Virus record (IMG/VR): IMGVR_UViG_3300045988_073284
DNA from: a virus
Reading direction: 5' to 3' (one strand)
Length of the DNA: 53,362 bases
The stretch's first letter is position 1; the number at the start of each line of letters is the position of its first letter. The position numbers and the translations under genes were made by a program. This document shows positions 1 through 53,362 of this stretch, piece by piece. The notes beneath the pieces were generated by a model. That model worked only from the letters and a program-made list of their open reading frames with translations, was not told where the DNA came from and did no database searches.

Positions 1-141
1 GGAAACAGCCGCTAAGACACCGTTTGATCTGGATGGTGTTGCTAACGGTGCTAAACAGCTCCTGGCATACGGTGAGAGTGCTGATAAGGTAAATGATACC
101 CTGGTGAGACTGGGTAACATAGCCTCTGGTTTGTCTTTGCC
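1..141. repeat. Terminal overlap, copy 1 (identical to 53222..53362)
   Basis: Read directly: the first 141 nt (ggaaacagccgctaagacacc...ggtttgtctttgcc) recur base for base as the last 141 nt. The overlap lies inside one continuous reading frame. Confidence 0.97.
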
Positions 142-3100
142 TCTTAATGATATTGTGTACCTGTATGGTACTACGATGGTTCAAGGTCGCTTGTATGCTG
201 CGGATGTAAGGCAGTTCACTGGTCGAGGCATTCCGCTTGTGAAGGAGCTGGCAAAGATGTATGGTGTTACAGCGGATGAGATAAACAATATGGTATCTGC
301 TGGTAAGATCGGCTTCCCAGACGTTCAGAAGGTTCTCAACAAGCTCACGGATGAGGGAGGTCAGTTCTATAATCTGATGGAGAAGCAATCGGAATCCCTT
401 ACTGGTATGATCTCAAACCTGGGAGATACCTGGGATCAAGTACAGGATCACCTGGGAGAACAGAACCAGGATCTTTTTGCTGGAGCCATCAATGCGGCTG
501 GGTACTTCCTGGAGCACCTGGAAGATATATTGAAGATGGTGAAGGCTGTAGCGATCGCCTATGGATCGTACAGGGCTGCACTCGTCTTGAATACTATCGC
601 CACAAAGGGCTTCACTGGTGTTGCACTCATTAACAACACTGTAGAACAGAGCAAGATCGCCCTTCTTAAGGTCAGAGCTACACTAACAGGTGAGGTAGCA
701 GCACAGACAGCGGCAATGACAGCGGCAGAGAAGGCACACGTGGCTTCACTCCAGGCAGAGCTTACGGCTGAGGAACAGGCGAACCTTAAGAAAACTCTGA
801 GGATCCAGGCTATTACGGCTCTCCTTACAACAGAACAGAAGCAATACTTATCTAACTTGAACCTCACTACATCCAGCCAGAGGTATGAGGCAGCAGCTAT
901 GGGAGTGCTCTCTGCAGAACAAAAGATGTCTCTCCAGAAAACAGAGCTGAATGCCAAGAGTGCCACATATCGTGCGGCTCTGGAGAAAGAGGTACTGGCT
1001 AAACGCAAGGCAACGGAGGCAACGCTGGAACAGCAGAGAGCCGAAGTAAAAGCATCCTATGCCAAGCTGGAAGCAGCCAAGAATGCGGCTATAGCATCCG
1101 CTCAGAGTGTGGAGGCGGCTAAGTACGAAGTTTACTGGGCTGAGAAAAGTGGGGATGCTACCAAGATCGAGACCGCACAGAAACGTCTGGCTACAGCGCA
1201 AGACCAGGCAGCAGCCAGCAGAAAGGCAGCTCTGGCAGCACAGACCCAGTTCTATACAGAGAAGAAAAACCTGGAGACAACAGCCAGCAAAGCATCTACA
1301 GCGGCAACAGCGGCAGACAATGCGGCTAAGGAAGCCCAGGTGGTTTTCACTGGTACAGCTACAGCGGCAACAAATACATTCACTCTCGCTGTGAAGAACC
1401 TCTGGAAGGCATTTAAGGCGAATCCTCTGGGATGGATCATCACTCTGGCTGGTATCGCTTATTCAGCTTTTGAAATGCTCAGAGGATCTGAGGAAGAAAC
1501 GGACACTGTAACCCAGCAGCTCACTGAGCACACCAGAAAAGCATCTGATGAGTTCAATGCCCAGGCTGCAAAGATTGATGCCCTGGAAGCACAGATCCAC
1601 GATGAGAACCTATCTAACTCCAAGAAGATAGAACTGATCGGACAGCTGAAAGCGATTATCCCTGGATATAACGCTGAGCTATCCAAGGAAGGTAAGATCA
1701 TCAATGAGAATACGGCAGCTATCAGAGCCTATCTTGCACAGCTTGAAAAGCAGATAAAACTTAAGGCGGCACAAGAGGATCTGGAGGCGGCATACAAGAA
1801 GAAAAGACAGCTTGAAAAGCAGCAGAAAAAGCAAGAACAGGAGGCTAAGAATGCTGATAAATCAAGAACGACACTATATAACAACGCTGGTGCTTTCATT
1901 CCTACACCTATCGTGGGAGCCAAGGAATCTGGTGATGCACATAGCAAATTGAACCAGACAAAAAGGGATCTGGCAGAAACAAACGCTACGATCAATGAAT
2001 TAAAGACTGAGATCGAAACCACTACTGTAGCTACAGACAATGGTACAAAGAAGATCCAGACTTACGGACAGCAAGTAGCCAGTGTTCGATCACAGATCTC
2101 TCGTTTAAACCAGGAGATCAAGAATGCCAGAGCTGGAAAGGTCAAACAGAACAATCTGGCAGAATATATCGCAAATAAGCAGAAGGAGCTACAGGAAGCA
2201 AAGTCAAGGCTCACAGCACTCACTGGAGACAAAGGCGGCTCTGGTGGAGGTGGTGGAGGCGGTCACACTGGCGGTGGCGGCAACACTACTGAAAAGAAAA
2301 CCTTTGATGAGATCATGGCTTACAAGCGTAAGCAGTATGAACTATACTACCAGTGGCAGCAGAACCTGGGCAAGGATGTAGCTGATAAGAAATTCGCTGA
2401 TCTGATCAAGTCTGGCACATCCTTCCTGGCATGGGTGAACGGACACATCAATGCAATTAAAGAAGCGAAGGCTAAGCGTGGTTTATCGGATGAGGAAAAC
2501 AGCGATCTTAATTCCCTTATGGTTCAGAGGGATGAGCTGATGGGAGTTAAGTCTGCTATGGATGCCTTCAAGGATAGTGTGGAGGCTGCAATCTCCAAGG
2601 CTTCCAGCCTGGATGAAAAACTCCAGGCTATAGCTGATGCTAAGGATAAGCTGAGTAATGGAGGCTACGGCTTGAACCCAGAAGATAAGCTCCAGGGTGC
2701 AATATTCCTGGAGGATAAGCAGAAGGCAGCAGATCAAGAAGTGGCTAAAATGGTAGAGCAATACCAGGACTACACCCAGAAGCGACTGGCTATCGAAAAG
2801 GAGTTTGATGCGGATATTTCACTCCTGGAGAAGAAGCGAACCAAGGCAAAGGCTACAGGCAACACCGATGAGGTGGATAAGCTAACTGGAGACATAGCAC
2901 AGGCTACAGCGGCTAAGGGAAAATCTATTATGGCTGTAGATCTGGAACAGCTTAAGGCAGATCCAGACTACATCAAGGCATTTGAGAACTTGAATGATGT
3001 TTCAACTGAAACCCTGGAGAAGTTGAAGCAAGAGTTTGAGAGTGCCAAGCAAACAGCGGCTGAGAGCTTGAACCCAGAAGATCTGAGGGAGTACACAAGC

Positions 3101-4702
3101 ACCATCCAGGAGCTTACTGATGAGATCAACAACAGAAATCCTTTCTCTGCCCTTAAGAAGGCTAAGGAGGATCTTAAAACAGCCGATGAGGAACTGAGAC
3201 AGGCAGAGCTGCGAGTTACCCAGGCACAGACTAAATTCGGTAAGGGATCCAAAGAGGAACAGGCAGCACTTGAAAAGCTCAGACAGGCAAAGGATAAGCA
3301 GATCAAGAAGAACAGACAGTACCAGACAGCTGAGAAAAGCGTTACTGGTTCCATCAAGGAGCTGTGTGACAACCTGGATCAAGTTGGTTCTACGATCGGT
3401 GGCACTGTTGGTGAGGTTGTTTCTCTGATCGGTCAGATCGGATCTGTAACGATGGCTTCCATTCAGGGCTTCGAGACAGCGGCAAACGCTTCATCCAAGG
3501 CGATCAGTACTCTGGAGAAAGCATCCGTGATCCTCACTATCATTTCGGCAGCTTACCAGATAGCCAGCAAGATCATTTCCATCTTCTCAGATGATGATGG
3601 TGAAGCGGCTTATCAGAAGGCAAAGGAAATGTATAAGAGCTATATCCAGGTTCTGAATGATGTGATCGACAAGCAGAAGGAACTTGTTTCCACTCTGGAT
3701 GTCAAGAACGCACAGAACTCATACGAGTATGCAAAGAGCCTGTATGACAAGCAAGCCGATGCTGCAAGACAGATGGGTAAGGACTACCTTAACTCTGGAG
3801 CCAGCCATGGATTCATGGGTATTGGATCAAAAGCCTCTCATGGTGTCAAGCAGCGAGAGAATATGAGTTCAGAAGCCTGGGGACAGCTGGATGAATGGGC
3901 TAAGGAGAACAATATCACACAGCAGATCTTGAACAGCATTAAAAGTGGTCGTATGACTGGTTTGTTTGATCTCACTATCGAACAGATAATGACTTTAAAG
4001 GAGCAAGCACCTCTTTTCTTTGCTAAACTGGATTCGGACACACAAGACTACTTGAATGACCTGGTAGGTGTCAAGGATGCCCAGGATGAGCTTCTTAAAA
4101 CTCTGAATGAAGGCATTACTGGTGTGGACTTTGATTCTGTTGGCGATGATTTCCAGGATATGCTTACGGATATGGATTCAGATGCAAAGACTATGCTACA
4201 GAACCTATCTAATAATTTCTCTGAAATGATGCGCAAATCTCTGATCCAGCAGATGTATAAAGCCCAGTTTAAAGATCAACTGCAGAAGTGGTACAATATG
4301 TGGGCTGATGCCATGAAGGATGGTTCTGATGGTGGCACTACGATCACAGACAAGGAACAGGAGGCACTTGATTCCCTTAAGAACAGCATCATACATGGCG
4401 CAACGGATGCGGCTCAGAAGATCAATGAGCAATTTAAAACAGCTGATGATGTTCTGGATAAAAGTTCCCTGGAGGGAGCCGTGGCTTCACTCTCTGAGGA
4501 AACAGGCTCAAAGATCGCTGGTGCAATGAATGCAACCAACATCAATCTGGCAGATCTTACAGAGGTAGCAAGAAACCAGCTGATCTACCAGGCTCAGACA
4601 GCTCACAATACAGAACTGATCCACCAGGAAATGGTAGGTTTAAGAAACGATTTTAAAAAACTTCAAAATAACGGCTCTCTCCTATCACAGGGGATCGCCT
4701 AA
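1..4702 (+). CDS. Tape measure protein, main body (continues from 52902..53221 across the circular junction)
   Basis: Track ORF 104..4702 starts at a GTG but the frame is open back to nt 2. It is in phase with the ATG at 52902 (52902 and 104+53221 are both 0 mod 3), giving about 1673 aa in total. It has long Ala/Lys/Glu/Gln coiled-coil-like stretches and a Gly run GGSGGGGGGGHTGGGGN near 2234..2281. It sits between the chaperone pair and the distal tail genes. Confidence 0.85.
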   Translation, partial: ETAAKTPFDLDGVANGAKQLLAYGESADKVNDTLVRLGNIASGLSLPLNDIVYLYGTTMVQGRLYAADVRQFTGRGIPLVKELAKMYGVTADEINNMVSAGKIGFPDVQKVLNKLTDEGGQFYNLMEKQSESLTGMISNLGDTWDQVQDHLGEQNQDLFAGAINAAGYFLEHLEDILKMVKAVAIAYGSYRAALVLNTIATKGFTGVALINNTVEQSKIALLKVRATLTGEVAAQTAAMTAAEKAHVASLQAELTAEEQANLKKTLRIQAITALLTTEQKQYLSNLNLTTSSQRYEAAAMGVLSAEQKMSLQKTELNAKSATYRAALEKEVLAKRKATEATLEQQRAEVKASYAKLEAAKNAAIASAQSVEAAKYEVYWAEKSGDATKIETAQKRLATAQDQAAASRKAALAAQTQFYTEKKNLETTASKASTAATAADNAAKEAQVVFTGTATAATNTFTLAVKNLWKAFKANPLGWIITLAGIAYSAFEMLRGSEEETDTVTQQLTEHTRKASDEFNAQAAKIDALEAQIHDENLSNSKKIELIGQLKAIIPGYNAELSKEGKIINENTAAIRAYLAQLEKQIKLKAAQEDLEAAYKKKRQLEKQQKKQEQEAKNADKSRTTLYNNAGAFIPTPIVGAKESGDAHSKLNQTKRDLAETNATINELKTEIETTTVATDNGTKKIQTYGQQVASVRSQISRLNQEIKNARAGKVKQNNLAEYIANKQKELQEAKSRLTALTGDKGGSGGGGGGGHTGGGGNTTEKKTFDEIMAYKRKQYELYYQWQQNLGKDVADKKFADLIKSGTSFLAWVNGHINAIKEAKAKRGLSDEENSDLNSLMVQRDELMGVKSAMDAFKDSVEAAISKASSLDEKLQAIADAKDKLSNGGYGLNPEDKLQGAIFLEDKQKAADQEVAKMVEQYQDYTQKRLAIEKEFDADISLLEKKRTKAKATGNTDEVDKLTGDIAQATAAKGKSIMAVDLEQLKADPDYIKAFENLNDVSTETLEKLKQEFESAKQTAAESLNPEDLREYTSTIQELTDEINNRNPFSALKKAKEDLKTADEELRQAELRVTQAQTKFGKGSKEEQAALEKLRQAKDKQIKKNRQYQTAEKSVTGSIKELCDNLDQVGSTIGGTVGEVVSLIGQIGSVTMASIQGFETAANASSKAISTLEKASVILTIISAAYQIASKIISIFSDDDGEAAYQKAKEMYKSYIQVLNDVIDKQKELVSTLDVKNAQNSYEYAKSLYDKQADAARQMGKDYLNSGASHGFMGIGSKASHGVKQRENMSSEAWGQLDEWAKENNITQQILNSIKSGRMTGLFDLTIEQIMTLKEQAPLFFAKLDSDTQDYLNDLVGVKDAQDELLKTLNEGITGVDFDSVGDDFQDMLTDMDSDAKTMLQNLSNNFSEMMRKSLIQQMYKAQFKDQLQKWYNMWADAMKDGSDGGTTITDKEQEALDSLKNSIIHGATDAAQKINEQFKTADDVLDKSSLEGAVASLSEETGSKIAGAMNATNINLADLTEVARNQLIYQAQTAHNTELIHQEMVGLRNDFKKLQNNGSLLSQGIA

Positions 4703-4714
4703 AACAACAAGATT

Positions 4715-5914
4715 ATGGATACAAATATGGTTCTTTATCTGCCTTTCGATGATCCAGAAGGATCAAAGGCTTATGATTTCTCTCAGTACAGGAACGATGC
4801 TGAGCTTTCTAACGGTGCTGGATTCACTAAGGATTCAGCACACGGCAAGGCTCTGGCTCTCAATCTTACAGGAGAGTGTTCTACAGTGACAGCGATTCCG
4901 CTCTCTGGAAACTTCACTCTCATGTGCTATGTTAAGAGTACCACAGATCTTGTATGGCTCATTAATTACAGCGGACTGGAGAACTACAGACAGGGATTCA
5001 TCAAACAATCTCTGGCGAACAGAACGACTGGCTATATCCAGTTAGTTTTCGTGAAGGAAGGAACAACACTTAAGGTATATGCTGAAAACAAGCTCCTGGA
5101 TGTGGTAAGCCTTCCAGACGGATCTCCTACAGGCTTCACACTGAATGATTTCAACCTGGCTGGCAGTGAGGCACAGGTGGATGATCTCAAAGTGTTTAAC
5201 AAGGCTATGTCTTTCACAGAGATCAGAGCTGCCTCTAACTACCAGACGGATGTAGAATATTACATCAACGGAAAGAACTTCAAGGACTTTGCTGTGGAGG
5301 TGTCTAAATCTGCTGGTCTGGTTGGTGGTCTTGCTAAAAAGTCAAGTCTGGAAGTGGACTGGGATGATTATCACGGAACAGTCAAGGATACCTCTAACCC
5401 AAGATACAAGGATAGGACAATCACGCTGCAATGCTTCATCCAGGCTTCCAGCAGATCCCAGTTTGTTTCCAGGGTAAGAGAGTTCTTCAATGAGTTTGAA
5501 GGAGGTGGTACTAAGCGTTTCGTCTGTGAGTATGATGGTGATGCCAAGCCTCTTGTGTATGAGGTCACACGTGAGGATGAAGCCGATCCAGATAAAACCT
5601 GGGGCAAGTATAACGAGGGCTTGATGGTTGGAACCTTCACTTTGAAGCTGGTAGAGTACAACCCTGTTAAGCGAGTGCTCAGACACATAGGATCAATAGC
5701 AAACACTGAATGTGTTATCGACTTCACAAGTTATAAGATGGTTGATATTTACTGGGGCGATGGCAGCATGACACCTAACGTGTCTGGATCCAAGCAGCAC
5801 GTGGTACACAATTATCCACAGCCAGGACAGTACGATGTGATCATGGCTGGTGTGATCGAGGATATAACTGATTTCAGTACTAACGATATTGTTATATGGG
5901 ACAATTTACATTAA
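4715..5914 (+). CDS. Distal tail protein (Dit-like) with N-terminal LamG-type domain and C-terminal PKD-type motif
   Basis: 399-aa ORF directly after the tape measure. The N-terminus has a LamG/concanavalin-like pattern (LYLPFDD...NDAELSNGAGFT...GKALAL...VDDLKVFNKAMS). The C-terminus YWGDGSMTPNVSGSKQHVVHNYPQPGQYDVIM fits the PKD signature (WGDG..H.Y..PG.Y.V). The Dit role is inferred from position. Confidence 0.6.
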   Translation: MDTNMVLYLPFDDPEGSKAYDFSQYRNDAELSNGAGFTKDSAHGKALALNLTGECSTVTAIPLSGNFTLMCYVKSTTDLVWLINYSGLENYRQGFIKQSLANRTTGYIQLVFVKEGTTLKVYAENKLLDVVSLPDGSPTGFTLNDFNLAGSEAQVDDLKVFNKAMSFTEIRAASNYQTDVEYYINGKNFKDFAVEVSKSAGLVGGLAKKSSLEVDWDDYHGTVKDTSNPRYKDRTITLQCFIQASSRSQFVSRVREFFNEFEGGGTKRFVCEYDGDAKPLVYEVTREDEADPDKTWGKYNEGLMVGTFTLKLVEYNPVKRVLRHIGSIANTECVIDFTSYKMVDIYWGDGSMTPNVSGSKQHVVHNYPQPGQYDVIMAGVIEDITDFSTNDIVIWDNLH

Positions 5915-8900
5915 TCAAACGCAATGGCACAAGGATTCCTCTGAATAAGAGGATTCCTTTCTGTGCCGTCAAGACAGCTCAGCAAAGCCGATCACTTATG
6001 GCAGATGATACCGTCACACTGGAGGTGGTATCCACCTTTCTGATCGACTTTGAGAAGGGCGATAAGATCAAGATAGATTCCGACTGGTACACCATCCGTA
6101 CAACGGTGGATCGCACCAAAAATTCAGAGGATCAGTATAACTATTCTATCACTCTGTATGGCTGTATCTATGATCTTATGAAGGTGATGTTCCGTGATAC
6201 AGACGTAAACGGAAGATCCACCTCTCTAACCTTCGATCTTACCTATTCCATAAAGGATTTCGTGAAGGTGATCATCTACAACATGAACAGAGACTACCCT
6301 GGCGAATGGGTGTTTGATGATAAGGACTGCCCAGAAACTGAGCCTAAGACGGTAAGTTTCTCATGCCAGAACTGCCTACAGACACTGCAGAACGAATGCA
6401 AGGACTTTGATGTGGACTTCCAGATCACTACAGATAAGGATGGTATCCACCATATCAAGATCGGTAAGTTCGGATCTGTAGTAACACCACCAAATGGTGA
6501 GAAATACTTCCAGTGGGGACGTGGGCACGGTCTTTTCACGCTGGTGGAAGGTAAGGTGGATGATAAGGCGATCATTACCAGAATGTATGGTGAAGGTGGA
6601 ACCAATAACATTCCAACAGCCTACAGAAATTATTCTGAAAGGCTCCAGCTTCCTTATCCTCAGAGACTGAATAAGCATGATCATAAATTATCTGATGGTA
6701 CGGTCGTAAAAGCTAAAACGATGCAGATAGGCTGCACAGATGATAATAAGCGATACATAGAAGATGCGGCTCTGAGCAAGAAGATCGGTGTGGAGGAAGA
6801 TGCCATCCAGAACGATGATATTTATCCTAGACGCACAGGCAAGGTGACAGCTCTGGGTGATGATGTCTATACCTTCATGGATGATACAATGGACTTCGAT
6901 CTGAAAGCATCCAACAGCAATGGAACCACATACCTCATAGATGGAACCTCTGCAAAGATCACGTTTATCACTGGTCGTTTGGCTGGTCGTGAGTTTGAGC
7001 TACATGATTACGATCACAGCGCAAAGAAATTCATCCTTAAGCCATATAAGGATGCACGTGGGCTTGTGTTCCCTACAAGCAACACCACAGCCTTCCAGAT
7101 CAGAGAAGGAGATCAGTATAAGATCACGGATATAATCATGCCAGATTCTTACATAGAGGATGCTGAGGAAGATCTTTGGTTCTATGTATATGACAAGTTC
7201 TTACAGGCTAAACAAGCCAGGGCACAGTATGCGCTTACCTTCTCCAGAAGCTATTTTATTGAGAATATGCCAAAGGATAGCGATAGCTGCCTTTTCACTC
7301 CTGGTGATTACGTTCCTATCAAGGATGAGCGTTTCAACCTGGAGAAGAATATCCGTATCCAGAAGGTTGAGAGGAACCTGTTACTGAGACACGATTACAC
7401 TCTCACTATTTCTGATACAGCAACGATCAGCATCATAAACCAGGCTGTTATCAACGTACAGAAGCACGACACGATCCTGGAGGCGAACCGTCTGAAAGAT
7501 CTTACCAGGGCAAAGTATGGCTGGAGAACAACAGAGGAACTGAGAAACATGATCTACGATCCAGACGGATATTTCGATACAGACAACATCAAGCCAAACA
7601 GTATAGACACAAATATGCTCACTGTAGGCTCCAAGAGCCAGCAGTTTGTTCTGGCAGACGTGATCATGCAAGCTAACCTGGGTGGTGATCCTAACCTTTT
7701 CAAGGCTACATCTGGAACACTTTGCCATCTTTCGATCTCAGACACAGATATTAGGTACTGGAAGATAGCTGCACTGGAAGCTACCTTATCAGAGTCTGGA
7801 GGTTATTATCTCTTTGCCAAGTGCTCAAAAAAAGGAGATACAGGATCCTGGTATTTAACCCAGGAACAGCTTAAGTTTGAGCCTACATCCGATCCGAATA
7901 ACTACTACTTCCAGGTTGGAGTTCTTTCTTCTGTGTATGATGCCAGCTGGAGAGACTTTGTGACTACATACGGTTTCACACGTATCAATGGCAACACGAT
8001 CACTACTGGTAAGATTGTTACTTCTGATGGATATTGCTACCTGGATCTGGATGGTAACAAGTTCAGAATGGGAGATAAGCAGTCTTACATAGATTACAAC
8101 GTTCAGCAACGAGGACAGATCACGCTTCATAACGTAAGGCTCCTATCTACCTCTGGAGATTCTTCTGAGATCGGTGTGTACCGTGGCGAATACAACGCAT
8201 CCTATGTGTACTATAAGGGTGATGAAGTTTCTTACACGAATAATGGTGTGACAGCCACATACAGATACATCTACAGCGAACCTACTAAGGGCTATGCTCC
8301 TACTGTAGGAACCTACTGGCAGTGTATTGCCAAGGGTAAGGATGGAGAAGCTGGAAAAACACCAAAGATCGGAGATAACGGAAACTGGTGGATCGGATCT
8401 GTAGATACAGGTATCAAGGCAGAAGGTGTGGATGGCAAGGGTGTTAATATCCTGGGATCCTATGACAGCGAGGCTGAGTTAAAGGCTGCACATCCTAAAG
8501 GCTCACCTGGTGATGCTTATATCGTGGCTGGAGATCTATACAGCTGGGATGATGTTCACAAGGTGTGGAAGAATGGCGGTCGTATCAAGGGTAATGCTGG
8601 CGATACTCCTTACATTATGAATGGTTACTGGTGGATCGGAGCCACTAACACAGGTGTCAAGGCTAAGGGTGAGGATGCTGTGATGTATGAGATCCTTCCT
8701 AGTGTTCGCATCTATTCAGATACGATGGTGGCGGCTGGCGATTCTCTGAGAGTGTCGCTTAACAAGATCACTGGTTCAAACACAGAGAACTTAACATCCC
8801 TTCCAAAGGGATTCTCCTTAACCCTGTTTGGATATGGAACCGATCACATAGGTAAGCCTACATCTAAGGCGATCTCTCTTGATACCTCATATAAGCTGAG

Positions 8901-11900
8901 TGATTTGAAAACATCCCTTAAGGCAAATATGAGCCTGGAGGTGGTTCTGGCTGGAACAAACCAGGTGATCGTAACAAAGATCTCAATGCCATACGTCAAG
9001 GATGGAGAGAAGGGAACACCAGGCGCACCTGGTGAGGATGGAAGAACCAGCTACACCCACTTCAAGTATTCCAACGATGGCGGTTTGTCGTTTACAGGCA
9101 ACAATGGAGAAGAACCAGGATCATACCTGGGGCAGTACACAGACTTCGAGGAAATGGATAGCAGCAATCCTACGAGATACACCTGGGCACTGATCCAGGG
9201 TGAAGCTGGAAACAGCGGTGTTGATGCTGCTGCAAGCTCCTACTTTGAATGTCGGTACGCAAAAAACGGATCTACAGTTGAGCCTCCTACTCTCGATGCT
9301 ACAGCCCTGGAGCCTACAGGATGGAGCCTCCAGATGCCAAGTGTCGGCAAACTGGAATATCTCTGGATGAGTATGGCACAGAAAAGTAAGCTGGTAGAGC
9401 AAACCTATTGCCATATACCTTTCACGGCTAAGGATGGATGCAAGGATATTACTGGTAACTATACCACAGAGTTAGGTTCTGGCGGTTCCATAGTTACAGA
9501 AGGAGATCGCCAATATCTGAGCCTTCCAGATGATTCAGATCTGAGAATTAAGTATGATCTTCCTTTCGGGGAGAATTTCACGCTATTCTTCTGGTTCAAG
9601 ACGGATCAGAAGAAGATCGGATGGGCTATCCAGGATGCTGCCTTCACTCTCAATATGAAGGAAATGGATGTGAAGCCTGGAACATGGATGCACCTGGCAT
9701 TCAGATTCAGTGATCGCACCGTATCATGCTTTTTGAATGGTGTAAGACAGGCAACGGCTTCTCTTAACAAGAAGCTGATCGGTTTCACGGTCTATGATAG
9801 CAATATGTATGCAAGCGCAAACTGCTATGATGAGTTTAGGATGGTCAATGGTGCTCTGGCTGATGTTGATATTGTCAAGGTGTACCAAGATAAGGCAGAT
9901 AAGCTGCTTTCCAACTGGAGTGTGCCTACACGTATTTCACCTTACGATGGCAAGGATGGAGTTTCGGTAATGGCACGTTATTCATCCGATAAGCAGAACT
10001 GGCATACATCATTTCAGACTGGAGATCAATGGATGCAAACATCATCCGATTCTGGCAACACCTGGGGAGAGGCTTGCAAGATCGTGGGCGAAGCTGGTGC
10101 AAACGGAAAGTACACAGATTATTCATTCGCCACTTCCAAGGATCTCACGACTAAGGATGTGTTCACTTCACCAAGGATCTACACAACGTGGTCGGATGCG
10201 CCTGTAGCTACTACCAAAGATTATCCTTATCTCTGGATGAAGGTGGTAGAGGTAGATTCCAACGGAAAGAAATCACAGGCACGTTACACCAGGCTTACAG
10301 GAGATCCTGGCAAGGATGGTGTTGATGGTGTTGATTCCAAGTATATCTATCTGAGGGGTACAGGCATGAACAGGACAGCAGACGGACAGGTTACGATCTA
10401 CAACGGAACAAAGACTGAGACGATCACTTGTGCCACCAGAGGCTTAACCCTGGTAAGGGTGGATCGTTCTTCTCTGGCTGTGCTGGAAACGTACAAATGT
10501 GACACATACAGCAATGTAGATTCCACGCTGACTGCATTCGCCAAAAAGATCAAGGCATATAACTCTGAATGTTTCATTTGCCTGGTAAGCTATGATGCTG
10601 TAGCCTGGAATGATAGCTTGATAGATGCGCTTAAGTATTGTGGAGGAACTGATCTTCACAATAGGGCACAGGGTCGTTATCCATTTGCGTTCCTGGGAAT
10701 ACCAGGCATGGCACAAGGTTACGCTCAGATGATCCAAAGCTCTGATTCTTCCAGTGCTCCTTATGCTGAGATCTCTGCTTATATCGCTAACAGGATGTTC
10801 GCTACTGCCAAAGCTGTAGAAGAAACCTGTAGGCTTGATCTCTCTAACGAGAACGAAACAGTTACTTGCGATTCAAGCGGAAAGGTAATCGGTTCAATCC
10901 AGGGAACCCAGGCTACTCTCTATAAGGGATCCTCTGTAGTATCTGGTATATATTATTCATGTTCAGCAAGCGGATGTAGCTGTAGTTTCAGTACCACTAC
11001 TGGAAAGGCTACTAACATAGATATGAGTAGCAATAAGGCAACACTAACAATCTCATGCACTTATGATGGTGTTACCTATTCGGCTGTATATACGATTTCT
11101 AAGGTATATCCTGGCAAGGATGGATCGGATGCTGTATCAAGATACCTGGAGCTATCATGTAACAGTGTCAAGGTTGATAAGAGTGGAAATGTATCTCCTT
11201 CCAAGATCACTGCAAAACAGATGAAACAGGTTGGTGGTAAGGCTCCAGAAAACACTGCCGACTTGTATCTGGTAGGTCTTGCATCATCCAAGAGCACAGC
11301 GACACAGCTTAAGGCGAAGTCTATCACGATCAACGTATCAAGCTCAGATTCATGGGTGGATTTCACGCTTAAGGATGGATCTGGCAACGTTTATGACACA
11401 GAACGTGTTCCAGTGATCAAGGATGGAAAGGATGGCACAAATGGTACAAACGGTAAGGATGGAACCAACGGAAAGGACGGTGCTCCTGGCACTCCAGGAA
11501 AGGATGGTGCTCCAGGAACACCTGGTAAGGACGGAAGGGATGGAATTGATGGAAAAGATGGTAGAGACGGAACAGATGGCTATAGCCTGGCTCCTATCTA
11601 TCGTGGAGAATATTCAGCATCCAAGACTTACTACGGAACCCAGTACCGTGTTGATATTGTCAAGTACAATGGTATCTATTACGTGGCACGTGTCGATGCA
11701 GGAACCTTCTCTAATGTGGCTCCTACGAACACATCCAAGTGGAACCCTTTCGGTGCTCAGTTTGAGAGCATAGCAACTAACTTGCTTCTGGCTGAGGGTG
11801 CTAATATCGGAGACTGGTTCCTGTCTGGAGGTAAGATCGTTTCTACTCTGAGTACAACATCCAGCGGAAAGATCACTCTTGATGCTAAGGGAGGTTTGAT

Positions 11901-12609
11901 CCAGGTGGAGAGTGCTATATCTGGTGGAGATCATTCACTATACACCACCATGGGTGCTAAGATCACTCTTGATGCAAACAGAGGTGTAGTACAGGCAACT
12001 GCAAAGAATGCGCCAAGCTATTCAACAGGAACCGCTTATATGTCACCATCTGGAATATTCGCTAACATGGCTGGAACCGATTCCATATCAGCATCAATAG
12101 GAAGATCGCACAGATCGGCTATCGTGGGTCTCGGATTCGCTAATGTATCTAAGTCTGCTTATGAGTTGAATGCTGATGAAACGCTTGTAGCTGGTGTATA
12201 TGGTAGAGCTGATAACCAGGGGTCAGCTCCAGCATACGGTGGATATTTCTGGGATCTCAAAGCGTGTGGACTGATCCTTAACACTAGGTTCATAGGTGAT
12301 AGTTCCAGCTATAGTGAACGCTGTATTCCTAAAAGCGTATCATTCGTTATCGGATTGTGTAACAGGAATGTAGTTAAGGATGTATATCTGCCTAACGACA
12401 CTAAAAACGGAAGAATAATCAAGTTCAAGCAGATGGGAGATGGAGCAATGCGTGTTCGACCGATGTCTGGGCAGCATATCTACGATGATACAAGTGAGAA
12501 TGATTACTATGATTGTGGAGAAGGTCAGTGCCTGGAGTTCGTCTTTGGTATATGGGTGAAAGGTTCTACCACCACTAATGTATGGACTGTAAGTAAGTAT
12601 AAATATTAA
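5896..12609 (+). CDS. Giant tail tip / tail fibre protein (2237 aa), multi-domain
   Basis: The ORF overlaps the previous gene by 19 nt and follows the TMP and Dit. It carries a collagen-like Gly-X-Y run (11425..11580) and an internal LamG-like segment around 9400..9900 (FTLFFWFKTDQ..WMHLAFRF..FLNGV..DEFRMVNGAL). YRGEY...Y modules are duplicated (starting 8179 and 11599). NG.WWIG..TG.KA.G motifs occur near 8370..8430 and 8617..8670. Confidence 0.75.
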   Translation: MGQFTLIKRNGTRIPLNKRIPFCAVKTAQQSRSLMADDTVTLEVVSTFLIDFEKGDKIKIDSDWYTIRTTVDRTKNSEDQYNYSITLYGCIYDLMKVMFRDTDVNGRSTSLTFDLTYSIKDFVKVIIYNMNRDYPGEWVFDDKDCPETEPKTVSFSCQNCLQTLQNECKDFDVDFQITTDKDGIHHIKIGKFGSVVTPPNGEKYFQWGRGHGLFTLVEGKVDDKAIITRMYGEGGTNNIPTAYRNYSERLQLPYPQRLNKHDHKLSDGTVVKAKTMQIGCTDDNKRYIEDAALSKKIGVEEDAIQNDDIYPRRTGKVTALGDDVYTFMDDTMDFDLKASNSNGTTYLIDGTSAKITFITGRLAGREFELHDYDHSAKKFILKPYKDARGLVFPTSNTTAFQIREGDQYKITDIIMPDSYIEDAEEDLWFYVYDKFLQAKQARAQYALTFSRSYFIENMPKDSDSCLFTPGDYVPIKDERFNLEKNIRIQKVERNLLLRHDYTLTISDTATISIINQAVINVQKHDTILEANRLKDLTRAKYGWRTTEELRNMIYDPDGYFDTDNIKPNSIDTNMLTVGSKSQQFVLADVIMQANLGGDPNLFKATSGTLCHLSISDTDIRYWKIAALEATLSESGGYYLFAKCSKKGDTGSWYLTQEQLKFEPTSDPNNYYFQVGVLSSVYDASWRDFVTTYGFTRINGNTITTGKIVTSDGYCYLDLDGNKFRMGDKQSYIDYNVQQRGQITLHNVRLLSTSGDSSEIGVYRGEYNASYVYYKGDEVSYTNNGVTATYRYIYSEPTKGYAPTVGTYWQCIAKGKDGEAGKTPKIGDNGNWWIGSVDTGIKAEGVDGKGVNILGSYDSEAELKAAHPKGSPGDAYIVAGDLYSWDDVHKVWKNGGRIKGNAGDTPYIMNGYWWIGATNTGVKAKGEDAVMYEILPSVRIYSDTMVAAGDSLRVSLNKITGSNTENLTSLPKGFSLTLFGYGTDHIGKPTSKAISLDTSYKLSDLKTSLKANMSLEVVLAGTNQVIVTKISMPYVKDGEKGTPGAPGEDGRTSYTHFKYSNDGGLSFTGNNGEEPGSYLGQYTDFEEMDSSNPTRYTWALIQGEAGNSGVDAAASSYFECRYAKNGSTVEPPTLDATALEPTGWSLQMPSVGKLEYLWMSMAQKSKLVEQTYCHIPFTAKDGCKDITGNYTTELGSGGSIVTEGDRQYLSLPDDSDLRIKYDLPFGENFTLFFWFKTDQKKIGWAIQDAAFTLNMKEMDVKPGTWMHLAFRFSDRTVSCFLNGVRQATASLNKKLIGFTVYDSNMYASANCYDEFRMVNGALADVDIVKVYQDKADKLLSNWSVPTRISPYDGKDGVSVMARYSSDKQNWHTSFQTGDQWMQTSSDSGNTWGEACKIVGEAGANGKYTDYSFATSKDLTTKDVFTSPRIYTTWSDAPVATTKDYPYLWMKVVEVDSNGKKSQARYTRLTGDPGKDGVDGVDSKYIYLRGTGMNRTADGQVTIYNGTKTETITCATRGLTLVRVDRSSLAVLETYKCDTYSNVDSTLTAFAKKIKAYNSECFICLVSYDAVAWNDSLIDALKYCGGTDLHNRAQGRYPFAFLGIPGMAQGYAQMIQSSDSSSAPYAEISAYIANRMFATAKAVEETCRLDLSNENETVTCDSSGKVIGSIQGTQATLYKGSSVVSGIYYSCSASGCSCSFSTTTGKATNIDMSSNKATLTISCTYDGVTYSAVYTISKVYPGKDGSDAVSRYLELSCNSVKVDKSGNVSPSKITAKQMKQVGGKAPENTADLYLVGLASSKSTATQLKAKSITINVSSSDSWVDFTLKDGSGNVYDTERVPVIKDGKDGTNGTNGKDGTNGKDGAPGTPGKDGAPGTPGKDGRDGIDGKDGRDGTDGYSLAPIYRGEYSASKTYYGTQYRVDIVKYNGIYYVARVDAGTFSNVAPTNTSKWNPFGAQFESIATNLLLAEGANIGDWFLSGGKIVSTLSTTSSGKITLDAKGGLIQVESAISGGDHSLYTTMGAKITLDANRGVVQATAKNAPSYSTGTAYMSPSGIFANMAGTDSISASIGRSHRSAIVGLGFANVSKSAYELNADETLVAGVYGRADNQGSAPAYGGYFWDLKACGLILNTRFIGDSSSYSERCIPKSVSFVIGLCNRNVVKDVYLPNDTKNGRIIKFKQMGDGAMRVRPMSGQHIYDDTSENDYYDCGEGQCLEFVFGIWVKGSTTTNVWTVSKYKY
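11425..11580 (+). repeat. Collagen-like Gly-X-Y coding repeat (17 consecutive triplets) inside the fibre gene
   Basis: Translation GKDGTNGTNGKDGTNGKDGAPGTPGKDGAPGTPGKDGRDGIDGKDGRDGTDG, read in the frame of ORF 5896..12609. Confidence 0.9.
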
Positions 12610-12613
12610 AGTT

Positions 12614-13084
12614 ATGAAGTTACTAGGTCAGATTAATGAGTTCGGTTTCCTGGAAGGAAAGGAAGTATCAGACTACTGCCAGAGCTACCAGGGAACTGAT
12701 GGAAAGATCCACCAGAAGATCATTACTGCAGAAGATCAGACTAAGGATCTCCTTATCCAGGGCTGGAAGCTTGTGGATGATATTGATGAGAGCAAGCTGG
12801 AATGCGAAGAAGGCTATGTAGTTAGAACCATTCCTTATGATGCTGGTGATCATATCGCATTCAAGTATGATAAGGTTCCAGATGCTCAGATGTACAAACG
12901 CAAGATCCAGGATCTCAAAGATGAGCTTTCTGGATCGGACTACAAGATCACGAAGTGCTATGAAGCATCCCTTATGGGGTACGAATTGCCTTACGATCTC
13001 CAGGAGCTTCACAAGGTTCGCCAGGAGCTGAGGGATCGGATCAATGGTCTGGAGAATGTTTTATCAAACATACAAAATCAATGA
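12614..13084 (+). CDS. Hypothetical protein downstream of fibre (possible fibre assembly/accessory protein)
   Basis: 156-aa ORF starting 5 nt after the fibre stop. Its stop overlaps the next start (ATGA). No motif recognised with confidence, so the role is inferred from position only. Confidence 0.55.
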   Translation: MKLLGQINEFGFLEGKEVSDYCQSYQGTDGKIHQKIITAEDQTKDLLIQGWKLVDDIDESKLECEEGYVVRTIPYDAGDHIAFKYDKVPDAQMYKRKIQDLKDELSGSDYKITKCYEASLMGYELPYDLQELHKVRQELRDRINGLENVLSNIQNQ

Positions 13085-13317
13085 GCTGGATAACTGAGAG
13101 CAACAGGCAGAAGCATTTCTGGTATGCCATACCATGTGGCTTCTTGCTTACTATTTTGTTCGTGGCTGGTTTGGCTGCTGGTATGGAGTTCAAGGATAAG
13201 TCTTACGGAGACAAGTGGGACTGGCTTGATTTCCTGGCTACGATCCTGGGTGGTCTGGTAGGACAGATCATCCAGGGCATAGCCCTGCTTTTAATGTGGA
13301 AAGGAGGTGTAACATAA
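13081..13317 (+). CDS. Small membrane protein (two predicted hydrophobic helices)
   Basis: 78 aa. Hydrophobic stretches are FWYAIPCGFLLTILFVAGLAAGM and FLATILGGLVGQIIQGIALLLMW. The start overlaps the previous stop. Confidence 0.55.
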   Translation: MSWITESNRQKHFWYAIPCGFLLTILFVAGLAAGMEFKDKSYGDKWDWLDFLATILGGLVGQIIQGIALLLMWKGGVT

Positions 13318-13354
13318 GATTTTTGGTAGATATTTGTATAATTAATCTTAATTG

Positions 13355-13378
13355 ATGCGTATCTCATACGCATTTTTT
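13355..13378 (+). terminator. Hairpin atgcgtat-ctc-atacgcat followed by a T run (terminator and/or operator; shared motif, see findings)
   Basis: 8-bp perfect stem at 13355..13362 / 13366..13373 with a 3-nt loop, then ttttt (13374..13378). Lies at the end of the fibre operon. Confidence 0.5.
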
Positions 13379-13379
13379 G

Positions 13380-13387
13380 TATATTTG
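13380..13387 (+). promoter_or_regulatory. Bacteroidota-type -7 promoter box (tatatttg = TAnnTTTG)
   Basis: Exact match to the TAnnTTTG consensus known for Bacteroides sigma-ABfr promoters. It lies 42 nt upstream of the ATG at 13429. Confidence 0.45.
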
Positions 13388-13428
13388 CAGCAGAATAAGA
13401 ATTATAAACATCAAACACGTTTAAGTGT

Positions 13429-13719
13429 ATGGATGAAGTAAAGAGTATCCGCATCCTTTCTCACGGAAAGGTAGAGGATCTGAAAAAAGGCTTCAAGTTA
13501 GAGGATGGAAGCAGTTTCAGTGTGTTTGTTCGCCAGAAGAAGATCAACACAATGGATTAAAACGTTCTTCTCACTTGCAAGCTGATCGGTGATAAAGGCG
13601 CAAGCCCTTTGCCAGTTCCTATTGGTGACTGGTCTCCAGCTATGATAACAGAGATTTCCCCAGGTGCTATCTCGCTGGATGAATATGAAGTTTACTGGGG
13701 ATCTGGTAAGGTATTCTAA
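13429..13719 (+). pseudogene. Small ORF interrupted by an in-frame TAA (13558..13560); 43 codons + stop + 52 further open codons
   Basis: Read directly: ATG 13429 ... atg gat TAA aac gtt ... gta ttc TAA (13717..13719), all in one frame. The second half has no ATG until codon 28 and looks protein-like (NVLLTCKLIGDKGASPLPVPIGDWSPAMITEISPGAISLDEYEVYWGSGKVF). Confidence 0.35.
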
Positions 13720-13730
13720 ATTATAATAAC

Positions 13731-15086
13731 ATGGGTTTAATTTTAGGTAGTGGTAGCGGAACAAAACCACAGTTCCCTTATGATATGTGGTATGGTGTTC
13801 AGCACGACAACACAAGCAAGGACTACAAATTAAAGAGAGTGGGCAACCTGGAACTGCATAAAACTTTGCCGCTCCAGAACCGTATGAAGCGTTTCGTGGA
13901 AAATGAGGATGGTACAGTTAAGTACTACCTTCATCCTAACGATTCTCGCTTAACAGAAGGTGGAGCTAAGGCGATCCTGGATGGATCAGATGGTAATGTG
14001 ATGCTGGAGCTTCCAAAGTTCTATTTCCGTCTGGAGATCAATGGTACATCATGGATCTATGCTATCAGTGAGTATCCGCTTCCAGGTTTCACTAAGGTAG
14101 AACGACAAACGATCTCTCCTTGGTTCGCTACTTATGACAATGTGAATAAGAAGCCAGTATCGGCTTCCTTCCTTACATGGGATGGCGATAATGTGAAGCG
14201 AGACGAAAACGGTCTGCCAGTATTTTCAGCTAATGCCGCTAATTGCCGTGGTGGTAGCAATAACGCTTCATGGGATGGAACGTACAGAAGTCTGATCGGT
14301 ATGGGTCGTACCTCAGTAAGCAAGAGCACTGTTCGTGGATGGTGTAACGCTGTTGGTAATGGCATCCATCATGGAGCTGGTAGAGCTTACAACACGATAA
14401 AGTGGTTCCAGCGTATCGAATACGCTTCAATGTACAACCAGGATGCTTACACGGCTCAGCTTACAGATGAGGGCTATCACCAGGGAGGTTTAGGATCTGG
14501 ATGCTCTTGTGATGGTAGTCAGTGGAGCACCCACAACGGATACAATCCTTTCATACCTTGCGGTGTCACCATTCCGCTTGGTAACAACACAGGAAAGGTT
14601 TCCTATACTGTTAAGAACTGGGCTGGTGGTGGCACAGATAAGGTATTCCAGGTAACATCATACCGTGGTTTCGGTGTTCCTTTTGAATATCTCTGGATGC
14701 TGGCAGATGATTTTCTGGTATATTATGGCGAAAGCGAAAGCACGCTGTATGCATGCAAGGATCCTTCTAAGTTCACTTCTCACTCTGATTCTGCCACTAC
14801 GGTTCCAGAAGGATATGAGGCGGCTGTATCACTGCCACGTGATGAAGGTTGGGGACTTGTAGAGGGTATCACCAGTTACGGCTTATCAGCTGTTAGCAAG
14901 GTAGGTGGCTCACCTATTACAGGTAATACTGATTATTTTTGGATGAATGCCACAGTAGGCTGGTGGGGTGCTCTGCTCGGTGCGGGTGCGAATGATGGTG
15001 CGCATGCTGGGTTCGGCTGTCTGTCTGCGGGTCATCGCTCCTCGGCTTCGTATGCGTCTTTTGGGTTCCGCTTGTGCCGAAATTAA
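13731..15086 (+). CDS. DGR target protein 1: receptor-binding-type protein with C-terminal C-type-lectin/FGE-fold variable region
   Basis: 451-aa ORF. The C-terminus ...WWGALLGAGANDGAHAGFGCLSAGHRSSASYASFGFRLCRN is encoded by VR1. VR1 matches the TR downstream except at TR adenines. The stop comes 13 nt after the VR, as in classical Mtd-like targets. Confidence 0.9.
   Translation: MGLILGSGSGTKPQFPYDMWYGVQHDNTSKDYKLKRVGNLELHKTLPLQNRMKRFVENEDGTVKYYLHPNDSRLTEGGAKAILDGSDGNVMLELPKFYFRLEINGTSWIYAISEYPLPGFTKVERQTISPWFATYDNVNKKPVSASFLTWDGDNVKRDENGLPVFSANAANCRGGSNNASWDGTYRSLIGMGRTSVSKSTVRGWCNAVGNGIHHGAGRAYNTIKWFQRIEYASMYNQDAYTAQLTDEGYHQGGLGSGCSCDGSQWSTHNGYNPFIPCGVTIPLGNNTGKVSYTVKNWAGGGTDKVFQVTSYRGFGVPFEYLWMLADDFLVYYGESESTLYACKDPSKFTSHSDSATTVPEGYEAAVSLPRDEGWGLVEGITSYGLSAVSKVGGSPITGNTDYFWMNATVGWWGALLGAGANDGAHAGFGCLSAGHRSSASYASFGFRLCRN
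14964..15073 (+). repeat. DGR variable region VR1
   Basis: Hand alignment to TR 15223..15332 (offset 259). 110 nt with 17 mismatches, every one opposite a TR adenine (for example AAT->GGT, GAT, CAT, TCT, GCT, TAT; TAT->TGT; ATT->TTT). No non-adenine mismatch. Confidence 0.9.
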
Positions 15087-15222
15087 AAAATAAGGTACGG
15101 AAAGTTCGGTGTGCGGTTCGGCACGGCTTCGACCTGGCTGCAAAGTACACTGAACTTTCAAAGCATTTCGGAAAAATCAGAATTGAGAAAATAAAGTAAA
15201 AATATACACGGTGGCGATCTCC

Positions 15223-15332
15223 AGGGGTGCTCTGCTCGGTGCGAATGCGAATAATGGTGCGAATGCTGGGTTCGGCTATCTGAATGCGAATAATCGCTCC
15301 TCGAATTCGAATGCGAATATTGGGTTCCGCTT
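15223..15332 (+). repeat. DGR template repeat (TR)
   Basis: Non-coding copy between the target and the RT. It carries ten AAT triplets plus TAT and ATT exactly where both VRs vary. It is followed by ttttaccg, whereas both VRs have ttgtgcc (an IMH*/IMH-like distinction). Confidence 0.9.
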
Positions 15333-15430
15333 TTACCGTGATTTCTAATTTAATAAAGATATTGTAGGAGTTTCGCCACCCTACCACACAGGATCCACTG
15401 GCACGTCTGGTGGATGGTAAAATAATATAG

Positions 15431-16663
15431 ATGGATAATAAAGCTGTGCAAGTAAGACAATGGGGTAACAAAGCTCAGAACAACGTCCACGGCACTAAGG
15501 ATAATAATAAGGTGATCATCCCTTATGTGTATCAAGATTTCGATGATGTAGGCTATTACATAGGTAATACTGGTAAGCTGCTTATATCTCCTACTGCAAA
15601 GATAAGAAACGTATATCCTCTGATATATTCAACAGAGAATTTGATTTTATCTCAGTACACAGCACAGAAGGGTAAGAAGGATCGCACAGAGATAGATGAG
15701 TTCAATGAGAACATCAATGAAAATCTACAGATTCTGTATGAGATCCTATCTGAAAAGACTTACGTTCCTGGTGAATATAAGGTGAAGGAGATACACGATC
15801 CAAAAGATCGTATCATTATGATAGCACCTTTCTTTCCAGATCGTATCATTCACCACTGCGTGATCAACGTGTTAAGCCCTTTTTGGACGCACATTTTCAT
15901 AGACAACACCTATGCTTGTATCAAAGGTAGAGGCATCCAGAAATGCGCTGATGATGTAGGCAAGGCTCTCATGCTTGATTTCGCTGGTACACAGTTCTGT
16001 CTGAAAACGGACATTACGAAGTACTATGACCACATAGATCATGCTGTATTGAAGGCTATCCTAAGATACACCATAGATGATGAGGATCTCCTGGAGCTGC
16101 TGTTTAAGATAATTGATAGTAACGGTAAGAATGTAGGTTTGCCTATTGGCAATTTCACAAGTCAGTATCTGGCTAACATATACCTGGCATACTTTGATCA
16201 CTGGGTTAAAGAAGAACTTGCCAGGATGGTTAAGCAGAAGTTCGGCTGCAAGATATACTATTTCCGATATATGGATGATATGGTATTCCTGGCAGAAACA
16301 AAAGAAGCACTCCAGTTCGTTCTGGATATGGCTGGTTTGTACCTGGGAGCTGAGCTTCATGTGGAATTTAAGCACACATGGCAGATATTTCCTGTAGATG
16401 ATCGCTCTATCGACTTTGTGGGATTCAAGCAGAACCACTATAATATTCTGCTGAGAAAGACGATCCTTCTTAAGTTCTACAAGAAACTGGAGGAAACTCA
16501 GAAGCACTATCTCATTAAGAATGAAGAGGACATCAAGCACCTATTTCCATCCGAATATGGCTGGATCATTAAGTGCTCGGAACAACACAAGAATTTCATA
16601 TTTAATAAATGTATAAATTATGGAAACATTAAGACTGAAAACAGGGCTGATCTCTGTAGATAA
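15431..16663 (+). CDS. DGR reverse transcriptase
   Basis: 410 aa. It has the RT motif RYMDDMVFLA (YMDD) and the DGR-typical motif LPIGNFTSQYLANIYL ((I/L)GxxxSQ). It lies 98 nt downstream of the TR. Confidence 0.92.
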   Translation: MDNKAVQVRQWGNKAQNNVHGTKDNNKVIIPYVYQDFDDVGYYIGNTGKLLISPTAKIRNVYPLIYSTENLILSQYTAQKGKKDRTEIDEFNENINENLQILYEILSEKTYVPGEYKVKEIHDPKDRIIMIAPFFPDRIIHHCVINVLSPFWTHIFIDNTYACIKGRGIQKCADDVGKALMLDFAGTQFCLKTDITKYYDHIDHAVLKAILRYTIDDEDLLELLFKIIDSNGKNVGLPIGNFTSQYLANIYLAYFDHWVKEELARMVKQKFGCKIYYFRYMDDMVFLAETKEALQFVLDMAGLYLGAELHVEFKHTWQIFPVDDRSIDFVGFKQNHYNILLRKTILLKFYKKLEETQKHYLIKNEEDIKHLFPSEYGWIIKCSEQHKNFIFNKCINYGNIKTENRADLCR

Positions 16664-17063
16664 GCCACAGGTGATTGATGATCTGAGAAATGGTCAGAGT
16701 ACGTTCAACTACAACCACAACATCAAGGAGATTGAGGTGGAACAGAACGCTGGTAACACAGAGGCTGGCGAAGGTGAAGGCTCAGAGCCTAAGAAGGTAA
16801 AGAGCTGGCAGTATGACAGCTTGCGTGTTGAGTATCCTCGCACAGGTAACAACATCCTCGAAACGCTTCTCACTGAGAAGTACCCACAGGATCAGCAGCA
16901 GAAGCTGGTGAATGACTACCAGGCTGCACAGCTTGGTATCCTGGAGGATGAGGAAGCCGATAATGCTGTTGCATCCTACAAGGCATTCTTGCAAGATCGC
17001 AAGGCTATCAAGGCGATGGTTAAGGCTGATTGTGTAACTTATAACATTCCAGACAGCATCTAA
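16620..17063 (+). CDS. Hypothetical acidic protein overlapping the RT 3' end
   Basis: 147-aa ORF overlapping the RT by 44 nt. It has a Glu/Gly-rich segment EVEQNAGNTEAGEGEGSEP. No motif recognised. Confidence 0.5.
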   Translation: METLRLKTGLISVDKPQVIDDLRNGQSTFNYNHNIKEIEVEQNAGNTEAGEGEGSEPKKVKSWQYDSLRVEYPRTGNNILETLLTEKYPQDQQQKLVNDYQAAQLGILEDEEADNAVASYKAFLQDRKAIKAMVKADCVTYNIPDSI

Positions 17064-17151
17064 TTAGGATATAGAGATAGAAGATTTTGTCGATGAGGAA
17101 GGAGGAAACCAGGCTGATCTTTTCTGCTGTGAGTTCACCTCAATAGATGTA

Positions 17152-17472
17152 GTGATAAACAAGGTTAAGGTTTTCACTGGTGCGATTAACAAGAGCACTG
17201 AGAATGGAGATCGCTGCCTGGTAGCCTATGCTCCAGATTCCAACAACCCAAACGATATGGAACCAGCATCCGCTTTCTTCACTGAGAGCAAGAAGCTAAA
17301 GGAACTATTCCTTAACCCTAACAGGAAGTTTCCGTTCCGTGGAGTGATCAAGGTTGTTAGATATGGAGAGAACGCTGGCTTTAAAATGTTTTCTCCTTCC
17401 AGTCCTATCACCAGGGATGATGAAGATAATCTCAGATTCTATCAACGCTGCAAATTCAAAAAGAACAGATAG
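17152..17472 (+). CDS. Hypothetical protein (GTG start in track)
   Basis: 106-aa ORF. The track start codon at 17152 is GTG. No motif recognised. Confidence 0.45.
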   Translation: MINKVKVFTGAINKSTENGDRCLVAYAPDSNNPNDMEPASAFFTESKKLKELFLNPNRKFPFRGVIKVVRYGENAGFKMFSPSSPITRDDEDNLRFYQRCKFKKNR

Positions 17473-17504
17473 AGCCTATGTATTCATTATTAATTGGTGT
17501 GAGA

Positions 17505-17945
17505 ATGGAGCTTATCATTATAGTGATAGCCTGTTTTATCGTATTGCTTGCTATGGCTATAGATCTTGCCTCTGGTCTGGCTAAAGCTAAGGTCAGAGGT
17601 GAGATAAGATCCTCCTGGGGATTGAAGCGGTCGCTGATCAAGTTCATCACCTACGAAGGTGGTATGCTTATAGCGGCTGGTATAGACTTGCTGATCTCCT
17701 TATGTAAGGTCATGGCACTAGTCCACCTGGAGATCCTGGAAGGCATACCTATAGTAACTTGCATGGTTGGTATATTCCTCTTGGTTGTTGAGTGGCTATC
17801 GGTGCGAGAGAAGGCAGACGAGAAAACTAAAACAGAGTTTTCACGTGTTGAGAAGCTGGCTAAGACAATGGTAAGCAGACAGGAGCTTGTGGATGCTCTT
17901 ACAGATGCGCTTTCACAGGCAAGTAAAAACAGATCTAAAAATTAA
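17505..17945 (+). CDS. Holin (Phage_holin_4_1-like)
   Basis: Track ORF 17478..17945; the more likely start is ATG 17505 (MELIIIVIACFIVLLAMAIDLASGL...). It has three hydrophobic segments, and the pattern AIDLASGLAKAK..G.I.S..GLKRSLIK resembles the D.xTG...S..G..kK holin family. It sits immediately upstream of the amidase. Confidence 0.6.
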   Translation: MELIIIVIACFIVLLAMAIDLASGLAKAKVRGEIRSSWGLKRSLIKFITYEGGMLIAAGIDLLISLCKVMALVHLEILEGIPIVTCMVGIFLLVVEWLSVREKADEKTKTEFSRVEKLAKTMVSRQELVDALTDALSQASKNRSKN

Positions 17946-17949
17946 GGTT

Positions 17950-18546
17950 ATGAAGATACTTATAGACAATGGTCATGGTGAAGAAACACCAGGTAAAAGA
18001 TCACCAGATGGTCTTTTCCGAGAATACAAGTATGCCCGACAAATAGCTGAGGAAGTTGTGAAGCAGCTCCAGGCTAAGGGCTATGATGCACAGCGTATCG
18101 TCACAGAGGATAACGATGTATCTCTGGCAGAGAGGTGCAAGCGTGTGAATGCCATCTGTGATAAGGTTGGAGCTGGCAATGTGATCCTGGTATCGGTTCA
18201 CGTTGATGCCGCTGGCAATGGTAAGTGGATGAATGCCTCTGGCTGGAGTGCTTTCACGTCACGTGGTCAGACTAAGGCAGACGTTCTGGCTTATAGCCTC
18301 TATGATGCTGCAAAGAAGATCCTGGCTGGCAAGAAGATCCGCACAGATTTCTCTGATAAGGATCCAGACTTTGAGGCTGGCTTCTACATTTTGAAGCATA
18401 CCAAGTGCCCAGCTGTGCTAACAGAGAACTTCTTCCAGGACAACAAGGATGATGTGTCCTGGCTGTTGTCACTGGAAGGCAAGAATGCTATCGTGAAGGT
18501 TCACGTGGAAGGTATCATTAATTATATCAAGGAGCATGGAAAATAA
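17950..18546 (+). CDS. N-acetylmuramoyl-L-alanine amidase (endolysin)
   Basis: Internal ATG of track ORF 17887..18546. The N-terminus MKILIDNGHGEETPGKRSPDG, together with ...SVHVDAAGN... and ...PAVLTENFFQDN..., is typical of Amidase_3-type lysins. Confidence 0.85.
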   Translation: MKILIDNGHGEETPGKRSPDGLFREYKYARQIAEEVVKQLQAKGYDAQRIVTEDNDVSLAERCKRVNAICDKVGAGNVILVSVHVDAAGNGKWMNASGWSAFTSRGQTKADVLAYSLYDAAKKILAGKKIRTDFSDKDPDFEAGFYILKHTKCPAVLTENFFQDNKDDVSWLLSLEGKNAIVKVHVEGIINYIKEHGK

Positions 18547-19150
18547 GATCAGAAGATTACTCGATAAGTGCTTTCCCTTACTTACTATAGCCCTCATTGT
18601 TGCCTGTACGTATGTGTATAGGCATACGAGGGAAACCAGGAAAGAAAATGCCAGGCTCGAAAAGAACCAGGCAGCACTTGTGGATTCAGTCAGACACAGA
18701 AAGACTGAGACAGGTAAGGAAGTGGCATCCGTCCAGAGTGTGACGGTGAACAATACAGAGCTGAAAGAACAGTTCCAGGATCTGAATGATATAGTGAAGG
18801 ATCTCAGTCTTAAGTTGAAACGTGTTCAACAGATCAACAAGGCATCCAGCGAGACGAAGATCAAGGCTGAAACAGATCTGAAAGACAGTATCATCTATGT
18901 GGATAGTTCGGCATATAAGATACAGGCGATCAGATATTCTGATCCCTGGGTGAACGTGGAGGGGATTCTTGATAAGAAGAAGGTATCCCTGGATATTGTA
19001 TCAAGAGATACCCTATACACTGTTTTACACAGAGTACCAAAAAAATTCTTATTCTTTAAATTTGGGACAAAGTGTATAAGACAGGAGATCGTATCAAGCA
19101 ATCCTCATACACGTATAACATTCGCAAGGACAGTGCTCCTGGAGAAATGA
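18536..19150 (+). CDS. Membrane-anchored coiled-coil protein after the lysin (spanin-like candidate)
   Basis: 204 aa overlapping the amidase stop. It has an N-terminal transmembrane segment (FPLLTIALIVACTYVY), then charged helical sequence. The role is inferred from position in the lysis cassette. Confidence 0.45.
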   Translation: MENKIRRLLDKCFPLLTIALIVACTYVYRHTRETRKENARLEKNQAALVDSVRHRKTETGKEVASVQSVTVNNTELKEQFQDLNDIVKDLSLKLKRVQQINKASSETKIKAETDLKDSIIYVDSSAYKIQAIRYSDPWVNVEGILDKKKVSLDIVSRDTLYTVLHRVPKKFLFFKFGTKCIRQEIVSSNPHTRITFARTVLLEK

Positions 19151-19153
19151 ACG

Positions 19154-19167
19154 CTTTTTGTGGAATA
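19154..19167 (-). repeat. Inverted copy of the TATTCCACAAAAAG arm-type repeat
   Basis: ctttttgtggaata is the exact reverse complement of 19346..19359. Confidence 0.6.
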
Positions 19168-19178
19168 AATCTATTTGT

Positions 19179-19213
19179 GGATCCGTTTGCCTGTGAAGGT
19201 GGACGGATTTTTT
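19179..19213 (+). terminator. Rho-independent terminator candidate after the lysis cassette
   Basis: Stem atccgt (19181..19186) / acggat (19203..19208), extendable by two G-U pairs, followed by ttttt (19209..19213). Confidence 0.5.
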
Positions 19214-19245
19214 CTCGAAAATTTGGCTGTTTGAAAATAAATATG

Positions 19246-19253
19246 TAACTTTG
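19246..19253 (+). promoter_or_regulatory. TAnnTTTG -7 box (taactttg) with TTTG 20 nt upstream
   Basis: taactttg at 19246..19253 and tttg at 19222..19225. No protein-coding ORF follows before the tRNA. Confidence 0.3.
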
Positions 19254-19331
19254 CACCACCGATGTAATAATCGGAACTTGCATTTGAGATCCGTGCCTAC
19301 ATTTTGGGTGCGGATTTCTTCATTTATAGAC

Positions 19332-19359
19332 CGAAGTTCTACGAATATTCCACAAAAAG
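19332..19359 (+). repeat. Direct repeat A (cgaagttctacgaatattccacaaaaag), left of the tRNA
   Basis: Matches 19633..19659 with one substitution and one fewer A. Candidate integrase arm-type site. Confidence 0.6.
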
Positions 19360-19493
19360 TGAAGGAAATGATGTAACTCTCTGATATTCATATATCAAGA
19401 TAGATCTTTCCTAAAGATAGGATCTCTGTTTCTCCCTTTGGGATATAACGGATTCAATCTGGAAATATTGCCAGGGCGATCATAAATTTATAA

Positions 19494-19565
19494 GTCTCTA
19501 TAGTTCAACGGATAGAACAGCGGTTTCCTAAACCGTAGATCTGGGTTCGATTCCCAGTAGGGATA
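19494..19565 (+). tRNA. tRNA-Arg (anticodon CCT)
   Basis: Hand-folded cloverleaf. Acceptor stem gtctcta/tagggat (two G-U pairs). D stem gttc/gaac with a GG in the loop. Anticodon stem gcggt/accgt and loop ttCCTaa (U33, A37). 4-nt variable loop. T stem ctggg/cccag with loop ttcgatt. Discriminator A; no encoded CCA. Confidence 0.85.
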
Positions 19566-19632
19566 CTTAAATCATCATAAATGATTCAGTGTTTTGCTGC
19601 ACTTTCAGCAAAAAATGATTATTTTTGCGGTG

Positions 19633-19659
19633 CGAAGTTCTACAAATATTCCACAAAAG
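19633..19659 (+). repeat. Direct repeat B (cgaagttctacaaatattccacaaaag), right of the tRNA and just upstream of the int start
   Basis: See 19332..19359. The two copies are 301 bp apart and bracket the tRNA. Confidence 0.6.
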
Positions 19660-19667
19660 CAAAAATA

Positions 19668-20948
19668 ATGGTTACATTCAAAGCAGAAGTGTACGCTCAC
19701 CAACGCAAGAAGGATGGAACGTACAACATTAAAATCAGAGTAACGCATCACCAGAAGAAGCGTTATCTTTCCACATCCTGGTTCGTGACGAAGGAGGATC
19801 TTACCAGATCCATGAAGATAAAGAACCAGAAATACATAGATCTTACCAGCGATCTCATTAAGGTGTATCGCTCCAGGTGCGAGGTTCCAAGTGAGAGGCT
19901 TGATGAAATGGATATAGACCAGGTAGTGGATCTTATCCAGAGTAAAAGACAGGAAGCCTGGGATCTGGATATTATCCAGTTTGCCGATCAGTTTATCAAG
20001 GAGCTTAGAAATACTGGGCATGAAGGCAATGCCAGAAGTTACGAGATAGCTCTCGCATCTTTGAAGAATTTCCTGGATCGTGATTCTCTATCGGTTAAGG
20101 AGATCACTGTGGGGTTCCTCAGAGACTGGATAGCCTGGATCAAGAAAGGCAAGAATATCACTACAGGTTTCGCTCCACATAACTATGTATCAAGACTGAG
20201 AGCCATCTTCAACCAGGCAAAGAAGATCTACAACGATGAAGATGCTGGCATCATCCGCATCCCTAACAGCCCTTTCCAGCACATAGACTTTCCCAAACAG
20301 CCAGTTCCAGAGAAAAGAGCAATCACGCTGGAACAACTGCAGAAGATCGCTTCTCTCCAGGATCGGAGCCAGTACCAGGTAGGAACCAACAGGTTTAATT
20401 TCTCCAGAGATCTCTTTCTTCTCTCCTTCTCTCTGATCGGTATGAATGCCGCTGATCTGTATGAGGTGGAAGCTGGAAGCCTGGTCGATGGAAGGATCAC
20501 ATACAACAGACGCAAGACCAGGAACAGAAGGGCAGATCAAGCTGAGATCTCAGTGAAGGTAGAACCAGAGGCTGCTGAGCTGATCCAGAGATACAGAGAT
20601 CCGTCTGGTGTGAAGCTATTCGATTTCTATCATAGATATGGAACCGTGGGATCATTCGAGGCGAACCTTAACAAGGGCTTGAAGAAGGTCGGAACTGCAA
20701 TAGGTGTTGAAGGGCTGGAGTTCTATGCTGCCAGGCATACCTGGGCAACGCTGGCAGTGAACCAGGCTGGAGTTGATAAGTACACGGTTCACCAGGCTCT
20801 TAACCATGTGGATGATTCTATGCGTAACACGGATATGTACATCAAGAAGTCCTATGATTGCAACGATCTCGCTAACAGAAAGGTTCTGGATCTGTCTGGT
20901 ATCGGTGTTTTGCTTAAGCAAAAGCCAGATATAGCTGGTAAACAATAA
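19668..20948 (+). CDS. int: Tyrosine recombinase / integrase
   Basis: Track ORF 19581..20948; the likely start is ATG 19668 (MVTFKAEVYAHQRKKDGTYNIKIRVTHH..., the arm-binding N-terminus typical of Bacteroidales integrases). Catalytic-region motifs are AARHTWATLA (HxxR) and ALNHVDDSMRNTDMYIKK (terminal Tyr). Confidence 0.9.
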   Translation: MVTFKAEVYAHQRKKDGTYNIKIRVTHHQKKRYLSTSWFVTKEDLTRSMKIKNQKYIDLTSDLIKVYRSRCEVPSERLDEMDIDQVVDLIQSKRQEAWDLDIIQFADQFIKELRNTGHEGNARSYEIALASLKNFLDRDSLSVKEITVGFLRDWIAWIKKGKNITTGFAPHNYVSRLRAIFNQAKKIYNDEDAGIIRIPNSPFQHIDFPKQPVPEKRAITLEQLQKIASLQDRSQYQVGTNRFNFSRDLFLLSFSLIGMNAADLYEVEAGSLVDGRITYNRRKTRNRRADQAEISVKVEPEAAELIQRYRDPSGVKLFDFYHRYGTVGSFEANLNKGLKKVGTAIGVEGLEFYAARHTWATLAVNQAGVDKYTVHQALNHVDDSMRNTDMYIKKSYDCNDLANRKVLDLSGIGVLLKQKPDIAGKQ

Positions 20949-21170
20949 GTTACAAGCCTTATTTTGCTTAAGCAAAAATATACCAGAGAATTTTGCTTAA
21001 GCAAATAGATTTTTCACGATTTATTTTGCTTAAGCAAAAGTTATAATCTACTGAAATACAAGTATTTGCAAGGCTCGCATAAATATGTATTATCTTTTTA
21101 TTTTGCTTAAGCAAAAAACATAAAACGTTTATTACCAGATAATTACAGAGCCTATTTTGCTTAAGCAAAA
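20908..21170. repeat. Array of six copies of the 16-bp perfect palindrome TTTTGCTTAAGCAAAA
   Basis: Copies read at 20908, 20962, 20991 (imperfect, ...gcaaat), 21024, 21101 and 21155. The first lies inside the last codons of int. Spacing is irregular (54, 29, 33, 77 and 54 bp). An AT-rich tata-type tract follows at 21171..21235. Confidence 0.9.
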
Positions 21171-21283
21171 GTTAGATATATAATATACTATATATAATAA
21201 TATAGATAGTATGTATAGTGTATATTCTTTGCTTCTTTCTTACGCAAAAATAGGATGCCAGAGATACCAGCATCCTATGATCT

Positions 21284-21538
21284 CTATGTGTACATTTCAC
21301 CTTTGCCAGTAAGCAGCCAGGTAGCCGAAATGTTATATACGCTCACCATAGGAACCATCCAGCTCACATCAAAGATGCTTCTGGAAAGATCCTCTCTTTG
21401 TTTTGTGAGGTTTCGCCTATCTATTCCATACAGCCTACAGTACGTGTTTACACCTCGGATGATCCTCTTAGCTATGAGATCATCCAGAGCCTGGTAGAAC
21501 CTGGAAAGAATGTTCCTATGAGCAAGATCCTTATCCAT
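21284..21538 (-). CDS. Small HTH-type DNA-binding protein (XRE/Cro-like C-terminal ...ATWLLTGKGEM)
   Basis: Track ORF 21284..21601; the probable start is ATG 21538 (MDKDLAHRNIL...). The ending SATWLLTGKGEM is the motif common in phage repressor-family HTH proteins. Confidence 0.55.
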   Translation of the reverse strand: MDKDLAHRNILSRFYQALDDLIAKRIIRGVNTYCRLYGIDRRNLTKQREDLSRSIFDVSWMVPMVSVYNISATWLLTGKGEMYT

Positions 21539-21563
21539 AAACGTGATATTTAAGATGATCAAC

Positions 21564-21595
21564 GTGTTTCTCAGCTCCTGGAGCTGAGAAAACAC
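21564..21595. promoter_or_regulatory. Long inverted repeat (15/16-nt arms) just upstream of the HTH gene start
   Basis: gtgtttctcagctcc t ggagctgagaaaacac. The arms are complementary except for a one-T bulge. No flanking T run on either strand. Confidence 0.4.
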
Positions 21596-21742
21596 GATCA
21601 CTGGAGCCGTTTATTACCTTCTCAGAAGTAATCGCAACAGAAAGCGTTTTTTCTGCCTAAAACAGTTCTTTCTCGCTAACACCTACTTGATCCACAGACT
21701 TTCTGTAGAGATCAAGAACCAAACTTACCATTTTATCCATAC

Positions 21743-22030
21743 CTATTCCTCATTAAATGTTTCCGTATTCAGCTTAACGCAACGCCGATCATCATCAAAC
21801 TCCAGGGCTATGTGAAAGCCAGGAACGATCCACTGGCAAAGCTCACCAGAATCCAGAGATGATCGGCTGGAACACTCTCCCACTACCTTTGCGATCTCCT
21901 GGTATTTCATACCTTTCATGTTCCCCAGGCTTGCAAACTTATTCTTAAGATCAGAGCCAGGTTTCTTCTGGCTATTCGCTACCAACATGATCAATGTTAC
22001 CAATGATCCTAATAATATTATCCACCACAT
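21743..22030 (-). CDS. Small N-terminally membrane-anchored protein downstream of the repressor (superinfection-exclusion-type position)
   Basis: Track ORF 21743..22102 overlaps the repressor. The internal ATG at 22030 gives MWWIILLGSLVTLIMLVANSQKK... (95 aa) and starts 15 nt after the repressor stop. Confidence 0.5.
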   Translation of the reverse strand: MWWIILLGSLVTLIMLVANSQKKPGSDLKNKFASLGNMKGMKYQEIAKVVGECSSRSSLDSGELCQWIVPGFHIALEFDDDRRCVKLNTETFNEE

Positions 22031-22044
22031 ATATAACTCCTTTC

Positions 22045-22743
22045 TTATTTTACGCTCATACAGAGCATTACACGATATATTCCGTACACATCCTTTAGGC
22101 ACACATCAAAAGGTGCATATTTAGGATCCTCATTAAGAGACATACACCTAACAAAGCCTTCTCCTTGATCCGATGGGGTAAGGATCTTAATTACCTTACC
22201 ATTACAGGTATCAAACACGTAGGCTTTTCCCCAGTCGATGAAAGCCCTTTCATTTATCTTCTTCACGAATACATGAGATCCGTTAGGATACTCTGGAGCC
22301 ATGCTGTCACCAGATACGGTGATGGCAAAATCGGCTCCAGTGATAGGAGATACTATCATTTCACATTCTGTCTTGCGCACAGAAGCATCAAAATCATTAA
22401 GAGAGCCACCTTGCGCTGATATAGGAACCAGAGGCAGATAGGTGATGGTTGGCTTATCGCCTCTCTTTGCAGCCTTCTGGCTTGATGGCTGGCTCTTAAC
22501 TTCCTGTGTTGATACACCAGGATCTTCTCCTTTCCACATAGAACCTTGACCGAAGCGCAACCAGTCCAGGTTAAGCTCTGGATAAGCCTTGCTGATCCTT
22601 CTCAGTACATCTTCACGGATATTGAAGCCTACTTTATTACACCAGCCGTTAGCTAGACCAACGGCATCCTCAAACGCTTTCTGAGTGATTTGCAGTTCCT
22701 CTAACAGAACCTTCACTCGATCTTTTGTTGTTTCCTGTTTCAT
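22045..22743 (-). CDS. cI/LexA-like repressor: N-terminal HTH plus C-terminal S24 peptidase domain
   Basis: 232 aa. The motif VSGDSMAPEYPNGSHVFV is the S24 Ser-nucleophile motif, with a downstream ...GKVIKIL Lys region. The gene is divergent from a cro-like gene. Confidence 0.85.
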   Translation of the reverse strand: MKQETTKDRVKVLLEELQITQKAFEDAVGLANGWCNKVGFNIREDVLRRISKAYPELNLDWLRFGQGSMWKGEDPGVSTQEVKSQPSSQKAAKRGDKPTITYLPLVPISAQGGSLNDFDASVRKTECEMIVSPITGADFAITVSGDSMAPEYPNGSHVFVKKINERAFIDWGKAYVFDTCNGKVIKILTPSDQGEGFVRCMSLNEDPKYAPFDVCLKDVYGIYRVMLCMSVK

Positions 22744-22849
22744 ACCTCTTTAGAGTTTAAATCTATCCAAAAACCTAATCAAATGTTAAAAAACACCCTG
22801 TACACTGAATTTATTTCTATTTTTTCTTGTCTGTTAGAAATTAAATCTG

Positions 22850-22857
22850 TATATTTG
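22850..22857 (+). promoter_or_regulatory. TAnnTTTG -7 box (tatatttg) for the early rightward operon
   Basis: Exact consensus match 65 nt upstream of ATG 22922. Confidence 0.45.
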
Positions 22858-22861
22858 CACC

Positions 22862-22881
22862 GTCATTATTAGAATAACGAC
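22862..22881. promoter_or_regulatory. Operator candidate: imperfect 9-2-9 inverted repeat gtcattatt-ag-aataacgac
   Basis: One mismatch between the arms. It starts 5 nt after the -7 box, so it overlaps the expected transcription start. Confidence 0.35.
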
Positions 22882-22921
22882 ACAAAGATAATAATATATT
22901 CTGAAATTAAGGCAAAAAATT

Positions 22922-23146
22922 ATGGAAAATCAGAAAAAAAATCAATTTAGGCAGATTTATGATGCCTTACCGCCAAGAGCTGTAGCGGCTCCAAAGGCAA
23001 GATGGGTGGAAAGAATGGCTGAGGTTGCAATGGTATCCACCAAGACAGTACGGTGCTGGCTGGCTGGTGTACAGAAGCCAGACGCAATAAAAACAAAGGC
23101 ACTCTCAGATGAACTGGGAATACCAGCAGATCAATTATTCGTTTAA
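22922..23146 (+). CDS. Cro-like small HTH regulator
   Basis: 74 aa, divergent from the repressor. The segment MVSTKTVRCWLAGVQKPDAIKTKALSDELGIPADQLF is HTH-like. Confidence 0.6.
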   Translation: MENQKKNQFRQIYDALPPRAVAAPKARWVERMAEVAMVSTKTVRCWLAGVQKPDAIKTKALSDELGIPADQLFV

Positions 23147-23164
23147 TCAAATGCAAGTCCGATT

Positions 23165-23317
23165 ATGATCAAGATCAATTTTAAAAAAGTATTCGCAAAG
23201 TCCCTTATCGTGCTGGGTATCATAGGATCAACACCTGTATTTATTGGTGCGTGGTGGTGTATTATGATGGGTATTATGCTGGCATGGCTGGGTAAAGTTC
23301 TTCTGGAGGAATGCTAA
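23165..23317 (+). CDS. Small hydrophobic protein (50 aa), below the ORF-track cutoff
   Basis: Read directly: ATG 23165 ... TAA 23315..23317, MIKINFKKVFAKSLIVLGIIGSTPVFIGAWWCIMMGIMLAWLGKVLLEEC. It fills the gap between cro and the next gene. Confidence 0.4.
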   Translation: MIKINFKKVFAKSLIVLGIIGSTPVFIGAWWCIMMGIMLAWLGKVLLEEC

Positions 23318-23318
23318 C

Positions 23319-23603
23319 ATGGCTATAACACTGGAACTATATGAGCTTAAGAATATCTGTAAGGATATGGCAGAGCTGGGAGCCGCTAACTTCTATAAGA
23401 AGATGGCTCCAGGTAAGGATCTGATCTCTCAGAGAGAGGCATACAGTGAGTATGGTGAAGCACGTGTTAAGGGATGGGTAAAAATGGAACTCGTTTCTAA
23501 ACAGAGGATCGGATCCGCAAGGAACTCGAAGCTACTATACTCCAGGGCTGAATTAATTTCAGCCGAAAAGACAGATAAGTTGAATTATTACATTAACAAA
23601 TAG
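23319..23603 (+). CDS. Hypothetical protein (possible small DNA-binding protein)
   Basis: 94-aa ORF in the early operon. No confident motif. Confidence 0.5.
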   Translation: MAITLELYELKNICKDMAELGAANFYKKMAPGKDLISQREAYSEYGEARVKGWVKMELVSKQRIGSARNSKLLYSRAELISAEKTDKLNYYINK

Positions 23604-23617
23604 ATTTATTTTCAATT

Positions 23618-25909
23618 ATGAAAGAAATTAAGCTACTTTCACTTGAACTGGTAAACTTCAAGGGTATCAGTTCCCTTCACCTGGATTTCACCGATAACAC
23701 TTGTGTGTGCGGTGCAAACGGAACAGGTAAGACTACAGTTTTCGATGCGTTCTGCTGGCTCCTTTTCGGCAAGGATAGCCATAATAGAGCTGATTCAGCA
23801 TTCAACATCAAGACACTTGATAAGGATGGTAATGTGATCTACAACCTGGAGCACTCAGTTATCGGTGTTCTTTCTGTAGATGGCAGAAGCCTCAGACTAC
23901 AGCGTACCTATCGTGAGGTATGGGTGAAGCCACGTGGAACCACGGAAAAGACACTTAAGAACCACGAAACCATCTTCTACATCAATGATGTTAAGTGTGC
24001 AACCAAGAAGGAGTATGATGCTGAGATCTCTGGCATTATTCCAGAGGGTGTTTTCAAGATGATCACTAACCCAAGATGTTTCCCTACACTTCCAGCAGAG
24101 AAGCAGAAGGAAATGCTTATGCGTATGGCTGGTGATGTTACCGATGATGAGGTGGCAGCTACAAAGACAGAGTTTGCTAAGCTCCTGGCAGAAATGGCTG
24201 GTGTACCTATGGAAAGATACCTTAAAGAGGTAGCTGCAAAGAAGAAGGCTTGCAAGGATGTTCTGGCGATCATCCCTTCACAGATCGAGACAGCTCAGAA
24301 CCTCAAACCAGCCTCAGAGGATTGGGCAGATCTGGATAAGCAGATCCAGGAGAAGCGTAAGAGTGTGAGCGAACTGGATGAGAAGTTAAAGGATCGCACA
24401 AAGGTGACACAGGATTCCTTTGAGGCTAAGAATGCCCTGGTGGTAAAACTGAACCAGAAGAAGGCTGATCTTACAGATCGTACCAACAAGATCCGTATAG
24501 AGGCTGACAGTGCTCATAACAAGGCTGTGAAGGAGGCTGATGATGCCTATAATGCCAAGATCAATGAGTACGACAAGCAGATCACCACCATCAAGAACCA
24601 GATGAGCCAGAGAGAGGGAACGCTTACAGCTACAGCTGGATCCGCTGTTACTACAGCAGACCAGGAGATCGAAGGTGTCCGCAAGCAGATCAATGCCAAG
24701 AACCAGGAGATCAAGGCACTCCAGAGCGCAAGTAATTCCCAGAACACTACACAGATCAACCTGGCTGGTATCATCAAGAAGTACACTGCCAACATCAAAG
24801 TAATGGAAGATTCCGTACAGGCTAAGCGCAATGAGTACACAGAGAAGGCTAAGGAACAGCTTGCTTTCGATCCTAACGATTTCATTTGCCCTACCTGTAA
24901 GCGACCTCTGGATGATGATGATTGTGAGGCTAAGCGCAAGGAGCTGCAGAAGAACTTTGAGGATGAAAAGACCAAAAAGCTCAAAGAGATTCAGACAGCT
25001 GGAAAGCAGATGGCTTCACAGCTTGCTCAGCTCAAACAGGAACTGGATTCCTATAATACCCAGCTGAAACAGCTTAATGATTCTATCGCTGAGACACAGA
25101 AGGAGCTACAGGATGCCCAGGGAGATCTCTTGTCTCTCCAGCAGACACTACAGGAAAAGATCGAGAGCAGACCAGCTGAGCCAGACTATGCGAAGGTTCT
25201 AGCATCCGATAAGGCTTACCATGATCTTTCCGTCTTGCTTGCAACCGCTGTAGATAATAAGTCGAAGGTGGAGAAGGCTACCATCCCAGATCCTATCTAC
25301 TCAGAGATAGAGGCAGCAGAACAGACTTGCATCGACCTTAAGAACAGCATCACAGAGCTGCAGAACAAGATTGATAACTTCAAGGATGCCGATCCTGTGG
25401 ATACCTCAGACATAGAGGAACAGAAGAAGGCTATCAATGGAGAAATCGAGGATCTTGTTAAGCGCATGGCTAAGCGTGATACCATCAAGAAGGCAGACGA
25501 TGAGATCAAGAAGCTGGAACAGAAACAGGATAAGAACAACCAGGAGCTGGCTGAGCTGGAAGGTATCGAATACAATGCGCTCCAGTTCCAGAAGAAGAAA
25601 GATTCCTTGCTTATGGAGCGTATTAACGGAATGTTTGAGATCGTTTCCTTCTCCTTCGTATCTAACCAGTTGAACGGTGGCGAAAAGCTCACGTGTGTAT
25701 GCACTGTGAACGGAACTCCTTATCCAGACGTGAACCACGCTGGCAAGATCAATGCCGGTTTGGATATTATCAATGCGATCTGTAAGAGCGAGGGTGTGTG
25801 TGCTCCGATCTTTGTTGATAACGCTGAGAGTATCAACGATGTACTACCAACAGTAAGCCAGAAGGTGATGCTGTGCGTAACAAGAGATTCATCATTAATT
25901 ATTAAGTAA
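23618..25909 (+). CDS. SMC/Rad50/SbcC-like ATPase with central CxxC hook
   Basis: The N-terminal Walker A is CGANGTGKTTVFDAFCWLLFG. A long coiled coil follows, with a central FICPTCKRPL (Rad50-type zinc-hook CxxC). The C-terminal PIFVDNAES is a Walker B/D-loop. Confidence 0.8.
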   Translation: MKEIKLLSLELVNFKGISSLHLDFTDNTCVCGANGTGKTTVFDAFCWLLFGKDSHNRADSAFNIKTLDKDGNVIYNLEHSVIGVLSVDGRSLRLQRTYREVWVKPRGTTEKTLKNHETIFYINDVKCATKKEYDAEISGIIPEGVFKMITNPRCFPTLPAEKQKEMLMRMAGDVTDDEVAATKTEFAKLLAEMAGVPMERYLKEVAAKKKACKDVLAIIPSQIETAQNLKPASEDWADLDKQIQEKRKSVSELDEKLKDRTKVTQDSFEAKNALVVKLNQKKADLTDRTNKIRIEADSAHNKAVKEADDAYNAKINEYDKQITTIKNQMSQREGTLTATAGSAVTTADQEIEGVRKQINAKNQEIKALQSASNSQNTTQINLAGIIKKYTANIKVMEDSVQAKRNEYTEKAKEQLAFDPNDFICPTCKRPLDDDDCEAKRKELQKNFEDEKTKKLKEIQTAGKQMASQLAQLKQELDSYNTQLKQLNDSIAETQKELQDAQGDLLSLQQTLQEKIESRPAEPDYAKVLASDKAYHDLSVLLATAVDNKSKVEKATIPDPIYSEIEAAEQTCIDLKNSITELQNKIDNFKDADPVDTSDIEEQKKAINGEIEDLVKRMAKRDTIKKADDEIKKLEQKQDKNNQELAELEGIEYNALQFQKKKDSLLMERINGMFEIVSFSFVSNQLNGGEKLTCVCTVNGTPYPDVNHAGKINAGLDIINAICKSEGVCAPIFVDNAESINDVLPTVSQKVMLCVTRDSSLIIK

Positions 25910-25910
25910 T

Positions 25911-26912
25911 ATGGCAAACGAGGTTAAAAAGACTACACAGGCAGCTGGCAACGTACCAGCTAAGCCTGTAAACGCATTCAAGAACCTTCTTGATAATGCT
26001 TCTATGCGTAAGATGTTCACTGATGCGATGGGCAAGAACGCTGGTTCCTTCATTACATCCATGATCGAGATGTACAAAGGCAATGGAGATCTACAGAAAT
26101 GTGATCCTACAGCCGTGGTTATGGAATGCGTGAAAGCGGCAACGCTTCATCTTCCTATCGAGCGTTCCCTGGGATTCGCCTGGATCATCCCTTATAAGAT
26201 CACCGTAAAGACTAAGGATCCTGTTACTGGATTCTATCACTACGATATGGTTATGAAGCCGACATTCCAGCTGGGATATAGAGGTTTGATCCAGCTTGCT
26301 ATGCGAACAGGTATGTATAAGTTCCTTAATGCTGATGAGGTGTTTGAAGGAGAGCTGAGATCCATCAATAAGCTCACTGGTGAAATAGATCTTAATGGTG
26401 TGCGAACTGGTGATACTGTTGTAGGTTACTTTGCATACCTTGAACTTATTACTGGTTTCCGCAAGACACTATACATGACAGTGGAACAGATGGCTGCACA
26501 CGCTAAGAAATACTCAAAGAGTATCAAGAATGAGGTGAAGGTTACTGATCTTATTCCTCTTGCTCAGATCCTCACTCCTACAGGTGATGGTGTCGGATGG
26601 ATGGCGAACTTTAATGGCATGGCAGAAAAGACCGTCACAAGAAACCTTCTCTCTAAGTATGGCTATCTTTCTACTGAGCTTTCACAGGCTATCAGCTACG
26701 ATATTAATTCAGATCGAAAGGTAGAGGATGCTGATTATGTAGATGTTACAGACCAGAAAATGATCGGATTCAGCGATGATAACGGCAACACATATACAAT
26801 GGTAGGAGGATCGGCTGGTAATAACACAAGCCATGGAGGTGAGGGATCGGCTACTGGTGCTGTAGATGCTGCAAGTGCTACAGCTAATAATGAACCAGAT
26901 CCAGGATTCTAA
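25911..26912 (+). CDS. recT: RecT-family single-strand annealing protein
   Basis: The segments ...SFITSMIEMYKGNGDLQKCDPTAVVMECVKAATLHLPIE..., ...FQLGYRGLIQLAMRTG... and ...VVGYFAY... follow the RecT family pattern. Confidence 0.85.
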   Translation: MANEVKKTTQAAGNVPAKPVNAFKNLLDNASMRKMFTDAMGKNAGSFITSMIEMYKGNGDLQKCDPTAVVMECVKAATLHLPIERSLGFAWIIPYKITVKTKDPVTGFYHYDMVMKPTFQLGYRGLIQLAMRTGMYKFLNADEVFEGELRSINKLTGEIDLNGVRTGDTVVGYFAYLELITGFRKTLYMTVEQMAAHAKKYSKSIKNEVKVTDLIPLAQILTPTGDGVGWMANFNGMAEKTVTRNLLSKYGYLSTELSQAISYDINSDRKVEDADYVDVTDQKMIGFSDDNGNTYTMVGGSAGNNTSHGGEGSATGAVDAASATANNEPDPGF

Positions 26913-26917
26913 GGCTT

Positions 26918-27649
26918 ATGATGCTCAAAGTATTGGGATCTTCCAGTAAGGGAAACTGTTACATCCTGGAGAACGAAAGCGAGGCTCTGATATTGGAGGC
27001 TGGCATTAAGTTCCAGGATGTGAAGAAAGCCCTTAACTGGAATATCGCTAAAGTAAAAGGATGCCTGGTAACTCACAGACATGGTGATCACTCTAAGTAT
27101 ATCAAGGATCTGGCTGGATGCTTCTACACCCTGGCACTACAGGATGTATTTGATTTCAGAGGTGTGACTGGTAACAAGCTGGTTCCGATCACTCCTGGAG
27201 CCAGATACAAGTGTGGAAATTTCAAGATCATACCTTTTGAGGCGCACCACGATGTTCCCTGTGTCGGATACCTCATAGATCACCCAGATATGGGTACGCT
27301 GATGTTCCTCACAGATTCCTATGAATGTGACTACAGGTTTGCTGATCTACAGCATATACTTATCGAGTGTAACTATTCAGATAAGTACCTGGTGGAGGCG
27401 ATCAATGAAGGAAGAACCTTTGCAAGGCAACGAGATCGCCTTCTTAAATCGCACCTATCGCTTCCTGGATGCCTGGAGTTCCTTAACACCTCAGATCTAA
27501 GCAAGGTTAAGGAGATCGTTCTGATCCACCTATCAAGCGAAAACAGCAACGCTGATGAGTTTGTCAAGGCTGTTGAGGATGATGCCAGGAAACCTACTTA
27601 TGTAGCTTATCCAGGTGCTGAGATTGATATAACACGTATCTATGGCTAA
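26918..27649 (+). CDS. Metallo-beta-lactamase-fold hydrolase (probable nuclease partner of RecT)
   Basis: The motif VTHRHGDHSKY (HxHxDH) follows an N-terminal beta-strand LKVLGSSSKGNCYILE. The gene is adjacent to recT. Confidence 0.8.
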   Translation: MMLKVLGSSSKGNCYILENESEALILEAGIKFQDVKKALNWNIAKVKGCLVTHRHGDHSKYIKDLAGCFYTLALQDVFDFRGVTGNKLVPITPGARYKCGNFKIIPFEAHHDVPCVGYLIDHPDMGTLMFLTDSYECDYRFADLQHILIECNYSDKYLVEAINEGRTFARQRDRLLKSHLSLPGCLEFLNTSDLSKVKEIVLIHLSSENSNADEFVKAVEDDARKPTYVAYPGAEIDITRIYG

Positions 27650-28073
27650 GGTTCTGATCGAGAAGATTCATGGGCTGTTTGATCTTAAGCCTCTTTATGA
27701 ATATATCCGCACAAGAGCGGATGGAGTATTCAGAATAGAGGTTGTTCGGGTTAGAAAGAAAAGATCTGGAGATCAGAACGGCTGGCTATGGGGATGTATC
27801 TATCCTCTTATGCTTGATGCGATGATTGATGCTGGCTGGGAGTTCACCAGCTGTGAACAGCTTCACGAATACTTCAAGAACCTATTCACGGCAGAACAGG
27901 TAGTGAACAAAGAAACTGGTGAGATCGTCAAGTTTCCATCTTCTACAGCTGACATGGATACTGTGCAATTCTCCAGCTATTGTGAACAGCTCAGAAGCTA
28001 TGCCAGGGAATATCTTAACTGTAACATACCAGATCCAGATAAATTTTGGAAAGACAATGAAAAAGATTCCTAA
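27642..28073 (+). CDS. NinB/Orf-like recombination mediator
   Basis: KKRSGDQNGWLWGCIYPL parallels the lambda NinB motif RSLDQNRKLWACLGDV. 143 aa, within the recombination module. Confidence 0.5.
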   Translation: MAKVLIEKIHGLFDLKPLYEYIRTRADGVFRIEVVRVRKKRSGDQNGWLWGCIYPLMLDAMIDAGWEFTSCEQLHEYFKNLFTAEQVVNKETGEIVKFPSSTADMDTVQFSSYCEQLRSYAREYLNCNIPDPDKFWKDNEKDS

Positions 28074-28218
28074 CCACATGGTAACTGAGCTACAGAGGCT
28101 GGTTCCACTGATTATTGATAACGTTTCAGATACAAAGAATACCAGAGTACTGAATGCTATCAGAATAACGAAGAAGATTATTAAAAAGTTAGATAATTTA
28201 AAAGATATTGAAAAATGA
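28057..28218 (+). CDS. Small hypothetical protein (53 aa)
   Basis: Internal ATG of track ORF 27919..28218 (MKKIPNHMVTELQRLVPLIIDN...). Its stop overlaps the next start (ATGA). Confidence 0.35.
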   Translation: MKKIPNHMVTELQRLVPLIIDNVSDTKNTRVLNAIRITKKIIKKLDNLKDIEK

Positions 28219-28835
28219 AGGTAATAGAAGTAACAGAGAAAGAAGTAAAGGCTGCATTTGATGCGGCAAAGAGTGATGAGGTGAAGAATGTGCTGGCAGC
28301 ACTCTTTTGCAAGCCAGAGGATCGTGTTAAGCCATCCCTGGATGATTACAAGAGTATCAAGACATACGAAGATGCTTGTGAGGCACTTGGTGAAGAACCT
28401 GTAGAGGGATCTCTCGGAGATCATGTAGATAAGCATATTATCGCCTTAATTAAGCTGGAGACTATAAGCCGTGCTCTCTGGGGAAAGGACTGGCAACCTA
28501 AGCCAGATCCAGATGGTAGCAAGTATTTCTATTATCCTTGGTTCGCTCTCTACACTCAGTCTGAAATGGATTCTATGAGTGAGGAAGATAGGGGTGCTAT
28601 GCTCGGTGCGAGTGCGAATTCTGGTGCGAATGCTGGGTTCGGCTGTCTGATTGCGAATATTCGCTCCTCGGCTTTGTCTGCGGATTTTGGGTTCCGCTTG
28701 TGCCAGGAAACAGAGAAAAAGGCTAAGTATTTCGGTGTTCAGTTCAAGGAAATCTGGGCTGATTATCTGGCATTCCAGTTCAAGGAAATCTGGGCTGATT
28801 ATCTGGCATTCAATTTCACTGTAGAGAATAAATAA
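28215..28835 (+). CDS. DGR target protein 2: small (206 aa) C-type-lectin-fold variable protein in the early operon
   Basis: The segment ...YYPWFALY...RGAMLGASANSGANAGFGCLIANIRSSALSADFGFRLCQ... is encoded by VR2, which matches the TR at 15223..15332. Unlike target 1, 45 further codons follow the VR, including a tandem duplication. No signal peptide is evident. Confidence 0.85.
   Translation: MKVIEVTEKEVKAAFDAAKSDEVKNVLAALFCKPEDRVKPSLDDYKSIKTYEDACEALGEEPVEGSLGDHVDKHIIALIKLETISRALWGKDWQPKPDPDGSKYFYYPWFALYTQSEMDSMSEEDRGAMLGASANSGANAGFGCLIANIRSSALSADFGFRLCQETEKKAKYFGVQFKEIWADYLAFQFKEIWADYLAFNFTVENK
28590..28699 (+). repeat. DGR variable region VR2 (remote; 13,367 nt from the TR)
   Basis: Hand alignment to the TR gives 12 mismatches at TR adenines plus 2 at non-adenines (TR C15232 -> A28599; TR C15308 -> T28675). 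VR2 has the same 3' flank as VR1 (gggttccgcttgtgcc). Confidence 0.85.
28740..28811 (+). repeat. Perfect 2 x 36-bp tandem duplication (cagttcaaggaaatctgggctgattatctggcattc)
   Basis: 28740..28775 is identical to 28776..28811. It is in frame and encodes QFKEIWADYLAF twice, 41 nt after the end of VR2. Confidence 0.97.
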
Positions 28836-28845
28836 AATACAGATC

Positions 28846-29616
28846 ATGGCAAAAAGAGATAAGATGATGTTCGATGTGGGCTGGTGGCTGACGGATCCAA
28901 AAGTTAGAAGCCTGTCTGCTGAGGATCGTGCATTATTCGTGGATCTCTTATGCCAGATGTGGATCTCTCCAGAAAGAGGTGTGATGATCGGTGGATCCAT
29001 CCAGCATCCACTAACCAAACGTGAGATCATTTTCATGGTTGGTGGTGATACTGATGATGAGTGGCTGGATCGCCTGGTGGAAGCTGATGTGGTGTATATT
29101 AGGCAAGATGGAGCTTATTGTAATAGCTTGATGATGCACGATGCCCAGGTAAGCGAAGCCAGGCGAAAGGCTGGATCGAAGGGCGGTAAGAGTACGATGA
29201 GTGCTAACCGCCAGGTGGAGAAGCCGATCATTAAGGCAACACCACCAGTGAAAGCGAAGCCAAAGGATCCAGAAGGAAATATTTTCCAGGATCAGCAACC
29301 TCCAGAGGAAAAGGCTGCAAAGCCGAAGCATCAGAAAAAGCAATATGCTCAAAGCGTGACTATGACAGAGGAAGAATATAAGAGCCTCACAGAACAGTTC
29401 ACTGAGCCTGTTGCAAAGGAAATGATCGAGATCCTATCAAACTACAAGGGATCCAAAGGCAAAAAATATAAATCAGATTACAGGGCTATCCTCTCATGGG
29501 TGGTCGGCGCTTACAAGGAAAGACAAAATCGTTATTATGGCAGCAATAAAGAATATAAACGAAATAATCCAGAGCCTACAGCCACAGATCCAACGAGCTA
29601 CGAAAAGGATCTATAG
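28846..29616 (+). CDS. Replication organiser/initiator-like protein
   Basis: 256 aa. The N-terminus FDVGWWLTDPKVRSLSAEDRALFVDLLCQMW resembles the DUF1376/YdaU-type phage replication proteins. It lies immediately upstream of the DnaC-like loader. The call rests on position plus weak motif memory. Confidence 0.45.
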   Translation: MAKRDKMMFDVGWWLTDPKVRSLSAEDRALFVDLLCQMWISPERGVMIGGSIQHPLTKREIIFMVGGDTDDEWLDRLVEADVVYIRQDGAYCNSLMMHDAQVSEARRKAGSKGGKSTMSANRQVEKPIIKATPPVKAKPKDPEGNIFQDQQPPEEKAAKPKHQKKQYAQSVTMTEEEYKSLTEQFTEPVAKEMIEILSNYKGSKGKKYKSDYRAILSWVVGAYKERQNRYYGSNKEYKRNNPEPTATDPTSYEKDL

Positions 29617-30196
29617 ATCTCCTTTGAGCAAGGAGGATTCTTATAGGCTGTTGTATTATTGCTATAAGGCAGAGGTCGAAAAGAGAGGGCTTGTTATGAA
29701 GAATGATGAGCACATTCTTGGAGCTATTAAAGATGCCTCTAGCTGGCTGGTTGATGGCAAGAAGCCTGGTTTGCTCCTGTATGGAGGAATAGGCAACGGC
29801 AAGACAACGCTAGCAAATGCAATATGTATGTATATTAACCAGCTCATAGATTACAGTGAGTCTGGTGTGTACAGAACCACAGCGATCATAGTATCCAGAA
29901 AGTCTATGAGGGATGAGACAAGCAAGTATCTGGAGGAACTTAAGACTAAGGAAATGGTTTGCCTGGATGATCTTGGGGTCGAGGCTCCCACAGTCAAGTG
30001 TTACGGAAATGACATTTATCCCTTAACAGAATGGATCTATGCCAGGTACGAATATCCTCTATTCACGCTGGTTACGACAAACCTCAACATGGAACAGTTA
30101 TCAGAGCGGTATGGTTCCAGAATAGCTGATCGCATGGAGGAATACTTCAACAAGATACCGTTTACTCATGCAACGTATAGAAAAAAGACAAAATAA
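29537..30196 (+). CDS. DnaC/IstB-like AAA+ helicase loader
   Basis: Walker A is LLLYGGIGNGKTTLANAI and Walker B is MVCLDDLGVE. The track start overlaps the upstream gene by 80 nt, so the true start may be internal. Confidence 0.7.
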   Translation: MAAIKNINEIIQSLQPQIQRATKRIYRSPLSKEDSYRLLYYCYKAEVEKRGLVMKNDEHILGAIKDASSWLVDGKKPGLLLYGGIGNGKTTLANAICMYINQLIDYSESGVYRTTAIIVSRKSMRDETSKYLEELKTKEMVCLDDLGVEAPTVKCYGNDIYPLTEWIYARYEYPLFTLVTTNLNMEQLSERYGSRIADRMEEYFNKIPFTHATYRKKTK

Positions 30197-30756
30197 TGAA
30201 AAAAGGACTCATTCAGAAAATCTATGAAGATGCCTGTGCAAAAGGCTTTCATACAGAGTATAAATCAGATCAGCACTGGCTGATCATGGTAATAACAGAG
30301 GTGGCAGAAGCTATAGAAGCCGATCGCCAGAACAGATACGTTAAGTTGAACCCAACCATCAAGGCTGTGTTCAATGACGTAACAAAGAGCGATGAAGCCT
30401 TCATAGATCGCTTCCAGCAGTACATCAAGAACCACGTGGAGGATGAGCTGGCAGATATTGTGATCCGCTTGTGCGATTACGCTGGAGATAAGGGCTTCTT
30501 TGATCTTCCAGATCCTACCATCAAGGCAGATAAGATGTTCTTTGCCTCTCTCTCCTTCACTGAGGTTGCTTATGATCTCACTAAACACATAATAGTTGAT
30601 GAAGCATTCCTGGGAGCGATGGAGGCTTTTCTTCCTAACATCATTCAGTACGTCTATGACTGGGCTGATAGCATGGGAATAGATCTGGATTGGTTCGTGG
30701 AGCAGAAGATCAGATACAACTCTCTCAGAGAACCACTGCATAACAAGAAGTATTAA
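30196..30756 (+). CDS. MazG-like nucleotide pyrophosphohydrolase
   Basis: The helical EExxE/D-type pattern (VITEVAEAIEADR ... VEDELADIVIRLCDYA) resembles the MazG family. Confidence 0.5.
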   Translation: MKKGLIQKIYEDACAKGFHTEYKSDQHWLIMVITEVAEAIEADRQNRYVKLNPTIKAVFNDVTKSDEAFIDRFQQYIKNHVEDELADIVIRLCDYAGDKGFFDLPDPTIKADKMFFASLSFTEVAYDLTKHIIVDEAFLGAMEAFLPNIIQYVYDWADSMGIDLDWFVEQKIRYNSLREPLHNKKY

Positions 30757-30773
30757 CTTTAAACATAGAGAAA

Positions 30774-31703
30774 ATGAAAAAGGAAATTAAGATGGATCCA
30801 GAGGATCTACAGACAAGAATTAACCAGGAGATCATTACAACGTCCGATCCTCGCAAGATGCTTGGTATGTACACAGCTAAGCGAGTACTCAGAACATGGA
30901 CTGAGGATTTCATAGATCAAGACACAGGCGAACTTGTTACCATAGAGCGTAACGAAGTGATCATGGAACGTGGTGTTCTTCTCACTCCAGAACAGGTTTC
31001 GGAGCTTTCCTTCTATCTCCAGAGTGGAGATATTAAGGAGGTTGAGATCACAAACCAGTGTCGCAACGGTATCGAGTATCTGGGTGGCGGCTTCACACCT
31101 TGGATGGCAACGGTCAAGGTAAATGGCAAGAACACTAAGATGCTTCTGTTTGCCCAGGATATTAAACAGGCTCTGGAGATCTTGAAAGATTACACAGAGC
31201 TTGAAACAAGTGGTAGCTTCTTCATCCTTGGTATTAAGCAAAGATCCTCTCTGATCTATATTGATAGCCAGCTTTCTTCTTATGCTATGAATGAGAAGGG
31301 AGAAGCTGTAGTGGATGAGAAGGATGATGAGAAGGTGGTGAAGCAGCGATTCTATATCGTAGATGCTTCCATCCAGAACCTGAATGCAACACAAGACCAG
31401 GTGGAGGATGGTGTGGATGTATATTGCCAGACCTTCCTTCTTAAGTCTGCCAACGCTGACAGCGGAAAGAAGCAGATCGAGCTGTATATGGCACGTAAGG
31501 CTAAGGAACGTGCTGAGACTGGCAAGGAGGCGATCATCTGTAAGTATGGCATTACTATCAATGCGGTTTCTCCAGTAGGTATCGGCAGCGTGGTTCCAGA
31601 GTATTTTTCTGAGGCATACAAACACGCTGAGAGCGATTTTGCTAAGGAAGTAGAGAAGAAGGATTCTAAGGAGGAAGATGAGGATGAGAACAGCGAAGAA
31701 TGA
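30774..31703 (+). CDS. Hypothetical protein with acidic C-terminal tail
   Basis: 309-aa ORF ending in KKDSKEEDEDENSEE. No motif recognised. The 360-aa antisense ORF over the same region was rejected. Confidence 0.55.
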   Translation: MKKEIKMDPEDLQTRINQEIITTSDPRKMLGMYTAKRVLRTWTEDFIDQDTGELVTIERNEVIMERGVLLTPEQVSELSFYLQSGDIKEVEITNQCRNGIEYLGGGFTPWMATVKVNGKNTKMLLFAQDIKQALEILKDYTELETSGSFFILGIKQRSSLIYIDSQLSSYAMNEKGEAVVDEKDDEKVVKQRFYIVDASIQNLNATQDQVEDGVDVYCQTFLLKSANADSGKKQIELYMARKAKERAETGKEAIICKYGITINAVSPVGIGSVVPEYFSEAYKHAESDFAKEVEKKDSKEEDEDENSEE

Positions 31704-32154
31704 ACCTAAGAAGGTGGTGGTAATGTTATCCACCACCTTCCCTGTAGGACACAAAAGAGAAAAACAGCCAACAGGTTTCCGTGAGAGCCTTCTGGCTGGA
31801 AAGAAGATCCACACGATCAGAGAGGATGCCAAAGGCTTGTGGCAGAAACGCTGCAAGGAGATCAACGAGTGAAAGAAGTATATTTCCATCCGTGAGTGGA
31901 CTGGCAGACCTTATAACTCTGAGCAAAGGATCATCAAGGAGGTTCACCAGGTAAGCCTACAGAAGATCACCATAGTTCGTACAGACGAGCACCAGGATCC
32001 TAAGTGCTGGGTGGATGGTAAACAGATTCCTATAGACCAGGTAGCTGCAAACGATGGACTGGATAAGGATGATTTCATTTCTTTCATGTTCTTTGGCTTG
32101 AACGGTGAGATCTTTGATGGTGTGATCATTCAGCTAACAGATTTCAGATATTAA
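31678..32154 (+). pseudogene. Hypothetical protein gene interrupted by an in-frame TGA (31870..31872)
   Basis: The 64-codon ORF ends ...KRCKEINE-TGA. The same frame stays open for 93 more codons (KKYISIREWTGRPYNSEQRII...QLTDFRY, TAA 32152..32154), with no ATG/GTG/TTG in the first ~46 codons. Confidence 0.5.
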
Positions 32155-32155
32155 G

Positions 32156-32242
32156 ATGGATCAAGAAGTATTTCGTTTATTAATGTGGTTTTTGCTCCTT
32201 ACAAGCTCTATTATCGGTATTGCCTGGAGCATTAAAGACTAA
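32156..32242 (+). CDS. Very small hydrophobic ORF (28 aa)
   Basis: ATG 32156 ... TAA 32240..32242, MDQEVFRLLMWFLLLTSSIIGIAWSIKD. It fills a gap, but evidence is weak. Confidence 0.2.
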   Translation: MDQEVFRLLMWFLLLTSSIIGIAWSIKD

Positions 32243-32251
32243 GATTAAGTT

Positions 32252-32548
32252 ATGAAAAGAATATTCAAGTATTCCCTGGAGATCCTGGATCGCCAGGAGG
32301 TTGAGCTTCCAGCTGGAGCAAAGATCCTCAGTGTGCAAGCTCAGAATGGTTTGCCTCAGATCTGGGCGATGGTAGATGATTCCCAGGTTAAGACAGACAT
32401 GGTTCACATCCGAATAATCGGCACAGGGTATGAGATACCAGATGCCGATTCCCTGGAGTATATCGGAACCGTACAACTGATCAATGGTGAATGTGTTTTC
32501 CACGTGTTCAAAGAGGTAGATCATGGCAAGCAAAGTGATCAAGATTAA
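32252..32548 (+). CDS. Hypothetical protein (conserved-looking small phage protein)
   Basis: 98 aa; MKRIFKYSLEILDRQEVELPAGAKILSVQAQNG..IWAMVD...IRIIGTGYEI. I recall this pattern from a widespread phage family of unknown function but cannot verify it here. Confidence 0.55.
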   Translation: MKRIFKYSLEILDRQEVELPAGAKILSVQAQNGLPQIWAMVDDSQVKTDMVHIRIIGTGYEIPDADSLEYIGTVQLINGECVFHVFKEVDHGKQSDQD

Positions 32549-32729
32549 GATCGGAACCGATGTTCACCAGATGGTGGATGACAAGGGCGAGAAAATAGGA
32601 TGCTATGAGTGCTCTCTATTCAATATGTGTTCCAGACTGGGCAACAGTCAGACACCTCTCTGTGATTCTCTGATCAAGGAGAATGCCGATTGTGACTACC
32701 AGGGTGGGCATTTCATTCTAAAGCAATAG
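32523..32729 (+). CDS. Small Cys-rich protein
   Basis: 68 aa with CYECSLFNMC...PLCD...DCD. Overlaps the upstream gene by 26 nt. Confidence 0.45.
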   Translation: MASKVIKIKIGTDVHQMVDDKGEKIGCYECSLFNMCSRLGNSQTPLCDSLIKENADCDYQGGHFILKQ

Positions 32730-32732
32730 ATC

Positions 32733-33314
32733 ATGTTTGAGATATACGTTAAAATGAAGAAGAAAAAGTGTTGGAAACTTGCTATAGAGGTTCCCAACGC
32801 TTGGGGTGGAATGCCTCACCTCTGGATGTATCTGGAAAAGAAATACCTTCCATCTTACGTACCAGTAGGAGCTGATGGAAAGCCGCTGGATCTGGAATGG
32901 GTGAAGGAAAAACAGGCAAAAGGCGAATATGCAAGCCGCTGGATCTATGCTTCATCCAGGAAGGAGATCGAGGATCTACAGAAAGATTTCCGCTTAACTT
33001 ATGAGGAAATGATGGTGTTCAGATCTACCTTTGATTTCGCAAAGGTTCTAGGCGAAGATATACCAGTTTACCTTGAATGCTTAAAGGTTGTCGCTGATGA
33101 GTGTGGAGGCATATATCCACAACAATACAAGGAACTGAGTGCCTTTATTAAGGTTCACAGCATAGATGATATTGAGGCGATCGCTTTCAACCAGACAAGC
33201 GTAAACTGTGCCTGTGATTTCTTTGGCAACAGATACAATGAACCAGCAGATAACTTCTGGGACTGCATTTGCCCAAAGGATTTTTATAACAACCTTAGAA
33301 AAGAAATGAAATGA
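32733..33314 (+). CDS. Hypothetical protein
   Basis: 193-aa ORF, co-oriented and tightly packed in the early operon. Confidence 0.55.
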   Translation: MFEIYVKMKKKKCWKLAIEVPNAWGGMPHLWMYLEKKYLPSYVPVGADGKPLDLEWVKEKQAKGEYASRWIYASSRKEIEDLQKDFRLTYEEMMVFRSTFDFAKVLGEDIPVYLECLKVVADECGGIYPQQYKELSAFIKVHSIDDIEAIAFNQTSVNCACDFFGNRYNEPADNFWDCICPKDFYNNLRKEMK

Positions 33315-33325
33315 AATAACAGATA

Positions 33326-33565
33326 ATGGCGAATTTGAAAAAACCAAAATGCAAACAGTGTAAATTTTGGGAATATACCAAAACACTTGGATCTCCTATA
33401 GTTCCTGTTTGGCACTGTAGAAGTGGTTTTACACCCTGGGCAGATGCTTTAGGTGATTGCATAAAGATGGCTGAGCGTAATTTCAAGGCTTACCTTAAAG
33501 ACAAAAAAGAACATCCAGAAAGTTATTCTGGGTATTCTAAACAGTTGGAAATAGATTTCAAATAA
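33326..33565 (+). CDS. Small Cys-containing hypothetical protein
   Basis: 79-aa ORF containing KCKQCKFWEY...WHCRSG... Confidence 0.45.
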   Translation: MANLKKPKCKQCKFWEYTKTLGSPIVPVWHCRSGFTPWADALGDCIKMAERNFKAYLKDKKEHPESYSGYSKQLEIDFK

Positions 33566-33567
33566 AT

Positions 33568-33741
33568 ATGAATGCAAGAGCGTTTTTCGATCTGGTGGCT
33601 AATATGAGAGCCGCACAGATCGGCTTCTTTAAAAGCCCGAAAGGATCGCAAGAGAGACAGGGCTTTTACAAACAGAGCAAGGATCTGGAGGCAGCTGTGG
33701 ATGCTGAGATCCAGCGAGTGAATAACATTTTAAACAAGTAA
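33568..33741 (+). CDS. Small hypothetical protein (57 aa), below the track cutoff
   Basis: ATG 33568 ... TAA 33739..33741, MNARAFFDLVANMRAAQIGFFKSPKGSQERQGFYKQSKDLEAAVDAEIQRVNNILNK. It fills the gap between neighbouring genes. Confidence 0.35.
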   Translation: MNARAFFDLVANMRAAQIGFFKSPKGSQERQGFYKQSKDLEAAVDAEIQRVNNILNK

Positions 33742-33744
33742 GAT

Positions 33745-34236
33745 ATGAGCTGGAAAGAAATGATACAAGTGGAACGTGGAGCCGATATTACAGAAATGGA
33801 AGCTCCTATTCCTAACACGATTGGAGAAGGCTTCACCTTCTGCCTTAATGGTAAGGAATATACCACAATAGGTGGATATACGAAAGGAAAGCGTGATGTG
33901 GAGTTTTACATAACTTCTTATATCGGTTATTGTGGTGGAGCAGAGCATTACTATTGTTCTATTAGTATTTCTGTGGAAAACAGAAACGGAAACACAACTA
34001 TAGGAGGATACTGTGGTGGTATAGAAATTCCTAACGAGTACCAGAGTTTCAAAGCGAGTATAGTAAGACCTCTTACAAAAGAGGAAGCGGCAGACACTGA
34101 AAGATGGAAATGGTACAAAGAAGGTGACATGGTGGAAGCATTTTGCTCACTCAAAGAACTTTATAAATGTATCGAAACGATCCGTCAGATTTTTCCAGAA
34201 GATAAATGGAATGTAGTTATTAAAAGAAATTACTAG
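33745..34236 (+). CDS. Hypothetical protein
   Basis: 163-aa ORF with an internal repeat TTIGGYT / TTIGGYC. Confidence 0.5.
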   Translation: MSWKEMIQVERGADITEMEAPIPNTIGEGFTFCLNGKEYTTIGGYTKGKRDVEFYITSYIGYCGGAEHYYCSISISVENRNGNTTIGGYCGGIEIPNEYQSFKASIVRPLTKEEAADTERWKWYKEGDMVEAFCSLKELYKCIETIRQIFPEDKWNVVIKRNY

Positions 34237-34240
34237 CAAT

Positions 34241-34585
34241 ATGAAAGCAAGAACAGCAAAAAAGATCATCAAGATCTGGTGTGAAAGCACCGATAAGCGT
34301 TTCTTTGAGGAAGATGGTGGTATAAAGGAGGATAAGGTTTCCTTCTTTGCGCACCTCTACAGAAAGGCTACTTTGAAAGACAATAAGATGAACTATCCTG
34401 GTTCTAACGTGAGCTTGATGTATGCGATCAGAAGAAACCACAAGTCTTGTGGATGCTGCACCAGGTTCAAGCATGAAGATGCCTATGGCAACGGATGGTG
34501 TTCTAAGCTCAATGTGGCTAAGGAATGCGGTGACTGGTGTGAAGGAAAGTTCTTCATCAAAAAGAAAACATTACGTTTAATTTAA
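34241..34585 (+). CDS. Hypothetical Cys/His-rich protein
   Basis: 114 aa; HKSCGCCTRFKHEDAYGNGWCSKLNVAKECGDWCEG suggests metal binding. Confidence 0.5.
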   Translation: MKARTAKKIIKIWCESTDKRFFEEDGGIKEDKVSFFAHLYRKATLKDNKMNYPGSNVSLMYAIRRNHKSCGCCTRFKHEDAYGNGWCSKLNVAKECGDWCEGKFFIKKKTLRLI

Positions 34586-34598
34586 TTGATTTATAGTT

Positions 34599-34988
34599 AT
34601 GAAACACAATGAGTATGGCAATGCTGCCGATATTGTAGGTATGGTATCAAGCGTTCTGGGTACGATGGAAAAGAAGATCTCAGAACAGAATAAGAAGGTT
34701 GAAGCGTATGAGAAGGCATGGAAGAAGAAAAACCCTCTCTGGAGAAACTTCTGTAAGGTAAACAAAGGCGAACAGCCTATAGAGGTGGCTGAGGATTTTG
34801 CTTGCCACGTGATCGCCCAGGTTCTGGCTAAGAAGATAGCTGGTAAGTCTCACGATGAGATCAAGACTATCTACAGCGAAATGAACGACAAGATCATCAA
34901 GGAGGTTCTGGAGTTCAATGATGTGTATGCCTATATGCTGGCTATGGGAATGGCTGCATCCAGAGAGAAGGAAGGAGGCGATCAATGA
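34599..34988 (+). CDS. Hypothetical protein
   Basis: 129-aa ORF whose stop overlaps the next start. Confidence 0.5.
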   Translation: MKHNEYGNAADIVGMVSSVLGTMEKKISEQNKKVEAYEKAWKKKNPLWRNFCKVNKGEQPIEVAEDFACHVIAQVLAKKIAGKSHDEIKTIYSEMNDKIIKEVLEFNDVYAYMLAMGMAASREKEGGDQ

Positions 34989-35440
34989 ACTATGATGATT
35001 TCCTGGCAGCAGAGAAGGGCAAGGCTTACACCAAGTGTATAGGCATAGATACAGGTGTGAACACTGGCATAGCGATCTGGAATAAGGTTAAGAAGAAATT
35101 CGATCTGGTCAGCAAGGTTATGATCCACCAGGCTCTGGAGATCGTGGCAGACCAGGCAAAACGTGATCATGTTTGTGTGTTTGTTGAGGATGCAAGGCAG
35201 CGCAAATGGTACAATGATGCTGGCAAGAGCAGAGATAAGCTACAGGGAGCTGGATCAATTAAGCGAGACTGTAAGATCTGGGAGGACTTTCTGAGAGACA
35301 AGGGCATTCCCTTCAAGCTGATTGCACCAAAGAATAACACTACCAAGCTCAGTGCTCCAGCCTTCAAGTCGATAACTGGATATACAGGAAGAACTTGCGA
35401 ACACTCCAGGGATGCGGCTATGATGGTTTATGGCAGATAA
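34985..35440 (+). CDS. RuvC-like Holliday junction resolvase
   Basis: The motifs CIGIDTGVNTGIAIW (first catalytic Asp motif) and ...CEHSRDAAMMV (C-terminal acidic motif) fit this family. 151 aa; last gene of the early operon. Confidence 0.65.
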   Translation: MNYDDFLAAEKGKAYTKCIGIDTGVNTGIAIWNKVKKKFDLVSKVMIHQALEIVADQAKRDHVCVFVEDARQRKWYNDAGKSRDKLQGAGSIKRDCKIWEDFLRDKGIPFKLIAPKNNTTKLSAPAFKSITGYTGRTCEHSRDAAMMVYGR

Positions 35441-35457
35441 TATAATATATATTAAAA

Positions 35458-35476
35458 ATGCGTATGTAATACGCAT
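35458..35476. promoter_or_regulatory. Palindrome atgcgtat-gta-atacgcat (second copy of the shared motif)
   Basis: Perfect 8-3-8 palindrome with arms identical to those of 13355..13373. No T run follows on the plus strand. Confidence 0.5.
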
Positions 35477-35493
35477 ATATCGGATAATTTTTG

Positions 35494-35501
35494 TATATTT
35501 G
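35494..35501 (+). promoter_or_regulatory. TAnnTTTG -7 box (tatatttg)
   Basis: Exact consensus match 24 nt upstream of ATG 35525. The surrounding ttttgtatatttgca is shared with the 13380 site. Confidence 0.45.
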
Positions 35502-35524
35502 CAACGGAATAAATACGTATAATT

Positions 35525-35962
35525 ATGTGCTCATTTTCTATCATATTATGTTTAATAGTTGGACTTCTGGTCAGCACCTCACTCTATCTGTGGGGTGCTC
35601 TCCTGGTTGTCTGGCTCTTTCCACGATCTTACGCTAAGGAAGGCGATAAGATCCACATTTACATTAACGGCTCTTACAACCGTACAGCTACCATCAACAA
35701 GATAGCCTCTGATCGCTTCTACATCTACGAGAAGGTTAAGATCCCAGTCGGATATAGAGGAAGGTTCTTTGCTATCACCAGAGAGGACAACGTGAAGCTG
35801 GTTTACATCAAGAACCGCAAGCTATATCGTCTGATCCCTATCTATCTGTTTGCAAAGTGGATGTTTGCTATCCCAGACGATGAGCATCAGCTTCCAGAGA
35901 GTGAGAGTTTCAAGGATCCAGAAGATTCTGGTGATGATGAGGATGATAAATCTGATAAATGA
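35525..35962 (+). CDS. Membrane protein with acidic C-terminus
   Basis: 145 aa. The N-terminus CSFSIILCLIVGLLVSTSLYLWGALLVVWLF is hydrophobic and the C-terminus is DSGDDEDDKSDK. Confidence 0.5.
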   Translation: MCSFSIILCLIVGLLVSTSLYLWGALLVVWLFPRSYAKEGDKIHIYINGSYNRTATINKIASDRFYIYEKVKIPVGYRGRFFAITREDNVKLVYIKNRKLYRLIPIYLFAKWMFAIPDDEHQLPESESFKDPEDSGDDEDDKSDK

Positions 35963-37062
35963 TGGTTACAAGTGAACTTACATACATTAAGCTGAGCGAG
36001 GTTTCCCTTCTTCCTTACAACCCACGTAAGATCAAGAAGGCAGACTTTGATCGGCTTGTTGATAGCATAAAGATAAATGGTTTCTGGAAGCACCGTCCTC
36101 TGGCTATAGAGGTACAGGATGGCAAGAACTATGTTCTTTGCGGAAACCAGAGAGTGAAGGCTGCAAAGAAGCTCAAACTTAAGGAGGTTCCAGCCGTTTT
36201 CTACTCTGAGCTAACAGATGATGAGCGAGTTGATCTTATTACCAGGGATAATATCTCAAATGGGGAATGGGATCAGACCGTTCTAGATACGGATCCACAC
36301 TTCCAGGATCTTGATTTTGAGTTTATGGGCTTGATCCTTCCAGGTACGGATGATGATCAACCAAAGAAAAAGAAGGGCAAGAAGAAACAGGAGGCTGAGA
36401 CCGACCCAGAAGGATCTGGTGAGGATCCAGAGGAAGAAGATTTCCCAGATGAGCCTACACAGGAACAGAAGATGCTGGATGATGTTCTTTTCCCTTCTAA
36501 CAACCAGTTCGAGATCCCTACTCTGTTGAAGGAAATGGAGGCTGGAAGGGTGGTTCTTCCAATAACACCATGGGGAGCGAACAGCAGACTGAGGAAAGAC
36601 GTGAACACATATCACTTCTATGTGGATGATTACAGGTTCGAGAAACTTTTCAAGGATCCGACAAACCTCATTAACTCTGGAGTTCAGTCTATAGTGGAAC
36701 CTAACTGTAGCTGTCACGATCAAACACCGATCGCCTATGGTATCTCTCTGATCTACAAGAAACGCTGGCTGGCTCGTTACTGCCAGGAGCTGGGTATCAA
36801 GGTTTACGCAGATCTGAATGTGGCTCACAAGTTTATCGAGTACAATATGCTAGGTATTCCAGACGGATATAACGCATTTTTCACCAGGGGATGCGATGGA
36901 TGGATGGAAAGCCTTAAGAGCGATCTGGAGGTGGCACAGCGTATTTCTGGGCTGGAGGTTCCAAACCTGGTGGTTTATGGAGGTGGTACAGAGATCCAGG
37001 AGTTCTGCCAGAAGAAAGGCATCCTCTATCTCTCTGATTTTATCAACGCAAAGAAAATATAA
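35959..37062 (+). CDS. ParB-like nuclease-domain protein with unrelated C-terminal domain
   Basis: The N-terminus LLPYNPRKI...VLCGNQRVKAAKKL has ParB N-domain motifs. An acidic linker follows, then a ~190-aa C-terminal domain (possibly DUF4417-like, from memory). No methyltransferase motifs (DPPY/NPPY) were seen. Confidence 0.6.
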   Translation: MMVTSELTYIKLSEVSLLPYNPRKIKKADFDRLVDSIKINGFWKHRPLAIEVQDGKNYVLCGNQRVKAAKKLKLKEVPAVFYSELTDDERVDLITRDNISNGEWDQTVLDTDPHFQDLDFEFMGLILPGTDDDQPKKKKGKKKQEAETDPEGSGEDPEEEDFPDEPTQEQKMLDDVLFPSNNQFEIPTLLKEMEAGRVVLPITPWGANSRLRKDVNTYHFYVDDYRFEKLFKDPTNLINSGVQSIVEPNCSCHDQTPIAYGISLIYKKRWLARYCQELGIKVYADLNVAHKFIEYNMLGIPDGYNAFFTRGCDGWMESLKSDLEVAQRISGLEVPNLVVYGGGTEIQEFCQKKGILYLSDFINAKKI

Positions 37063-37083
37063 ACTATAAAAATTCGTTTAAAT

Positions 37084-37698
37084 ATGGGAAGAAACAGTGG
37101 CGGTGTTACCTCTGGAGGAACACCAAAAGGCAGAGGCGATGTAAACTACAAGGGAAAGATCACTGGCTTACGTGATCTTGTTACCGTTAAGGACAAAGCC
37201 GTATATAAGGAGTTGAAGGAAGGCATTTCTAGGTATCACACCATGTTAGGTGTTCGCCAGAAGGATGTTCGTGTGGGCACAATGGAAAATGGAGTTCTGG
37301 GTGTTCACGCTACAATCGGAGGCAAGAGCGGTCAGATCATCCTTAACTCTAAGTATTTCGATCTTCCAAAAGCTAAGATCGAGACAATGCAAAGGCAAGG
37401 CATGAAGGATGGCTGGCACACCAAGACCAAAAAGCCAGTTCAGCATACCGTGATCCATGAGCTTGCACACGCTACCTGGAACAATCACCTGGACAGCGCA
37501 AATGCCAAGGATGCAACACCAGCGGTGAAGAAGCTCTACAATGCCTGGACACGTGATCGCAAGAAAAAGGGCTATGGTCAGTATGCCAAGACCAACATCA
37601 ATGAGTTCTGGGCTGAAACCTCAGCTAAGGCAGTACGTGGAGACCAGGACAGATATACACGTGCTGTGAGGGGCATCATCAAGAAATACAAGCTCTAA
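37084..37698 (+). CDS. Zincin-like metallopeptidase-motif protein (HExxH)
   Basis: VIHELAHATW (HExxH) with a downstream NEFWAETS that could supply the third ligand. 204 aa with a basic N-terminus. Confidence 0.45.
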   Translation: MGRNSGGVTSGGTPKGRGDVNYKGKITGLRDLVTVKDKAVYKELKEGISRYHTMLGVRQKDVRVGTMENGVLGVHATIGGKSGQIILNSKYFDLPKAKIETMQRQGMKDGWHTKTKKPVQHTVIHELAHATWNNHLDSANAKDATPAVKKLYNAWTRDRKKKGYGQYAKTNINEFWAETSAKAVRGDQDRYTRAVRGIIKKYKL

Positions 37699-37753
37699 CC
37701 AAAGGGCAACGAGATAGAATATTCCAGTAACAAACAACAAAAAGCAAGAAATT

Positions 37754-37984
37754 ATGAAAAAGATTCAATTAACAGAGGCAGAGATCAAGACGATCGAGGC
37801 TTACAAGAATGACGAGATCAACACTTATTCACCAGAAAATCCAGAGGATCAGAAGAACCTGGATAGCGTGATTAACAAGGCTGAGGAACTTCTGGATGAA
37901 TATCCAGATGATGAGTTTGATGATCTGGTGCTGTGGGTATATGACAAGTACAACCAGCAACAGAAGGCAGAGGCAGCTAAATAG
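37754..37984 (+). CDS. Small acidic hypothetical protein
   Basis: 76-aa ORF. Confidence 0.45.
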   Translation: MKKIQLTEAEIKTIEAYKNDEINTYSPENPEDQKNLDSVINKAEELLDEYPDDEFDDLVLWVYDKYNQQQKAEAAK

Positions 37985-38012
37985 TGTGCCATTTTACTTT
38001 TATATAAATCCA

Positions 38013-38054
38013 GGAAATCTGATGTGTATTTTGCTACTATCAGATTTTCTTTTT
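38013..38054 (+). terminator. Hairpin plus T run
   Basis: ggaaatctgat (38013..38023) pairs with atcagattttc (38039..38049) to give an 11-bp stem with one G-U. The loop is 15 nt and is followed by ttttt. Confidence 0.45.
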
Positions 38055-38125
38055 ATGGGTAAGGTGTGTATTTGGTACACATTTGTCCTAAAAAACGAGA
38101 CGATGGCAAAACGACATTAAAGGTT

Positions 38126-38641
38126 ATGGGAAGAATACAGAAAGGCGAACATAGGGGAAAGGAGTTTTCATCCGACTACCAGCCTAAGAACAGGCGCAAA
38201 CCAAAGATCTTCACTGTGCTCAAAAAGGAGTACGGTGTGGACGTTTCTTCTTCTGTGCTGGGTGATCTGAGCCGTGAACAGATCTGTGACGTGATCAAGC
38301 TGGTACTTACTGGAGATCCCAGAAACACGATGATCCTTAACAATAAGATGGGACAGGATCTTAAGGAGATCCAGCAGAAACTTAAGGCTGGCGAGGTTCC
38401 ACCAGGGATCAAGGCATCTGATTCCGTGTGGCAGCTCTATCTTTCTCTTACCAGCGCAATAACCAAGGAAACGAATGCTGGAAAGAGCGACACGTTACGC
38501 TGGTGCATAGAATTTCTTTGGGGTAAGGCTACACAGCCTATTGATAACAACATCATCCAGGCGCAAGCATCCGATGATGATCTTTCAGATGAAGATATAC
38601 AGGCAGAGATCGACAAGATCGACACCGATTTAAATAGTTAG
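38126..38641 (+). CDS. Terminase small subunit candidate
   Basis: Internal ATG of track ORF 38066..38641. The N-terminus GKEFSSDYQPKNRRKPK resembles the F..G.SGNP.GRPKG-type N-termini seen in small terminase / DUF5681-like proteins. It lies directly upstream of terL. Confidence 0.4.
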   Translation: MGRIQKGEHRGKEFSSDYQPKNRRKPKIFTVLKKEYGVDVSSSVLGDLSREQICDVIKLVLTGDPRNTMILNNKMGQDLKEIQQKLKAGEVPPGIKASDSVWQLYLSLTSAITKETNAGKSDTLRWCIEFLWGKATQPIDNNIIQAQASDDDLSDEDIQAEIDKIDTDLNS

Positions 38642-38645
38642 TAAT

Positions 38646-40100
38646 ATGGATAAGAAGGCAATGTTAAAAAGAAAGCTGGAGCTTAAGAGGCTCCAGTATA
38701 GGAGGGCTGCACAGGATAGGCTGGCGATCTTCCTTAACTATACTATGCCTTCCTACCAGAGGCAGTGGTTTCACACGCTTATAGCTGATAAGTGCCAGGC
38801 ACTCCTTGAAGGCAAGATCCAGAAGCTGATGATCTTTGTGCCACCTCAGCATGGAAAGAGTGAGATCGTATCACGTAGGTTTCCGGCCTGGGCATTTGGA
38901 AGGGATCCATCTTTGAAGATCGTGGAGTGTTCCTATAGTTCCACACTGGCAGAAAGTTTCTCCAGATCCATCCAGCTAACGATGGATAGCAAGGAATACC
39001 AGGAGCTGTTTCCAGATACCCAGATCCCGAAAAGAGGTGGTGGAGGTTTGAAGCGTGATGTGGACTACTTCGATACTCTCTCACGTGGCTTCTATAAGGC
39101 TGTGGGCGTTACTGGATCTTTGACTGGTACACCAGCCGATATAGCTATTATTGACGATCCTGTAAAGGATAAGATCGAGGCTTATTCTGATACGTACAGG
39201 CAGCGTGTCTGGGACTGGTACACGGACGTTCTTTCTACTCGTTTGCACAATGGATCCAAGCAGCTCCTTATTATGACCAGATGGCATGAAGATGATCTGG
39301 CTGGCAAGATCCTTAAGAAGGAACCTGGCGAATGGGAGGTTCTATCCATCCCAGCGATCAAGGAGGATGAACCAAGCCCAGAGGATCCACGTAAGCCAGG
39401 TGAAGCACTCTGGGAGGAAAGGCACTCTCTGGAGCGATTGAGGGCGATGGAAAGGAAATCACTCAGAACCTTCACAGCTCTCTATCAGCAGCATCCTTCT
39501 GTGGCTGGAGGTACGATCTGGAAGCGTGACTGGTTCCGTAAGATCTCAGTTCCAGAGTTCCTGGGCATCAAGAATAAGGATGTGATCATCCACTTCTTCA
39601 TGGATACAGCATACACCAAGAATACTGGGAATGACCCTTCTGGTCAGATTGCAGCGTGCCGCATAGGAAACTATATGTATATCACGGATGCTATTTCCGT
39701 ATATAAGAACTTTCCAGATCTGATCCGCTGGATCCCAGAATATGAGAAGGCGCATGGATACACGAAATCATCCACGATCAGAATAGAGCCTAAAGCAAAT
39801 GGTATCTCTGTAGTGGATCAGCTCCAGGATCAAACAGATCTGAATGTGGTGAAAACTCCTTCACCTGTTGATTCCAAGGAAGTGAGAGCGCAAGCTAACA
39901 GCGCAAAGATCGAGTGTGGACGTGTGTTCCTGGTAGAAGGCGAATGGAACGAGAACTATCTGGAGCAAGTCACCAAGTTCCCAGCTGTGGCACATGATGA
40001 GTGGGTCGATGTTACTAATTACGCAATAGACTATCTCATTAATGATGAGGTGGAGATACCAGATGATATAGAGGATCGTCTGCCAGTCTTAGATATATAA
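38646..40100 (+). CDS. terL: Terminase large subunit
   Basis: Walker A-like VPPQHGKSE and Walker B IAIIDDP, plus MTRWHEDDLAG, a signature of this terminase family. The C-terminal nuclease region contains acidic residues. Confidence 0.88.
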   Translation: MDKKAMLKRKLELKRLQYRRAAQDRLAIFLNYTMPSYQRQWFHTLIADKCQALLEGKIQKLMIFVPPQHGKSEIVSRRFPAWAFGRDPSLKIVECSYSSTLAESFSRSIQLTMDSKEYQELFPDTQIPKRGGGGLKRDVDYFDTLSRGFYKAVGVTGSLTGTPADIAIIDDPVKDKIEAYSDTYRQRVWDWYTDVLSTRLHNGSKQLLIMTRWHEDDLAGKILKKEPGEWEVLSIPAIKEDEPSPEDPRKPGEALWEERHSLERLRAMERKSLRTFTALYQQHPSVAGGTIWKRDWFRKISVPEFLGIKNKDVIIHFFMDTAYTKNTGNDPSGQIAACRIGNYMYITDAISVYKNFPDLIRWIPEYEKAHGYTKSSTIRIEPKANGISVVDQLQDQTDLNVVKTPSPVDSKEVRAQANSAKIECGRVFLVEGEWNENYLEQVTKFPAVAHDEWVDVTNYAIDYLINDEVEIPDDIEDRLPVLDI

Positions 40101-40116
40101 TCAAAATTACATAACT

Positions 40117-41541
40117 ATGGGTATTTTTTCAAGTATCACAAACAACATCAAGGCGGCTGTAGGCTACAAGCAGTCTTTCGATGAACTCCTGGAGGCTGGT
40201 GATATAACCAGAGCCGTAGGCTTAATGACCGACTGGAGCGAGGTAGCGGCAAAGAACCTCAAAGATTACAAGATCGGATCACACAAGATCATGGATCGCA
40301 AGGATAAAGCCGTATTTGACAAGAAGGGTAATTTCCTCAGATGGAGAAAACGCTGGAAGATCCCCCAGCCATACCAGGAGTATATCAACGAGGTATCCCT
40401 GGTTTTCCTCTATGGTAAGCCTGTGCTCTGGGCGCAATACACAGAGAACACAGATTTTGCCTTTGATGCTTATACCAAGCTGAATGAGGAATGCCGTTTT
40501 GATTCCATCATCCGAGAGGCGAAACGTGCCGCTGGTGCTGAGGGTACATCTGCCATCCTCTATCATGTGTATAAGGATCGTGAAGGTAAGCCAAGGCTCC
40601 TTCTTAAGTGCCTGTGCAAGGATGAGGATGATGAGATCTACACCATCAAGGATCAGTATGGAAGGCTTACGGCTTTCGCCTGGGGCTATTACGTTACTGA
40701 GGCTGGAGGGCACACCGTACATCATATAGACATCTACACAGACGATACGATCTATGAGTGCCAGAGAGGTTCAGTAGGCTGGAATGTGAACAAAAGAAAG
40801 AACCCGATCGGCAAGATCCCTGTGCTTCTTCTGGAGCAGAAACCAGAGGCAGCTTCAGTGCAGCCGATGATCGAGCGTGTCGAGAACATGGAGAGTGTTG
40901 ATGCTGATGTGTTGGATCGTTTTGCGAACCCAGCCCTGGTAGCAACAGCAGACATTCTGAATAACCTTCCAAAGGAAGAAGAAGAAGCGAAGCTCTTTGT
41001 GCTTAAGAACGGTGGTGAACTGAAATACTTATCCTGGGATCAAAGCTCTGATGCTAAGGAAAAGCAGTACCAGAGGCTTGATAACAAGATTATGAACTTC
41101 TCCTTCACACCTCAGATCAACCTGGATTCTATGAAGAACCTGGGCAACCTGTCAGCTAAGGCGATCGTGAAGGTGTTCCTCCTGGCAGAGGTGAAGGCAG
41201 AGCGACACAAGGAAAAGCACGATGGCTACATGAACCGTCACGCACACCTTATGCTAGCTATTCTCGCTAATGTGCTAGATTATGCTCATGCTGAGGAATA
41301 CAAGAAACTGGTGGTTACACATACCTTCCAGCAGCCATTTGGCGAGGATTCAAGCGATGTGCTTACAGATGTGCTTAAGATGTTCGGTGCTGGTGCTCTG
41401 TCACTCCAGACAACCCTGGAACTTTCCTACCTGGTTAAGAATGCAAAGAAGGAGCTGGGCTTGATCAAGGATGAGAGAGAGGAAAGTTTGAGGCAGCAAT
41501 CCGAAATGAACAGGCAAGACGTTTTCCAGCCAGCAGACTAA
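40117..41541 (+). CDS. Portal protein
   Basis: 474 aa, immediately after terL and before the Mu-F-like head morphogenesis gene. Size and order are typical of SPP1 gp6-type portals. Confidence 0.65.
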   Translation: MGIFSSITNNIKAAVGYKQSFDELLEAGDITRAVGLMTDWSEVAAKNLKDYKIGSHKIMDRKDKAVFDKKGNFLRWRKRWKIPQPYQEYINEVSLVFLYGKPVLWAQYTENTDFAFDAYTKLNEECRFDSIIREAKRAAGAEGTSAILYHVYKDREGKPRLLLKCLCKDEDDEIYTIKDQYGRLTAFAWGYYVTEAGGHTVHHIDIYTDDTIYECQRGSVGWNVNKRKNPIGKIPVLLLEQKPEAASVQPMIERVENMESVDADVLDRFANPALVATADILNNLPKEEEEAKLFVLKNGGELKYLSWDQSSDAKEKQYQRLDNKIMNFSFTPQINLDSMKNLGNLSAKAIVKVFLLAEVKAERHKEKHDGYMNRHAHLMLAILANVLDYAHAEEYKKLVVTHTFQQPFGEDSSDVLTDVLKMFGAGALSLQTTLELSYLVKNAKKELGLIKDEREESLRQQSEMNRQDVFQPAD

Positions 41542-41544
41542 AGG

Positions 41545-41727
41545 ATGGCAAAGAAGAAACCAGATGTGATCTTTAGCGATGTGCATTGCATAGACTGTGC
41601 CCATTGCTATGATCACCACGAAATGAGCGTTAAGGGAGTGCTCTTTATGGGTCGCTGTCCTTATCGTGAGTGGGCTGTTTTCCTTTTCCACGATTATTGC
41701 AATAACTTCAAAATGAAAAAGGCATGA
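41545..41727 (+). CDS. Small Cys/His-rich protein
   Basis: 60 aa; HCIDCAHCYDHHE...GRCPY. Confidence 0.4.
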   Translation: MAKKKPDVIFSDVHCIDCAHCYDHHEMSVKGVLFMGRCPYREWAVFLFHDYCNNFKMKKA

Positions 41728-42857
41728 AAATAGATTATGAACTTCTACATAGATCTATGATCGAGCGCACGAATACGTATGCCTCCAGGATCAAGACTAT
41801 CTACCAGGGAGCCTTTGATCGGATCATAGAGATCATCAAGGAGTGTGATCTGGAAGATGATAAGCCCTTCAACTTCACAGATTACGGATACAGCGAAGAT
41901 GTAACTCCAGTTTTCCGAAATATGTATTCCCAGCTATACCAGGAATACCGCAAGGATATTACCTTTGAGTTTAATAAGGCGAATAAGGATAATGACAACC
42001 TGGTTAAGGCGATCTTTGGAGCCAGATCTATAGAGGATAACCATTACGCTAAGTTCTTCCACCGAAACATGGAAGCTCTGGATGCCTTCTTCACCAGGAA
42101 GAATAACGGAATGAACCTGTCACAGCGAGTATGGATGTATGTGGGCTTATTCAAACAGGAACTCCAGGACACTATAGACCTGGCTCTGGGAGAAGGAACA
42201 GCAGCCAACAGTCTTGCAGCCAGGATCAAGCATCTTCTGAATGAGCCAGATCGGTTCTACAGGAGATTCCGAGTTAAGACTGGTGAGGATGAAAACGGAA
42301 ACCCGATCTATGGAAGGATCTGGAAAAGGCGCATCTATGACCGCAAGACTGGCTTGTATCAGTGGGTGAATGAGGATCCCAGAAAGTACCATCCTGGCAT
42401 GGGTGTGTATAGATCATCTGCCAGGAATGCCCAGAGACTTGCCAGAACAGAAACGAATATCGCCTACAGAACGGCTGATTACAACCGCTGGCAGACGTTT
42501 GATTTTGTTGTGGGCTGTGAGATCAAGGTGAGCAATAACCATCCATACCCAGATATATGTGATGATCTCGCTGGCTTCTATCCAAAAGATTTCAAGTGGA
42601 CTGGCTGGCATCCTAACTGTAGGTGTTACATGGTTCCAGTACTGGCGGCAGAATATGAGATCCAGGATATGATCGGTAAGCTCATGGATAACAAGAGTAG
42701 TAAGCTGGTCGATTCCGACAACGAGATCAAGAAAATGCCTCAGTGCTTCACTACCTGGCTTGATCAGAACTGGGAACGCTACCAGGCTTCAAAGAAGAAG
42801 GGAACGCTACCATACTGGATCAAGGATAATGAAAGATATTTCAAAAAGGCTTCTTAG
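41724..42857 (+). CDS. Head morphogenesis protein (Mu gpF / SPP1 gp7-like)
   Basis: 377 aa following the portal. The motif region ARNAQRLARTETNIAYRTADYNRW resembles the Mu F family. Confidence 0.6.
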   Translation: MKIDYELLHRSMIERTNTYASRIKTIYQGAFDRIIEIIKECDLEDDKPFNFTDYGYSEDVTPVFRNMYSQLYQEYRKDITFEFNKANKDNDNLVKAIFGARSIEDNHYAKFFHRNMEALDAFFTRKNNGMNLSQRVWMYVGLFKQELQDTIDLALGEGTAANSLAARIKHLLNEPDRFYRRFRVKTGEDENGNPIYGRIWKRRIYDRKTGLYQWVNEDPRKYHPGMGVYRSSARNAQRLARTETNIAYRTADYNRWQTFDFVVGCEIKVSNNHPYPDICDDLAGFYPKDFKWTGWHPNCRCYMVPVLAAEYEIQDMIGKLMDNKSSKLVDSDNEIKKMPQCFTTWLDQNWERYQASKKKGTLPYWIKDNERYFKKAS

Positions 42858-42930
42858 TTCTTAGTTTTTTCATACATAAATTTTAGTTAAACGTTATTTT
42901 GTTACTCTGTTGTGAAACATGGAAACAGAG

Positions 42931-42958
42931 AAAGGGATCTCATTTCTGGGATCCCTTT
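42931..42958. terminator. Bidirectional hairpin terminator between convergent operons
   Basis: aaagggatc (42931..42939) / gatcccttt (42950..42958): a perfect 9-bp stem with a 10-nt loop. A-rich before and T-rich after. Confidence 0.6.
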
Positions 42959-42984
42959 TATCATTTATGTAGCTCAGAGGATGG

Positions 42985-43218
42985 CTAAAGCCTTCCTCTC
43001 TTAGATTTCTTAGTGTGCAAGGTTCCACGCTTGATAGTGGCGAACCTGGATCTGTAGGTATTGCCTTTGAACCTTCCCCAGGTACTCTTTGCCTTCACTC
43101 CGATCACCTCTGTAGGGATCGTGTCGTAGATCGCTGATACCGATCCGAAATACCAGTCTTTTTCACCCAGGTAAGGCTGATCCAGATGAACGTGTATGAT
43201 GCTTCTTTCCTTTGCCAT
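42985..43218 (-). CDS. Small hypothetical protein with basic C-terminal tail
   Basis: 77 aa ending in HTKKSKRGRL. Last gene of the leftward block. Confidence 0.5.
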   Translation of the reverse strand: MAKERSIIHVHLDQPYLGEKDWYFGSVSAIYDTIPTEVIGVKAKSTWGRFKGNTYRSRFATIKRGTLHTKKSKRGRL

Positions 43219-43220
43219 AT

Positions 43221-43901
43221 TTAATCACAATTAAAATTCATATTGTCGATCTTGATACCGATCACCTTAACAGCCGTGTTGATGATCCTGGTGTGGATGG
43301 AGATCTTATAGTTACCAGCGATCTCCTGGAGTGCCTTGCATACAGCCAGAGCATCCTTATTGACGGTGCTGTGGTAAGGAGCGGACAAACGCATTCTGAT
43401 AAGCTGATCATAGTGCATTTCCTTTTCTCTCACATAGGTACACAGAGCCTGGCATATATATATATTCGTGAGCAAGTTGTATTCTTTTAGGTGTGGATAC
43501 TCCTTTTTCAGCTCAGAATTGATGCAGAAGTACAGCGTTTGAACATCATTACCAGCCTTACCCAGGAAGGCGCACACCTGGTTTTCCAGGCTGTTGATAA
43601 GATCTACCTTATCTCCACCTATGATGTTACGGATGTATTCATTAGTGTGTGCTCTGATCTCTCTCACAGGCTTCTTATAGTCAAGCTGTCTCTGGGCGCA
43701 TTCATTTGCTACAGCTGTGGCGAAACGGAATGCAGCCTGTGTCAGTACTATTGGAAGGTATGCGATTTTCAGAGCTTCCTCTGGTGTGAACTTACTGAGC
43801 ATTTCACTCAGTGTAAACTCTCTGGCTGGTAAAACCTCCTTCTGGAGCTTCTTGTTTACCAGGTTTGGCATCATGTAGCCGTTTGTATAATTGTCTTGCA
43901 T
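43221..43901 (-). CDS. Hypothetical protein
   Basis: 226-aa ORF; its stop lies 3 nt before the next start. No motif recognised. Confidence 0.55.
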   Translation of the reverse strand: MQDNYTNGYMMPNLVNKKLQKEVLPAREFTLSEMLSKFTPEEALKIAYLPIVLTQAAFRFATAVANECAQRQLDYKKPVREIRAHTNEYIRNIIGGDKVDLINSLENQVCAFLGKAGNDVQTLYFCINSELKKEYPHLKEYNLLTNIYICQALCTYVREKEMHYDQLIRMRLSAPYHSTVNKDALAVCKALQEIAGNYKISIHTRIINTAVKVIGIKIDNMNFNCD

Positions 43902-43937
43902 AACTCTATTTATTTAGTTCTATTACTTTAATATGGA

Positions 43938-44495
43938 TCATCCCAAAAGATCGTAGTCTGGTTCACGACCTTCAAACTCTCGTAACTTGGAACAGCCAAA
44001 GGCACAGCTGCCATATTCGTTATCGTAAAAGTCATGGCAGTTGTCGCATGGTGATTTTCGTCCAGCACCCTTCTCTAAGAAAGAGGCTAAGGCTTTCTCC
44101 ACCAGTGAAACGCTGATCTTCTCATCTATGATCGCTTGATTCACTTCCTCTACAGAAACACCCGTATTCAGAGAGATCTCGCTGAAAACAGGAAAGCCTA
44201 AACTTGCAAACTGTCTTGCAACCTTCTTGGAAAGAAAGCCTTTCTTTCCTACTTCCAGATAGAGATCAAATATCTTTCTGGTGGAAACTCCCAGGCATCT
44301 TGCGATCTTTGTTATCATGGAGAGTGTGGCATCCACATGGTCAAAGATAGCTCTCTGGCTGGTGCTCATGCCAGATATATAGGCTTCTTTAACGATAGTG
44401 CCGAGCTGATCATTATCTTTCTCGCTAAGGGCTTTGAGGTTCTTTCTTTCGATATAACCTTCTGCCTCTGTCATTGCTTGTTGTCTATCTATCAT
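43938..44495 (-). CDS. Hypothetical protein with HTH-like middle and C-terminal Cys cluster
   Basis: 185 aa; ITKIARCLGVSTRKIFDLYL is HTH-like and the C-terminus is CDNCHDFYDNEYGSCAFGC. Confidence 0.5.
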   Translation of the reverse strand: MIDRQQAMTEAEGYIERKNLKALSEKDNDQLGTIVKEAYISGMSTSQRAIFDHVDATLSMITKIARCLGVSTRKIFDLYLEVGKKGFLSKKVARQFASLGFPVFSEISLNTGVSVEEVNQAIIDEKISVSLVEKALASFLEKGAGRKSPCDNCHDFYDNEYGSCAFGCSKLREFEGREPDYDLLG

Positions 44496-44546
44496 TTTAT
44501 CTATGAATTAAGTTACACATTACTTCTTGAAGGTGATATAGGGTGT

Positions 44547-44861
44547 TCAACCAAAGAGATCCAGGATATACTTGAACTTTGCCAGAGACATATTCTTCAC
44601 TCTGGTAACTTTGCGATCTCTGATCTCCTGGAACTTGTATGTATAAGGAGCCTTCTTGTAGTTACCGATCACTAACAGGACACAGGAAGCATCTGGATAA
44701 AACATAGCACTCTTGGTCTCTCTGGCATCCTTATCACGCATGGTAACAGCCACCAGATAATCGTTCTTTCTCTCCAGACCTAACTTGCTTAAGCTACATC
44801 TGTAGTCTTTAGGCTCAACCATAAAAGAACCCTTTCTATTTCTGATCTTCTTCTTTTTCAT
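44547..44861 (-). CDS. Hypothetical protein
   Basis: 104-aa ORF with a basic N-terminus MKKKKIRNRK. Confidence 0.45.
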   Translation of the reverse strand: MKKKKIRNRKGSFMVEPKDYRCSLSKLGLERKNDYLVAVTMRDKDARETKSAMFYPDASCVLLVIGNYKKAPYTYKFQEIRDRKVTRVKNMSLAKFKYILDLFG

Positions 44862-45005
44862 TTTCTTTGTTGTATATGGATATTAATACTAACACCAGGA
44901 ACACACATAGGATCCCAGCACGAAACGACTTGTTAAAACAGGCTATGATCGCTATCATGGTGGATAGCTGGAAAGCCTTACCTGGTAGGCTCCATCTTCC
45001 TCTGA

Positions 45006-45392
45006 TCATCCAGCACCTCCTTTCTTCTTTCTGCCTCCAGGCTTTGCAGCCTTCTTCTTTCTGGCGGCTGATCGTGCCGATTTCTTAAGGATGGATTCGG
45101 CTTTCACACCATACTCCTGTAGCTCCTTCACATACTTTCTGAGATCGGCAGCATCGAAAACGTTTTTCTCCTGGTGCTCCTTCTCCTGTTGCTCTTGCTT
45201 CTCCTGGTAGTTACAGGTTAAGACTGAATTAAACTGATCATCCTCCACGAAGTGAGGACAATCCTTACACATACGGCTGGCAACCTCATACACCTGGAGT
45301 GCATAGAGATCACGCATACCAAAGGGACACGGTGTTTTATACTCTGTGATCCCAAAGCGAAACTCATTTTTGATATACCTAATTTTTGGCAT
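45006..45392 (-). CDS. Hypothetical protein: Cys motifs, Gln/Glu-rich linker, strongly basic tail
   Basis: 128 aa; contains CPFG...CKDCPHF, QEKQEQQEKEHQEK and KKSARSAARKKKAAKPGGRKKKGGAG. Confidence 0.5.
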   Translation of the reverse strand: MPKIRYIKNEFRFGITEYKTPCPFGMRDLYALQVYEVASRMCKDCPHFVEDDQFNSVLTCNYQEKQEQQEKEHQEKNVFDAADLRKYVKELQEYGVKAESILKKSARSAARKKKAAKPGGRKKKGGAG

Positions 45393-45636
45393 GGCTCAAA
45401 TATTGATTAATGAATGATTTTATCTTGCTTAACTGAGAGCTGGCATATAGCCATTCACGAAGGATCCTCTTATTCTCCTTATACTCTCTGAATACCTGGT
45501 AGTAAGCAGGGCGCATGGTAAGATCCTCAGAGATCACCAGAGTGGTAAGATCCACCTCAGTATAGTACTCATTCCTAAACTCATTGCTGTGATCCTCGTA
45601 TGGAGCGAACACAGCTCTATCTGTAATTATAAACAT
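45379..45636 (-). CDS. Hypothetical protein
   Basis: 85-aa ORF overlapping the downstream gene by 14 nt. Confidence 0.45.
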   Translation of the reverse strand: MFIITDRAVFAPYEDHSNEFRNEYYTEVDLTTLVISEDLTMRPAYYQVFREYKENKRILREWLYASSQLSKIKSFINQYLSHAKN

Positions 45637-45648
45637 GGCTGTAGCTTT

Positions 45649-45909
45649 TTAGTTCTTCATGTGTTCCACAAAAGCAACGTGGTACACGTCATACACCTTC
45701 TTGATGATGGCAAACTTGAAACGATCTCCTGTGCCTTTCAAGCTGGGCACAAGAAAAACCTGGTAAGATCGTTCACCAGGTAAGGAACCAGACACGGAAA
45801 CATCCTCATGGTTCCTGGCATAGTCTTTCAAGCTATCTAAAAGAAGCTGGTGCGCTTCTGTGCCAAAAGCATTCACCAGCTTATCTTTATTTCTCAGAGC
45901 AAACCTCAT
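45649..45909 (-). CDS. Hypothetical protein
   Basis: 86-aa ORF. Confidence 0.45.
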   Translation of the reverse strand: MRFALRNKDKLVNAFGTEAHQLLLDSLKDYARNHEDVSVSGSLPGERSYQVFLVPSLKGTGDRFKFAIIKKVYDVYHVAFVEHMKN

Positions 45910-46303
45910 AGGCTAACTGTTTCTGTAGTTCCTTGATGTGATAGATGGCAGCTTCCAGTTTCCCAGCAAGCTCTGGAACATATCCCCATAGAGCCATAAC
46001 AAACGACTTGTATGTGGTATCTCCTACCTGGATGGTGCTATACTTGCTTGCTTGCTTGCAGCAGAGCCTCTGTATAGCCCATAACCTTGATGATCTCCAG
46101 ACCTGAACAGGAAGAACGTCCTGGATGTCTGAGCTGATCTTGTTTAGAGGCTTCTTTGTCACACCGTACAGATCGCCTTCACCCTTAACTGGTTTGAAAA
46201 GTACCACATACTGATTTTGCTTGAAATCAAGAGAACTGAGCTTCTTCTTGCGAAGCTCCAGTTCTTCCAGCATCTTCTGTAATTCGTTCTTAAGATCTCC
46301 CAT
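45887..46303 (-). CDS. Hypothetical protein
   Basis: 138-aa ORF overlapping the downstream gene by 23 nt. Confidence 0.5.
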   Translation of the reverse strand: MGDLKNELQKMLEELELRKKKLSSLDFKQNQYVVLFKPVKGEGDLYGVTKKPLNKISSDIQDVLPVQVWRSSRLWAIQRLCCKQASKYSTIQVGDTTYKSFVMALWGYVPELAGKLEAAIYHIKELQKQLAYEVCSEK

Positions 46304-46309
46304 AACTAA

Positions 46310-46669
46310 CTAGATTAAACTTGTTATCAGATCACGATCCTCATCTGTAATAGCATATTTCTTCTGGAGCACATAAAGAAGATAATTGCGTGCTCCCAGA
46401 AGTTCCACAGCCTTATTACGGAGATCCATAGTACCCAGCTTCTGGAACTGATCTGCCATCCAGTAGCCTAACTGGATCTTTTCCTCTCTGAGCTGTTTTC
46501 TCTCACGTGCAACGTCTGCCACCTTCTGGGTGATAACCTTTGAGGTGTTATAGAGCAAACAGAAGTCATCCTTATCCAGATCTGTATCCATATACATTTC
46601 ATTGATGGACTTAAATTCTTCTTCTGTCACCTTGTAATTAACTCTTTGTTCAAATTCTGATCTTAACAT
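46310..46669 (-). CDS. Hypothetical protein (first gene of the leftward block)
   Basis: 119-aa ORF. Confidence 0.5.
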   Translation of the reverse strand: MLRSEFEQRVNYKVTEEEFKSINEMYMDTDLDKDDFCLLYNTSKVITQKVADVARERKQLREEKIQLGYWMADQFQKLGTMDLRNKAVELLGARNYLLYVLQKKYAITDEDRDLITSLI

Positions 46670-46726
46670 GATGTAATAATTTAAAAATTAAACTTGCATT
46701 TGATGTGTGTATCTGAAACACAGGTG

Positions 46727-46734
46727 CAAAGATA
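46727..46734 (-). promoter_or_regulatory. TAnnTTTG -7 box on the minus strand (tatctttg)
   Basis: The plus strand reads caaagata. It lies 58 nt upstream of the minus-strand ATG at 46669. Confidence 0.4.
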
Positions 46735-46853
46735 GTGTTTTTTATTGAATACACCAAACATTTTTAGATTTATTTTCTATTTATTTTCGATCTGTTTTCT
46801 ATCAAGTGTGCATAAAACGCTGAAAATCTTAATGTTATAAAAATAAAAATATT

Positions 46854-46872
46854 ATGCGTATGTTATACGAAT
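46854..46872. promoter_or_regulatory. Palindrome atgcgtat-gtt-atacgaat (third, one-mismatch copy of the shared motif)
   Basis: Same left arm as the 13355 and 35458 copies. The right arm differs at one base. Confidence 0.45.
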
Positions 46873-46887
46873 ATTAGAAAATTTTCC

Positions 46888-46895
46888 TATCTTTG
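46888..46895 (+). promoter_or_regulatory. TAnnTTTG -7 box (tatctttg) for the capsid/tail operon
   Basis: Exact consensus match 29 nt upstream of ATG 46924. Confidence 0.45.
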
Positions 46896-46923
46896 CGGTG
46901 TTTAAACAAATTTAAGTATCAAT

Positions 46924-47562
46924 ATGAACAAGTTACTCTTTTCAAAAGTTATAGATCAGTGCAAAGACACTGGCTTGTCAGAGGAGTGTCTTAAGGATTT
47001 AACCGAAGCTATCGGTGGAAGTATTGAAGATGATTCGACTGATGAGGAGGCGATCGGCAAAGTAGCAAACCAGATTAAGCAAGTGGCTGTTAGTACTCAG
47101 TCAGAGGCTTCAAGGTGGGCGAACAACAAGAAGGATCCAAAGAACAAGAAGGATCATAAGAAACATAAGCCAGCCAACAAGGATGGTGAAGGTGATGATG
47201 ATGATGATGATGATCCAGACGGTGACCAAGATCCACCTCAAAATACCGATAACCAGGTTTTGGAGCTTCTTAAGAAACTTGAAAAGCGTATGGATCAATT
47301 CGAGGCCGATGGTAAGACCAAGGATCGCCAGAAACTTATCAAGGAAGCGATGGAGAACCACAAGATCCCAACTAAGTTCCGTGATCGACTTGCAAAGTCT
47401 ATCGGGGATGATGAGGATATTGAGGAGACCGTCAAGGCTTTCAAACAGGATTTCATTACTGAGGGACTTACTTCTGAGGGAGAACAGAAAAACAAGACAG
47501 CAACGGAACAGCAAGTAGATGAAGCTGCTGATGCCTTGCTCAAAAGTATCACTGTTGAATAA
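46924..47562 (+). CDS. Scaffolding protein candidate
   Basis: 212 aa, highly charged and helical, with a poly-Asp run (GEGDDDDDDDPDGD). First gene of the capsid operon, two genes upstream of the capsid protein. Confidence 0.5.
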   Translation: MNKLLFSKVIDQCKDTGLSEECLKDLTEAIGGSIEDDSTDEEAIGKVANQIKQVAVSTQSEASRWANNKKDPKNKKDHKKHKPANKDGEGDDDDDDDPDGDQDPPQNTDNQVLELLKKLEKRMDQFEADGKTKDRQKLIKEAMENHKIPTKFRDRLAKSIGDDEDIEETVKAFKQDFITEGLTSEGEQKNKTATEQQVDEAADALLKSITVE

Positions 47563-47573
47563 AAAAGGTTATT

Positions 47574-48203
47574 ATGAAAGGAACAAAAGCATCTTTCGTA
47601 GGTTCAAGACCGATTTTTACAGGCTCTCCTACTATCGTGCCTGGTGGCTTCAATCTGGATAAGACAAGCCAGAATTTCCGTGTTGGTGACGTGATCCCAG
47701 CTGGAACACTGGCTATCTATGATGAGCAGAAGCGCACAGTTAAGGTAGTAAAGACTGCAAAGGTTTTGTCTGTCAAGGGTACAACCGTTACCCTGTATGT
47801 TGATGAGTTCTATGAGCCTATCTTCTGTGAAGGCGATCGTGTTGCTAAGGCTGGAGATATCTCTGGAACCTGGGCGAGTGCGGTTACTATCACTAAGGTA
47901 GTGAAAACTCCAAACTCATGTGAGATCACTCTTTCTGCTGCTATCAGTGGTTTGGCTGCTGATAACATCATCCAGGAGGTTGTTAAGTCTGGTGAAAATG
48001 CCGCTGAGATCGGCACAGCTAACGCTGTCCTTATCACAGACACAGATGTTCGCCAGGATGAATCACAGGTAGATGTATGTGATCACACACTTAATTACAG
48101 AATGTTTGAGAGACGTGTGCCACCTATCCCAGCTTCCCAGAAGTCTGCTGATGGTAGAGCATTGAAGGGTAATGCCAACGTTCTTCTCACACAGAGTTAT
48201 TAA
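47574..48203 (+). CDS. Capsid-module protein (decoration-like position)
   Basis: 209-aa ORF between the scaffold candidate and the major capsid candidate. No motif recognised. Confidence 0.4.
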   Translation: MKGTKASFVGSRPIFTGSPTIVPGGFNLDKTSQNFRVGDVIPAGTLAIYDEQKRTVKVVKTAKVLSVKGTTVTLYVDEFYEPIFCEGDRVAKAGDISGTWASAVTITKVVKTPNSCEITLSAAISGLAADNIIQEVVKSGENAAEIGTANAVLITDTDVRQDESQVDVCDHTLNYRMFERRVPPIPASQKSADGRALKGNANVLLTQSY

Positions 48204-48226
48204 CATTTAAAATTTAAGTACGACTT

Positions 48227-49450
48227 ATGAGATCAATATTTAATGATTTTACGGATCTTGTGAAAGACGGTAAGCCTCTGGATCTCCTGGCTACATGGAG
48301 GAAAACCTTCGATAAGGCTAGCCAGAACGAGGCTACAATCTTCCAGAAGATGTACTGTGATACCTGGTGCGACTGGAACACACCTCAGATGTCACTCACA
48401 GCTGAGGGTGTGATCGGCAAGTACAACATCCGTTTCATGGCTACACTGATCGGTGATGAATCTCCTACACCTCTCAGACGTGCCGATGGCTTCGACACAT
48501 GGACTAAGGAGATCCCACGTGTGGGACACAAGTTCCCTATGACTGCTAGGGAGTATCGTAAGATGATGGAGGTGTATGAGAATCCTCATATCTCTGATAC
48601 GGCTAAGGTTAAGGCTATCGAAAAGACACTTCACGCATCTATGGAGGATGCTTATCTGGGTGTTAAGGATGTTATGGACTTCATCTTGCTCCAGGCATTC
48701 AGTAACGATGGTGTGGCTCAGTTTGAGCCAGAGGTAAACAACCCAGGCGGTCGTAAGTTTGAGATCGACTATTGCATGGATGAGGAAAACAAGCTCATTT
48801 CAGTCTATAATTGGACTGATGAGAATGTTAAGGCTGGCAAGGTATCGCCTATCCTCACACTCGCTGCAATTTGTTCAAGTCTCCGAAATCGTGGTATCGA
48901 GCCAGGTGAGATCTTGATGAGCCAGGATCTTTATTACTGGTTGCGCATGAACCCAGCAACACGTTTGCTTGTTCACGGATCAGACAAGAAGGATCAGACC
49001 GTTACAAAGTCTGAGCTTGAAACAGAGCTGACAGAGAACGAGATCCCTAACATTACTGTGGTTAAGCGCAGAATGGGCATTGATAAGGATGGTAAGCGCA
49101 AGACACTTGATCCTTGGGATCATAACTTCATCTGTATCAAGCCAGAGGGCAAGGTGGCTGAGATCCAGCCAGCGATCGAGGATAACCAGCTGATGGAGGA
49201 AAAGGATGTGGACTACATCAACGCTGGTAATGGTATCCGTATCGCTAAGTGGCGCACAGGTGAATCTACAGGACAGCAAGCCGCTGAGTACACCCAGGGA
49301 TCTGGTCGTTTGCTTCCTCTGATCACACGTATTGGTGAGATCGCTTGCGTACAGGTTCGTGGCTTCAAGGAGCAGACGATCGAGGGCGCAAACATTGATA
49401 CTAAATCGTTCGTCACACGATCTGAGTATGGCACAATCGAAACTCTCTAA
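48227..49450 (+). CDS. Major capsid protein candidate
   Basis: 407 aa. Size and position (after scaffold and decoration-like genes, before connector genes) support the call. No sequence motif could be verified. Confidence 0.6.
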   Translation: MRSIFNDFTDLVKDGKPLDLLATWRKTFDKASQNEATIFQKMYCDTWCDWNTPQMSLTAEGVIGKYNIRFMATLIGDESPTPLRRADGFDTWTKEIPRVGHKFPMTAREYRKMMEVYENPHISDTAKVKAIEKTLHASMEDAYLGVKDVMDFILLQAFSNDGVAQFEPEVNNPGGRKFEIDYCMDEENKLISVYNWTDENVKAGKVSPILTLAAICSSLRNRGIEPGEILMSQDLYYWLRMNPATRLLVHGSDKKDQTVTKSELETELTENEIPNITVVKRRMGIDKDGKRKTLDPWDHNFICIKPEGKVAEIQPAIEDNQLMEEKDVDYINAGNGIRIAKWRTGESTGQQAAEYTQGSGRLLPLITRIGEIACVQVRGFKEQTIEGANIDTKSFVTRSEYGTIETL

Positions 49451-49461
49451 CATATTCATAT

Positions 49462-49824
49462 ATGGGAAAGATTAAATTCGTAACTAAGGTAAAGAAGGTT
49501 TTCCGTGACAAGATCACTGGGAACCTTCTCAATCCTTGTGATACTCTCATTATTGAGAATGATACTGCCAGGTTGAATTTGTGTATCAGTAAGGGTGCTG
49601 TAGAGCTTGTTTCTGTTGAGACAGAATCCGACAACGACAAGGGAGGCAACCCTACTACTGTGTGTGTAAATGGTACAGAGTATGATCTGAATAAGGTCAA
49701 GGAAGCCCTTTCTGTTATTGGAGCCGCTGTAAATGCTAACGCTGGTTTCAACGGTGTAAATAACAAGGTCGCTTCTCTCGCTTCTGATCAGATCGAGGCT
49801 CTGGAAGCAGAACTTAATAAGTAA
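49462..49824 (+). CDS. Hypothetical structural-module protein
   Basis: 120-aa ORF directly after the capsid gene. Confidence 0.45.
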   Translation: MGKIKFVTKVKKVFRDKITGNLLNPCDTLIIENDTARLNLCISKGAVELVSVETESDNDKGGNPTTVCVNGTEYDLNKVKEALSVIGAAVNANAGFNGVNNKVASLASDQIEALEAELNK

Positions 49825-49830
49825 TCTCTC

Positions 49831-50169
49831 ATGGGCGCATTAACAAACAAACAGGCTCTCTCTGGTGAACTGGAGCCTTATTCTGTTTCACAGCCAACGA
49901 TGATAAAAGCCCTACTGGATGCTGGTTTTTCCTCAGAGGATGTAGATGGTGACTACAAACCAGAGGATAAGAGCAAGATCGCAATAGCTGCAATCTATGT
50001 ATTGAAGAAGCTGATCGTGCTAACCAGCGACAGTTTGGGCAAATCATCCCAGGGCTATTCAGTGGATAAGCTGGAGGATCGTATCAAAGGGCTATGCTCT
50101 GAGAATGATCTGGATGCTGATGAGTACCTGGATGTGCCCACAGTTGAGGATGGATCAAACCTTTGGTAA
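49831..50169 (+). CDS. Head-tail connector/adaptor candidate
   Basis: 112-aa ORF. The call is from position only. Confidence 0.35.
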   Translation: MGALTNKQALSGELEPYSVSQPTMIKALLDAGFSSEDVDGDYKPEDKSKIAIAAIYVLKKLIVLTSDSLGKSSQGYSVDKLEDRIKGLCSENDLDADEYLDVPTVEDGSNLW

Positions 50170-50172
50170 ATT

Positions 50173-50496
50173 ATGAGGTGTAACGGAACATTCAGATACA
50201 CAGCCCTGGCTGGTGGTGAGAAGGATGAGGATACTGGCTTCATTACTGGCTCAGAACCTATTTGGGAGGACGGTATGGAATGCCAGATAGACAAGTCTAT
50301 TCCAGCATCCAGCTACAGATCGGCTGATGGTCAAGCCTTCTTCTACACCTATGATGTATTCATAGATAAGAGCTTCGATGGAAATATTACGATAGGCTCT
50401 GAGGTAGAGGTAACGTTTGATGATGGAAGCACCGAATCTTTTACCGTACAAGGCATAGATAACGCTAACAGAAAATATCTGGAGATATGGGGATAA
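50173..50496 (+). CDS. Head closure / head-tail adaptor candidate
   Basis: 107-aa ORF. The call rests on position and size. Confidence 0.35.
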   Translation: MRCNGTFRYTALAGGEKDEDTGFITGSEPIWEDGMECQIDKSIPASSYRSADGQAFFYTYDVFIDKSFDGNITIGSEVEVTFDDGSTESFTVQGIDNANRKYLEIWG

Positions 50497-50957
50497 AATA
50501 CGTTTCTGGTTACAACCTAATACCAGAAGCTGTAAGAGAGTTCCAGGAGCGTGTTGAAAACGCTACAGTGTACTATTTCTCCTACATGGGAGAGAAACTT
50601 GCAAAGTACGCTAAGGAAATGCACAGCTACACTGATCGGACTGGCAACCTTACAAACTCCATAGGGTATGCGGTTGTTAAGGGTGGTAAGATCATCAACA
50701 CAGGCGGCATGATGGGATCCAGCGAGGCTAAAGCTGCCTCACTCCAGGTGCTCCAGGAAATGATGGATCGGATAAACCACCAGTTTGCTCTGATCATTAT
50801 CGCTGGTATGGAATACGCTTCCTATGTGGAGGCGAAAGGCTATAACGTCATTATGCCAGCGGAATTGAAGGCAAAGGCAGAAATGCCAGCCGTTATCCAG
50901 AGGATCAAGCTGGAGGCATCTATGAAGGCAAAGGAACAATTTGGAATTTCTTTATGA
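50487..50957 (+). CDS. HK97 gp10-like tail component
   Basis: The pattern YTDRTGNLTNSIGY ... AGMEYASYVEAKGY follows the tGnL.nSi ... YA.yVE.G pattern of the gp10 family. Confidence 0.5.
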   Translation: MGIKYVSGYNLIPEAVREFQERVENATVYYFSYMGEKLAKYAKEMHSYTDRTGNLTNSIGYAVVKGGKIINTGGMMGSSEAKAASLQVLQEMMDRINHQFALIIIAGMEYASYVEAKGYNVIMPAELKAKAEMPAVIQRIKLEASMKAKEQFGISL

Positions 50958-51373
50958 TAACAGTTGAAGATATTCAGATCAAGGTTTACCAGTTACTCAA
51001 AGAGAAACTGAAAGCCGTGAAGCTAACAGGATCGGTGGGCTACACCAGGCACGACTTCACAAAAGAGGATGTGATCATCCTTTCAAAAGGTAGCGAGGGA
51101 TCCAGTGATCTTTGTGTCGGCTCTATAGTTGTAAATATCCACGTTCCCGACATCAAGCGCAAGAAGAAAGATGGATCCATCCTGTATGATATTAATTTCC
51201 CCAGGTTGATGGAGATAAGGACTGCAACGATCGAGGCTCTGAATAGCTACTATAATGCTGAGGAAGGGTATAACTGGGTGATCTCACACCTGGATCCAGC
51301 CACTAAGGAGCAAGATCAAGATGAGCACTTCTTTCCTGTTTACCTGGAGATCTATATTAGACACAATAAGTAA
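50954..51373 (+). CDS. Tail completion / terminator candidate
   Basis: 139-aa ORF between the gp10-like gene and the major tail gene. The call is from position only. Confidence 0.35.
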   Translation: MITVEDIQIKVYQLLKEKLKAVKLTGSVGYTRHDFTKEDVIILSKGSEGSSDLCVGSIVVNIHVPDIKRKKKDGSILYDINFPRLMEIRTATIEALNSYYNAEEGYNWVISHLDPATKEQDQDEHFFPVYLEIYIRHNK

Positions 51374-51391
51374 TTTTAAAATTATAGAACT

Positions 51392-51889
51392 ATGATTTTA
51401 TCAACAATGGGTATTAAGGCACTCTATTATGCGCCTATCAATAAGGCAGACCCAACCAAAATGCCTACTTCTGGCTTCAAGCCAGTGGATGTGTACCAGG
51501 ATACTTGCACCTTCAAGGATAAGGATCCTACCACAACCACACACAAGAGCGAGACTTCTAACAAGAAGATCAACCAGGTATCCAAGGAAGGAAACGAGCT
51601 TGTTTTCTCTATCATGGATCCATCCAAGGCGATCCGTGCGGACTTCGAGGGTGGTAAGTATGATGAGAGCAAGAAAACATATACTGAGCCAGATGTGGCA
51701 CAGAATATCGAAATGTCTCTGATCGTCCTTCCTACTGCTGGTGATGCGCTTCACATTTCATGTGCAAGCATTTCAGCACTTAAAAATACTACTTATTCCT
51801 CTAAGGGTATCTCTCTGGAAGATGTGACAGCCACACCTACCTACCCTATTGTTTATTCTGAGGATCTTACTATTCCTGGTCAATCATAA
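51392..51889 (+). CDS. Major tail protein candidate
   Basis: 165-aa ORF, the last gene before the chaperone pair and tape measure. A strong terminator-like hairpin follows it. Confidence 0.5.
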   Translation: MILSTMGIKALYYAPINKADPTKMPTSGFKPVDVYQDTCTFKDKDPTTTTHKSETSNKKINQVSKEGNELVFSIMDPSKAIRADFEGGKYDESKKTYTEPDVAQNIEMSLIVLPTAGDALHISCASISALKNTTYSSKGISLEDVTATPTYPIVYSEDLTIPGQS

Positions 51890-51924
51890 GGAATGTAAGC
51901 AGATGTTTCATAACTACACGGTGT

Positions 51925-51955
51925 AAAGCCTCCTATCCCCAGGATGGGGGGCTTT
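51925..51955 (+). terminator. Long hairpin after the major tail gene
   Basis: aaagcctcctatcc (51925..51938) pairs with ggatggggggcttt (51942..51955) to give a 14-bp stem including three G-U pairs. The loop is 3 nt and is followed by tctctatttt. Confidence 0.55.
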
Positions 51956-52022
51956 CTCTATTTTATTAACACAGTTTTAACAGAAAACGTTTCTGTTTTA
52001 GCATATATAAACACAAAAAGCT

Positions 52023-52670
52023 ATGAGTGAAGAAAACAAGAAGAAAGAGCTTACCAGGGAGCAAAAGCTAGCGATCGAGGAAAAGGCGATCCAGGCACTC
52101 CTTGATATGGGTGTTAAATTCAGTGTTCCTTTGAAGATGGAGATCAAGACACAGCCAAAGAGGATCAGCTGGTGGAATCGCCACTTCCCGAACCACCAGA
52201 TCATCTGGCATGATGATCGTTTTCCGAAAGACTGGGATGTGAGTATAGAGGATATTCCAGAAGCCGATCGCCAGAATATGCAAACGGTGTACCTCAGAAG
52301 GTTCTATGTTAAGCCTCTCTATCTTGGTACGATCGACAGGATCAGAGCCGAATATCTTAACATAGAGTTTGATGAGGAGAAGATCCAGGTAGCTCCAGGA
52401 GCTGAGAGCAAGAAGCTGTTTAAGTATATCCCGACAATGGCTAAGATCGCTGCAATGGCTGTTATCAACGACAAGAGGGTGACGGATCCAGAGAATGAGG
52501 ATGTGAAGGAACTCCAGGCATTCTTTATCGAGCACCTTACAGTAAACACCCTATCACGACTTGTTTCTATCATTTCCCAGATGATGAACACCGTGGGTTT
52601 TACGAACTCTATTCGATCAATCGTGGAACTTCCACAACCAACAAAGCCAAAGCAAAATCGAGTAGAGTAA
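52023..52670 (+). CDS. Tail assembly chaperone (gpG-like)
   Basis: 215-aa ORF immediately upstream of the tape measure. It contains a slippery heptamer, and the -1 frame is open past its stop. Confidence 0.6.
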   Translation: MSEENKKKELTREQKLAIEEKAIQALLDMGVKFSVPLKMEIKTQPKRISWWNRHFPNHQIIWHDDRFPKDWDVSIEDIPEADRQNMQTVYLRRFYVKPLYLGTIDRIRAEYLNIEFDEEKIQVAPGAESKKLFKYIPTMAKIAAMAVINDKRVTDPENEDVKELQAFFIEHLTVNTLSRLVSIISQMMNTVGFTNSIRSIVELPQPTKPKQNRVE

Positions 52671-52891
52671 TCGGTTTAAATTCTGCCTGGGGAAACAGAG
52701 GTGAGATCTGTAAAAACTATGGTTGGACTTTAGACTATTTGCAATGGCAAATATCCTGGGTGAACGTTCAGATGATCCTGGCAGATGCCCCAAGGTGTCT
52801 GGATGAGGATGAGGTGAAAGAACAGAATGTTACCACTAACGAGCTGAAATCCAAGGATGATATTAAGAATTTCGTTAAAAACTTCATGTAA
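52023..52891 (+). CDS. Predicted -1 frameshift fusion product (gpGT-like)
   Basis: Slipping at 52595..52601 joins about 192 zero-frame codons to about 97 codons in the -1 frame (GFYELYSINRGTSTTNKAKAKSSRVIGLNSAWGNRGEICKNYGWTLDYLQWQISWVNVQMILADAPRCLDEDEVKEQNVTTNELKSKDDIKNFVKNFM). The fusion ends at TAA 52889..52891, 10 nt before the TMP ATG. The -1 segment has no early start codon of its own. Confidence 0.45.
52595..52601 (+). promoter_or_regulatory. -1 programmed frameshift slippery heptamer G GGT TTT
   Basis: In the zero frame the codons read gtG GGT TTT, which is X XXY YYZ. The -1 frame is open from 52499 through 52891. Confidence 0.5.
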
Positions 52892-52901
52892 GTTATAAGT
52901 T

Positions 52902-53362
52902 ATGGATAATATTAACGGTGGTTTAGCGTTTGCGGCAACGCTTGATATAAAGGACTTCAATGTGTCGGCTGACGCAATGAATGCAAGGGTTAAGCAGCTC
53001 TCTGATACTACAGCGGCTAAGGCGGCTGAAATGGATCAGTCACTCTTAACCTTTGCTAAGAATGGTGCTGCCTATATTACTTCTTACCTGGTAGGTCAAG
53101 GCATGACGAACTTGCTTACGTCTATCGTACAGGTAAGAGGTCAGTTCCAACAGCTGGAAATCGCTTTTGAAACTATGCTGGGTTCCAAGAGCAAGGCACA
53201 TGAACTGATGCAACAGATGGAGGAAACAGCCGCTAAGACACCGTTTGATCTGGATGGTGTTGCTAACGGTGCTAAACAGCTCCTGGCATACGGTGAGAGT
53301 GCTGATAAGGTAAATGATACCCTGGTGAGACTGGGTAACATAGCCTCTGGTTTGTCTTTGCC
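52902..53362 (+). CDS. Tape measure protein, N-terminal part (runs off the window end; continues at nt 142 via the circular junction)
   Basis: ATG 52902: MDNINGGLAFAATLDIKDFNVSADAMNARVKQLSDTTAAKAAEMDQSLLTFAKNGAAYITSYLVGQGMTNLLTSIVQVRGQFQQLEIAFETMLGSKSKAHELMQQMEETAAKTPFDLDGVANGAKQLLAYG... There is no stop before the window end. It is absent from the ORF track only because it is unterminated. Confidence 0.85.
   Translation, partial: MDNINGGLAFAATLDIKDFNVSADAMNARVKQLSDTTAAKAAEMDQSLLTFAKNGAAYITSYLVGQGMTNLLTSIVQVRGQFQQLEIAFETMLGSKSKAHELMQQMEETAAKTPFDLDGVANGAKQLLAYGESADKVNDTLVRLGNIASGLSL
53222..53362. repeat. Terminal overlap, copy 2 (identical to 1..141)
   Basis: See the first feature. Confidence 0.97.

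Follow-up and report, generated by a model that had tools for sequence, protein, structure and literature searches.

Does the region from position 13731 to 16663 of a 53,362-nt viral DNA (IMG/VR record IMGVR_UViG_3300045988_073284, the whole of which is called the window here) carry a diversity-generating retroelement (DGR), and, if so, which genes does the element diversify and by what means? The window derives from a temperate siphovirus-like gut phage whose host is Segatella (Prevotella). Its closest isolate is Bacteroides phage Versailles, and megablast found no near-identical record among deposited phage genomes. The element is a genuine and recently active DGR with two targets, and it is of a well-known kind. 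We estimate at about 93% the probability that it is an accessory-free DGR with the order target, template repeat (TR) and reverse transcriptase (RT), diversifying two genes of this phage.

The cassette beside the tail genes

Upstream of the cassette, a tape measure, a tail protein and a fibre-like product of 2237 aa are encoded, and the first target gene (13731..15086, + strand) encodes a 451-aa protein that itself matched PHROG 5302 'tail protein' (E 8e-100), in agreement with a preliminary description that had placed the element beside tail fibre genes. The protein is 59.8% identical to a 'tail protein' of Versailles and showed no Pfam or NCBIfam match. Its final 40 residues are encoded by the variable repeat VR1 (14964..15073, + strand), position 14964 being the first base of a codon in the ORF 13731-15086. 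When VR1 was aligned with TR positions 15223-15332 at an offset of 259 nt, the alignment was gapless over 110 nt and 17 of the 17 differences were at TR adenines, as had been described. The first difference (14964/15223) is at the repeat boundary, and the other 16 are clearly internal. TR has 23 adenines in these 110 nt; the chance of all 17 mismatches falling on them is 2.6e-15, and that of 16/16 internal mismatches doing so is 1.3e-14. The diversified codons of VR1, 12 in number, correspond to residues 419, 421, 422, 425, 430, 432, 434, 435, 439, 441, 443 and 444. Read in register with the target ORF, TR contains the ten AAT codons noted earlier, plus one TAT and one ATT codon.

The repeat homology continues to 15079/15338, and the repeat alignment delimits the non-coding TR at 15223..15338 (+ strand), with an IMH*-like end at 15322-15338. 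The corresponding IMH-like 3' end of VR1 (15063..15079, + strand; GGGTTCCGCTTGTGCCG) is common to a second variable repeat, VR2, and differs from TR at two bases. Thus, GCTTGTGCC in both VRs is GCTTTTACC in TR (GTGCC versus TTACC), which resembles the IMH/IMH* difference, and this distinction was kept in all VRs of related phages and across the family. By analogy with the Bordetella IMH (PMC3240598), we infer that the VR 3' end would act as an IMH. The Bordetella DGR also requires a hairpin or cruciform just 3' of VR (PMC3240598). Here, only weak stems were seen 3' of the VRs (GTGCC/GGTAC after VR1), with DNA-fold z-scores of -1.2 and +0.2, and no covariation-supported conserved structure was found downstream of VR1 in the family. 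An imperfect inverted repeat with a 13-bp stem in the DNA fold (15100..15159, + strand; arms 15100-15112 and 15147-15159; z-score -1.2) lies between target 1 and TR and could be a terminator or a cruciform; family members have hairpins of other sequence at this place, without covariation support.

The RT gene (15431..16663, + strand) encodes 410 aa and matched Pfam RVT_1, PHROG 1423 and Bordetella bRT 8ub7. This Bordetella phage bRT is the best solved relative of the RT (E 2.4e-28, 102 bits), the next class reaching 47 bits, and the motifs IGNFTSQ (16145-16165) and YMDD (16268-16279) are present as reported. By its sequence, the RT belongs with DGR RTs. IMG/VR contained 453 relatives of the RT, and a VR-TR-RT arrangement with adenine-biased mismatches was found at ~65 of 80 loci. 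The proposed order of the cassette, namely target with VR1, TR and RT, was correct.

The element had also been called complete. This holds for the minimal, accessory-free design and is limited to that design because no Avd was found. Only 136 nt separate the stop codon of target 1 from TR, no Avd-type match to Pfam or NCBIfam was obtained in 14 small ORFs, and ten basic or small ORFs elsewhere in the genome gave no Pfam or NCBIfam match. Since Avd families are poorly conserved, the absence of Avd is not proven. The acidic 147-aa ORF at 16620-17063, which overlaps the RT end, was rejected as an Avd substitute: conserved gene order alone accounts for its linkage to the RT in the family, and in Porphyromonas phage005, which is not among the RT matches, its homologue comes after the target homologue without an intervening RT. 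To our knowledge, Avd is essential in the sole DGR studied biochemically, and because no Avd was found here, the mechanism may differ from that in Bordetella. Avd is present in most DGRs, and ~29% are without it ('Architecture A'; PMC5758913).

The two targets and their variation among related phages

The cassette lies within 13731-16663 as described, but the element reaches beyond these coordinates, since a second target was found outside them. Target gene 2 (28215..28835, + strand; 206 aa; PHROG 11581, unknown function) sits between NinB/Orf and the replisome organiser, in the recombination/replication module. Its repeat, VR2 (28590..28705, + strand), lies 13,367 nt downstream of TR and has the same 12 codons in frame. 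VR2 differs from TR at 14 positions, 12 of them at A and two at other bases (28599 C>A and 28675 C>T), the latter two being private to this genome and absent from 12 other VR2s. Likewise private to this genome is a 36-nt tandem duplication (28740..28818, + strand; 2.2 copies) in the tail region of target 2; relatives of target 2 are 192-194 aa long, and alignments with them are interrupted at 28776-28782. The protein is acidic, has no signal peptide by eye and carries VR2 internally, followed by a conserved helical tail. It shares with target 1 only the 37-aa VR segment. The target 2 family comprises 3323 clusters at 90% identity and 629 representatives at 50%.

The cross-sample comparison was performed with assemblies of 95-98% identical phages from other gut samples, not with reads. 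A monomorphic VR1 had been named as one observation that would speak against the element; in these assemblies, the VRs vary almost only at TR-adenine sites, and TR is fixed. From near-identical phages, 7 VR1 and 13 VR2 sequences were obtained, giving 20 distinct VRs. In these, 264 of 440 A-site cells (60%) differed from TR, compared with 9 of 1740 non-A cells (0.5%), and with the stretch predetermined by the search pattern set aside, the values were 185/300 and 9/1100, respectively. TR was 100% conserved in the 95-98% identical phages except for a single G>A variant at 15313, which accounts for four of the nine non-A differences. G15313A was found in VR1 of locus L083 and in both VR1 (L097) and VR2 (L095) of one contig, and TR carries the variant in both genomes. 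In addition, it was found in VR2 of L089, for which TR was not recovered, and no genome with G in TR has the variant; every genome with a TR known to carry it repeats it in its VRs. This comparative pattern points to a one-directional flow of information from TR to VR.

A similar restriction was seen at the protein level. The 90%-identity cluster of target 1 contains 2634 sequences, and the 14 examined (that of the window and 13 others) all differ from one another, at the same 12 codons. When the target 2 protein of the window was compared together with 120 cluster representatives, variation was confined to the 12 TR-A codons, with an entropy of up to 3.5 bits. Entirely different VRs were found in genomes that diverge by only 2-5%, so VR turnover is fast compared with point mutation. 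The earlier statement that the element is currently active is therefore borne out, for the lineage as distinct from this very genome, by adenine-restricted VR variation across samples.

Two other readings of the element bear on this point. The lineage may have diversified its targets earlier, this copy being a relic in which diversification as a whole, or homing into VR2, has ceased, and the two private substitutions of VR2 and the private tandem duplication just downstream of it would fit such a decay. However, the RT ORF is intact and its product is 100% identical to that of a relative (L002), TR is the same as in relatives, both VRs retain an intact IMH-like end, VR1 is free of non-adenine mismatches, and completely different VRs occur in genomes so close to one another; we regard a relic as quite improbable. 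It might also be supposed that dispersed repeats were kept similar by recombination or gene conversion beside an RT of some unrelated kind (retron, group II intron or defence). Repeats can be homogenised by gene conversion, and NCBIfam gave sub-threshold RT matches to group II, Drt2 and retron models, but all of these were far below the cut-offs and the Rfam search detected no intron RNA or retron ncRNA. Furthermore, the RT has a DGR-type SQ motif and scored 102 bits against bRT versus 47 bits or less against other RT classes, and the mismatches lie only at adenines of one copy (P ~3e-15), which is invariant while the other copies are hypervariable. This adenine-specific, one-directional pattern effectively refutes repeat conversion, to which we assign a negligible chance.

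For the two-target DGR thus preferred, the nature of target 2 has to be considered separately. It may belong to the virion, as a further receptor-binding or decoration protein whose gene happens to lie outside the structural module, instead of being a non-structural protein that stays inside the cell. Known phage DGR targets are mostly structural (10.1101/2020.04.01.020958), two-target phage DGRs with both targets adhesin-like exist (PMC8143477, PMC10743442), and the Versailles homologue of target 2 is annotated as 'tail protein', although this label is explicable by the shared 37-aa VR segment alone. Against a virion role, target 2 is a small acidic protein that shows no resemblance to structural proteins and, by eye, no signal peptide; in three phage groups (the window phage, Versailles and LoVEphage-type phages) its gene is placed among recombination, replication or DNA-modification genes. 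A virion role is a real possibility, if one well short of an even chance. The other proposal, which we put forward tentatively and consider rather unlikely to hold as a whole, is that target 2 may be absent from the virion and co-expressed with the recombination/replication genes, its 12-residue surface tracking a variable intracellular host factor, e.g. a defence system; the scaffold would be one not recognised as a C-type lectin, and it would be diversified by an Avd-independent enzyme that keeps only the cPRT-Stop part of the Bordetella RNA. If this proposal is true, a phage DGR would serve an intracellular arms race. The family is hugely diversified and is always found among DNA-metabolism genes, and it offers a handle on the published distal-VR counter-defence idea. 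Fused domains of longer homologues were rejected as a guide to the function of target 2, since they gave only sub-threshold noise; a Tad2-like match in one longer homologue reached 19.9 bits against a cut-off of 25 and was unreproduced in other extended members.

The VR region had been described as having a C-type-lectin fold, the type usual in DGR targets, and this was not confirmed by Pfam, PDB profiles or Foldseek. No Pfam match was obtained in any of 56 and 61 members of the two target families, PDB profile searches gave no match, and Foldseek with the two AF2 models gave none at E below 0.3. The models had pLDDT values of 80 for target 1 and 79.5 for target 2, the latter with no PDB fold match, and the VR stretch was modelled at a pLDDT below 50 in both. 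The only lead to a fold is the annotation of a homologue in a crAss-like phage (cr52_1) as 'similar to sulfatase, major tropism determinant'.

The predicted template RNA and a proposed mechanism

The TR is bracketed by a long-range helix of 12-13 bp, P1, whose 5' strand (15210..15222, + strand) abuts the TR 5' end and pairs with the 3' strand at 15367..15381 (+ strand). P1 was found by folding and predicted independently by RNAalifold, and 10 of its 12 pairs showed compensatory changes among 21 family members. Directly after it come a stem-loop and an A-rich run (15382..15426, + strand), in which P2 (15382-15385/15416-19) surrounds the hairpin P3 (15393-15401/15407-15415) and the A-rich run occupies 15420-15426. 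Compensatory changes were seen in four of the nine pairs of P3, and P2 showed one U-A to C-G change; a short clade without P3 retains P2 with a tetraloop. Taken together, P1, P2 and P3 had 95.2% pairing, compared with 24-62% in slid controls, with compensatory changes in 15 pairs, and the observed values were reached by 0 of 500 shuffles. The Bordetella 'cPRT Stop' consists of a duplex of TR-upstream sequence with the spacer, an adjacent stem-loop and unpaired adenosines (10.1101/2023.10.23.563531). The order seen here, a covarying long-range helix around TR and then a stem-loop and an A-run, matches that layout as far as sequence comparison can tell. No Rfam family covers the TR region. The linker between TR and P1 (15339-15366), rich in A and U, took up no structure in the fold, which contained no Avd-binding stem-loop just 3' of TR.

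Based on homology with the Bordetella system, we infer the following mechanism. A non-coding RNA spanning at least 15210-15426 would carry TR, with P1 closing TR into a loop and the stem-loop and A-run placed directly after it. The RT would copy TR into cDNA from a start 3' of 15319, the last mutagenised A; this start would probably also lie 5' of 15333, where the first IMH* difference occurs. Random bases would be placed opposite template adenines, and the RT would stop at P1; the VR-TR homology starts 1-2 nt after the P1 5' strand. The cDNA would then replace the homologous stretch of VR1 and VR2, the direction being dictated by the IMH-like end, which is present in the VRs and absent from TR. 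In each target, 12 codons (ten AAT, one TAT and one ATT) would be randomised, so that up to 4^22 variants would be reachable at the DNA level and ~9e12 at the protein level, with no stop codons. Variation in VR1 most likely retunes receptor binding by the tail protein.

For a template:primer duplex, no convincing primer strand could be assigned and the priming site was not located. A conserved (A/C)UGU(U/A) motif occurs just 5' of the P1 3' strand, and a GGUAAAA sequence is complementary to the TR end UUUUACC. Neither yielded a primer model that fits both mutagenesis as far as 15319 and the crAss-like sequences.

Relation to known DGRs

The element resembles that of Bordetella phage BPP-1 (mtd-avd-TR-brt) in the order of a target with a C-terminal VR, TR and RT, in adenine-specific TR to VR mutagenesis on AAT-type codons, in a GC-rich end of VR distinct from that of TR (IMH versus IMH*) and in an RT homologous to bRT. 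In both, a duplex of ~13 bp brackets TR, with a stem-loop and adenosines coming next (10.1101/2023.10.23.563531). In contrast to BPP-1, no Avd gene was found, and the ~28 nt from the TR end to the P1 3' strand leave no room for an Avd stem-loop. The RT of the window has extensions of ~55 aa at the N-terminus and ~50 aa at the C-terminus relative to bRT. Furthermore, the element acts on two targets, no clear cruciform was seen 3' of the VR, and the target fold is not recognisably Mtd-like.

Accessory-free DGRs ('Architecture A', PMC5758913) and those of crAss-like phages (e.g. Buchavirus copri cr52_1) share the order target-TR-RT with no avd. The crAss-like RTs and targets are 38-44% and ~30% identical, respectively, to those of the window, and by eye they too show, 3' of TR, a duplex, then a short stem-loop and then an A-run. 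On the other hand, the crAss-like phages are lytic-type podoviruses of ~100 kb, one VR was seen within stretches of ~6 kb, and the stem-loop of the window clade has the extra hairpin P3. The motif UUACC-UCUA-GGUAA itself was noticed by eye in crAss-like cr52_1 and cr50_1.

Gut Bacteroidota prophages, including those of LoVEphage type (PMC12629997), likewise combine one TR, a tail target by the RT and a distal VR near DNA-modification/counter-defence genes. The LoVEphage-type homologue of target 2 is 37-38% identical to that of the window, with variation confined to the VR-equivalent stretch, whereas the phage belongs to another family (71 kb versus 53 kb) and infects another host. The protein carrying the distal VR was left uncharacterised in that study (Nature 2025; PMC12629997), which reports a DGR in 43% of inducible Bacteroidota prophage species. 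Because DGRs are common in gut Bacteroidota phages, the element itself adds little, and Avd-less cassettes, distal second VRs and a cPRT-Stop-like RNA layout have all been published already. Its family is large, cultivable and apparently Avd-less, with a strongly covarying cPRT-Stop-like RNA, and could be a model for Avd-independent reverse transcription.

The genome of Versailles (ON453897.1) is syntenic with the window, at 58 kb, and likewise has a tRNA-Arg and an integrase, a target 1-TR-RT cassette, and a second target gene flanked by those for NinB and the replisome organiser. The identities are 68.6% for the RT, 59.8% for target 1 and 63% for target 2; the host genus differs and the proteins diverge by ~30-40%. 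Both VRs are present in Versailles, with 12/13 and 14/14 of their mismatches at A. The Versailles record annotates 'reverse transcriptase' and 'tail protein' and no TR or VR, and the paper that named the phage, an induced prophage of B. caecimuris I48, mentions no DGR (PMC10197239). The isolate stems from a defined mouse consortium.

Composition of the cassette and its two targets

The reverse transcriptase (RT) gene (15431-16663) encodes 410 aa with an IGNFTSQ motif at 16145-16165 and YMDD at 16268-16279, and its product matched Pfam RVT_1 and PHROG 1423. Among all solved structures, the best match was the diversity-generating retroelement (DGR) enzyme of a Bordetella phage, bRT (8ub7; E 2.4e-28, 102 bits, residues 58-360), whose IGSLTSQ aligned with the SQ motif of the window RT, whereas the next RT classes, retron-type and group II, reached at most 47 bits. 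The matches to the NCBIfam group II, Drt2, retron, and Drt3 models were all far below the cut-offs. In IMG/VR, 453 relatives of the RT were found. In approximately 65 of the 80 RT loci fetched, an adenine-tolerant scan located a variable repeat (VR) 195-232 nt upstream of a template repeat (TR) lying just upstream of the RT gene, and nearly all of their VR-TR mismatches fell at TR adenines.

VR1 (14964-15073) is situated at the end of the target 1 ORF (13731-15086; 451 aa), and TR (15223-15332) is a copy of it 259 nt downstream. As the preliminary description had stated for this VR1/TR/RT region, the two aligned over 110 nt without gaps, and all 17 mismatches corresponded to A in TR. With A at 23 of the 110 TR positions, the probability that every mismatch falls at A is 2.6e-15, or 1.3e-14 when the boundary position is left out. 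The ten AAT codons ascribed to TR were likewise seen in the target 1 frame, together with TAT and ATT. The VR1-TR homology extends to 15079/15338, where VR1 reads GCTTGTGCC and TR reads GCTTTTACC.

Searching the whole window for repeats, and scanning both strands with tolerance at adenines, revealed exactly one further copy, VR2 (28590-28705), in frame inside the target 2 ORF (28215-28835; 206 aa). VR2 differs from TR at 14 positions, 12 of them at adenines and 2 elsewhere (28599 and 28675), and shares the GTGCC ending with VR1. Therefore, the element consists of one TR serving two VRs 13.4 kb apart. Target 2 lies between NinB/Orf and a replisome organiser, in a block that also holds SbcC-like, RecT-like, metallo-hydrolase, and DnaC-like genes. 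LoVEphage-type phages of Bacteroides and Phocaeicola carry target 2 homologues (37-38% identical) among DNA-metabolism genes as well, and the differences among five of these genomes cluster in nt 412-487, the VR-equivalent stretch. A 36-nt tandem duplication (28740-28818; 2.2 copies), by which the tail of target 2 gains 12 residues (FKEIWADYLAFQ), was not found in any relative seen. The N-terminal part of a 244-aa target 2 homologue (P0385) matched Pfam Tad2-like (Thoeris anti-defence 2) at 19.9 bits, below the 25-bit cut-off; as the other extended homologues lack this match, it is probably noise.

In a profile-profile comparison, the 37-residue VR segment was the sole part common to targets 1 and 2. 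The C-type-lectin fold previously proposed for the VR1-encoded region was not confirmed by Pfam, PDB profile, or Foldseek searches. None of the 56 target 1 and 61 target 2 relatives matched a Pfam family, and profile searches against PDB sequences returned nothing for either target. The AF2 models of targets 1 and 2 had pLDDT values of 80 and 79.5, respectively, and neither matched a PDB entry at E <0.3 in Foldseek, the VR stretches being modelled at pLDDT <50. The sole lectin-like lead was the annotation by others of a homologue in the crAss-like cr52_1 as 'similar to sulfatase, major tropism determinant'.

Variation of VR1 and VR2 among related phages

Activity was assessed by comparing related assemblies across samples. 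An IMG/VR contig (L002/L083) is 98% identical to the window over 8 kb and another (L082) is 95% identical; more loci were collected from viral, metagenome, and genome collections with a pattern having a fixed 39-nt core and N at the TR-A sites. All collected loci are 95-98% identical to the window. TR was identical in all of them, except that two genomes have a single G>A at the site equivalent to 15313, whereas the 7 VR1 and 13 VR2 sequences were all distinct from one another. Compared with TR, 264 of the 440 A-site cells differed and only 9 of the 1740 non-A cells did so; outside the pattern-fixed core, the values were 185/300 and 9/1100, respectively. VR is thus not monomorphic across samples but changes almost only at the TR-A sites while TR stays fixed.

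Four of the nine non-A differences correspond to the TR variant at 15313. Both genomes with A at this TR site carry A in VR1, and one of them carries it in VR2 too, whereas no collected genome with G in TR has A at the equivalent VR site. A further locus (L089), whose TR was not recovered, also has A there in VR2. The mirroring of the TR variant in the VRs of its carriers is direct comparative evidence that TR passes information to VR1 and VR2 alike, and that this transfer took place after the divergence of these genomes.

The same pattern was observed in the proteins. Target 2 falls into 3323 clusters at 90% identity, and the window protein and 120 cluster representatives are essentially invariant except at the ten AAT codons and the TAT and ATT codons, the AAT codons showing an entropy of 2.9-3.5 bits and 12-15 residues each. 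Target 1 belongs to a single cluster at 90% identity that comprises 2634 sequences; all 14 full-length sequences compared (the window and 13 cluster members) were distinct, at the same 12 positions, and the residue at position 442, A or T, agreed exactly with the prediction from the TR variant. Judged from related assemblies, this cross-sample variation at TR-A sites at both the DNA and protein levels indicates that the lineage diversifies both targets. The earlier view of an active element thus holds for the lineage and for both targets; in this genome, VR1 is clean of non-adenine changes, and VR2 carries its two private ones with the private duplication downstream.

Differences between 98%-identical genomes also form two clusters away from the VRs, one at 14500-14599, midway along target 1 (residues 257, 258, 262, 263, 266, and 271), and the other at 11500-11600, in the collagen-like Gly-X-Y repeats of a 2237-aa fibre protein. 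Neither is adenine-directed. At the end of the related contig L088 (OQVQ01001519.1), within the last ~250 nt, an unmutated TR-like sequence is joined at its position 84 to the region directly preceding VR1, in reverse-complement orientation. This fusion may be a real rearrangement; most likely, it is an assembly chimera caused by the repeats.

RNA structure around TR and the search for Avd

No Avd-type Pfam or NCBIfam match was obtained for 14 small ORFs. The gap from the target 1 stop codon to TR is 136 nt, and the linker between TR and the 3' strand of helix P1 (15339-15366) is too short and AU-rich for an Avd-binding stem-loop. Because accessory-free cassettes account for 29% of catalogued DGRs (PMC5758913), such an architecture is already known. 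Only weak hairpins, unsupported by covariation, were seen after the VRs. The ORF overlapping the RT end (16620-17063) adjoins a target homologue in a Porphyromonas phage, phage005 (PP754928.1, 45202-46986), with no RT between. There, a homologue of target 1 that lacks the VR end (49% identical; residues 1-401) lies 166 nt upstream of the counterpart of this ORF, with neither TR nor RT between them, and phage005 is absent from the RT matches. It looks like an 'empty site' state, the VR end, TR, and RT having apparently been gained or lost as one block.

For 21 aligned family members, none identical to another, RNAalifold was applied to the stretch that begins 40 nt before TR and reaches the RT start; it predicted a long-range helix, P1, and a hairpin, P3. 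P1 (15210-15222 with 15367-15381) pairs ~13 nt directly 5' of TR with a stretch ~30 nt 3' of it, and P3 (15393-15401 with 15407-15415) lies further downstream. When pairs were counted with a short helix P2 (UACC/GGUA; 15382-15385 with 15416-15419) included, 95.2% of cells paired, compared with 24-62% when the partners were slid by 1-3 columns. Compensatory changes occurred in 15 pairs (10 of 12 in P1, 4 of 9 in P3, and 1 in P2), and none of 500 shuffles matched the observed values. In one sub-clade, P3 is missing and a tetraloop caps P2. By eye, three crAss-like DGRs (RTs 38-44% identical) likewise have a duplex followed by a short stem-loop and then an A-run, the stem-loop being UUACC-UCUA-GGUAA in cr52_1 and cr50_1. 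No Rfam family covers the TR region.

P1, the stem-loop, and the A-rich run just before the RT start codon (15420-15426) match the layout of the Bordetella 'cPRT Stop' RNA, an 11-13-bp upstream/spacer duplex with a short stem-loop and adenosines in A-minor contacts, which terminates cDNA synthesis and is required for it; the survey in that study covered Avd-containing DGRs only (10.1101/2023.10.23.563531). P1 would similarly set the cDNA end, and the start of VR-TR homology 1-2 nt past its 5' strand fits this role. A conserved (A/C)UGU(U/A) motif directly 5' of the P1 3' strand (15358-15366; alignment columns ~196-209), also present in crAss-like DGRs, lies where the Bordetella primer strand does, and GGUAAAA (15416-15422) is complementary to the TR end UUUUACC (15330-15336) in this family. 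Neither yielded a consistent priming model.

Precedents and genome setting

Among isolates, Bacteroides phage Versailles, which was induced as a prophage from B. caecimuris, is the closest; it is syntenic with the window and has both VRs, with 12/13 and 14/14 mismatches at adenines; the paper on it mentions no DGR (PMC10197239). Two-target phage DGRs (PMC8143477, PMC10743442), distal second VRs of gut prophages that lie close to genes for DNA modification or counter-defence (PMC12629997), Avd-less cassettes (PMC5758913), and a TR-bracketing duplex (Handa et al., 10.1101/2023.10.23.563531) have all been described. Every unusual-looking feature therefore has precedent, and the element was correctly identified as a DGR, of a kind already known. 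The remaining interest lies in the target 2 family, diversified on a very large scale, and in DGR reverse transcription that is apparently independent of Avd, for which this family offers a tractable example.

The window has a perfect 141-nt terminal direct repeat (1-141 = 53222-53362), and it is therefore a circularly assembled, complete phage genome of ~53.2 kb. Tape-measure, tail, and 2237-aa fibre-like (collagen-like repeats) proteins are encoded upstream of target 1, and a holin and lysis region, tRNA-Arg(CCT) (19494-19566), and an integrase (19581-20948) follow the RT gene. Because the similarity of several larger contigs to the window ends at 19407-19415, beside the tRNA and integrase genes, these contigs are suggested to carry the phage as an integrated prophage. 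They include a 90.6-kb scaffold from Segatella hominis BCRC 81118; 19407-19415 probably represents the site at which a temperate phage attaches, which gives the host assignment. In addition, the perfect 16-bp palindrome TTTTGCTTAAGCAAAA occurs six times at 20908-21170, where none is expected by chance; one of the copies has a single mismatch. They are located between the integrase gene and divergently oriented regulatory genes, and probably form an operator array of the lysis-lysogeny switch.

Follow-up and report, generated by a model that had tools for sequence, protein, structure and literature searches.

Can the single diversity-generating retroelement (DGR) of a temperate phage act on two very different genes, one coding for a tail protein and the other for a small protein lying among replication genes, and, if so, what might the second protein do? 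Outside vertebrate immunity, DGRs are the only known natural machinery by which proteins are hypermutated in a targeted way, and phage DGRs are understood almost entirely as switches of receptor specificity. A conserved, apparently non-structural target in a replication module would therefore imply a second use of DGRs, inside the infected cell. We addressed this question in a 53,362-nt stretch of viral DNA (IMG/VR record IMGVR_UViG_3300045988_073284; hereafter the window), in which a reading made from the letters alone (the sequence-only reading) had pointed out a second, remote variable region (VR2) in addition to that of the tail protein (VR1). The ends of the window overlap by 141 nt, so that it represents a complete circular genome of ~53.2 kb. 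Integrase and CI-like repressor genes are present, as in a temperate phage, and the lineage probably infects Segatella; the small protein has prophage copies, the closest (87% identity) in Segatella hominis and others in Bacteroides, Phocaeicola and metagenome-assembled genomes (MAGs) of rumen Bacteroidales.

A repeat scan of the whole window recovered a single three-copy family (14965-15084, 15224-15343 and 28591-28710), which is also its longest internal repeat if the terminal assembly overlap is excepted. The claim that one template repeat (TR) matches both VR1 and a remote VR2, 13.4 kb from the TR, was thus reproduced exactly by the scan, and likewise by alignment and base-by-base comparison (Table 1). 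The TR holds 23 adenines (~20% of its positions) and contains the equivalents of ten AAT codons, one TAT and one ATT. VR1 differs from it at 16 sites inside 14965-15073, every one a TR adenine (16/16), with an additional A>T difference at 14964. VR2, which is read in the same frame as VR1, shows 14 differences, of which 12 fall at TR adenines and two elsewhere, namely C>A at 28599 and C>T at 28675, in full agreement with the sequence-only reading; given ~20% adenines, we calculate a binomial probability of ~2.5e-7 for at least 12 of 14 mismatches at A. The variable codons of VR2 are twelve (aa 133, 135, 136, 139, 144, 146, 148, 149, 153, 155, 157 and 158), and its 3' flank is, as claimed, that of VR1: both VRs end in GGGTTCCGCTTGTGCC.

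Table 1. Coordinates of the DGR components, the two target genes and their neighbours in the window, with the corresponding repeats in two related phages.
Feature	Coordinates	Strand	Details
Target gene 1, 451-aa tail protein	13731..15086	+	phrog_5302 'tail protein', E 8e-100; VR1 at extreme C-terminus
VR1	14964..15073	+	In tail protein; IMH at 15063-15078
TR	15223..15332	+	Non-coding, between tail-target gene and RT; repeat scan and base comparison
IMH*	15322..15337	+	GGGTTCCGCTTTTACC; 3' end of TR; two mismatches to the IMH of either VR
DGR reverse transcriptase (RT), 410 aa	15431..16663	+	phrog_1423, E 1.7e-109; Pfam RVT_1
NinB/Orf recombination mediator	27642..28073	+	Upstream neighbour of target gene 2; phrog_72, E 1.8e-19
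Target gene 2, 206-aa acidic protein	28215..28835	+	phrog_11581, E 1.2e-72
VR2	28590..28699	+	Codes for aa 126-162 of the 206-aa ORF; base-by-base comparison with TR
IMH of VR2	28689..28704	+	GGGTTCCGCTTGTGCC; identical to IMH of VR1 (15063-15078)
36-nt tandem duplication, in frame, 2.2 copies	28740..28818	+	Lengthens C-terminal helix by 12 aa
Replisome organizer	28846..29616	+	Downstream neighbour of target gene 2; phrog_13246, E 8e-50
DnaC-like loader	29537-30196		After replisome organizer; phrog_50, E 2.5e-30
Versailles TR	53831-53945
Versailles VR1	53629-53743		Tail protein
Versailles VR2	10550-10661		Homologue of target 2
LoVEphage TR	49383-49500	-
LoVEphage VR1	49670-49787	-
LoVEphage VR2	34004-34111	+

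Two non-adenine mismatches had raised the suspicion that VR2 is an older or decaying target, and this suspicion is refuted by its relatives. A protein search with target 2 returned 3,324 clusters at 90% identity, of which the best 120 have identities of 85-93% and lengths of 192-194 aa and come mostly from contigs of ~53 kb; the clusters that we looked up hold about two members each. Among these best 120 of 3,324, variation is concentrated at exactly the 12 TR-adenine codons of VR2: each of the ten AAT codons has an entropy of 2.9-3.5 bits, with 12-15 residue types, and the entropy is 1.3 bits at TAT and 2.0 bits at ATT. The remaining VR2 columns are invariant, and the scaffold nearly wholly so. 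At the TAT codon Cys is preferred (86 of the best 120 of 3,324), which suggests that selection may act on the variable patch. Residues M129 and L154 of the window are L and S in the relatives, as the TR encodes them, and the non-adenine mismatches of the window are therefore private point changes rather than decay.

The same pattern was found at the nucleotide level. Adenine-masked TR patterns recovered three viral and 11 metagenome stretches, including four VR1/VR2 pairs, each pair from a single genome. VR2 is unique in each of 12 genomes, with 147 adenine-site differences versus two at non-A sites, both private to the window; the search pattern fixed the non-A sites of the last 38 nt, so that only the first 71 nt are an unbiased sample, and this part of the VR2 copies follows the same adenine-site pattern. 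Each of the 12 VR2 copies found retains the VR2 IMH, and the distinction between the IMH of the VRs and the IMH* of the TR is present in all copies recovered. For VR1 we counted 60 adenine-site differences and one other, and five genomes have the TR in identical form. In 14 members of its 2,634-member cluster VR1, too, is hypervariable at these 12 TR-adenine codons, and VR2 is as hypervariable as VR1: at the between-genome level, it is not the case that VR2 is monomorphic while VR1 varies. Judged from this between-genome diversity, VR2 is an active DGR target, and we put the probability that it is a working second target of the temperate phage's single DGR at roughly 0.9.

The cassette itself resembles that of Bordetella phage BPP-1 (Mtd) in its core. 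Its RT carries the GxxxSQ motif (GNFTSQ at aa 240) in addition to YMDD at aa 280, the TR/VR changes are adenine-specific, and an IMH is set against an IMH* at the 3' end. BPP-1 has one adjacent tail-fibre target of the C-type-lectin type, with its VR at the extreme C-terminus, an Avd protein and a 3' hairpin. The window, unlike BPP-1, has two targets, the second of them remote and not ending with its VR; as the sequence-only reading noted, VR2 is not at the extreme C-terminus, and 44 residues come after it. No Avd-like protein was recognised by Pfam, PHROGs or NCBIfam in the ORFs flanking the cassette, and no hairpin or cruciform was found 3' of VR2, where the DNA folds no better than shuffles (z = 0.02). 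Avd and the 3' hairpin/cruciform are factors of BPP-1-type DGRs and are not universal. A megablast search of the DGR cassette against GenBank phages did not find a close relative.

The ATG of target 2 overlaps the upstream ORF's stop (ATGA at 28215-28218), and the block reads CI-like repressor (minus strand), SbcC-like, RecT-like, metallo-beta-lactamase (MBL) hydrolase, NinB, target 2, replisome organizer, DnaC-like loader and pyrophosphatase, co-directional from the SbcC-like gene onward as a cro-side operon. A Bacteroides-type promoter match accompanies the CI-like repressor (22883-22916), and none was found directly upstream of target 2. The product (~23 kDa, pI 4.8) matches phrog_11581 over its full length (residues 1-190 on profile positions 1-196 of 200). 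It has no signal peptide or transmembrane segment that we could find, and no hydrophobic segment, the maximum 19-residue Kyte-Doolittle mean being 0.96, inside the VR. The description of the gene as a small ORF of this kind within a recombination/replication module thus holds, by hydropathy and by gene annotation. We also considered the string 'LAALFC' as a lipoprotein signal and rejected it: it follows 24 highly charged residues, and LoVEphage lacks the Cys.

Target 2 belongs to a large protein family. An exhaustive search (E<=1e-3) gave 629 clusters at 50% identity, mostly of 180-220 aa, and an alignment of 60 members shows the conserved motifs RIKTxEDAC..LG and AY.KLRII.AALNEGW.P.F...RYYPWF.LYT, a variable stretch rich in N/Y/S/A that ends in G(S/F)RL, and a conserved C-terminal helix, ELA.Y.G.QFI.LWADY. 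The sequence-only reading had called the protein a lectin-fold binder, and this could not be verified. None of 60 diverse family members matched a lectin-type Pfam family (FGE-sulfatase, DUF1566, Lectin_C) at E<=1, and a PDB profile search gave no match for phrog_11581. Structure prediction with AlphaFold2 reached a pLDDT of 40 with 121 near-identical sequences, and of 81 (pTM 0.74) with a diverse alignment. The latter model has N-terminal helices, a short strand (41-44), helices at 51-58 and 73-89, a strand at 106-114, a hairpin (129-133/139-148), modelled with low confidence where it bears the variable residues and followed by GFRL, and, at the C-terminal end, helices at 167-203. A Foldseek search of this model against PDB found no significant fold match (best E = 2.2, TM below 0.2), with no CLec protein among the matches listed; against BFVD it found uncharacterised family members only, one of them from a crAss-like virus. 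By our own reading, the order of secondary-structure elements in the model would be compatible with a minimal C-type-lectin topology (beta-alpha-alpha-beta-beta-beta, the last strands being supplied by the VR), the VR loop being of low confidence, and the T-Y-E-D-A-C motif resembles the WxxAxxxC helix. Similarity to the tail target is limited to VR-encoded residues (39 aa by BLASTP, 37 columns by hhalign), and, as far as sequence comparison goes, nothing outside the TR-templated segment relates the scaffold to that target.

A survey of relatives found the remote target, with adenine-only differences, in two named phages. The homologue in Bacteroides phage Versailles (ON453897; 63% identity) occupies the same slot between NinB and the replisome organizer, and the Versailles differences are all at adenines in VR2 (14/14) as in VR1 (13/13). 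The LoVEphage homologue (QVQ57199) is 38% identical over its full length; the LoVEphage TR differs in sequence from that of the window, and its VR2, on the strand opposite to the RT, has 17 of 17 differences at adenines. In each lineage VR2 matches the TR of its own phage, as would be expected if homing continually overwrites VR2. We also fetched 79 viral loci with 10-kb flanks, in most of which the TR would lie beyond reach of VR2; five distant family members had a TR partner in the fetched DNA, with adenine-only differences at 12/12, 13/13, 13/13, 12/12 and 12/13 sites. Two loci (L065 and L075) carry a cassette composed of two tandem phrog_11581 paralogues, a TR and then a phrog_1423 RT, flanked by genes for a DNA methyltransferase and exonuclease/FtsK-like proteins; as these tandem cassettes indicate, a DGR can have phrog_11581 as its only local target. 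Elsewhere the neighbours are an MBL hydrolase and NinB ahead of a replisome organizer (L020), RecT-like and MBL hydrolase genes ahead of a DnaD-like loader (L061), a DNA methyltransferase and an anti-repressor (L071), a PAPS reductase (L066), RtcB (L022) and an SbcC-like gene (L104). In one lineage, the sole such case among those sampled (L079, 26% identity), the neighbour is an ORF with weak tail-fibre-like matches.

Under the established DGR model, the TR would be transcribed and copied by the RT with adenine-specific errors, and the cDNA would replace any genomic copy that has TR homology and an IMH. In the window such replacement would take place at the adjacent VR1 and, in trans, at VR2. 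The outcome is a 12-codon patch in target 2 with ~9e12 possible variants. Phages of Bacteroidales have drawn on the conserved phrog_11581 scaffold as a DGR target time and again, and its VR segment would, in this way, be continually overwritten from the TR of the resident phage. We propose that target 2 is a non-virion, intracellular binder whose variable surface may track a variable partner during infection, the partner being most plausibly a component of host defence or of a competing element. Early timing, intracellular location and a binding function are what we infer for target 2, and an anti-defence or takeover role may be read from its gene context. Put more generally, phrog_11581 may be a dedicated, antibody-like hypervariable binder of Bacteroidales phages, a non-virion early protein that works inside the cell to recognise and neutralise fast-evolving proteins of host immunity or of competitors, built on a scaffold that is not recognisably C-type-lectin and, in some phages (L065 and L075), having the DGR exclusively to itself; this is a tentative proposal, of which we are ourselves somewhat doubtful. 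PADLOC (defence models), NCBIfam and Pfam gave no match for target 2. A 2026 preprint survey found no DGR aimed at a known anti-defence protein, most targets being unannotated (10.64898/2026.03.05.709809).

Alternatively, target 2 might be a virion-associated accessory protein for receptor binding or adhesion, that is, a conventional structural target that happens to be encoded remotely, in the early region. Characterised phage DGR targets are nearly all tail or receptor-binding proteins (PMC8144416), VR2 and the tail protein have the TR-templated segment in common, the distant member L079 adjoins the ORF with weak tail-fibre matches, and the GenBank record of Versailles calls the homologue a 'tail protein'. 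That label, however, derives solely from a 41-residue VR match to phrog_5302. Moreover, in all sampled lineages except L079 the gene stands among recombination, replication or DNA-modification genes and never in a morphogenesis module, and in LoVEphage the homologue and the structural genes occupy opposite strands. Within one genome, VR1 and VR2 also agree at few of the 12 variable residues (1-6): counted by eye, at 1, 6 and 1 in three metagenome contigs and at about four (N, C, A and F) in the window, most of these agreements being Asn left unmutated from the TR, or Cys and Phe, which are common in the population. Such low agreement would argue against a shared ligand, four pairs being too few for confidence. 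On balance we regard a structural role as unlikely.

A further alternative is that target 2 serves the lysogen, as a DGR-diversified factor, expressed by the prophage, that would sense or exclude superinfecting phages by recognising their proteins. It would suit phages that are temperate, with an integrase and a CI-like repressor, and a family found in prophages of Segatella, Bacteroides and Phocaeicola, and DGR-diversified proteins have been proposed as bacterial immune receptors (PMC10053308). The gene is nonetheless embedded in the cro-side operon, overlapping the upstream stop, and would be expected to be repressed in lysogens; the lack of a Bacteroides-type promoter match directly upstream and of any PADLOC match also speaks against such a role, which we consider quite improbable. 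Finally, that VR2 is a decaying or bystander target, mutated merely through TR homology and its IMH and diversified without adaptive role, as the two non-adenine mismatches and odd 36-nt tandem duplication of the window copy and the missing 3' hairpin might suggest, is very hard to reconcile with the TR bases at both sites in relatives, the conservation of scaffold, reading frame and IMH down to 38% identity, the match of VR2 to its own TR in every lineage, the conserved motifs of a family with 629 clusters at 50% identity, the phages in which two phrog_11581 copies are the sole local targets of the DGR, and the preference for Cys at the TAT codon. The duplication itself is private to this genome, the best 120 of the 3,324 clusters being 192-194 aa long.

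The suggestion of the sequence-only reading that such a target is unusual was overstated: a homologous distal target was published in 2021 (PMC8008677) and double-VR prophages in 2025 (PMC12629997). Benler et al. (2021) described two targets for the Quimbyvirus DGR, one located in the module of structural genes and the other ('ORF 84') non-structural, adjoining methyltransferase, nuclease and tRNA-ligase genes, and suggested a role in phage-host conflict for the latter (PMC8008677). Dahlman et al. (2025) reported four species of prophage whose second VR is distal to the RT and near counter-defence genes (PMC12629997, Extended Data Fig. 3c), citing Benler et al. and the LoVEphage paper for one and the same phage; their paper does not include a family-level or structural analysis of the target. 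Speculation on counter-defence by the second target was thus offered in both studies (PMC8008677, PMC12629997). Quimbyvirus/LoVEphage and the window have in common a homologous protein and one TR with a VR in the tail module and another in a distal small protein, with adenine-only differences in the LoVEphage VR2 and 12 of 14 at adenines in that of the window. They differ in that the window is a lambdoid-type genome of 53 kb with its target on the RT strand, between NinB and the replisome organizer, whereas the 71-kb LoVEphage has its target on the other strand, in the company of methyltransferase and RtcB genes. The arrangement in the window is therefore of an already described type, now in a different phage lineage.

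Remote targets were beyond detection in the largest global survey, that of Roux et al. (2021) (PMC8144416), and later work merely mentions them in passing. The papers on Versailles, on the TGPI isolates and on zeta crAss-like phages do not mention this target. What our analysis adds is that the target constitutes one large family (629 clusters at 50% identity), population-level proof of its diversification in nature, cassettes in which phrog_11581 is the sole local target, and the finding that target 2 and the tail target share just the TR-templated segment. There is also a cultured relative that is active in vivo, phage Versailles of B. caecimuris I48 in OMM12 mice, which offers a tractable model for any binding partner.

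Two further systems are similar to the window in part. In tentaclin-type DGRs one TR likewise serves two proteins, which share just a VR-encoded beta-hairpin (PMC10743442), but both targets lie within the cassette and are read as receptor-binding, while the second target of the window is 13 kb away in the replication module. In Legionella, Treponema denticola and cyanobacteria, the TR acts in trans on distant VRs that bear an IMH (PMC8144416, PMC10743442); those remote bacterial targets are cellular surface or signalling proteins, unlike the early-region phage protein of the window.

In the Bacteroides phage Versailles, the homologue of the VR2 protein (the 206-aa product carrying the remote variable region, family phrog_11581) is WAK79127. 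Its designation as a tail protein is probably a mis-annotation, because the sole visible basis for it is a 41-residue match of the variable region to phrog_5302, the tail-protein family to which the VR1 gene belongs. Two distant phages (L065 and L075) carry diversity-generating retroelement (DGR) cassettes in which two tandem phrog_11581 paralogues (125-158 aa) are followed by the template repeat (TR) and then the reverse transcriptase; a tail gene is absent from both cassettes, and a DNA methyltransferase lies near each of them. Among prophage copies, the one closest to the VR2 protein (87% identity) was found in Segatella hominis BCRC 81118, a genome of the Prevotellaceae, and the host of the window phage is probably Segatella/Prevotella rather than Bacteroides.

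Coordinates of features in the window and in related loci
Feature	Sequence	Position	Strand	Remark
Homologue WAK79127	L001 (ON453897.1)	6001-6582 (10181-10762)		GenBank label 'tail protein'
DGR cassettes, paired phrog_11581 genes	L065; L075	6994-9083; 10001-12175
Prophage copy of VR2 protein	L088 (NZ_SGVY01000010.1)	10001-10582
VR2 copy	L107 (contig ERZ773186.160)	607-644
TAT codon of TR in VR2	window	28644-28646		aa 144
TAT codon of TR in VR1	window	15018-15020
36-nt tandem duplication	window	28740-28818		in-frame; 2.2 copies, 95% match
Bacteroides-type promoter match	window	22883-22916	minus	upstream of CI-like repressor
tRNA gene	window	19494-19565		directly upstream of integrase gene (19581-20948)
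70-nt repeats, family D6	window	20908-20977; 21101-21170		73% identical
141-nt direct repeat	window	1-141; 53222-53362		exact
2,237-aa ORF	window	5896-12609		contains collagen-like repeats
Gly-X-Y repeats, family D3	window	8996-9043; 11417-11545

At the position of the TR's TAT codon, Cys (TGT) was strongly favoured in the VR2 population (86/120) and was the majority residue in the VR1 population too. Such a strong preference in both populations points to selection, in which the invariant Cys of GFRLC may play a part. One VR2 copy (L107) differed from the TR at three adenine sites only; it is nearly naive, consistent with a recent homing event in which few changes were introduced. Further downstream in the VR2 gene, the conserved C-terminal helix has gained 12 aa through the 36-nt duplication, which was found in none of 120 close relatives (192-194 aa each; 85-93% identical, the best 120 of 3,324 clusters at 90% identity matching the VR2 protein).

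The Bacteroides-type promoter consensus TTTG-N17-23-TAnnTTTG occurred five times in the window vs 1.1 expected, and none of these five matches lay directly upstream of the VR2 gene. Between integrase and repressor, the repeat scan recovered the two D6 repeats, each bounded by the palindrome TTTTGCTTAAGCAAAA and possibly serving as operators, terminators or recombination sites; the tRNA gene may be phage-encoded or tied to the attachment site. The same scan recovered the terminal direct repeat, which is a circular-assembly overlap, making the genome complete at ~53,221 bp. It also detected the Gly-X-Y repeats of the 2,237-aa ORF, which probably encodes a tail fibre.
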